64,000 nt of DNA from Lingula anatina. Its lineage: Eukaryota; Animalia; Brachiopoda. The DNA lies in NCBI GenBank assembly GCA_051362555.1, contig CM120649.1:15514567-15578566 (forward strand), given 5' to 3'. Below are positions 1-64,000 of the stretch, in pieces; the first letter of the stretch is position 1, and every line of letters begins with the position of its first letter. The notes under the pieces are model-generated. The model was given only the letters and a program-made list of their open reading frames with translations, was not told the DNA's origin and did no database searches. The translations under genes were made by a program, and so were the position numbers.

Positions 1-1713
1 CGTCTTCGCGTCACGGAGAAATTTCATTCTATCATTAATGCATTTTGCATAATTTACATAGTTATTATTTTTAATTTGATAAGTATTGCTAATTTAGTAT
101 TTTGTTTTAACTGTACTGTTTTACCCCTGTACAAAAAATCGCAACTGAAAACAATGATTACCTGGGCGGTGACGCAGTGGCGCAGAAGATGTGACAAGGC
201 CCGACCCCATACCCAGATAAAAGCAGTGCGTGATGGCATGTTAATGTCTGAATAGCATCGAGAGTGCGTATGCGCGAGACAAAGAGAGAGACTGAGACAT
301 TCTCGGTTTTCAAATAATCTAGTCAAAGTCACAAGTCGTATATAGGTAGTAAGAAGAAACTATCGCCGTTTATTACTAGTTCTTTCTTATGAAGCTCCAG
401 TCACACCAATACATATAACGTGCAAACAAGACGTCAGTTTTAGAAATGAATGTCAAAGACTGCAACAATCATCCTGCTGTTAAATGATACTTCAATAATT
501 TAATCATCTCAGACTATTCCACCGTAAACAAACAGGTAAAAAATAGCACTTGTAAGCTTAAGGTTAAACTGGAAAGCGTTCGAGTTTCCTCGTAAAATTA
601 ACAAATTGTGAATTTTTTCGTTCTCACGCGCTCTCAGATTACGAAGTCACCTCATGGAGGCGTTTTTTTAACTCCTGTTAGTCAATTTAGTCAGACAGAA
701 AAATCTGGCAAGGCCAAGAAGCTTCGTTCTAGTGTTATAGTTCCGTTCATCATAGTTGCTTATTTCTGTAAATAAAGGCCTCCGGCCTTGTATTACAATT
801 GTTCTTACATTACATTTTTTTCTTTTAGAAGTAATAATAATAAAAGAAATAATACGAGTGCATGATACATTTAAACTATAGTGCAATAAAATTTATATTT
901 CATAACTCAATGTCTACAGTAGTTGTAAGCTCTAGTCTTGTTTTTTTCTGCATTTAACAAAAATATAGCAATTCTGCGTAACATATATCCATCTTACTCA
1001 CATTGACATTGCAAAAGTTCCCTAATCATTTGATTCTAAGATCTTGGTACAAAGGACACACGAGAAGAAAGTGCATTTCTGTTTCTATTTCACCTTGGCA
1101 ACCTGGACAAACTATTTCATCTCTACCTATAGTCTACCTATAGTCATCAACATGATATTGCAATCTTTCAAACTCCTAGTTGCAGTTTAACGAAACTCCT
1201 CGCAGATTTCCACAGAGCGGTCCGTTTTGTCAATGGTATTGACGTCATGCAAAATCCGAAAAAAATCACGAATACATGCCGCTCCCTGAAGGAAGCGGGT
1301 ATCCGGATATCCGATAACCTACATGTAGCACTTAAGACGTTGCAAAATTAATTATCACAATAAAAGAAATAATTGCATAAGAATAAACTAACTTATAAAT
1401 TATACCTTGGTTGATTATAGGCTACTGTGTCCCGGTTAAGGGTTAGATTTACATATTCCACGTAAAATATTACATGCGAAATCAGAAAAGCCGTAATTAA
1501 CCTTAGAACCCCATCAAAACGCCAAAAACTCAGCAAGCGTGTGGTTCATGGCGAAAAGAGCCAGTGCAGTGTAATTAAATATCACCTGAATAATAAGAAC
1601 TAAGACTTAATACCCATGTATTCTTACCTTAAGATACATGTAAACAAGAATGTATAAACACCACTGTTCCTGTGACAAAAGAGGTAACGGATCTCCGTGA
1701 CTCGAGGTGACTA

Positions 1714-1786
1714 AGGGCGCATTCGGAACCAGTCGATCCGCGGACTAACTAGTCCTCGCATCAAATATGGTGACACCCACTCGAAA
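1714..1786. mobile_element. MITE family A, partial copy
   Basis: Left-TIR-like sequence GGGCGCATTCGGAAC...GGACTAAC...TCAAATATGG...ACCCACT after TAA. Confidence 0.55.
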
Positions 1787-3272
1787 GCGCGCCGAGTTTT
1801 AACTGCCCTGCCCTTGCTGTGGCGGCGGGCGTGAGAGGCGGGAATCCATTGTCATATCCGCGGGCCAGTCAATTGGTTCCGATTCCATATTTTAGATGGT
1901 TCCATATTTTACATGCCAGTTGGTTCCGAATGTGCCCTTACATACACATCTGCCTTGCTGAATCACGCATCTTTCATGAGATCAAAGACGGTAAAGAAGA
2001 TAAATATATCCACCACACACTGATTTAGGCTGATTGAGAAACAAGCATATAGATAATTTCAATCAAAACATGTCCACACTTAAGACCGTTTTAGCTCTCT
2101 TCACTCTGCATACTGTGAATTCGGTCTATTAATATGCGCAACCGATTTCTAAAATTATTTTAGCTCTCTGGGTGTCTGGCTGTATTGTAAACCATATGTT
2201 GAGTATCCATGTACTCATTAATTTATTATTTATTGGACACAAAAATGTTTTTTACATTTAAGGGCACTCTAAACTACTATAAAAAGTTCTATACAATATA
2301 CCTTATAAAATGCAAGTAAATGGATACGACCCCTGAAATTTGACACTAATCATTTGCGTTTGACGTTACCTCATCAATCTTATTTACATTTACAGCCACT
2401 CTCTGCGCAGAAGGTGGATGAAAGATGACGTAAAGCTGTCTGAACTTGTCTGTTAAACCCTGCAAATTTACCTCTGATATAAGATTCATCACATTTACCT
2501 GCCATAAACGCACTTTCCGAACGCTAGTTCAAGTGGTCTGCGGGGAATTAAGATCATAGCTCCCTTACGGCGTGGTTTACATGCATAATAACAGAGAATT
2601 AATCAAGACTCTTAGCTTGAAACAACCTGACGGCGAAATGTCATAATATTTATCATGTTATTTAATATGGCATGTATTTAGTTACCTTAAACACACACTA
2701 CTCTTATAGACCTTTAAGTTTGTCACATTTAATTCTCTTTGATTTGTTATATATTACTTCACTTAGACATTTATTATAAGGTACTCTTAAAGTCTCGTTT
2801 CAAAGACATTGATACAGCGGTGGTAGCCGATTTAGTGACAAAATCAAAGCAACCCACGATCACACCTTATCTGCTAATTGCTTCTGGATCGCATTACAAT
2901 TGAAGAGATAAGGTATTCTTTGATAACATTTGCACTATTCACGACTTGTCCGTGACCATTCTTCAGACTGGCAGCATATTAAAGATATTCTAAACGAGAT
3001 ATTCCTATCTAGCTTTATCTATTTTTCTAAAAAAAAGGTAATTTTTTTCTACTAACGCAATATTGTTTAACCCTACTCTTAACGATATCTGCTTGTGAAA
3101 TGTACAGGAAGACGTGGCGGTCTCAACATTACGGAAAACAGAACTAAATTACTTAAATACGGTATAAAATACCTTTTCTATGTGTACGGGCGGATCGAGT
3201 TATGATACATGGGAAGACAGATTATTGTCATGTCGTTGGTCAGACTGACCAGAAGGTAGTTCATACCTCTAA

Positions 3273-3449
3273 GCGCGCGTTCAGAACAGTGGACTAACAG
3301 ATCCGCGGATCAAATATGGCCGACCCACTTGAAATCTTGTTCCCCGCGGGGAATCTATTCATTGTCTAATTGGGAATTAGGCGGCAAGTTTTTAGTGGGT
3401 CGCCATATTTGATCCACGGATCTGTTAGTCCGCTGTTCTGAATGTGCTC
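3273..3449. mobile_element. MITE family A (PIF/Harbinger, Tourist-like)
   Basis: About 55-bp terminal inverted repeats (G.GC.C.TTCAGAACAG.GGACTAACAGATCCG.GGATCAAATATGGC.GACCCACT), flanked by TAA on both sides. Confidence 0.8.
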
Positions 3450-3842
3450 TAATACGTCTAAAATAAATAAGTAAGACAGTCTTTGTGAATTTTGTAATTA
3501 ATAAGAGCTGGATTTTACTTTATTTTTAAAAGTTTTTATATGTGATGCTAGATAAGATATACATGAAAATTCTATTTAAAAACCAAAAGTTTTTAACTGG
3601 TGATATCTTGGAATAATGCCAAATAATTGAATAATTTGGGTACATATTCAAAATGTGCTGCCAAGCGCATTTTGAGATTTTCTTAAATTCTGCATTTTTG
3701 AGGTAACATATGTATGTATGTTTGTATGTATGTTATCGAAGTCTAAGCCGCACAGCTTAAAGATTTAACAAATGAATGTTCATATTATCCCCCTTTCACC
3801 CCTCCTTCCGAGGATGTGTCCAACAGGAAGCAGTGTTTCCGG

Positions 3843-4221
3843 ATTGGTCAATGATCAGTGACGTCATTGTCACCGCCTGTGTGTATAGTGACTGAAACCA
3901 TTCAAATATCTGTTTGTTTAATTCATCTGTCGCGAGTGCTGCACGCTCTAATACGTCATCAGGGCAAGGTAAACATAGGGTGAGGTTTAATTATTGGTGG
4001 TTTCTCAAATACACCTATATTATAAAGTCCAGCAAAGGGCAGACGACAAGTTATACAAAGGACGCGGCAATCTGCCAAGAGCAAAACATTGTGTGGAAAC
4101 AGTTTATTAATTCCAGGTCGTTTCTGAACGAGCGAAAATTGACAGAAACAGGCGACTAACCAAACGTCCAAACAGACTACAGTTTTTTAACACCTCTTTT
4201 GCGCGAGGAGCAGCGCTTCAG
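3843..4221 (+). promoter_or_regulatory. Putative promoter and non-coding first exon of the neuropeptide-precursor gene
   Basis: Inverted CCAAT (ATTGG 3843-3847), palindromic CRE TGACGTCA 3859-3866, TATAAA 4021-4026 and a strong donor CAG|GTAAGC at 4221/4222. The link to the acceptor at 14547 is inferred. Confidence 0.5.
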
Positions 4222-6872
4222 GTAAGCTGGTTATTTTGTCGACGGGTTTTTGCGAGGTGATTGTTATAGTCACTTGTGGTTTTCTTTACAAGTAAGCCAT
4301 TGGTTTTTTGCCTTAAGAGACGCGATTTGATACTACTCATTTGGAGACGAAGAAAAGAATCGGAGGCAAAAGCGTAAGGGAAAAACAGCGTTATAGCTAT
4401 TGCATTTTAGAACATAAAAATTACGATAATTATGATGATAACAATATTGATAATAATAATGATAAGTTATAAGTCAGGAATTAGTCTAGTGCTGTCTAGA
4501 ATATTTCAAAATTCATACGACGGGAGTAACTATTCCTTTTTTTTTTTTTTTTTTTTTGTAAATAAATCAGTCGACAAGAATAAAAACAAATCAAAATGTA
4601 GCTGACAGTTGAACTAAGGAGTCCATACTATGCTCTTCACATTTAGTATGAAATCTGATGGGATGCCACTAACATGAAGTTTGTATGTAAAATGATAATT
4701 TTTCAAAAATATTCTTTCTATCAGCGCTTTGCAAAAATATTCAATACAAGTATTGTAGATACTTAAAGCAAACGGAGTGGTGTTGAAACCCGAGTAACTG
4801 TAAGTTTAGGATTTGTGAGGAAACAATATCTTATTTCCCTCTTGGCTAACATCACATTTATTTCAAGGTGTCCGTTTCGTTATTACAGTTTTCAGCGGCT
4901 CTTTACTGGAGACACGCATTTTCGCCGGCCTTATGTTCGACAGGAGGTTTGATCAAAGTAACAACTAGTTTTAACTCATTTAAAAAACATAAAAACGTGT
5001 TGTATCTGTGCTAACTACTAATTACATTATTATAAAAATTTAACTATATGTCTATGTTAAGCTTTTTCCATGCTTTATTCATCTTTTCTTCTTTTAATAC
5101 GTATGAATCCAAACATTCCGGTAATGTTTTGTTATAAAAAGTAATTATACATACAATTAACAATCCTGCAATGTTACAGAATTTCAAAAGAAGGAAAAAC
5201 AAAAGTCATTCGAAAAATTGTGAAATGATAATGACACTGATAGGCTCTTTTCCTCATGTAAGAAGCGGATTTTGATATATAGGCCTACTTTTGTATATAT
5301 GTTTCAATCGAGATTCAAATTCAGGCGTCTTGGTTCGTCTATGGGGAGAGGGGAGAGGACAGAGGACAGAGGGGTTTCTATAAATGTTTCATTTTCTCAC
5401 GAAATAGGCAACACCCCCCCCCCCCCTCCCATTCAATACAAGGATCTCGCATTCCTCCTTGGCGAGATGCCAGTTAGGATTTCGCTTTGGCCAGAATCAA
5501 ATCCAAACACATCGGTGCCTCATTGTGACATGAATACTGTTCTTGATCAGAGACTACGACTCAATTTGTGTCGGATACAAGAGGAAAGGCATGCCATATT
5601 ACTTTTTAGTTATTATGGATCCTTCACATTATAAATCTATTGTAATTCAAAAGAAATAAATAGAGAGATGATCCAAAAAAGTGAAAGGGCGTTGCCGTTT
5701 TTGAAGGCCACCGATTGTGTCTTCAAATCAATTGTATAAAAGGTCAAAAAGCCAAGTTGTGATATTTTCAGATACCCTATTAGACCAGTTTGCACACCTG
5801 CTCCTCCAAATTTAAACGTTCCGAAATTGTCTACCAATTCGTTTGCTTCTACCAAGACTCAGGTGGTATTAATTTCTTTAAGCAATGAAACAACTTCATC
5901 TGAAGCATTTTCGGAACTGTCATTAGATGCAATGTGGTGTCCTCAGTAACGATATAACCATGAGGCATAAGTGATCATACAAACACCACACCCAACCTCT
6001 TCTCGATGGTGTTCTGACACGAACAAGACTGGAAACCCGTCGGGCAAAATCTTCACGCCTCTGAGTCACACAGCTAATGAAACAGAGCCCCCCTATTTCC
6101 TGAATATAGGCTGCTTTCCTACGCTTTAATCTCCAGCGTTGTTCAACTTAACGGCGGAAACAGGGGATACTTCCACTCAGTCCCCCCGGACGTGGCGAAA
6201 ACGCATGGAGAACTTTTAACTCTGTTCAAAGCAAAGCTGTGGCAGTTTTTAATGGTGTGTACAGGAATCTCGGTGTCTCTCTACACACACACAGTGACGC
6301 AGCGGGGCAAAATGCAGTTGATTAAAAACAGCGTGGACTCAGGTTGTAAAGGTTTATGCAGGAATTTCGGAGTCTTTTTTTCCAGAAACTGTATCATATT
6401 TGGCTTGAATACACAAGGGGGCAGGCATAATGTCCTTTATGATATGGGATCTCATTTAATTAATGACAGATAGGCATACGTATGCCCCCGGCCTTAAGAG
6501 TGTAATTAGCCGGCTGGCACGTGAAATTATTCAGGAGGCGCTCTTTCTGTCTCGCGAGAAGCGCTGTTTGTTGTATTTTTGGATGAATTCCAACAACAAT
6601 GCATGTGCGAAGTTTGTACAAAGACTAATCGAGACGTGAAGTAGGTCGATTTTACTCTCTGTCGGGGTCCCTTCTGGCTGTTACGAATTTGGACGAAGGA
6701 TCTCGACATATTTGTACCAGCTAGGAGGGCCTCTGGCAGAGGTTGGGTCGATCTTTCCTCTTTTGAAATTTTGATTAAGTGTTAATGACTATCTTTGTTT
6801 GTTAACTATTAAATAAATAATTAAATGGTTGCTTGGGTTTAGGCAAGTCGCCTTGTCCTCCTGCCAGCATGT

Positions 6873-7470
6873 CTGTTAGTCATCCAGCCCTTCAGGCATC
6901 CAGCCCGTAAGTGCAGCCCATCAGTCAGTCAACCCGTCAGTCATCCAACCCATCAGTCAGTAAGCCCATCAGTCATCCGGCCCATTAGTCAGTAATCCCG
7001 TCAGTCGTCCAGCCCATCAGTCAGATAATCCGTCAGTCATCCAGCCCATCAGTCAGTAAGCCCGTCAGTCAGCCAGCCCAGCGGTCAGTCAGTCAGCAAT
7101 CCTACCAGTCAACCAGCTAGTCCATAAGTCGTTCAGTCCTGCAGCCAGTAAGCCCGTCAGCTAGTCAGTCCGTCAACTACTCAGTCCGTCAGTTAACCAT
7201 TCCGTCAGCTAGTAAGTCCGTCAGTTTGTCGGCAGTCATCAATCGCGCCAGTCATCCAGTAAGTCATTCAGCCCGCCAGCCAGTAAGCCTGTCAGCTAGT
7301 CAACCCAGCATTCAGTCAGCCCGTCGGCTAGTCAGCCTGTTAGTCGGTCAGCCCGTTCCATCAGTTAGTCAGCTCAGCATTCAGTCAGCCCGTCAGTTAG
7401 TCAGCTCAGCATTCAGTCAGCCCGTCAGTTAGTCAGCCTGCCAGGCAGTCAGATATCTAGCATCAGTAGG
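6873..7470. repeat. Degenerate minisatellite built from CAGT / AGCCCGTCAGT units
   Basis: Dozens of imperfect AGCCC(G/A)TCAGTCA units, intronic. Confidence 0.85.
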
Positions 7471-8399
7471 CTAACTGCCTGCCAACCCGTCAATTAGTCG
7501 GAAGAATCTGGGTCATATTTGCGACGAATTACATCTGCAAAACTTAAAGGAAACAGATAAGCTTCCTACCACTCCTGTCAGAATCCTTCGAACTAATGAT
7601 GATATTTGTTATGTGATGATTAACAATATGATGCAAAATCTTTCAATTTCCACTCTTCCCGCGGATTAAAAACAAAACCTTTAATATTAAATGCGATGGC
7701 CATCATTCACGGAAACGATGTATCTAGATTATAACCTGGCTGATTGTTCTTGTGTCGCCTGGTCGGTAATTAAATAAGAAGTGTCAGGCGATCGTCTCAA
7801 CTAAAGGGAAGTATAATTTTACAATATGCTGTCAAACCTCCATAGTTGCCTAGAAAACGGAACTCTTCTTACGTAGATCTATTGCCTAATGTCTTATTAA
7901 GCCTGGAATCAAGTCTGGGAACAATAGGGGTCTGTCCATGATACTAGTATGTAGAATTCGCGTAGATGCGTATGGCGGGTTTCTATATACAGTAGTTATA
8001 TGCTTAAATATGAGAATTTGTTTACATTGTCATAGCAAATATGTGGTTAGATAATCAGTTTAGAAAATTATGAAGCTATTCTGCAGGTGACTTTTAGGTC
8101 GTATTCATATATCCTGGGATTTTCTCCCCACTTGACTCATGAATCATCGCTAGACCTGTTCTTACACTAGATTTGATTTGATGTTCTGAACCATTTCTAA
8201 TAAGGTAATTTAACTCTCTAATTAGAAAATCTAATTCAATGCCGAGTAGGGCTTTTAGACCACCATACTTTCCAGAACATTTTAGAAGGAAATATTGACA
8301 TCAGGTATTTTAAATTTCATTTAGGGTTTTTGACCGTTTTTAAAGTCCGAGATTGACAATTTGGCAGGATACGTAGGCAAGAGAAAAAAAAACAACTAT

Positions 8400-8608
8400 G
8401 GGCCTGTTCAGAATCAAGTGGATCCGCGGATCAACTGATCCCCAGATCAAATATGGCCGACCCACTTGAAAGCTTGTCGCATAACCCCCAAATAGACACT
8501 GAACAGATTCCCCACTGGGATTACGCGGTAAGTTTTCAAATAGGGTCGGCCATATTTGATCCGCAGATCCGTTAGTCCGCGGATCAACTTCTGCTGTTAG
8601 TGCGGCCT
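8400..8608. mobile_element. MITE family A copy
   Basis: Shares GATCAAATATGGCCGACCCACTTGAA and its inverted complement with the other copies. Confidence 0.7.
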
Positions 8609-10483
8609 TTGGGGCATTTTAATCCAAACCGTCATAGTATACCTGTACCTGTAAACTCGGGGTAGCCACTTTCTGACCTGCTATGCACTTAGCTGTAGGG
8701 CTTTTAATGACAACCAACAGATGTTTTTTATGTCACCTTTTAATTAAGACCGACACGTTTCGTTAATTCAATCAACTCTAAGCCTCACGATTCCGGGGCA
8801 AGTATAAATTGTCCTCGGAGATTAACGCCGGTCCCAGGGGCACAGCAATACAGGTGGATGATGAGTGGAAATTGCTGGTAGTTATCAATGAAAAGGTTTA
8901 CATTAAAGGCAAAGCATCCTTGTTAGACCTTTAAATAATAATAATAATAATAAATAAATAAATAAAAAAGAATAAAAAAAAAAATTTCTACAACTTCATT
9001 CTATCAACAAAGTATACAGTCTAAAACAGTTGAGAAAATTACTAAATATAAACCCGTTTCTAATTTGTGAAGTTACTGAAATTGAAATGCATTAGTCTCC
9101 ATCTCAATTTCAGCATTTGGTCAGGCTCAAAGAATATTTGAAAATACGGTTGATTAATCTGAAATGGCTATTTTGGAACGTGGTAATCTATGTTTGTGTC
9201 GAAATTTCCGGGAAATAAGCTATTTGCTATTTCGCAAACAAGGATCCACAATAACCCTTCTTGGTATGTGTGGTATTTTTGGTATTTTGATTACGCATGA
9301 TCAACACATTCAATGGATAGTCAAGAATATCAACATGTATGTCTTCTTTACACAACTTTCTAGTTAACTTTAAAATTATTCTTTACAAATTTAAACAAAT
9401 ACCAAAGAAATGGATATTTTATGCCGGAAAAGCACATGGGGAGTTAAATGCATATATACAACACTTTGGGAAACCTTGAAACCGTACCAGATTACCAAGA
9501 CCGAAAAACTGAAAACTGAAACCTGCATGGACGACGGCAAACCTACAGATGGAACATAATCACCACTTTTCTGGGGAATACTCATAGAAATCCCACTTTA
9601 CAATAAGTGATAATAACCGGGACTTAAGAATATAAGTACTTGAAAAGCACTCGGAAAATCCAATTGAGACACTCAACGCCTGTTGATCGTGTCGTGAAGT
9701 ATTTAACGATTACAGCCGTCTCATTAAACGAACGCTACGAACCGACATATGGCGCGATTTGCAAGATACAGCCACGTACAAACAATGCCCTGTGGACCAA
9801 CGATTGGATTTCGAAAGAACATTTTGACAACTCGAGTTTCAAGAAGCAGGCTGAGGCATGGAATAGTAGGTACACGAGACAGCAGAGAAGGTGCCAATTC
9901 AAAGCCAGGCAGTTCATGGGTTTTTGGACTCTTAATTCATCCCTCATTTTCCTTTTAAGATAGCCCATGCGTTTATCTTAGGGTAAAAAAAAAAACGAAA
10001 CTGTACCTGTTTTAACTAGAAAAGCACCTAGAGTTCAGCCAAGGCCGCTCATTTCTCACTATTAACTGATTAACCAATTAATGGATCACCATTAAAATCT
10101 AACCAATTTTAAGTCAGCCAACTATAGACCTGTCATGAAAATTTAATCAAAACCCGTTCATAATTTATTTTTGAGTGAGACTGGTAGCTGCCGAACCCAA
10201 AATGAAGGTAAAAAAAGTTCTCAAAATCATAGATTATAATTATCGAGTACATTTTTAATTTGGAAAGCAATGACAATTGTTAGACACTGTATTTGCGTTA
10301 TGCGTTCGTTAAATTGCGTTATTTGTGCAATGAACATCATTTTGCAGTTAGTCTCCAATCAATCGGGCAAAGACAACGTTGCGTGTATCACCTACATTGA
10401 GGAGAACCCAAAACGCAATTCCAAGGATAGGGACATCGAACGGCGTGCAACAGTATTCTTTTGAAAAATGTAGTTTTCGTTAT

Positions 10484-10496
10484 TTCTCTCTCTCTC

Positions 10497-10528
<32 letters not shown>
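10484..10528. repeat. (CT)n microsatellite; another at 11322-11387
   Basis: Direct reading. Confidence 0.9.
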
Positions 10529-10530
<2 letters not shown>

Positions 10531-11323
10531 GACATGAATACTGTCAGCTTAATGACCGCTGTCTTTCATATGCACCCTTTTTCGCGGCATTGGGTATTAT
10601 GAAGGCAAGATGCACTCTCTCTCTCTCTCTCTCTGCATGCATAACCGCCCCCTCCTAACGTTGCCATACTACCGTGACATATCATCCTGGTACATGACGT
10701 CCTTGTGACACTCGCCCTGATATATTACCACAATCATTGTGTTTATTCAATGATCTGATAATTTATCGTCTTTAGATAAGCTCATGAATACAATATAATT
10801 ACCTTGATATGTTATATTTGATTTGATAGAGGTATGGAACTGTGACGAAGTTGATGTCTTTAATTTTTGCTGTTACATGTACGCGATGCAGTAAATATGG
10901 AATTCTGTTATAATCTTCCATATTATTTATTAACTACTTTCCAGTTGATTCCTGCGCCGCTTTCTTTCCTTTTCTAACTCTACCTCATGCAATCTCCAGC
11001 GGCCTTCTCTCTGTTTACATAACACGAAGTTGTATTAGTATCATAAGAGCATGTCAATCAACTCAGTTCCTCTACAAAACACTCCCCTCTCCTTACTGCT
11101 TCGTGGCTGTCAATTACCAACGTTACAGAAAGTGCGCGTGTGTGTGTGTGCGCGCGTGTGTCCTTGGGTGTGTTCTTTTGTTTTTGTGTCAATAGTTGTA
11201 TTATGTGCAACCATGGAACTGAATGGGACGCCTTGTATACTTGTAAGTGATGGTGTCCCTTGTACAGGCGCACAATCAAATAAACGCCACATCTAGCAGT
11301 GGGAACAACTTGGGACCCCCCCC

Positions 11324-11354
<31 letters not shown>

Positions 11355-12918
11355 CTCCTTCTCTCTCTCTTTCTCTCTCTCTCTCTCGTGTGCATAGAAA
11401 GGAAGAGAACCGTTGTCCTTACGCCTTACTTGCCATATTTCTGTCACCATCTATTGACTCTGTTTACTTCGACTTTGCATTCTTAATTCTAAATCACCCA
11501 CTGCGAGGCTAGTGTCAAAAGTGCATCGAACTATATATTTATCGTTAATACATCCGGTCGCGTAGAAAGCTTTATCGGTTAATAAAGGATGTGGTTCCAA
11601 TGGACATCCTCATGTCTGCATAGGGACTATTCAGACTATCCACGATTAAATATGTTTAAACTGTACGTGATTAACGTTTTTTATGATTTTTTTTTTCTTT
11701 CGCTGCCTAGCTTATATATTTTATTGCATTATCTTTTGTTCGTTATCTCCCTTTTATATGATATATAAGTATTCATTTATGGAAACTCGGTATTATCAAA
11801 GGTAATTGTATGTAAACAAAGAATCAATTATACACGAATGAAATCTATCGTGAAGATAAATTTGATGTTTATCACCTGGCGTCAGGGTTCACACTGATTG
11901 CAGCCGATTACTCATTTCCCTTTTCAAGGCAATCTCTTCTGCTTTTACTTGTTTCCTGCATATTATGTCGTCTCAGTGGCAAGCGACAAAAGTGTACAAA
12001 AACTGATTAAATTTTTTCACTATCTTTTTTTCTGGAAAGAGGGTTGTCGTCATTATTGAAGAAGATGCAATTGCGGTCAGATGCATATTTTCCAAGAAAA
12101 GAAAAAGTGACATTTTATCAAAAATATGTTTGAAACATTTCCAAAGAACACATAAGATACCCTCCTGTTGGGGGTGTGTGGTTTATTTAAAGAAGAATGT
12201 CAAAAATTAAGCATTTTATCGCAGAATATCGAAAATCAGCATGAAATATTCCATTGCCTTAGTGCTTTTAGTTGTCTTCATCGTGTCTATTTTTCTGTGC
12301 GCAGATTATCAGGTTTGATTTTTCAAGGTGCAAAAACCGGTCCTTCCTGCGAGGAAACGGACTAGACAGCATAATTCTTGTAAGCATGCCTTACGTGCTT
12401 CCTCCGGTTCGCATTTACTTCTGGACTCTCGGTTTTCCTGAGAACTAACGTGCACAGCGTTTTAATACGGAGACGCGAACAACATCGCTATTATATGATC
12501 TGGCTGGGGCACGCGGCATTGCACGCAGCCGACCCTGAGGTTCAAGGGGTCATGCAAAATGATTTTTGCGTTTGATGCAGATTGCCATAGTAACGCTTTT
12601 AACGTCTGCGTTGAATGCAATCGGTGTGGAAACACGTTGGAAGTTGCGTGACAACATGCTGACGTTCATATCCGTGTCACCTAAAAGATGACAAAGAAAT
12701 CAAACTGGTTATTTTCCCTTTCGTTTGTTCATATATGGTAGTAGCATGGCTATATAAATGATAGTGTACAGCATCCTTTATTACTACATATATTTTATTT
12801 AAATTGGGAGGAACTTAATGGATAATTTTTCTTGTGAGACCTCAGAGAACAGATAAGTGAAAAAGTCCGTACATGGCAATCGGGGGGTCAAAAACTTGAA
12901 TATTCTGGCACTGTTTAA

Positions 12919-13105
12919 GAGCACATTCAGAACAGCTGACTAACATGTCCGCGGATCGAATATGGCCGACCCACTAGAATGCCAGTTTCGTAATCCCCTC
13001 GGGGAATCTATTCAGTGTCTAATCAGGAATAAAGGGGCAAGCTTTTCAGTGGGTCGCCATATTTGATCGGCGGATCTGTTAGTACGCTGTTCTGAATGCG
13101 TGCTC
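12919..13105. mobile_element. MITE family A copy
   Basis: GAGCACATTCAGAACAG...CTGTTCTGAATGCGTGCTC, same internal sequence as 3273-3449. Confidence 0.8.
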
Positions 13106-13397
13106 TATGAAGAGTGTCTGGCCTGAAGTCCTCCATAATTCTTCCATAGCACAGCAGATAACATTGTAAACATCAAATACGGTATGGAATATATTGGCCT
13201 GAAAAAAAATCCTTGGACCCGTCAAAGATAAGTTTACCCCCAAAACGCAGGCATTATATCATTCGACAGATTATGAAATTAAAAACACTAAAATTGCTGA
13301 AAATGAGCAATTTTCATTTATTCATCATTCCGTTAATCATTTGCACTTGGTAACTGAAGTCGTGCAATACCTTGTGAATGCACCGTACCTATGAAGC

Positions 13398-13448
<51 letters not shown>
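13398..13448. repeat. (AAT)n microsatellite
   Basis: Direct reading. Confidence 0.95.
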
Positions 13449-13450
<2 letters not shown>

Positions 13451-14243
13451 CATATTTGAAAGAAATACCGAACGATGGCAAACAAGCCGTTCGCGACAAT
13501 AAAAACACAAGCTCACACTGTTAGCTAATCTCGATACTTGAGATTCGATCGTATTGAATGTTAATTTCTGTCTCGCAAGCAACTGCTGCCCGGCCACAAC
13601 TAAACCTTTATTGCACTAATTGCTTCGAACTTAAGGTTACGTGCAAAAGTTTTTGTCACGGGATTAATTAACTATAAGGACCTTTCACTTGGACGATATT
13701 TTATACGTCAAGTTATCAGCGGGGTAACGAGATATTGGTAAGATAAGACTTAATCCAGCAGATTGGGAGTCTTTTGAAAAGTATGGATATCTGTCACAGG
13801 GATTTTGACTTTCCACGCATATTTCACGTGGTAAAGCACATGTTGTCTATATATTATAAGTAATCGGTATGAAAGCTGTGAGATGGGGATCATCAGTCCA
13901 GATGTGTGACACTAATCTTTGTCATGTTCTAACTATACATGTATAAACGGTTCAAGTAGGTCGTAATTACATAAGGTATTCCCGGGAAAAGCAATTAGTG
14001 AACATTTATCAGGTATTGTTTGAAGGACGTAAAAGCACCTGATGCTACAGCTTGTAACTCGCACCCATGAATTGCTTTATAGGCAATTTTCGTTGAAGCG
14101 GCCTCATCATTTCTTAGATTGTTCTACTGGTACATCGGCTACGCCTATGTGATCGGCCGCGGCTTACTGGCTACCATTGTGACTTTTCTTTTTGATTTAG
14201 AAGGAAGTACGTTTTGGGCTTGTGTATGTACATGTATGCCCGT

Positions 14244-14283
<40 letters not shown>

Positions 14284-14549
14284 GGTGGGTGTGCAAGCGT
14301 GTGTGTGAGTGCTTGAGTGCATGTGCGTGCGCGTGTGTGTGAGCTTCCACGTACGCGTGAGTCAGCGAATTGCCATATCTGGCATGATAGACGCATATTA
14401 GGAGCCCCTGACGGCAAACCTCTTCCCTTAAAAAGACAAAACAGACCAAAGCCTTTTTACTCACAATATGAAGGTAACTGACGACCAGATTGCCTCGCGG
14501 ACCACTATAACAGCTCGTGTAAGTCACACCTTACTTTTTATTTTCAGCG

Positions 14550-27078: not shown

Positions 27079-28057
27079 TTGGCTGTTGTTTTGAGAATAA
27101 CTAGCTGTGAAATATAACACTTAAATGACCTACACAGTTCAGTAATTCAGCAAGGGAATACCTGTGTTTGCAAAAATAAATTCAGTTCCAACTATACTTG
27201 TCTGGTGACAAACACACAGAAGTTGTGATTAATGGGCCCAAGTGAAGCTTTACACATGGAACGATCTTGATAGAGGCATGAGTGAACTGTAAACATCAGG
27301 GCGATTTAAATCAGTCTATTTTAATTTTATTTAAAAAAATGTTATTTATGTTATAATTATAAATTTGTAAATACTTTTTATTCTCCTTAAATTGGGATGT
27401 AGGCCTAGGTTAACTCAAGGCAGTGCTCGGGGGTACATGTAGGACGTCAATCAAAGCGCTGCTTTAAGAAATTAGTAATGCTCTATAAAGTAAGGGTCAT
27501 GTCTACGTCCACTTCTTTTGTTTTAATTTAAATGACGCTATTTGGATTCCAAGAGAAATATAACTTTGCTCTTTTTTAAATAAAATCTCTATGGCGCCGT
27601 CTGTAAAAAAACATTGTTAAAGGATTAGTATCCAAAGGACGTTTTAGAACGGTCAAATGGCTTAACAAAGAAAGGGAATGAGGGGTTTATGCTTTGTTTT
27701 TGAAGCAGATTGCGTGTTGCACAGGGGAGGTTAATGGGATTCTGCCGTCTTTTGAAGCGTTTAAAATGTCTTGTTTTTTTAAATATACATGCAAGCGGGT
27801 CAGCATTGATATCTTGAAGGCACGGTATTATTTTACCTTGTTTTGAAATAAGTGAATTATTAGTCGTTATTTAACTATTTGACGTGATGAGAGAATGGAG
27901 AGAGAAGAGAACACTTTTATCGATCTCGGCTAAGAAAATTGTAATATCTCATGTTAAGGTATATATTATAATTTTATTTGGTATATGGAATCTTGACAAC
28001 AACGCAGTGTGGTACCGGGCCCGATACACTTGTATACAATTAAATAAAAACAGTTGC

Positions 28058-28128
28058 CTCCCCGACGGGGAATTGAACCCCGGTCTCCCGCGTGACAGGG
28101 GGGATACTCACCACTATACTATCGAGAA
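28058..28128 (-). pseudogene. trnD: tRNA-Asp(GTC) copy 5, probably defective
   Basis: 71 nt. It has a 1-nt deletion in the 5' anticodon stem (CCCGC loses its G) and a C2>T change in the acceptor stem. Confidence 0.75.
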
Positions 28129-31099
28129 TCGGCTGTCGTGTATCATTCTGCGACCAACTTTGAACTGTCATTGTGTTAGAAAAAACACTTTCCAAGTTCG
28201 ATAACGCTTGAAGTTGCAACTGTAACACTTCTTCACTTTACTTACACATTTCGGATGCGATACTTATAAAAAAAGATTTAATTGTATTAAAATGACCTCT
28301 CTCCCTTTCTCGAAATATGTTCTTCTATATCCATACTCTTTGAATGGGGATATTAGTCAAGATATCACCACTTAAGCTTACTATGTCTCAAGACTATGGT
28401 ATGGGATAGGGCATCAGTGAAATTGCTGCTTGAATCAAATGAGTTCCTTAGGTAAAAGAGAGGGCAATGTTTATGTCAATTTTTTGTTTTCATTTAAATG
28501 TCTTATTTATAAGAAGATTATAGCTTTACCTTGTTTACACAATCACCGTCACAAAGCCGTTTCTTCAGAAGACATATCTCGTTCTAAGCTTCTGCGGTGA
28601 ACCATTAATGTCCAAAAGAGATTTTTATAGCGACCAAATGCCTAAACAAAGGCAAGATTTATATAGGGTTTTTATGTATACAGGGATTGTACATGGGATT
28701 TTGTTGCCTCTTAAGACGTTTGAAATATACCCCTTTTTTCTATGCTGGTAGGTCTATTATACTGGTCCTAATATCCTGACGGCATCGTTTTCAAATTATG
28801 CTTTTTACTCCTGTGTAGAAATGGCTATTTGACGTGATGTAAGACCGAAAGCAGAACAAAACAGTGATATTTCGATTTAGGAAAGAAAATGAAAAAATGA
28901 TGAGTTACTATGCGTATTTTACTTCGTAGAATACGAGGGGAAAAAAACTTAAAGAATGCTGTGAAATTTCGTGAATGTTTTTTCAAAAAATCTCCAATAA
29001 ATATCCAAGCCATATCTCCGACAAATTGTTTAGTAGACGGATGTCTTCCTAGTAGGCAGGACACAGGAATATCCAGAAAAAAACGGAGAATTCTTTAGTT
29101 TCAAACTTTGTGGAAACAATTCAGAAGGTCATGCTGAAAATAAGACAAGTCTTCACGAGAATGTGTAAATAACCACTCTGTATTAGAGGTCAGCTGAGTG
29201 ACGACGTTAATTTCATACACACTTTCTCACAGTAGAGGTAAATGTAAATAATGAGCGATATCAATATCTACGGATATCTAGTGACAAATTAATCTGTGGC
29301 CCAGGTAGAGGGCAGTTACTGTCTAAACTAATACATACATGTATCTCAAAGCATCCAGTGGCGATTCTTGTCTAAAATCATGCAAGAGAATGCACAAGGC
29401 GTGTAGGACGTCCAGAGAGGAAGATGGATGTGTTTATTTATAGTAAAAAGAAATAGTGGTCTGCAAAGGAGACCAAACCAGCCGTTAACCACAAGCTTCA
29501 GACCGTAAAAAGAAAATGGTCGAGCCCAGTGCGTATATCAAGATGTCCTATCGCCTACTTGACCATGTCTGTCTTAGAGGTGAACTGGTGCGTTAAGCAT
29601 CCCCAAAATAGAGGATTTAATCAGAGAATGACTTGTGAGTTACGTCAAAGTGGGCGCGGTTTGTTACAGGGACGTGCTTATTCTTTTCCTTTTGCACGCA
29701 CTGCATCATTTACCCGCGTAGTAGGCCTACTTTTATTCTATTCCGTTCTTTTTTTTATACAGTAGCTTCATAAATGAGGAATTCACATTAGACAGCATCA
29801 AAGATAATTCTGTCACAACAATAAATAAATAAATAAATATAAAAGAATTTATTTCATTATATTTTCCTTGTCACAATTCTTTTTGCTTTTTCAAAATAAC
29901 TGCATGTTTGGCTATAAACACAAAACCAAAATTTTCTTTCAGAATCAATGAAAAGATATATCTGCTTTTGAATAAATTTCAATATTTTGATTTTCACGTG
30001 TGTTGGTACAGTTGTACTCTCTGACCACAAGATGCACATGCGCTATAATAATTTGTTTCAAAAATGTTGAAAGTAAAGCACATGGTGTGATTTTTATAGT
30101 ATTTTGATAGGCCCGTGATAACACAGGGTAGTGTGTCGCATAACATTTTCGGCTATATAATGAAACACTATTACTTTTCTGGCGTTTCTGAAAAACGAGA
30201 GAGACTCCTTAAAAGGTGTGTTACGTGATGCATTTCTGCGTGAAGGGGTGTGTGGCTGGCACTACAACACGCGGTAATGTTCACATTATATCAGATAACA
30301 AAGTACACATGAGGGACGAACTTGTACGTTTTACACCGAGTAAGGCGCCGTCATTATTCTTATTTGTGAAATGGAGGCCCCAGTGATCGATTGTAAGGCC
30401 GAATACATACAATACACGTAATTATGGAGGAAGGAGGTACATGTACATGTATATACCAGTTTACTAATATACACAATCATACAGGAATTTCCTTTTAATA
30501 CCAATACACGCAACATCACATTTTGAGATTGGTGTGATTTTGACTCTGCTATTCAAAGTTATTGCTGTTGAAAGTATTTACTGGAAGGCGACGCAAGTTT
30601 TCATGTATATATTTATTTTTTCCAGGAAGTGGTAATATATCAGTTCATATACGTTATTGCGTAGAGGAACATATGTAAAATTAGTAACGAAGTTGGTTTA
30701 TTTTCAACTCTGCTAATGTCATAAGTAATATTTAAAAATTAAATGCAAAAATAGCATGAAATATCTCATAACAAACGCTGTCCACGCCATAGGGGCCTCT
30801 GATAAATTACCTCACAATTTTTACTGATGGGCTGGAAGTGATCTAGGACCCACCAAACAAGTTTAGTGGGTCTTGGCAGTGATTAACCGTTACAGAACTT
30901 AAGCCTGGCATACAGCAATTATTTTCATTTATCCAGCAGCTAACATTAAAAATTGTTGTTAATCTCTAATATTTATGTCTATCGAGGGCATCCTCATTAG
31001 AGTAACATGATCTCCATGTAAACAGCCTCCTACCAAGACTAGCTATTATTACCCACCCACCCCCCCTCTCCTTCGGCATTCTGACTTAAAACATTGCAA

Positions 31100-31356
31100 G
31101 GATCCTTTCCCGTAGACAACATCGGTCTACGTTGTTCGATCCAACTCTGCGGGACTCCCGCTGAGTGCAATCAGCTTAACGAGGTGACACGCCTTCACTT
31201 TTTTTCCAACGCATTCGTATAATCACCAGCTTTTCCTTAATTCTACTCAACGCAAGTAGAAGCCGTGTCATTCAGTCAAAGTGATTGCGCTCAGCAAGAG
31301 TCCCCGCAAAGTTGGATCTATCTACGTAGACCGATCGCGTTTATGGGAATGGGGTC
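31100..31356. mobile_element. MITE family B copy
   Basis: Long imperfect inverted repeat (GATCCAACTCTGCGGGACTC...GAGTCCCCGCAAAGTTGGATC), ending GGGAATGGGGTC|TAA. Confidence 0.65.
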
Positions 31357-34300
31357 TAAGACATCGCGATATTTAGGCATTCTTCTCTGTCTGTGCATCG
31401 TAAAAGAACACCTGTACTGCTTTCTGAAACACTGTACATGTCTAGTTCCGCACATTTTCCCCGAGAGCGCACAATTGAATTAAAGCGTGGAATGTGAGGG
31501 CATCTTCAATTATACATTCCTTCTTCGTTATTAAAATATCATTTTCGCGGCACAGGTGTGTCCCCCGAGGCTTGGAGACGGCTTAATGGCGGGGACGCCA
31601 AGGATAATTATATACAAAGAAACCTGATATTTGCATGCGTCTGAGAAGCAGTGATGTTTAATTCTGTCTCTTAACGAGGCCACCTAAGACAAAATTGAAT
31701 GCCATATGGTGAAATGAAATGTTTCCACCTACTGTTCCTTTCATCTGTTGAGCATGATGAATGTTCAAGTCAGAAATACGGAACCGGTCTGTCATTTATT
31801 GCTCACACTTTTCCCTGATAAACCCTAATCAATTTGCTCATCCGCTGCATAGATATACATGTGCATACAATTTTAATCGTCTCTGTTGACATGGATCGTG
31901 ATTTCGTTTACTCATATAGTTGACTGAAATGATAAACAAATGACATAACGTACATTATCACACAGTAGTAAAATGGTGACGTGTGTCATTAAATTCTACC
32001 TATACGCAGTTTCACTCACTCACCAGTGACCCTAAGCGGTTTGACAAAATTATATCTTTTTATATTATATTTGGTTGCTCTCGTTTTAATTTTATAGCAA
32101 GATTATTTAAGAAAATTGACATTTTGAACTTTCGAACTTCTGACCTAATTACAGCTACATGTTTAGGTCTACACCTGATGTTCTTGAATGGGTTGAATGA
32201 TAATTACATAGAAAAATTAATGAGAGACTCAAAGGTGTTTGATAATTAGATAAGATGGCATACAGGCAGTGTTGTCCTTTTGGCTAGTGATAAAAATGAC
32301 CTAATCAGAGTGAGAGATCTAGAGTGTGTTGCAAATTAAAGTAGTCGACTAAAACCGTGAAAAGTCTATGTTAATAACACCACTACATAGGAGAAGGGGT
32401 CCAGCAGGTGCCACACAGCTATCTGTCATACGACAGACAATAGCGACAGGGCAGGTAGCCATTTCAAAGGGGGAGGGGTCTTATTTTGACGCTGAAAAGG
32501 GGGAAATTTTTAACCATCTGAGTTGGCCCAACTTGAGAGGTGGCTCAAATATGGATTCAGAGAGGACATTTTCAAGCATTTGTTCGGGCGGTTCTTTAAA
32601 ACACAACGAGCCCTCCCCTCCCCCCCCAGGTCACACCCACCCATGGGCCTAGATTTTATTTCGGAAGGTATAAGGCAAATAACAAAAAATGGCGATCAAA
32701 GCGATCTCGGGGGAAATATTAGACAGTGGAGGATTCTTTGACCATCATATCAAAAACACGGATGGAAAGTGTTAATTTTGCCCCATTTCTTTTCTTTCTT
32801 TCTTTCTTTTTTTTTTTTTTTACTTTTTTGTTCAGGGGTGAGGGCGAGAAGGGAAAAAAGATGGGACCTCAGAAATAAAGGGAGGGGAACGTGTCCGCCG
32901 AGCCCTTTCCCGTTTCCTATATAATTGTACTAGTAAATTAATATACTGTGAGATAGTGACTTGATAAAGCCGCGGAAGTAAGATTGTATCTCAAAACAGT
33001 GGCCCCAAGTTATGACTACGTGATGATATTTTGTTTGGGGTTTCGCCGACGGTCATGCATGTTATGTCCAGTTCATGTCCAGTAATGAATTCCGGCCAAA
33101 GTGTTAAGTAATTACATTCTATCTTTCAGGCACAGATTAAAAATTTATCGTGTATGCTACAGTGCACTGTACATTTATAGTGTACATGAATCTACCAGAG
33201 GACAACTGAGTGATGACGTCATTTCTATAAATAAAAATCTCACAATACAAAGAAATGCACGTAAATAGTTTGATAAATATATTTATGTGAATACCTAGTG
33301 AAATCAATCAGTCATGTACACGTACTTGTACGTCAACGGTACCATCGAAGACACCTGATGCTCTTGCGGGTGACAAGAAAGAAATGATGAAACTCTTGGT
33401 CACAGGAAAACGCATGCATTTATCACATAACCTTTTAATATTCCTAATATTTATCATCACATTCTTGATATCATACACACTGTTCAAGTTGTACAAATAT
33501 TTAGATAGCGATTGGTGAAGATGAAAAATAGCAAAGAAAAAAATCGAAGGCTGTACAGTGTTAAATAATATACTTGGGAATTATATATTGCACTGTGGAA
33601 ATGTAGCTTTAGCGAGAGTATAATGATCGTCAATTTACTCGTGTATTGTTGCGTGTTGGCTCTAATGGACGATTTTATTTCATTTGTGGTTAAGAAAAAT
33701 AGGAGACACAACCACAGTAAATGCACCTCTTCAACTGGCCGTTGTCAAGTGATACATCGATGACTGCATGCACCAACACCTACAGTATGATCTCGTGGTT
33801 CCGCGTTCGTTCGTCCCCTCTACCAAGGCTTTAGATGATGATTCTCTCTATAAATTCTTGCCTCTGCATGTACCAAGGCCACAGATTGATACTTTAAGTA
33901 GAAATCCTCAGTTAAATGTATGTCTCCGGCTAATTCCATACACTTTACTATACTATACAGAGAGAATTTAAATGTATGGGTTTATTAGTACCAAGCTAGT
34001 CTCTAGAGTAGAATACAGTACCGCGTTTGGGGATTCATTACGTTTTCGCCTGTTAGCTATATAATAAGAAAAACAAATCTGTAAGCTATTTATCAGTGTC
34101 ATCTATGGGCAGAAAACATAAAATTTATGCCGCCCATTAAGTCGTGCACGTTCTGAAATCTTTATGTTGCTGCTGCGTGTACTTAAAAAGTGATGAATGA
34201 TAATATGCGGCGTGAATAATAACGGAAGAGGGCAGATAGAGTCAGCACTACCCTCGTTGCCCTAGCGGTGGGCTGAAATACATAGATATATCAAAGGAAG

Positions 34301-36421
34301 ATAAATACTGTATGATAAAATCATCTTTCTTAAGACCTGAAATACATACGCTGTACAGTGTACAGTGTACTACATGATATATGTAGCTGTCAAAACCACC
34401 GATCAGCTTAAACAGACTCCTAAACAGACAGACTATTGATCGTCTGCGTGAAGCATCATGTGTAACATACTGTTTGATGAATTAACCCGCCTGGCGTCAC
34501 ACACAGCTATCTGTTACCCTCTACCAGGGTGGCAGATTATATAGAGATCAACGAAAAAAATTCACATAGCCAAATGACTGTGTATTTATCTAGAAATAGA
34601 CGTATTTTCATCGCTGATGGCCTAGGTACCAGTGCGTACTGAGAAATTTTTGAGCAGAACAACCACAAACACAACTACCCCCGGTACATGCAGGTATACT
34701 TTAAAGTCAGGCGATGCTACTGCCATGTCTCAATAAAGACAGAGAAGAATACCCTCATCCTTCTAATCTTTCTGGTAGTTACTTTTTGCCTTGGGGTGGG
34801 GGTGTGTGGCCTCCTCAATACCGCTTACCGGACACACCCTCTGAGCTGCAGAACACCAGTTTTTATGTGTTTTCTAGGCGGGACCTAGATGACAGGATGC
34901 AATTAAATTATTTTGCCGACGAGTCATTAACAACAGTAAAACTATATTTATCCTACACGTACAGCAACACCGCTCTCTGACCTCAGGGGATGGGGGGGGG
35001 GGGTGATAGTCTGTTACAAGAATGGTGAATGGCGCCCCTGTTTTATTACACCAGGCTGTTTAAGTGGACCAATTCCCACAGCGGCTCACAATTTAATTTT
35101 GGATACTGTTTCAAGAGCTCCTGATATCAGGGGCACATTCAACAGCAGCCTTTTAACTTAACCGTGGGCCTAGAATTTACTCACTTGTTTCGTTTTTGCG
35201 TCCGCCTTTTTTTTTTGCTCCCCGAGTTTCTTATCTTAGATTCTCTTATTATCAGTTGCAATATTGATGGTGTATTTTTAGAACTTAAATATCTTATATA
35301 AATCTATGGAAAGAGAAGCGACAGTAATGCCTACTATACCAGTAGCACATGTGCACACACTGTTGGTGTTTACTGTAAACAAAACTCAAAACATCTGATT
35401 GTTTACAATTTGCTCTCTGCCAATACATATACGATGTAATATATAAAAAGTCAACACCCTAGGAAAAAACTAAAAGGGCAAGAAAAAATGCGTCATGCCT
35501 GACAGATGCTATAATATCTGGCAATAAGCACCATTTATGAGAAACAACTCGGCACAGTGCCATAGTCCTTTCTCGCAATTCAACCGATGATATCGATGTG
35601 CCATAAATACTGGGACAAATACAGTGTACAGATCATAAACTGTCATACAAAAACTAGTGCGCCAAGTCAAAACAACCACCACTTATTTGATAACCAAGTC
35701 TGCCAGAGTGCACTGAAAACTGTGCACAAACTGCCATGGCTGTAAGATAACTATCACTGATGATGGAATCAAACCTGCCAGAGGTAATGTAATCAACTGA
35801 AGGTGTGAGAGAGGTCGTCCAAATGGTCCTGATAATGATAATGACAACGACAGTAATTACAGGACAAGGTGACAGAAACACAGCGCGGCCCCAGTTCAAG
35901 GTAACCTCTTTAACACACGTTCATAGTTAATTATAACGAACGCCGATATAATTAACGATATATTTCATGATCTAAGCAACCCGTGTGTCGTGCGTTCTTA
36001 ATATAACTAAGGACACGTAAAAGTAACCAAGAGCGCTGTTATCGCAGAGAATCCGTGCCATATATATTTCCCATCATTTATTTCCTCGCGTGTGCAAAAC
36101 TTGCTGTAGATAAGCCAGTATATTTATAGATATGTGTAATATAATTTTTCGTGCTGATAGGCGAGATTGTTGTTGCTCTACGTAATGCCACAGGAATCGA
36201 GAAAATAAGATTTTAGCATTTTCTTTCTCCTATATAACTTCTGTGAGTGTAGGAATTGTAATCGATGGTGACTCTGTCTAGAAGTAGTGTAAAAGAGAGA
36301 CTGGAGTAGTGGTAATTAGTTAAAATATGTTTTTTTTTTTCTGATAAATGTTAATAAATAGCCTGGTTTAAAAAAAGCCACACTGTGTAACCCAAAAATG
36401 GTGGTTAACTACCCTGTTGCA

Positions 36422-36422
<1 letters not shown>

Positions 36423-36461
<39 letters not shown>
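36423..36461. repeat. (TA)n microsatellite
   Basis: Direct reading. Confidence 0.95.
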
Positions 36462-36463
<2 letters not shown>

Positions 36464-37431
36464 AACCAAACATTGGGTCTGCTTTAGTTCGTGATTAATC
36501 CATCCTCAGCCACTTACATAAAGTACGTGGATCCGTCTGCAACATATATTACTCATATATTTATGTTCTGGTTGTTTTAAAACAGGCGCAGTATTTCATT
36601 TAGAGTCGCTACCAAGTTAGCGTGGGCCAAAGTTCGCTGAAATGTGGGTTTAAACAGTGTTTACGCTTAGGACTGTTTAATGTACAGGAATAAGTAAAGC
36701 AGTTGCTATGTGGTGTTTACGAAAAACATAACAGTCGACGAAATACACCGTTTTTTGCTTAGCCATAATGGCAAGATTTGTGACGTAATTAGTAAAAACA
36801 CAGGCGGAAAGCTGATTTCCAGCTCATGACTTTACCAGCTCATGATTTTGCCATTTAATGAGGTCAGATTTTCCAACAGGTGTGCAAGAGGCTACCGCGT
36901 CGCCTCCTGGGCAATTAACTCTCTGTCTCATCTGCAGGTGAAAGGCGGTACCTTAGTGACGACACTGAAGGGTGATAGGTCGTTTGGTGACAGGCACTCG
37001 ACAAACACCACGTCACGACTCGCTTTGCCACTGGGTTATCAGATCGCTATCACTGCCCACGGTGAAAGTAATAGCTACAGGGGATTCGAGGATATAAACA
37101 GCCGCTGCGCCGAAGGCAAAGCAGCATTTTTATATTTAAAAGTCGCCGTGACGGAGTGGACTATACCGGTTTTAGAATAGCCGAGTTGGAAAACAGGTGG
37201 TGTGACTGTCCAGACTTTCGGTAAGAATACAGCTCGGTAAGAATACAAGTACTTCCACGATACTGTGCGTTTTATACTACAGTATTGAGAGATACATATA
37301 ACACTAACCGCGTGGCGTGCTTGACGTGGAAGTTATAAATACGAGTGCCTTAGGCAGGAACAGTGAGTTTTTAGCTTCACAGACAATTCTGATTTTTCTG
37401 TTAACCACAGTGGGAAACAATCACGGCGGAT

Positions 37432-38778
37432 ATGAAGGCTTTCCTCTTTCTCGTCGCCACGCCGATTCTCCTCTTCCTTCACGGCACGGAGGGACAGACG
37501 GTCGTCCCCGATGATGTTCTCACACTTTCCACGGCAAACTTCGACTTTGCCTTGCAGCTCTACAACAAGCTGAAGGCAGGCGGTGATGGGAAGAATATAT
37601 TTTTCTCACCGGTAAGCATCTCAACGGCGTTCGCTATGCTTCACCTTGGCGCGAAGGGCAACAGTCGGAGTCAACTCGAACAGGTGCTGAAACTGGACGC
37701 ACTCAGCGGAAATAACGTTCACAAGGCATTCAAAGACCTCCACGCCCTTCTTAATTCACCGGCAACCAACGTGACCCTTCGCTCAGCCAACAGGCTCTAC
37801 GCCAGCAACAAATACGAATCGTTCAAAGACCAGTTCTTCACGGACGCCAATGAATTCTTCGGCGCCTCAGTCGAGCGAAAAGACTTTGTGGGCAAAGCAG
37901 AAGCCTCGCGCCAAGAAATTAACGGCTGGGTGGAGAAACAAACCGAGGAGAAAATTAAGGACTTGATACCAGCTGGCGGCATTACACCGGCCACCATCAT
38001 GGTGTTGGTGAACGCCATTTATTTCAAGGGATTATGGCAGGATCCCTTCAACGCCAGCTACACCACCGAAATGCCTTTCCGCACCGGCGCCGGGAGGTCG
38101 ACCAACATAAAAATGATGATGATTCCCGGCAAAACCTTCCCGTATGCCGAGTCCGCGGCACTCAAGTCAAAAGCCATTGAAATTCCATACAAGGGCACTG
38201 TTAGCATGGTAGTCGTTGTCCCCGATGACGTTGACGGACTAGCTGCCCTGGAGGCGAAGATGGATGTCACCGCAGCAAATGTGCTTCTCGACAGCTTGGG
38301 CAGGACTGATGTGAATAAGTTTTATTTTCCACAGTTCGAGCTGAAAGAGTCCCAGTACCAACTAAAATCATTTTTGACATCCATGGGGATGACCGACATC
38401 TTCGGACCAAATGCCGATCTTTCTGGGATCGGCGGCAATCCCGGGGAGTTACAAGTCGACGAAGCTATTCACAAGGCCTTTATTAAGGTTGACGAGCAAG
38501 GAACCGAAGCGGCCGCGGCTACAGCAATAACCGTCCGTCTCACCGCCCTAACTCCACAAATCGACGAGTTCAAGGTTGATAGGCCATTTTTATTCTTTAT
38601 TCGGGAGAAGATGAGCGGATCCATCTTGTTTATGGGTCGTGTTGCCAACCCCCCGCCCGTCGGGCAGCCCAGATCGAACGCCATCCGGGATGGAACGGAA
38701 ACAGACGACAAGAGTTCCGCAGCAATTTTGGTGCCGTCATGGACTCTCCTATTGGTCATTATGTGGCGAATGTTGTAA
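37432..38778 (+). CDS. Serpin with signal peptide and C-terminal GPI-anchor-like signal (448 aa, intronless CDS)
   Basis: Motifs NIFFSPVSI, INGWVEKQT, LVNAIYFKGLW, hinge EQGTEAAAAT and FKVDRPFLFFI. Hydrophobic N- and C-termini. 5'UTR intron (donors at 37221 and 37237, acceptor 37410), AATAAA at 39128. Confidence 0.96.
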   Translation: MKAFLFLVATPILLFLHGTEGQTVVPDDVLTLSTANFDFALQLYNKLKAGGDGKNIFFSPVSISTAFAMLHLGAKGNSRSQLEQVLKLDALSGNNVHKAFKDLHALLNSPATNVTLRSANRLYASNKYESFKDQFFTDANEFFGASVERKDFVGKAEASRQEINGWVEKQTEEKIKDLIPAGGITPATIMVLVNAIYFKGLWQDPFNASYTTEMPFRTGAGRSTNIKMMMIPGKTFPYAESAALKSKAIEIPYKGTVSMVVVVPDDVDGLAALEAKMDVTAANVLLDSLGRTDVNKFYFPQFELKESQYQLKSFLTSMGMTDIFGPNADLSGIGGNPGELQVDEAIHKAFIKVDEQGTEAAAATAITVRLTALTPQIDEFKVDRPFLFFIREKMSGSILFMGRVANPPPVGQPRSNAIRDGTETDDKSSAAILVPSWTLLLVIMWRML

Positions 38779-40242
38779 AACGTGAACTTGAAATAGAACT
38801 CTGATGTGTTTGACTGTGCATATAAATAAGAAGCTGTAAAAATGTCGTTTGAGCTGAACACCAAAGACTGGCGATTAACGGACGTTGCTGTGTGATGAAG
38901 CTGAAACGCAAAGATCTGCACAGTTTTTTCCCTCATGTTTCTTCAGGGTTTGGTAAAATATTGTGGTTTTATCACTTGTGCGGGTGTACATTGTGTACCC
39001 ACATGCACCGTCTTTTTACGAAATCTCATCAAATATTAATGGACTTTTTATCGCTGTAAAAGCTATGCTCCCTAATACCTTTTAAGCTTTAACGTTTTCG
39101 AAATCCTTTTATTTTGTGTACAGAAGTAATAAAGATTATCTTTTTATATAGCAACTTAAGATTTCTTTTTATCTTATTTAATGATGGGAGACATGGTTAA
39201 GGCAACAGCTTGTTTTAGTATAAGAAAATATATAGCTCTACGCAATGACTCTGTTTATCCCTCAACAGTTACATTGGAATGCCAAGTAGCAAAATTGACC
39301 CCGCATCTTCTAAGTTTTTGTTCCAACGTTAACGCGTTTAATGGCGTTCCCACGTAAAGTTGTTTTGTTTATCATTTTGTTACGTCTTCATTAATAGTTA
39401 CATATTTTGATGCCCTTGGAAAAGTAATTCCTGCGGAGATTCCAGAACCTGTGTGCTATGAATGCATTAACAATTCTGTCTTAAAAGCGGGCCCAGCTAA
39501 GATTGTGCTAAGTGAGTGGTTGGGAGGGGGGGGGGGGTAGTGCCCCATTTTGACCGACAAATATGCTGCAGTAGAGGAGCACACTTTCAAAACTGTATAT
39601 GAGGCACAGGAACGGACGGAGTGCTCGGCTTTGTCACGTTTGTTTTTCAGACTGGAATACCTCCGAAGCTAAGGAATCAAAAGAGCATGTGCCCCCCCCC
39701 CCCCTGCTGCACTCACTGTGAACTGCAGGCGTACATACGTGCATGCCAGGTCAAGTGAGCAGGTCGCTAATCTAACATCTCGAGACTCTATGATAATATT
39801 AAGTTTTATGAATCTATTAGGAGTCAGTCAAGGCCGCTTTTACACATTGCACAAACACATCTGTATGTGATGACTAATCTGACTAACGAGGGCAATACAA
39901 AACAAGTCCGATAACGCGACCTTGCCTATCTTGTACAGTTTATCATTATGGCATCCTGAGATTAAGGGTCCATTCCCAATGGAATTACATTCTACGTAGG
40001 TCGCATCAACGCCGCAGGGACCAATGCTATAATATGACTGCTCATGTAAAATGCAGGTATTTGACTGAGGTCAAGTGACTCTTAATACTTACTTAATTGC
40101 TAGTAGATGCAACATAACATAACCTGCCTCCACTACCCTTTCTGACGAAGTGATTTTAGAAAAAAAATGTGCAAATTGTGAAATTTTGTGGAGTTCAACT
40201 TATGAAAATAATAGCCAGGAATTTGATGATGATGATGATGAT

Positions 40243-40273
<31 letters not shown>

Positions 40274-41284
40274 TCAGTAGAATAAGCTTGGGGTAAGGGC
40301 CCTTCTAGCCTGGATTAAGCCTATGGCAAAGAGAGGGTCTAAATAAAATTACCCTTTGACAATGTTTGTTACAACTAAAATTCGATGTTAAATAGGAATA
40401 CTTTTTAAACTCTGAAAATATCCTGAAGATCTACAAGTCTTTTGACCTCAACAAACTTCCCAGGCTCGTGGCCATTTTCAGACCACTGAAAGGCTGGAAC
40501 GGAAATTTTATCTCATATTTTATTCCTGTGATCAGCTAAAGGCTTTCTCTTGGGAAAGAGGCTGCTGACTGTACCTGTAGGCCCTTCTCTGATAAAAAGC
40601 GGTTGTTGATACCCTAATCGCTTAAAATCATAATTTTGAATGCATTTACTTAATGATACCTTTTTCAAGTGTTTCCATAAATAAACCCGTGCCTAGTGTA
40701 CGTAGATATATGGCCTAAAGTAGTCAAACATAGATGTGCTTGGTCATTATTTCTAAATATTTTTCAAGCAAAAGTAGACTTCTAAGTTTCAGAGAAAGCA
40801 AACGTTTTTTAATCTATCTATGCCATATCTCTCTTTAACAGTAAGAAATAACCGTTTTTTTACTGAAGACTGAAGTAAATTTTTAAAATTTTAGAAAGAC
40901 TTTTTTTAATGAGATTAAACATAGTTTCTGTATACAATGGCTTTATGAACTTTTACGGTATAGCGATTATAGGACCTAATGAATACATACATGGTATTGT
41001 TCTTGCATCTTTATATCCTCTCTCTCGGGATATGTGTTCTGCAGTGTCCTAAGTAATGTGAAACACAGAAATATTGGGTCATAAATCTCAGTAGTTTTGC
41101 TAAAGCATTTGAGAAAAAGTTACTGAAATCTGTGTATTTTTAACGTGAATAATAAGAAGGATAAGACAGAAAAGGAAAGTAAAGAAAAGACAACAGATGC
41201 GAGACATGGCCATAAATAAAGTAACAAAAAAGAGTTTAACTCATCTGTCACAATCTTGATTAACGCAATCTTAGAAGCTGCCAA

Positions 41285-41347
41285 TCCTCGATAGTATAGT
41301 GGTAGCCTGTCACGCGGGAGACCGGGGTTCAATTCCCCGTCGGGGAG
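41285..41347 (+). pseudogene. trnD: tRNA-Asp(GTC) pseudogene, inverted relative to the cluster
   Basis: 63 nt, with a net 9-nt deletion removing the 3' D-stem and most of the 5' anticodon stem. The rest is identical to the cluster copies. Confidence 0.85.
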
Positions 41348-44249
41348 GCACATAATATTTTTGTCATCTTTCACCATCATCATTTTTAAGTTGGTTGTTC
41401 TTTAAATTTAATTAACAAAATTATTTTAAACTACTCATCAATAATGTTAGGTTAGTTAATGATAAAGTGCATTGACTTAATTTGAGACCTTCTGCATATT
41501 GATCAACGGGGTGAAGTGGTTAGAGCGTTACAGTTGCAACGTCTTTTCAACCGAAATGCGTTATGGGGTCTCCTCTGACACAATCATATATCACACCTGG
41601 CCATTCATGTCAATTTCCCTTCAAATCAATAAATACATATAAACGCTTTAAAAAAAAGGAATGTGAGTACTACTAGGCCTACTACTAGGTCAAAGTTCTC
41701 AATTTAAAATACATTCTTCCTTGCACTTGCATAAACTTTTGTTATATCTTCCGTTTTATAATTTGCAAGTGCGTGCTCGATTGAGAATTTTTTTTACTTC
41801 ACTCATTTGTTCTAATCACTAAGAAGACACCCGTGTGATAAAAACATGAAAAAGAAAAGAGATTTTAAAACATTTCTTTCATCCATAAGACGCGTTTCAG
41901 CTGCAAAGGGTGAGTTGGCCTGCACCACCGGAAAATTATATTCCACTGCCTGTTTCCTTAAAAATAAATTTTCAGACGGCAAACTGCTTGTGACGCTCAT
42001 ATGACGCTAAACTAAACGGACGCCAATCCTCTTAGGAAGTTCAAAGCCAAATCCTGTCGGAGTAATTAAGTCATATGTGCTTGCGTATTTCGAGGGCTGC
42101 TTAATCGACTGAAACATAATAACGTTATGCCCAGCACGCCAGCATCAGCTGTTTAAAATCGCTGAAAGTCTCTCAAGGATCTTGCCGTGAATTGTAATTC
42201 ATTAGTGGTTGGCGGAACGCATTCCCAGTGCTGATCTATTGTAGGAAGGTTTACTCAAAGCCCGTTGGTTGCGGGCGAAAGTGTGCTCCCCGACAGAAAT
42301 AGATTGACCACATAATTACTGTACGAGCGGTGATTGCCATTTTATGATACGCAGGCACGAAACACCTGCAACATTTGAAATTATCATGGGTATTTTTTTC
42401 TTCACTTTTTATGCACGCACAATTTTTTAATAGCTACTCAGACACTTTTTCACATCTGAGATTAATTTTTCAGAAAACTATGACCTGCAAAATGCTTTAC
42501 TACCGCTGATACAAAGAACTTGTGAGAACGAACAAGATATTCGATTTACCCTTCTCAGCTTCGCACCGAAGAATTTCGCTAAGCCAGCGAGGTTCAGCGC
42601 CTTCCGACGCTAAGGTTGTGTTAAACAGATTTAACCGACGAAAGCGTTGGCTTTTAAATTTGCTGCCCTGACCCACTGGAGAAAATCACTAGGAGTGAGG
42701 CTTTTCAAGTGGCAAAAATGGAGTCTCTGTACACTTTACTATTTCTCATTGGGACCGTATGGTTTCCGCAGGTAAGATCTTTTCATTGTTATTCTCCTGC
42801 GCTTACTTAGTGTATGGAGTATTTACCCAATATGTGCATGTATATTGTAGCCTTTACTCAATTGTAGAATATATAGTGCTCCTGCATACAAGACAAGCAC
42901 GGTACATCTAGTTCATGTGCCTGACATGTTTTGCTTCTCCCGTTAAGGCATTAATTGAAAATACAGGCCGTGCCTCCATTTATTCGCGCAGATTTTCGTT
43001 GATTGAAGTACTGATTGCCTAAAAATTCTCCAATTCAGTAGTAAATTGATATCATATCTACTATTTATGCCAATGGTAAGGCTGAACCACTGCTGCTCGG
43101 GTCTATGACAATACGGCGGGGTGAGGGAGGGACTTCCTTCCGAATTGAATACTCAGCGATGAAAAAACCCAATGTGTTGTGGTCATTGCCGACTGGAATG
43201 CTGCTCACAGATAGCCGACTCCCCGGTCAAGAGAGAGAATTCAGTGAGTAGATCGCGCTAGCTGTTTTATATTTGGTTTCAAATTTACATTGCTCAGCCT
43301 GTCAACAAATTAATTTCCTACACTGTTGCGCGCAAGGAAGTTGTTTATCGTTAAACACAGACGTTTGTTTATAAACATCTTGCTTCTATAGTCAGCAAGT
43401 TAATTTTTGTGTCTGAAACATCAGAGGTTGCGACAAAAGTCTTAGGTGCACACACACACACACATGCAAGCGCGCGTACACACACATGCGCACACACATG
43501 CAATATTAAGCACAGTGGGTTAAAACTATCTAAATGCTTTTATTCAAGCAGAGTGTGACCTACATTTGTTTATAAATTACGTCCCGGCGAGCGCTTGCCA
43601 AATACACAACTGTCGCTGAAGAAATAAACAGCTAAATTAAAAATAGGCAGTTTCGGTGCAGCTGTGCGGTCTGATGTCAGACAGGCCGTCAAAAGTGACA
43701 CTTCCCGCTCTCACAGCTATATTGCAAGAAACAGCAAACGGTTCAATGTCGATAACTTTCTAATTAATCGTTCCTTTAATACACATCTCACAAAACCTCC
43801 ATCATTTCCCTAAACTGCGTTGTAGGCCAGAGATCACTTAAAATCAAGTAGTGGAAGTACTGGCAAAAGTCCACTGATGAAATCGAAGCATGAGTGCGTT
43901 ATCTTCACATTGAAGGACAGTTTTTCTATTCATTTCTTCAGCGCGTTTATATACATCGCTTTTATAATTTCATTCGAACCAAACGGGTTTCATTGCCATT
44001 ACTGTTTTGTCTCTCCATCCTGCTGTACAATTTCGATGCTATGCTTTCATGCTTATTCGGTAAAACGCCAAAGCATGCAATAGTCGCGCAATACAAACCA
44101 ATGTAAATACTCGTTTTATTTCACCACGAATTAGTCTATAATTCCCCATTTGTATTGCATAAATAAAAAAAAATCTGAATATCTGAGATCTGAAGAAAAT
44201 AAAACGATCACAGCACGCGTTAACACCCCTTTGTGGTGTTTGCTTTCAG

Positions 44250-45625
44250 GCTCCCTTGCAGCGGATGAGGCGAACTTGACCCACAGTTTCACTAACAAGA
44301 CCGGACAGGGAGACGTCACACTGCAATTTTACAACGTGGACGAATCCCGTATAGCGGTCAACCACGTGGTCTACATTTACGAGCTTGGGCGTGGTCTTCA
44401 CACACACAGGAAGGTAATGATCTCTCCGAGGTCAATGTGACCTCAAACGGAATCTTGATCATTTGTGTTAAATGCTCATTTTTTTTTCTCGTTTCTACAG
44501 TATAAGGTAGGCTCGTAGCTAGCAATTTCAAAAGGAGGGGTCCTTCTTCTGAAAAAAAGTGGACCTTATACCCTGAAACCTTCGTGTACCTAGAAAAAAT
44601 TTTACCCAGAGGATAACTTTTCCGGCAAAAATGGTTCTTTCGAATCCCCCGAACTCCCCCTGGCTAGGGGCCTGCCTGAGATCCTCACAGCCAATACTTC
44701 AGCATGACAACAGCCCTGCTTGCCATTTGGCGTCAACTAGCTTGCATGCATTCACCAGGGGTTGTATAGTGTTGTCGTTTTTAAAGTGAAAGCCACAGGA
44801 AAACTGGTTTCCTATTGCCAGTAAGCCAGTATAAGATTAAGGGGAAAAGGCTTGCGGTTAGCTTAGTAATTTTAAATTCAGTATTTTAGATTAATTTAGA
44901 TGTGTTGCAGTTTTTAAGGTTATCAGATCCTCATGTACTTTAACAAAAATTCAAAATTGATCGTTAGCGGCCTATTTGGTACAATACCTATTTCTATCTC
45001 ATAAAAAAATGAGCTTTACACTTCATAGCCCGACTGGCCTCAACGTCATATCCACGCGTGATAGTTTTTTTAATATCTCAACTACGTTGGTTGTCTTTCG
45101 GGAAGTCTTAATATACTAAATATCAACTTTCATTCTTTTTCAAAGGAAATATATGGAATCTCCGGAATGAGGAACTACAAGATAAGTTTCAATCTCACCA
45201 ACGTCAATCTCAACAACCTCACCGACGCCATCTTGGTTTTCCCACAATTCGTCCCCCCTCCAAAGAGTTTCGACCTCAGCGCCCTGGGCGGCAATATCAA
45301 CATATCATGTGGTGTCGAAATCACACAGAGTGTCGGCAGCGTCCAGGGTGTCTATTTCAAACGCTACAAAGTCCGCTCTGGCTGGACGAATTTGAACGAG
45401 TTAACCGCCATGGTCTATAGAGAGACCCTGTCCAATGGAAGGTTTGTCATGTTGGAGTTGAAAAACATCGAGGACAGGGACACCGGTTATTACAGTTGTG
45501 GGGCAGATACCATACAGGCAGTTCAGAATACCGAGGGAACGATGGAATTTAACGTCCTAGTGAAGGCGGAGACTTTGACAAAAATCCGATACGTAGGTCC
45601 CAAGTTTCTTCCTCCTCGGGGTTAG
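44250..45625 (+). CDS. Single immunoglobulin-domain protein, probably secreted (5' end unresolved)
   Basis: Exons 44250-44413 and 45146-45625 join in phase 0. Ig signature NINISC...MLELKNIEDRDTGYYSC, no TM segment before the stop, several N-x-S/T sites. Candidate first exon 42718/42759-42771. Confidence 0.75.
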
Positions 45626-46294
45626 ATGTCAGAACGAACTTTTGAGGAATTCAGGGACTTGCTGAGAATGTTTTGTATAAATATCTTGAGTGAAAGATAC
45701 ATGTTGCAAGGGCAAGTATTTGCAACGACAGTTTCTAGGAAATACGCACAGTAACTGCAGTTAAATTTGAATTTCAATTTTAACATTGATAAAGGCACTG
45801 AGATAGACCAAGCCCTGAACAAGGCTGGTAAACCAGAAACTGCAGAACTGTAGAGCAATGTAAGTGCTCGGAATCTCTGTCCATATCTTGGTTCATATAA
45901 GAGACAAGGAAGCAACAAATGCTGCAGCACTGAAGCATGTGAGTGATGGTGAGTTTTCCATACTTACTCAATTAATATCATGCTCCTCAAATACTGAAAA
46001 TATCTGTAGCGAGAGCTACATCGCAAACAGAAACATTTTCTTTGCAAAGCCAGGATGAGGTCGACACTTAATTTTTGGTAACAGTTCGAGGCGACACCTT
46101 TAAGGCAGTTCTTAGCAACTGTCTCTCCGTACTCTTACATGTACAAGTAATTTTTATATCAAATGTATGTGGTTGTATACTTGATAAAAACTTAAACACT
46201 CAAGATTTTATACATTAGCGCTTTGTCTTGAAAAGAAATTAACCTCAACTTAGGTAAACACCTCCTTAGACGGGCTACTTCATAAGGAATGTAA

Positions 46295-46509
46295 GGCTGT
46301 ATTCCCAGAGCTTTTAGATCGATCTATCCCCGCGGGGAGTCTCACTAGATTACTGTCAGAAAATCCGGCTTAAATGTCCGTCCCGCCTACTACAAGCTGT
46401 AAGGGGGTAATTATCTTTCGTGTCCGCTCGGCTGACAGCTATTTAGCGTGAACCCCCAGGGAGTTAGGTCGATCTAAAGTAGATCGATATAATCTCTGGA
46501 AATGGGGTC
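46295..46509. mobile_element. MITE family B-related copy with TAA target duplication
   Basis: TAA|GGCTGTATTCC...GGAAATGGGGTC|TAA. Its interior matches the half-copies at 52730-52854 and 53801-53927. Confidence 0.65.
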
Positions 46510-46911
46510 TAAGACTGCATTTCAGTTTGTCACGGCGATTTGATTTTCTAAGTACGTATCTAGGTTTTTACGTAAATTCATTTTGTTAGAAAAATAGTAT
46601 CATGGGTAAGTATCAAGGACAAAGACAAGGAAACGTTTCGGATAAGTAGTGCACATACCAACAAAGTTTTATTCATATCATTCAGTTTTTTTAACGTTCC
46701 TTATATACAAAATTGTAGTGTCGTCAATGCGATGATAATACCGGTACAAATTGAGTAATTTCATCTTCATATGCTGTTTATGTAGAACCCATAGGTATAT
46801 GTGAGGAAATAATAATTACTCATTAAATTGTGATGGTCAATTACTTTATTACGTCCGGTCATTTTGTGTTGCATAATTTGTGGCATGTGGCATCTCTCGT
46901 GAAAGAGACAT

Positions 46912-49900
46912 CTATCGACCAGGTGCAGGGCAGACTGGAAAATAATACACAAACTGCTGTAAACTAATTACTTCCTAGCACTTTCAACTTTTTTCTATAA
47001 TGCTTTAAAAATGTACATAGCCATATTTAGTTCCAGCGGCAAATATTAGTACACGTACACTGTATCTCCGAATAATCTTTAATTTTCAAACATTTTCTTT
47101 GAAATATTTTGAAAAACTGAATTTAAAGTTTTTTTGCATTATCAAAGACCTGTACAAACCTTGTGTTCTTTCGACGAACACACCTATCTGGCTATTTCTA
47201 TTGAACTTGTACTTGAAGAGCATGGTGCAGTCGTCGTCAGTCCGAAAACGACACATAAAGCCACGCGGTCGGCCTGAAAGGTTGTTATCAATAAATTAAA
47301 CCAAAGAATATAAGTTGAAAAATGTTGAGTTAATTGTCACTAGTGTAGTACAACAAATACTAGATTATGAATAATGCAATTAGGGCTACACACATAACAC
47401 ATCAAGAATTACTAACGTGAAAAAAGAGAAAAAATTGCATCAGAACAACATCATCCATACCCATAAACACAACATACCGTGAATGCATATTAGTTTTATA
47501 ATATCAATAATTTGTTTTTATACACACAAATACGAGCAAATGTGTATGCACCTTCTCAAAGAGACAGGTCTGCTGCACTCTCTGTGGTATGACTACAAAT
47601 ACATTGAACTGTACGGGGTCACTAATTACGTGCTTATTGCCATTAAAACAGTTTGACCAACATAAATAAATGTATTTCTTTAAATAAGAAAATTAATGAT
47701 AAATATCTAACCTGCAATTATTATGCCCATTATGCCCAGATTTGGAAACACCCTCAGGCCACGGTTGCACAAAAAATCTGAAGTCAGATTCATGGCTAAG
47801 AACTTAATTTCCAACGTTGCATACTCACATGCACATATCTCACCCTATCAGGAACAGTGTAACAGCACTCTCATGGGAATTCTAGTCAACTATGCCAGGG
47901 CCTCGACTTAAGTTTTTTTGTGAAACTGGGGCCAGGTTTCCATCTACCCTCACCTGCCACGCTGTCCACTACTCTGATATTATATTTGCGGCAGTCCCGT
48001 GCGTACTCCTCCTGATTCAAAGGTCCTCCAAGTCCCAGCATAAACTGAACACACGCCTTCAGCACCTGGCATTTATCTGGACAAGTCTGGGAAGAGATAA
48101 ATCGTGGTTTTGATTTACTAAATACATTCAGTCAGTTAGTCGTGTCAATCGTCGGTTAGTTGGTCAGGCCCCTATTTCACACAGACCACGAATCCCACGA
48201 ATCGCCAGGAATTGACAAATTTTAGGATTCGTGAGGATTCGTGAGATTTTGCCAATTTTCTGGTCTAATTCGACACGCTCACGATTCATTTACGATACAG
48301 GTACGATAGTATTACGAATATTCGTGGGATTCGGCTGGAATCGCACGAATATTGTCCAGAAATTCACTACGATTTTTTGGAATCGGGAGTTCGTGGTCAA
48401 AACTATGAACAGCTCAAAATTTTTGCCACGAATTCCTGTTGGTCAAGAAGTGCAAGAACTGACTACGAATATATATGAATCTGTTAAGAACTTCACGAAC
48501 TGATTACGATTCAACCACGAATCCTGAAATTTTCAATACCTGGCGATTCGTGGGATTCGTGGTCTGTGTGAAATAGGGGCATCATATAATCAGTCTATCA
48601 GTCGGCTAGTCGAGTTGGAAGTCAGTCTAGCATCCTGTTAGCCGGTTAATTAGTCAGTCAATCATTCGATCAATCGGTTATTCGGGAGGACGGCTGGTCA
48701 GTCTGCAGACGATCAAACATGCCAACCAACCAACCAACTTACCAACCAGCCTTCAAGGATACCAACCAACTCATTGACCGGAAATTACCTCGAATATTAA
48801 CTAAAACATAGAATCGAATTCCAAAATATTTTACAAAAAGTATTTAAATGTCAATTTCTGACCATCAAATATCAGTATGCATTAAGTCTTATTTGATAAT
48901 CAAGCTGATTAATATGAGAGTTAAAAATAATTGCAAACTATTTTCGACATAAGTTTTACTTACTGGGCAGTCCTCACACGTGGGTCCGAAGTAATAGGAA
49001 TCCCGCTCACACCTACACTTTCCACATTCGCACTGGCCTTTTCCATTGCATATTTTCTTCAAGAGTGAATAAATTAATAAATATAAGCGGGAAGTATATA
49101 CGTTTTTAAAGTAATTATTGGCTTTTGAATTAAGAAAACCTGAATCTGAAATAAATCACAAAAGGTTTCTCCTGCGTTTGCTTTTATGAAGTAATTACGA
49201 CAATTTCTTTCAAAACGGCACTCAACCTTCTACTCTCAAGGCTGTGGACACTATGAAGATTGAATTCAAAAGCATGACCACCTTAAAGTTATAGATGACA
49301 CATTCTCAGTTTAATCCGTGCCACTCTTTAGAAAATACAAAAGGCAGGTAGGATTATTCTGCGTTGGTGTTAAAATATAAGTGTTTATATGAATACATGG
49401 GTTATTAATAAACTAAAAAAATGTTTTTTTTAGTTGAACGGGGAACCAATAAAACTAGTTAAGAATTGGTGTAGAGTGTATACCCTTTACTTTCGATAAA
49501 AACTAACGTTCGCAACCCACTGTTGGCGCTTTCTACAACGCTTAAGAAATATCACCTTTTGTATTGCACGTAGCCTTTTCCGGAACGCTTTAAAATAGCT
49601 TAATTAAATACTTGTGGTCAGTGAACACTTAATATTTTATCTCAATCACTCTTAGGCAGGCTACTCCACAAAATGTGAAAATCTGCGGCACGTCAGTAAA
49701 GTACACTATTTGTGTAAAGTTTGCATAATTGTGATTTCCCCCATTATAATCGATGTTTTGTACTATTATACTTCAATATGAAGTAAATCCACAGGTTTTA
49801 AAGCCAGATATAAAACAGTTACACAAGTGTCACACAAAATGAGTGCATCATTGGCCATAACGCGAGTCAAATGTTTAGTCATTTTGTGATATCTTACCCC

Positions 49901-50802
49901 ATTGCTGGCGACACAAGCACTTTGTGATAGAGGGCACTCGCATGCTTCACCAGTGAACCCTTGCTGACACTCACACACCCCGCATTCACATCGGCCTCGG
50001 TCTGGTCCACCACAAATTTTCTATAAAAAGTTATATTAGAATATACGAATGCGATCACATATTAAAAATATTTGAATAATTGCTGTCCAACAAACGCAAG
50101 CAGGAGTACAGTATTTAATGAACTAAATCTTAATCAAGACACATATTAATGGAAAAGGGACATTTAACAAGCTAGCGGTCTGGATAACAGCATTACTGAG
50201 GCTTTATATTACTTGCCACGGCTGCCCTACCCCGTTGCTATAGGAACAGGTGACTGAGGAGCATTGACAACTGTCTCCATAGAAACCTGGCTGACATGCG
50301 CAATGGCCACAAATACACTCGCCATTTCCTGAAACATGGTATGGATTTCATGGTAACGAGGCCAATGCTTAGATATTATGTTGATCTAAATTCAAAAATA
50401 TATTCAATATATAAATAAATGAATAAAGAACGAACATGTGTCTTTATTCAATGCAATAATATGTCTTTTAAAAGAAAAACATATCTGTAAGCCATCAGAA
50501 TTGATTAGACTCTCAAAGTGGAAAGGTGGAAAGAATGGGCAAATATTCATTCCCAAGATGTCGTAAACCTGGTGTAACGGGGCTTTATCAACACTTGGGC
50601 CTTGTACTCTTCCAGGGGCAGATCCAGAGAAATTTTCTGACAGTCTTCCGAATTATCTTTGTTGATTCATCCTCCATTTTTGACCGTCTTCCGACAGAAA
50701 AAATTAGACACCCGTCAATGTAAACTCGAAAATCTGACCGTCTTCCAGAAGACCCAGAAGACGGCCTAAATCCGCCCCTGTCTTCAACTGGATAGACTGA
50801 GT

Positions 50803-50846
<44 letters not shown>

Positions 50847-51385
50847 GCAGAGAGAGAGAGAGAAAGAGAGAGAGGCAGAGAGAGAGTGAATCACTGTCTA
50901 GTCAATCCAATCTCTGCAGAAAATATAGTCTCCTGCAGGAAATTGTGATATTGCGCACTGCACTCAGCAGTATATAGGCCTACATTAGTATATAGATCTG
51001 GATTGGCTGAGACACGTGTGTGTGTGCATGTGTATGTTAATGTGTGTGTGTGTGTGAGTGTGTGTATGTGTTTACCTCCACACTCTATTCCCCTATTTTC
51101 CGGGCAACTCCCAGCATCCTCCTCGCACTTGTATTTCGAGGCTGCAATAAAAATTAGACGTCAAAATCAAATCATGGAGGGGTCACCCACACAAGCTGTG
51201 CTGAATGCTCTGAAGAAACAGTAAAACACATCGATTCTTATATCATAAATGATGTCAATGACGTCTACGCAAAATTATTCTCTTAATTCTATTCCTTACG
51301 CGAAACGAAAAAAATAATTACCCTGGATCGGGACAACAGCAGCGGCGAGAAGACACCCAAGTAGCAACATTCTCATAACACGCAT
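46912..51385 (-). CDS. Secreted integrin-beta stalk-like protein: signal peptide + integrin EGF repeats + beta-tail domain, no head or TM (237 aa)
   Basis: Exons 51385-51322, 51141-51076, 50328-50231, 50020-49898, 49056-48964, 48086-47954, 47273-47160 and 46934-46912. All introns are GT-AG with compatible phases, 714 nt in total. Motifs [55 protein letters not shown] and CRFRTDDDC, ending VCPAPGR-stop. Confidence 0.88.
48167..48581. mobile_element. Young Harbinger-type MITE in an intron of the integrin-like gene
   Basis: About 65-bp near-perfect TIRs (GGCCCCTATTTCACACAGACCACGAATCCCACGAATCGCCAGG...), TCA duplicated on both sides, internal (C/T)ACGAAT motifs. Confidence 0.9.
50613..50780. mobile_element. 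Short non-autonomous DNA element with a 5-bp TSD
   Basis: TCTTC|CAGGGGCAGAT...ATCCGCCCCTG|TCTTC. Confidence 0.65.
50806..50886. repeat. (TG)n(AG)n compound microsatellite
   Basis: Direct reading. Confidence 0.9.
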
Positions 51386-54140
51386 AACTGCAAAATGTAG
51401 TCATGGCGTGTTACCCATGTACATATACTACTACTGCTCCGGAAATCGGGCACTATTTGGTTCACTTGAATCAGTTGGTAACAGGATAAGGCCAATGAAT
51501 AATCTATTTGGCATACGGCACACTTAAATTGAGAGGTGCATCTCATCAGCACCCCCCTAATGTTTTACCCTTTAAAAAGGGAAAAACCCAATTGTTATAG
51601 TACATTCCGAGTAGAAATGAGAAGAAAAGCTTGACCTAACCGTAAGACGTGATGCCTTATATGCATACGAAACATGGAAATCAGCTTTTATCAACAAAGC
51701 CGTCCTTGCTGCCCTTTAAAAAATCCAGCGTCTTCAATAGCCACTACAAGTACTTTTCGTATCAGCAGCATAACCCACGTTTCAAGGTCCGTTAGTTTAA
51801 CTTAAAATAAAAAAGAAGAAGTAGAATATCAACGCTTGTAATTTGAGTTCCATGTCAGACAGCTTATTACAGCCGTATAAACATTTAACACTTTTTAAAG
51901 ATGTAATTCTATATTTTATTCAGTTTTGTCTTTTCTACATACGGTAATTTTGTCCACTGAAAGTAAAGCATGAACAATTAATTTTGTGTCCGTTTTTCTG
52001 TCTCCTCGGTGAAGAGCCGTGTAACACTCATAAAATGATCAGCCTTAAACACTAGTCCATGTAACTGGAAACCAACCTTCAAGGAAATTTGTGCAATTTA
52101 GTTTGATATTTCAATTTCCTACGTTTTATCATCCCCTTTTAAATTAGGAAATGACAGTGGATAGAGAAGTAACTGACATAACGGAGCATCTAAGTTCATT
52201 CGCTTTCAACTTTGCATGACATCTACTCTTAAACCTAGATTATATTTGCCGTGTGATGTCTGCACGATGCTCTTATACTGCCCGTTACGGTTACGGATTC
52301 TCGTCGGCCATTTGCCCAGTATTCCCGCGCTTATCACACGTCCGCCGCTCATTGTCCGCTTATTGCCCATGGAATTGCACGTTTATCGAACAATCATCTG
52401 ACGGGTACAGCGCGACAAGCGCAAGCTGCCACTCAATCGCCTTGCAATTTTCATACGGTTTATTAAAAGGCACTATTTGCATTCTCCACGACACATCATC
52501 ACAACCTCACAAAATGTCACAACCAATGAGGCTTAGGGAAGTGAGACTCAGATTAGAATTAAGAAAAGAGAGCAGAACTAAGCAGGAGCTAGTGACATCT
52601 CTTGCCTTTACAGAAAACCAGAAGGCCGGACAGAGGGGCGGAAGTAACCCTGGGCCAGTACGACACCCTCATGCAGGAGCTGATGCGAGGCTTATAAATG
52701 TCTCTGACGCCTACCGATTCAGCTTGGGGTAAAGATAATTACCTCCTAACAGTTTTACTAGAAGCGACAGACGCTTAAGTCGGCCAGTTTGATAGCAATT
52801 TAGTGAGACTCCCCAGGCAGATAGATCGATCCAAATATATGTGGGAATGGTCCCTTATATTGGATGACAAACCAGTATGGAGGCCTACCAATTCATGTAA
52901 ACGACCTGATTTTTATTTTTCACATAGTTTCATTATTAATTGTCTCATCGAGTAGATTCACTCATGGGTCACTGATTACGAATACAATTGTAGAATTGAT
53001 TATATCATAATAAGTACATCAGTATCTAAAGACCGGTATAAAAACCAAAGTGATGGAGTAGGCCCTACTATCTTAACATTTAAGTGCACATTCGCACTGA
53101 TGTGACATGATATCATTGAAAACCACTCTCTATCTTGCTGATTCAACCTACGGATTAAAGCCACTGTAGATGCTCTCAATGCACATTTCTGGCTAAATAA
53201 CAATCACTCTAGTTTTATCAATATAGATTATCATCATAGCCATTTTGATGTCCTTGGCTTTGATATCCGCCCATTTTCAATTGTTTAAAAGAAGAATGTC
53301 TTAATTATCGACTTTGTATCAGTCTGTATCATATGATAACATGGCGACCTACCAAAAAGTAGGCGTATGCGTGCACTTAGCGCAATTTAACCATTTTCAA
53401 TTGTTTAAAGAGGCATGCACTTTAGACTTTGAATCAAAAGCTTTTATCAAAATACCTTCAAACCTGCACAGCGACTGGCCCAAAAGGTATCAGTAGGCGT
53501 GTTTGCGCATGCAACGTATTTTATAAACTGTCAGCCGTGAAATCAGGTGATACTGTAGCGGTGACATTGCTGTGAACATCAGATTAACACACGTAAGTTC
53601 AAAATCATAATATGATCAAAGTCTGCAATGATGAGTTGATATACAGTAAGTCATAGTATGTGTGTATGAGGGGCAGACGTGTGCTGATAACGAATGTAAA
53701 CTTATGGCATTGGATGATTTCACGTCTGCGGCTACTTAAGATGCATGGTGAAAATATGGTGGTTGTTTTTTTACGAAAGGCTTTAAAAATATAAAGGTTA
53801 GGGACCATTCCGACAGATATGTGGATCGATCTATCGCCCTGAGGAGTCTCACTAAATTGCTGTCTACTTAACCGGCTTTAAAGCCTGTCACGCCTAGTAA
53901 AGCTGTTGGGGGGTAATTGTCTTTTCCCATATATAATTTGGAGAAGAAAACTTCATTTTGTCAGCATTGGAGTTTATATCAATAAATACTATGTTGCGTT
54001 TTACAGCTGATGAAACACGTTTTTAAAACGGCTCGAATAATCATTTTCGGTTTTGTAACGTGTCGCAGATACGCTTGATAATATATATTGCCAAAATTAA
54101 GACCTATAAGTATTGTTTCTTGTGTATTTTTTCGTTATTG

Positions 54141-54839
54141 GTTTTTTCTTACAAACGAACTTTTCTCTTCCCCATAGCGTACTCGACTTCTTCACTGCTC
54201 AGCTGATGTAAGACTTATGACCTGTTACCGCACAAGTAATCGGCTTATAACTCATTAACTTTGCTATGCCCCCTCATGGCAACGGCCCTAGGCAACAGAG
54301 AAAACTGTACTGTTCGATGTTAAAAGGGACACGGTGATCAGAATACAAAAGGTAATATTCGTTCTTTTTATTTGCTCTGTTTTACAAAATATAATCATTA
54401 TAATTTTACTTTTGCATAATCTAACTTCTTTATTAAATCATGCAATCAACCCTCGCTTGAATGTCTCTCATTTAGCCATTCCCATCACAGTTGTTTCCCG
54501 TATCTCCCAAGCTCCTCTATACATACATATATTGGAGTAGAAAACTTGTTTTTTTTTCTTACAAACGAACTTTTCTCTTCCCCATAGCGTACTCGACTTC
54601 GTCACTGCTCAGCTGATGTAGGACTTATGACCTGTTACCGCACACGTAATCGGCTTATAACTCATTGACTTTGCCCAGCCCCCTCATGACAACGGGCCTA
54701 GGCAACGGAGGAAACTGTACTGTTCGACGTTAAAAGGGACACGGTGATAAGAGTAGAAAAGGTTACAATCGTTCTTTTCATTTGCTCTGTTTTACAAGAT
54801 ATTAACATTATAATTTTACTTTTGCATAATCTAACTTCT
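54141..54839. repeat. Direct duplication of about 290 bp at 410-bp offset (54141-54429 / 54551-54839)
   Basis: Both copies start TTTTTCTTACAAACGAACTTTTCTCTTCCCCATAGCGTACTCGAC and end TTTGCATAATCTAACTTCT. Confidence 0.9.
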
Positions 54840-57760
54840 AACGCGTAAAAGACCGAAATAAATTTATATGTTGCTCATGTTTCATACTTCTACTATACAC
54901 ACTGTATATACACAGTGTATTTTGGTTTGTCCTTACACACACATTGAACTTGCGTCATGAGATATTTAATCTAACATATTCAAACAAATGTATTTTGCTA
55001 AATAGGAAGACTTTTTTTAGTCACGATGAAAATCGCTGCGCACGCATAGATCGGTTTTATGTTTCATAGTTTACTTTCGTGTGAGTGCGTGTGTGTGTGT
55101 GTGTGTGTGGGCATCAGGGTGGGGGACGTAGAGTTGTTGACAGGTACCAGAATGTACATGTACATGTGCCCTTTTTACTGTGGACATTTTCATTATCAAA
55201 ATTTACCCATTTCTTACTAGATTAGCCACAAAAGACTATAACAGATCACCCATAAATTTAAAGTCAATTAATAGGAAAATGCACATAAACACATAAAAAC
55301 ATAACAGCCATAAAAACACACATTAATAAATTCCCCTGCACTCATTGACCCCGCTGACTTTTCAGACAAAATAAGAGAAGAAAATAATAAAAGAACAGAA
55401 AAGAACAGAGAATATGTAAAAATAAAAGAACAGAGAATATGTAAAATATGTAAATTAAGGGACTCTGTGGATGTTCTCTTGTCGTGTGCTCATCTTGTGT
55501 GTTGCAATCCATGCACTCCCTCTCTCCGAAAATGCCCAGTTTGTGTTATAAGCTATCTATGCTAGCTTGGCTCCCCTGACGAGTCCCCATGGACGAAACA
55601 CAAAAGTTGAGCAGACGGCAGGAAAACTGCCGACAATTCTCTTTTTGTGTCGATGTACAGTTCCAATGCACCAACGACTACCAAAAAAAAAAAGAAAAAA
55701 AAAAAAAAAGATTTTAACTGTCTTTTTTTTTTGCATAAAATCGTTCACTATTCTCAAGGATATGGTTTGAGAATATGTGATGAAAATCGATAAAAGCTAA
55801 ATGAGAAAAAAGAGATTATTACAGCTATCATTTGATTAAGAGGAGAATATGTTGAACTTCATTGTAGCTGATTAAAGGTAATTAGCACAGTGCACAGAAC
55901 CAGATGACAATGTTCATTGTTCTGATATAATCTTGGCTGTAGCATAGGTGCATAGGTCGATCACCATTTCAAGTAGAGCCAAAGGGCAAACACTGCCTGA
56001 TCTTATTTTCACGATATGTTTGTTTTGGTGATGTATTAACTTTATATATCATCCATTATCGTACCTACTGTACAAACGGGTACCAGGTCATTCATGTGAT
56101 ACGGAGAGAAATCGCATCATTTTAATGCAAGACACGATTGAAGGTATCTCAGGCAAATTTTATTATTGTCGCATCTCAGAAACTTTCAACACTACAAGTA
56201 TTTTCCTATCGGATCATAGCTAAAAACAAGTATGCTACACTACAATTATACAATTTTGAATGCTCATTTTAAGGAAACAAAACAAGATTGTCTTTACCAC
56301 ATTTTGAATTCCCCAATGAACAAACATATCAAATTCTCACATAGCTTCCAAATTGATAGAACACATTGCACTCATCTTTATAAGTTTATTGTTTCATCCG
56401 CCCGAAGGACCTCGTCACGTTATCGCCATCTACCTGTCGAAATGACACAAAAAGTCATCGACAACCGCCATATGCTCGCTACCTGTACTGGAGGTCACTT
56501 GCCCGAATACACATGGTTTCACGAAGAGCTCGCTCTAAGCTGATTATCCTCTGATCTTGCTCCGCGTTTCTAGTCCCTTCGTTGTTATGTACAAGCCAAG
56601 GTAAATGTACCAGTATATCCCGCGCTTATAGCGCAAAAGAATTATACAAATATCCTATCACTTGATTATGTACCTTTTTCTGTAAGGTTCAAAACAGGGT
56701 GGCACATGACCCTGTCAGACTTTGATATAAATCGGTGTATTTGTTCATTATAGCCCCAAACAAGCGTAATGAATATTGGTTAGTTTGAATCAGCTTCAGT
56801 TACCGTGGTAACAGCACTTGAAAATTACCACCCGATTTCGGTTGTATTTTAGCTTATAAACCATAAAGGCGGATAAATAAAACATTTTTTCATTTTCAGA
56901 CATTGTTAAATATCACATCCTAATTGAACTAAAACACATAATTGTTTTTGCTTGCCTTTAAAAATAAGAAATATATCTTCAAAAATGGTTAATTTTCAAA
57001 AATTGAAATTTTTGCTTAAGTCCCCAAGTTTGCAGTCTTTCTTGTTTGACAGAGATTAAGGCATCTTCTCTGCATAATAGCATATTATATGATTACTTAT
57101 TATGGTGTCAGCACTTTTGTCACTTACTTAAAATACCTGCATATATTTTCTTTCATTCTCTTTGCCCTGAGATATTTATAATTTCGGTTATTTTTTAATA
57201 TTTGTTTTTGAATTTATTCGTAAGAATATCGGGTGTAAGTAAAGTCCATTGGTAACCAGCTACAAAATCAGAGGTTGTGATGTCATAGAAAAGCAGTTAT
57301 CAATGTTAAGCGTGCCCTTTGCCCCATCATGATAGTATTTGGTGTTTTCTCTGCCTCAGCGCTGAGTACTAAATCAATGTTACAATCAGGTAGAAAGTAA
57401 TATTACAACAGTTTCCCATAACACTTTGGTTATGTTAAGTGAAAAGTCAAGTCAACTGCTAGTTTTCAGTATAGAAGTGTGAGAAAAACTTATCCTTACC
57501 GGTAGCAGGCATTCGAAAATATGTCCCTGGAAGGTTGTAAGCGACCGCAATAAAATAGGCGTAGGATGGTAGTCTATTTGGGCCAACGCCTTTTTTCATA
57601 ATTTGTCATGCATGCCTTCTAAATATAATGATCATAAATCATCATATTTTAGAAAAAGAGAGCATACATTTCATTTGTTGGCAAGATTTTACACTAATTG
57701 TTAAGGTTTACATACGCCACGTATTTTAAACTTACGAAACAACAACAACAACAACAATAA

Positions 57761-57791
<31 letters not shown>

Positions 57792-59088
57792 ATGATGCTG
57801 GTGGAAATCACTTTGCGGGTTGTTGCAACCGGTCGCCGACCTCTTTGCAACTACTGGTAACAGTTGCGAATCGTAAAGAGGTTTTGACGTTTTTTTGCGT
57901 GACTGTTACCGCACATGCCTTGCGACCTCAAAGAGATCAAGTATTAAAACAAGAAAATATTAAGGGTATTCTAAGATTAATAAGGATAAAAACATTCAAA
58001 ATTTTGTTTTTCATAACAGCACTGGTTTCGTTAGACGAGGGTGTAGTCTGTTCAAAAGTTCGTTAAACATTGCTGGTTCTATTCTTAGGAAGGAAATGAT
58101 GTATTCCTAGTTTTCAAGTTCAAGTTCTTTCATTATTTGTTCGTAATCGCCATACAAGGGGCGTCTTGCAATCCACGCTCTAACGTAGTATTTCCGAGTT
58201 TTTTTATCCTCTCAAGTAAACAAAGCTAGCTAAGGATAAGTGCCGTCACCACGGTCCCATCTTTTTGAAATGCAGCCATTTTACTAGACCTTTTTTTGTC
58301 TTCTGAGAGGGGAATTCATGAGAAAGCAGCTACCGTCACAAGTTGGCAACATATATATTATGTGCGACCTTGCTGCTAACAGTTGGCTAGCGACCTGCAA
58401 CCTGTTTTTAATCACCAAGTGGTGTTAATCGCTCGGCAAACTAAAAAAAAGTGCGACTGGTAACTTAAAGCTTGAAGATGGTCTATACGAGGTTGCAGAT
58501 ACCATATTGCAACCTTATTGCAATCGGTTTGCGACAGCTTGCCGATAAAAATATGTCATAGGTCCTTAATTAGCCCGCAAAGTGATCGCAAGCGACGACC
58601 AATTTTTGCGGTTACAAACAGATTGCCAAAATGTGACAAGCGCAGTGTGACCCAGGTTTAACAATGCCCAAGCGTAACTGAACACTACACATGCAGGGAC
58701 ATCCACATCATCACTGCCACTCTTTGACTGTGTACCATTTCACCTTTTCTTTAATATTTTTGCTTAAACTTAATACTGACAACAAACGGTTGATATGATT
58801 CTCTGGCGGGGAATCCTTTCTTTTATATGACATCTCTGGCATGCATACCTTCTAAACAACTCTGTCAGTCTGGATATTATTGGCCAAAATATATCACAAC
58901 AGAAGAACAGAAGATATTTTCATCACTCAAAAATAAGCATGATAAAAAGATATTCCATATTTACTCCGTAGATTGTTAAAAAAAACAACTATATCTTAAT
59001 GAAACTTGTAGTGATATATTTTGTTTTTACCTTACCTTAAATGGAAATGTCTTGATGAACCTTTTACACCATCTTGTCATTTTTGCAG

Positions 59089-62000
59089 ATGGCACAAATG
59101 GTTAGCTCGGTGACTGCACGAAAAAGGAAAGAAAACCATTTCCGCATGCAACTTTCACTGGATCTTGCAAACGACGTACTTCGAGATGTTCTCAATAACC
59201 AGTTACAGTCACGATACCCGGGGCTGTTTGGAGCATCAAGTAATGGTGACATATCTGGTGTCCTAAATGACCCAACAGTGAAACATAACTTGCTCAGCTT
59301 AAAAGTGAAGAAAATTTTGAATCCCAGTCAAATGAAAATTCTCTACCCTCCTGGGAGCCCCGCCCCTCCTGTCAAACTGCAGGACTTGGATATTGCCCTG
59401 GCCGTAGTTTTGTTAAGAAATATCACCCACCTGAATCCTCGTGCAAGATGGGACAATCCTCCAGCAACGGACACATCAACTGAGGCCAACATCGGCAGGG
59501 TGAAGGGGTACCGCAACAAAAACGCTCATGGAACAGGCCTCTCAGACGCAGACTTCCAGAGTCAGTTTACTGATCTGAAAGCTACCCTGCTGTCTCTGTC
59601 GTCACTGTATACTAGCGATGAGTACAACAAGTTGCTGACTCAGTCACTGGAAATCTCAGGTGAATCTCTGCTCAAATACTTCTCAAATACTTAATATTTT
59701 GCATCTATGCAACCAGGGCTAATAAAGAAGAATACAATTGTGTATAAGTATCTATTCAAATTTATAAATCACAAGCATAAACAATTACAATTATGCTAAT
59801 TCTATATTCTACAGACTTCAAATTTAATATGGAATATATTTTCCAAATCATTTTTCATCAGTTTTTTCTGTTGTGCTGACTAAATGAAAATAAGGATTAA
59901 AATAGTGTTTTAATGACTTTTAATTATCTCAGATGTCACGGCGACATCAGTTCATTAATTGAATTCGCCTGTAGAGCACACAGAAATACATTGTTCTATG
60001 TCACACGCCATCCATATTTTGGACCTCCATATTTTCTAAATTATCCTCCGTAAAAGAGTTACACGCTCCACAAAGGACCCTCATGCCAGTGTCTAGTCAC
60101 AGCAACGGTCGCTGTTACGCCTGACATCTGGCTCCTACCAGCTCTCTCAAGCGGCAAGGGACTCCTTGGGATAGGCCTTTAGAGTTCAATCTGAATAAAC
60201 ATTTCAGGCATCAGTCAAAACTTGTCCAATCTGGTACAGTTTTGTTGTAGGATATGAAGGCCGTTGATTCGGCGAGTAATGGCCTACCCATATATTGTCT
60301 ATATAATTCAACAATGGTTCAATTTTGATTGCCAAGGTAGCTGCTCATTCCCTTGGTTTTGTAAGTTATCTGCTATTAAACGTGCTCTGTGCGAACCGGC
60401 AATCTCATCGTGCAACCTAAAATTGTTTCTAAGGCGCACCCTATCAAATGATAGTCAAGAGGTTCCCAGATTATTCCTTTATTTGATCTGGTTCAGGTTT
60501 TCGTTAATGACTAACTCTGGTGTATATGGTATGTACTCCAAACACTGACGCGGTCAATGACCCTTGTCACTTTAGACGCGTCACACGCTTCGTTGTAGGT
60601 CTGTAAACTCTATTTTGACTGGTAGGGCGATACAGGTGAAATCTGACCTCAATAAAGAAAGCCACGTGGTTTCAGTGTTCTACACAGGACCGCTCATGGC
60701 CCCCAATTTATTAGGGAAGCAGATGACGATGTTTTGCTGTTTACAGTGGGTTCATCGGAAGTCGTCTGGTATACAAACCTTTAAAAACCAGGTTTGGTTT
60801 TAGCTAGAGACTTTGAAATACGCGTTTTTGTGGCAATTTATCCCTCTTTCTGAATAGACTGGATGGTTTTTGTTTAGTTGCAGTAGCATATTCCGACAGA
60901 CAGTGGGTCCTGTACCCTGTTAGTAAGATTTCGATACACTGGATGTGATCTCTGTGTTGGTCCATCAGTCTGGGCATTACTCTATAAACCTCTGCGGACC
61001 GTTCTGTCTGGCGCTATGATCTGTCTGGCGATGTCTGTCTTTTTCGCGCCATTCTGCCACAGATTAACAAAATTGTAAAGCACTGCTTAGCTCATTTTAC
61101 GCACTGCAAAAACGACTACTTCTTCTATGCAATTCTTCTATGCAGTAGTTGCCAACATATGGATGCTTTTTTGACAGAACCAAGCTTTGACGAGTCCAAA
61201 GGAGCACTACCAAATTAAATCACTGGATATTACTTAGTGCAGCAGCGCAACGGTTTATTGGTAGCGCCACATTTGACTTCACACTTCTCCATTCACATAT
61301 CTTATATGAGATCGGAGTTTTTTTTAAAGAACGCATTTTTACCTAGGCATACCTGAAATATTCCTGAAATATTCCATATTAAATTTCAAGTCTGTCATAA
61401 CACTCTAATGTGACAACATCACTGACAAACGAGAAGTTTATATGTACTGTTACCCCAAGGGCAAAAATGCGATGACAATTTTCAGTGTTCTTTTCAGAAA
61501 CTCCTTGCCAGCTGCTGTCCACTGCGTTACCAAGAATAAGCACAGAGCTGAAGGGACGTGATGACCTTATTGCTACCATACACCAACATATCAGAGATGA
61601 AACTAAACTCATTCTCCTGACCGGGATGGGGGGTATTGGTAAGACCAGCTTAGCAGTTAAGGTCGGAAAAAGCATGCAAAATGTGCTGTACATTGATATG
61701 AGGCAAGTTACAGACCTTAACTCTATCAAGTTATCGTTTGTCCAACACTATCACCCAACGCGCCCTTTGAAAGATTTATACTCTGATTATGAAAACATAT
61801 TCAAACAGATTTTGTCTGGTTTGACTACAGATACATTACTTATCCTCGATAATAACGACTCCATTATCAGTTCAAATAGACAAGAGTTTAGTGATTTTTT
61901 GAAAGATGTAATGAATTCAACACACCATCTTACTTTGTTATGTACCAGTCGTGAAAAGTTTGATTTCACAACACATAACGTAGCTGTGTTAGACATTCCT

Positions 62001-64000
62001 CCAGTTGATAAAACTTCTTCACGTGAAATCATGTGGGAAAGAAAATCAACCAGTCCCACGGGCAGTGAGTTAGAGACATTAGATGAAATGGCAGAATTGT
62101 GTGGCCATAGCCCCCTTGCTTTAAAACTGCTAGCTGCATTACTTGATATGAAACCAACAGAAGCAGTTTTAGAGAAAATGAAGACTCAAAAGATATTATG
62201 CACTCTTTCCATTCCCAGTATGCCAGACGAAATAAGATTTTGTTTTGATATTTCTTTTGAAACATTAGAACCCGAGACAAGAAAAGTGTTCCTTGCACTG
62301 CATATATTCCCCGTTGCTTTTACTCTCAAAGAAGTCTCTGATATTTTAGGATTAGACCCAAATGATTGCGAACATGTCCTTGACAGCCTTGCCGACAAAT
62401 CACTCATTAGTGCTGATAATTATATCTATGATATCCACCCCTTAGTTAGGGAATATGCAGAATTCAATGCCCAGAATTCTGACATTGACATTTTTGAAAT
62501 TCAACGTGCCTATTGCAGTTATTATATAAAAGCTTTCAAAGTGCTTAAATTCAAAGATGTTGGTGCTTCAAAGACAAACATTTTGTCACATATAAAACAT
62601 ACTGCTGCCTTACTTATCAAACATTTAGAAACCCAAGAGGTTTCTGAAAAACTTGAAACTACAGACAAATTAACAGGGATTGCAAACGCACTCTGTGAAT
62701 TTTATCTATATAAAGATGCTCTAAACATAAGCAAGGTGGTGGCAAATGAAAGGGAGGTACTGCAAGGTCCCAAACACCCTGAAACTGCCTCTTTCTACAA
62801 CAATATTGGCTGGGTACTGCAGGCTATGGGTGAGTATAAAGAGGCACTTGATTATCATAATAAAAGCCTGGCAATGCAAGAGGAGACACTTGGTCCCAAA
62901 CACGCTGATACTGCCGACTCTTACGGCAATATTGGCGGCATACTATGGAAAATGGGTGAGTATAAAAAGGCGCTTGATTATCTCAAAAAATGTCTTGCAG
63001 TGAGAGAGGAGATACTCGGTCCCAAACACCCTGATACTGCCTCCACATACAACAATTTTGGAATTGTCCTGAGTGACATGGGTGAGTATCAAGCAGCGCT
63101 TGATTATCATAATAAATGTCTTGCAGTGAGAGAGGAGAAACTCGGTCCCAACCACCGTGATACTGTCTCCTCTTACAACAATATTGGAAATGTACTGCAA
63201 CCCATGGGTGAGTACAAAAAGGCACTTGATTGTTACAATAAATGTCTTGAAGTGAGAGAGAAGATGCTGGGCCCCAACCACCCTGATACTGCCGACTTCT
63301 ACAACAATATTGGTAGTGTGCTGCAAGACATGGGTGAGTATAAAAAGGCACTTGGTTTTTACAATAAATGTACTGCAGTGAGAGAGCAGTTCCTCGGCCC
63401 CAACCACCCTAATACCCTCGACTGCTACAACAATATGGGTAATGTACTGGCACACATGGGTGAGTATAAAAAGGCGCTTGATTCTTACAATAAATGTCTT
63501 GAAGGGAGAGAGAAGATGCTTGGCCCCAACCACCCCGCTACTGCGAACTCCTACAATAACATCGGTAGTGTACTGTCACGCATGGGTGAGTATACAAAGG
63601 CACTTAGTTTTTACAATAAATGTCTTGAAGTGAGAGAGCAGTTGCTCGGCCCCAACCACCCTAATACCCTCGACTGCTACAACAATATTGGCAATGTACT
63701 GGCACGCATGGGTGAGTATAAAAAGGCGCTTGATTATCACACAAAGTGTCTTGAAGTGAAAGAGGAGATACTGGGTCATAACCACCCTGCTACTGCCATC
63801 TGTTACAACAATATTGGTAGTGTCCTACAGGATATGGGTGAGTATAAAGAGGCACTTGACTCTTACAATAAATGTCTTGCAATAGAAGAAAAGATACTCA
63901 GCCCCAACCACCCTGATACCGCCACCTGCTACAACAATATTGGTGGTGTACTGCAGGCCATGGGTGAGTATAAAAAGGCGTTTGATTATTACCATAAATG
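59089..64000 (+). CDS. HEPN (DZIP3-like) - NB-ARC/AP-ATPase - TPR repeat protein (NLR-like STAND), 3'-truncated by the window
   Basis: Exon 59089-59659 (LYPP...DLDIALAVVLLRNI...WDNPPATDTSTEANIGRVKGYRNKNAH) splices in phase 1 to exon 61498->64000, which is open to the window end. It contains Walker A GMGGIGKT (61623-61646), Walker B LLILDN, TSR, CGHSPLAL, IHPLVREYA and then 42-aa TPR repeats. Confidence 0.9.
62766..64000 (+). repeat. Coding tandem array of at least ten 126-bp (42-aa) TPR units
   Basis: Units start at 62766 + 126n. Consensus GPNHPDTAxxYNNIGxVLxxMGEYKKALDYYNKCLxVREExL. Confidence 0.95.

Follow-up and report, generated by a model that had tools for sequence, protein, structure and literature searches.

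A spliced integrin-beta-derived gene of Lingula anatina encodes the lower leg alone and has headless relatives in several phyla

Can an integrin beta gene lose both its head and its membrane anchor and still be an intact, expressed gene, and what would such a product do? This question is raised by a locus on the minus strand of a 64,000-nucleotide stretch of Lingula anatina DNA, which was analysed as a whole (the window; all positions refer to it). A first-pass annotation had read eight open, phase-compatible exons there. This was borne out: the exons are separated by seven introns, all GT-AG and of compatible phase, and give a single open frame of 237 aa ending in CPAPGR-stop. The features are:

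51385-51322, minus strand: exon 1, carrying the start codon and a predicted signal peptide (aa 1-21, by hydropathy), phase-1 donor; same start in XP_013418143.1
51142-51321, minus strand: intron 1, 180 bp, too small for PSI, hybrid or betaI exons
51141-51076, minus strand: exon 2, opens I-EGF2; the knee loop is short, with 6 residues separating Cys 1 from Cys 2
50328-50231, minus strand: exon 3, remainder of I-EGF2 and start of I-EGF3; RNA joint to exon 4 (X7 20 reads, X9 27 reads)
50020-49898, minus strand: exon 4, I-EGF3 and the beginning of I-EGF4; joined in RNA to exon 5 (X7 31 reads, X9 36 reads)
49056-48964, minus strand: exon 5, I-EGF4, Pfam EGF_2 E 2.6e-7; RNA joint to exon 6 (X7 18 reads, X9 16 reads)
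48086-47954, minus strand: exon 6, beta-tail domain, first half; joined in RNA to exon 7 (X7 9 reads, X9 9 reads)
47273-47160, minus strand: exon 7, beta-tail domain, second half, Pfam Integrin_B_tail E 5e-4; joint to exon 8 (X9 7 reads, among the joints listed)
46934-46912, minus strand: coding part of exon 8, final beta-tail Cys, then TAG at the expected start of the transmembrane helix
46745-46911, minus strand: 3' UTR, AATAAA at 46850; reads at 46898 (X7 14, X9 14) and at 46874

Mapping of raw RNA runs labelled Lingula anatina, which covered exon 3 onward, revealed splicing of introns 3-7 in two of four runs (X7 and X9), with approximately 40-fold depth over exon 4 in both and with reads continuing beyond the stop codon into the 3' UTR. 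The joint 49898/49056 confirmed the acceptor of exon 5 (AAG at 49056), and the proposed 47160/46934 junction was found spliced in X9. Among the joints listed, exon-junction reads were absent from the other two runs, X1 and X4. For exons 1 and 2, the RefSeq model of Lingula anatina XP_013418143.1 (P0001) has the same Met and the same passage from signal peptide to EGF; 107 of 117 aa are identical to our protein, and none of the 10 differences affects a Cys. Searches for homologues and representative sequences matched no full-length 237-aa record. A serpin, an Ig-like ORF and a HEPN_DZIP3 gene lie nearby. The gene is real, spliced and derived from an integrin beta gene, and its product is the lower leg alone.

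An AG acceptor is located 2 nt upstream of the ATG, and an upstream 5' UTR exon is possible. The same acceptor, the start of the RNA mapping at exon 3, a further 43 joints and 588 loose ends beyond those listed, and GPI-like ends in related proteins would also fit a longer gene in which these eight exons are internal and whose other isoforms carry head or transmembrane/GPI exons. We consider this very unlikely. Scanning 3892 six-frame pieces of the window with 13 domain HMMs and a motif scan revealed no PSI, hybrid, betaI, transmembrane or cytoplasmic exons near the gene, neither a betaI exon upstream nor a transmembrane exon downstream; the best score for head, transmembrane or cytoplasmic models was E 0.017 at a distance of 36 kb. 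The claim that intron 1 leaves no room for head domains agrees with this result. The shared Met of the RefSeq model and the read depth of exon 8 with the UTR (about 14, versus 19-26 for exon 7) likewise argue against further exons, and none of the frames past the stop in the 3' UTR is hydrophobic.

The encoded protein has the architecture of an integrin beta lower leg, with a predicted signal peptide, I-EGF2-4 and a beta-tail domain. The signal peptide, called from hydropathy and composition, leads directly into the EGF repeats, as had been suggested, and the protein is predicted to be secreted. The three I-EGF repeats comprise residues 29-67, 70-107 and 110-151. Repeats 2 and 3 score highest on the EGF3 and EGF4 models, respectively; repeat 1 is EGF2 by alignment position, with its top score on the EGF3 model. 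The beta-tail domain (residues 153-233) was detected with 35 bits by a custom HMM of 19 complete integrin betas and with 32 bits (E 8.6e-10) by an 8-sequence HMM. The mature chain contains 32 Cys, and two Cys positions of the beta-tail, one pair, have been lost together relative to integrin betas. When exons were searched singly against Pfam, EGF_2 was found in exons 3-5 and passed the curated cut-off in exon 5 only, and Integrin_B_tail stayed under its cut-off on the split exons 6 (E 0.05) and 7 (E 5e-4); exon 6 alone had no phmmer match in the PDB at E 1. Alignment to full integrins confirmed that the stop codon after CPAPGR coincides with the start of their transmembrane helix. The maximal 19-residue hydropathy beyond residue 22 is 0.94; therefore the protein has no transmembrane or GPI signal, and a GPI anchor was rejected for the Lingula copy.

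Comparison with full integrin beta chains showed that the three I-EGF repeats and the beta-tail agree with them in order and Cys spacing and that identity over the leg is 35-42%. Three of the four I-EGF repeats are present, aligned to I-EGF2-4, and the beta-tail is recognised with 32-35 bits, whereas I-EGF1, PSI, hybrid, the betaI (vWA) domain with its MIDAS (no HMM match in the protein or near the gene), the transmembrane helix and the NPxY tail are lacking; the stop precedes the helix, and reads enter the UTR. The knee loop is short in comparison with integrin betas. Since the available part of PMC2733745 defines the lower leg as IE2-4 plus beta-tail, the boundaries of the Lingula protein are those of the structural lower leg. 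Like the Lingula protein, vertebrate ITGBL1 passes from a signal peptide straight into I-EGF repeats and has neither head nor anchor. However, ray ITGBL1 (P0178, P0179) has ten I-EGF repeats and no beta-tail match, in agreement with the difference claimed by the first-pass annotation, and membership in ITGBL1 was rejected because three repeats, not ten, are present and the beta-tail is kept. The BLAST ranking gave no sign of orthology: ray ITGBL1 (107 bits for the EGFs) falls below the full amphioxus integrin (139 bits), and ITGBL1 ranks below headless lophotrochozoan proteins and full integrins. Membership of the Lingula protein thus fails for both integrin beta and ITGBL1. Zebrafish beta1tr-1 to -3 are likewise expressed integrin beta duplicates, truncated at the gene level and without transmembrane and cytoplasmic domains, but according to the accessible portion of PMC1538996 they keep PSI, hybrid and A (betaI) domains and end just after EGF4, the reverse of the headless Lingula form with its beta-tail.

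The RNA reads diverge from the window by approximately 5-10% and could derive from a paralogue. The read differences allowed a dN/dS-type estimate. Classified by hand from the codons, the differences at the 20 coding sites listed comprise 12 silent and 8 replacement changes, a silent excess corresponding to an omega of 0.18-0.25 (P 0.0002-0.002) for this partial table. Seven of the eight listed replacement differences lie in the beta-tail, a clustering more readily explained by relaxed or diversifying selection than by conservation of a surface that binds integrins. The read divergence with its possible paralogue source, the two missing beta-tail cysteines and the runs X1 and X4, which lack junction reads among the joints listed, might suggest a transcribed but functionless, decaying relic of an integrin beta duplicate. 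This is extremely improbable in view of the eight open, phase-compatible exons, the depth over exon 4 in X7 and X9, the silent excess, the retention of every Cys compared with P0001 and the occurrence of the same architecture in other phyla. A pseudogene was rejected.

A search for related sequences revealed annotated proteins with a beta-tail that lack betaI and the transmembrane helix in clams, scallops, mussels, snails, octopus, Capitella, shrimp, crayfish, krill and teleosts. Examples are Mya arenaria (XP_052817260.1), Mizuhopecten (XP_021360936.1), Cherax (XP_053636560.1), Penaeus vannamei (XP_069973095.1), Haliotis (XP_046562643.1), Capitella (ELU12111.1), Lottia (XP_009044231.1) and Octopus (CAI9716324.1). 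Like the Lingula protein, they have neither betaI nor an integrin transmembrane helix nor a cytoplasmic tail, and their beta-tail lies at or near the C-terminus. The headless Mya protein corresponds to the Lingula core (signal, EGF2-4, beta-tail), and an identical cut at the knee recurs in Mya, Cherax, krill and Penaeus. In contrast to Lingula, many relatives keep PSI and hybrid domains with betaI excised, or have extra EGFs, whole-leg repeats or a GPI-like end; EGF number, tandem repetition of the leg and GPI-like ends vary among them (P0013, P0015, P0081, P0161). Among the headless proteins seen, that of Lingula represents the minimal soluble form. Of the proposal of a distinct secreted integrin derivative, the headless, tailless and probably secreted product is upheld; it is a member of a widespread class and not a one-off, and uniqueness to Lingula was rejected. 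Literature searches found no description of such a headless class, and the available parts of PMC7148315, PMC9168380, PMC9835746 and PMC13425148 yielded nothing. In the ESM Atlas, the Penaeus leg unit revealed ITGBL1 clusters at 0.87-0.88 (a lead only) and, by structure, integrin betas, but no cluster of the headless class. The predicted model of Mya P0034, a proxy for the Lingula protein (mean pLDDT 78.6, pTM 0.47), matched PDB entries of integrin beta chains with E 7e-18 at best; its rmsd to full legs is high owing to flexing of the rod.

The top BLAST scores of the Lingula protein are those of headless proteins from Ruditapes and Capitella. In AU tests a single origin of all headless proteins was rejected (p-AU 0.0002), the headless rows without Penaeus as one group gave p 0.05, and one lophotrochozoan headless clade was not rejected (p-AU 0.23), although it was not recovered in the tree; these p-values are indicative, being based on 33 rows picked after the first tree was seen, 208 columns and LG+G4 without mixture. 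No starred branch contains the Lingula protein, and ITGBL1 was left out of the trees. The Lingula gene probably lies within an old lophotrochozoan headless family. It may have arisen when a duplicated integrin beta gene shed its head exons, so that the signal exon now meets the knee in phase 1, and a new stop would have formed at the start of the former transmembrane stretch.

The most likely role, which we favour tentatively and at slightly less than an even chance, is that of a soluble extracellular modulator of integrin adhesion, by analogy with ITGBL1, a reported secreted inhibitor of integrin activation (PMC8921176, available part). Without betaI the protein would neither bind RGD-type ligands nor build the main alpha/beta head interface; lacking transmembrane helix and tail, it would not itself signal. 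It would keep the surfaces that touch alpha thigh, calf-2, beta hybrid and betaI in the bent integrin; the free leg may dock in trans at these sites of integrins on the cell surface and alter the balance between bent and extended forms, most likely damping adhesion. The available text of PMC2733745 describes IE2-thigh, IE3-hybrid, beta-tail-hybrid/betaA and beta-tail-calf-2 contacts as stabilising inactive integrin, but several of these as modest or minor in cis, and trans binding may therefore be weak. The short knee loop of the Lingula protein, a part that contributes to the IE2-thigh contact, counts against a modulator, and the ITGBL1 precedent is an analogy, since the architecture of the Lingula protein does not suggest an ITGBL1 orthologue and ITGBL1 gives its EGFs lower scores than a full integrin does. 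A modulator role is further weakened by the clustering of replacements within the beta-tail as well as by the absence of junction reads, among the joints listed, from half of the runs.

This clustering would suit a soluble leg acting in immunity or haemolymph as a decoy, absorbing microbial adhesins, proteases or host enzymes aimed at the leg of cell-surface integrins. The neighbouring genes are a weak hint in the same direction, and the part of PMC1538996 at hand proposes secreted antagonist roles for the truncated zebrafish paralogues. The low overall omega speaks against a decoy, as does an H. pylori study whose available part names no microbial protein requiring the beta-tail (PMC2779590), and we judge it improbable. 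The protein could also be a secreted disulfide-rich rod for non-integrin use, in matrix, mucus or body fluid or as ligand of another receptor; the beta-tail would then be a novel end for binding. The free variation of EGF number, leg repeats and GPI-like ends in relatives resembles spacer or scaffold proteins, EGF domains have been shuffled into Lingula matrix proteins (PMC4595640, available part), and expression is restricted by sample. However, a keyword search of two Lingula shell-proteome supplements, which would miss entries under other names, revealed no leg-only integrin-beta-like entry and no support for a shell-matrix protein, and an RGD or KGD motif and an N-glycosylation site are both absent. 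Such a rod is a possible, though rather unlikely, reading.

Animals may repeatedly have made headless integrin beta legs, unanchored or GPI-anchored, in an old lophotrochozoan family and in separate decapod and teleost origins. These would make up a class, so far unrecognised, of endogenous allosteric regulators of integrins that act at knee and leg contacts and not at the ligand site, with Lingula as its minimal form; we put this forward as a conjecture that is less likely true than false. Integrin surveys that screen with a betaI HMM and a transmembrane helix, as in oyster (PMC7390872), miss such genes, which databases label 'integrin beta-like', 'tenascin-X-like' or 'ITGBL1'. Intermediate stages within the class, in which betaI is lost first, PSI/hybrid next and EGF1 after that, are informative about the origins of ITGBL1-type proteins, and a minimal lower leg that occurs naturally and is expressed is a ready reagent with which to ask whether integrins can be regulated in trans through leg contacts. 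Even if its function should be unrelated to integrins, the class would still be a clear case of an adhesion receptor recycled repeatedly by domain loss.

The leg gene, an integrin-beta-derived gene on the minus strand within 46912-51385 of the window, consists of eight exons:

Exon 1: 51385-51322, minus strand
Exon 2: 51141-51076, minus strand
Exon 3: 50328-50231, minus strand
Exon 4: 50020-49898, minus strand
Exon 5: 49056-48964, minus strand
Exon 6: 48086-47954, minus strand
Exon 7: 47273-47160, minus strand
Exon 8: 46934-46912, minus strand

All introns (introns 1-7: 180, 747, 210, 841, 877, 680 and 225 bp) have GT-AG borders, and the joined frame comprises 237 open codons with 33 Cys, one in the leader and 32 in the mature protein. 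The hydrophobic N-terminus (11-residue mean 2.83) reads as a predicted signal peptide with cleavage near residue 22, as judged by hydropathy and inspection. Downstream of the leader, hydropathy revealed neither a TM helix nor a GPI signal, since the best 19-residue mean was only 0.94. A canonical splice acceptor 2 nt upstream of the ATG (51387-51400, minus strand) suggests an unmapped 5' UTR exon ahead of exon 1. Intron 5 contains a MITE-like element (48168-48580) with inverted ends of 54 nt (94% complementary).

Exon by exon, Pfam detected EGF_2 in exons 3-5 and Integrin_B_tail below threshold in exons 6 and 7; the joined protein clearly matched beta-tail HMMs built from 8 full integrins (32 bits, E 8.6e-10) and from 19 (35 bits). 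Phe163 and Tyr176 in its beta-tail stand at positions occupied by Cys in the other aligned rows; these two Cys pair as one disulfide in integrins. The three repeats align on I-EGF2, 3 and 4 of full integrin betas, colinear through the beta-tail, and the stop falls at the first turn of their TM helix. The available text of PMC2733745 puts the knee at the IE1/IE2 boundary and defines the beta lower leg as IE2-4 plus beta-tail; the protein is therefore an integrin beta lower leg, from knee to membrane. The first-pass annotation had proposed this order of signal exon, EGF repeats and beta-tail, ending where the helix begins, and it held.

The same annotation had argued that the 180-bp first intron leaves no room for a head. 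That length was confirmed, and a comparison of 13 domain HMMs (from 19 complete integrin betas) with 3892 six-frame pieces of the window matched the leg gene by EGF and beta-tail models only. Across the whole window, no match to the PSI, hybrid, betaI or cytoplasmic HMMs had an E below 0.11; the best TM match (E 0.017) lay at 10.9 kb, 36 kb from the gene. A tblastn search with 19 complete integrin betas found matches at 47.3-50.4 kb only; within the window, neither HMMs nor tblastn placed a betaI exon upstream or a TM exon downstream of the gene. Longer isoforms, unseen here, are very unlikely; minor isoforms may exist beyond the joints and loose ends listed from the RNA reads.

Other features of the window are:

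22703-24196, minus strand: intronless single-exon sugar transporter (Pfam Sugar_tr, E 4.6e-92), possibly a retrogene
24507-28128, minus strand: dispersed array of five tRNA-Asp(GTC)
37405-38778, plus strand: single-exon serpin (Pfam Serpin, E 5.5e-118)
45074-45625, plus strand: Ig-like ORF of 183 codons with weak V-set/Ig similarity (E 0.014), converging on the leg-gene 3' end
55314-55565, plus strand: C3HC4 RING exon (E 1.2e-7)
59059-64000 stretch, plus strand: HEPN_DZIP3 exon (E 7e-34)
62769-64000, plus strand: tandem array of ~10 copies of a 126-bp unit that reads like TPR repeats

The leg gene is flanked by plus-strand coding stretches, the Ig-like ORF on one side and the RING exon on the other, the latter of the kind that terminates IAP-like or MIB-like ligases. 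The serpin begins with a signal-like N-terminus and carries a hydrophobic C-terminal extension resembling a GPI signal; it is possibly surface-anchored. The HEPN_DZIP3 exon and the 126-bp array possibly form one immune-type gene extending beyond the window.

Four public RNA read runs labelled Lingula anatina (X1, X4, X7 and X9, the last two from one study) were aligned over 46000-50450. In X7 and X9, read depth was restricted to leg-gene exons and repeats, and the joints were spanned by 20 and 27 reads for intron 3, 31 and 36 for intron 4, 18 and 16 for intron 5, and 9 and 9 for intron 6, respectively. The 47160/46934 joint of intron 7 was covered by 7 reads in X9, with one substitution adjoining it. 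X1 and X4 gave zero reads at the intron 3-7 joints and at most 2 on any listed exon place. The transcript extends beyond the stop (14 reads each in X7 and X9 at 46898; 4 and 11 at 46874), and an AATAAA lies at 46850. Most aligned reads are 90-95% identical to the window, so they stem from a different population or a closely related paralogue. The leg gene is a spliced gene encoding an anchor-less lower leg. Its predicted 5' end finds independent support in XP_013418143.1, a 121-aa Lingula anatina model with an identical signal-to-EGF junction, which matches the leg protein in 107 of 117 residues and diverges after exon 4; the window thus probably belongs to Lingula or a close relative. Repeat-derived reads covered the MITE-like element in all four runs alike, and a dispersed repeat immediately 3' of the gene (46300-46510; related copies at 52727-52855 and 53800-53928) reached depths in the thousands in each.

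Among the 40 best-supported read differences listed, 20 were coding, 12 of them silent and 8 replacement (codons classified by hand). The resulting omega of 0.18-0.25 (P 0.0002-0.002, assuming 21-27% silent sites) is an estimate, because this subset mixes polymorphism with divergence. Seven of the 8 listed replacements fall in the beta-tail, and none of the 10 differences from XP_013418143.1 touches a Cys. That the gene, spliced and with this omega, is a relic is highly improbable.

Homologue searches with exon 4, XP_013418143.1 and an alignment as queries detected numerous betaI-less proteins, among them a Mya protein with signal, EGF2-4 and beta-tail; they returned no full-length record of the leg gene itself. 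The 271 sequences classified (270 fetched, with the leg model added) included 144 that matched the beta-tail, and 23 of these (the leg model and 22 records, 16 clusters) had a crude signal peptide and lacked betaI and cytoplasmic tail. Thirteen of the clusters come from molluscs (Mya, Mizuhopecten, Ylistrum, Pecten, Argopecten, Mytilus, Solemya, Haliotis) or from Penaeus indicus, P. vannamei, Cherax, krill and Xiphophorus. BetaI and TM are likewise absent from records of Octopus, Antennarius, Lottia, Capitella, Ruditapes and Mercenaria, which did not pass the signal filter. Several forms occur: betaI excised with PSI and hybrid retained (Haliotis, Solemya, Octopus, Mytilus, teleosts), PSI alone retained (Capitella), a GPI-like end after EGF1-4 plus beta-tail (scallops), signal directly to EGF2-4 plus beta-tail (Mya, where XP_052817260.1 adds an acidic linker and hydrophobic end), a low-complexity spacer before EGF2-4 plus beta-tail (Cherax, krill) and tandem legs (Penaeus). 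These are predicted database gene models; that headless forms are conserved in four scallops and in five species of Mytilus speaks against misprediction.

The leg protein was rejected as an integrin beta, as it lacks betaI, PSI, hybrid, TM and cytoplasmic tail. It was likewise rejected as ITGBL1: the ITGBL1 proteins of two rays have ten I-EGF cores and lack a beta-tail, in contrast to three repeats plus beta-tail here; the distinct architecture claimed at first pass therefore stands. Zebrafish truncated forms differ in retaining the head and stopping after EGF4, according to the accessible part of PMC1538996. Teleost "integrin beta-1-like" records (P0182, P0186, P0188, P0044) show PSI, hybrid, four EGFs and beta-tail without betaI or TM, a vertebrate headless class distinct from ITGBL1 and zebrafish beta1tr.

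Leg-region trees (208 columns) resolved weakly. A single clade of all 17 headless rows was rejected (p-AU 0.0002), and Penaeus headless units grouped with a full-length Scylla integrin (support 100/99), so headless forms have more than one origin. The Penaeus records P0005 and P0015, tandem I-EGF2-4 plus beta-tail units, are very close to that Scylla integrin, and these leg-only units represent a recent independent origin. All headless rows minus Penaeus as one clade gave p 0.05; the 12 lophotrochozoan-type rows including the leg protein were not rejected as a clade (p 0.23), but the tree itself lacked it. The pairing with Mya had support of 40/32 in the 33-row tree, whose rows were chosen after an 89-row tree and include no Lingula full integrin. 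Among 14 BLAST subjects of the leg EGF part, Ruditapes scored best (164 bits), followed by Capitella (144), amphioxus integrin beta (139) and Cherax (137), with ray ITGBL1 last (107). The leg gene likely belongs to an old lophotrochozoan family.

From established integrin structure, a protein without betaI would have neither a MIDAS nor the head interface for an alpha chain, and absence of TM and tail would preclude signalling; the domains kept would carry contacts that stabilise the bent state. Such contacts (IE2-thigh, IE3-hybrid, and beta-tail with hybrid, betaA and calf-2) are described in the available text of PMC2733745, and that of PMC8921176 reports ITGBL1 to be secreted and to inhibit integrin activation. 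By this analogy we tentatively favour, at slightly below even chances, a soluble integrin modulator. A role unrelated to integrins, as a matrix component or ligand, is rather unlikely, and an immune decoy is a good deal less probable. An AlphaFold model made for the Mya protein as a proxy (mean pLDDT 78.6, pTM 0.47) had integrin beta chains as first PDB matches, which confirms the modelled fold class of this relative and speaks to fold, not function.

We found no description of a secreted betaI-less, beta-tail-bearing integrin derivative in the full-text literature covered, mostly outside subscription journals, nor in the accessible parts of PMC4030831, PMC7148315, PMC9168380, PMC9835746 and PMC2779590. 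Keyword searches of the available supplements of PMC4595640 and PMC13425148 gave only full integrin alpha/beta entries or unrelated matches. Oyster integrins were screened by betaI HMM plus TM, according to the available text of PMC7390872. On sequence grounds, the leg protein is a 'stand-alone integrin stalk' of a new form, with a predicted function. The class is widespread and apparently undescribed, and the Lingula protein is apparently its minimal soluble member among those compared.
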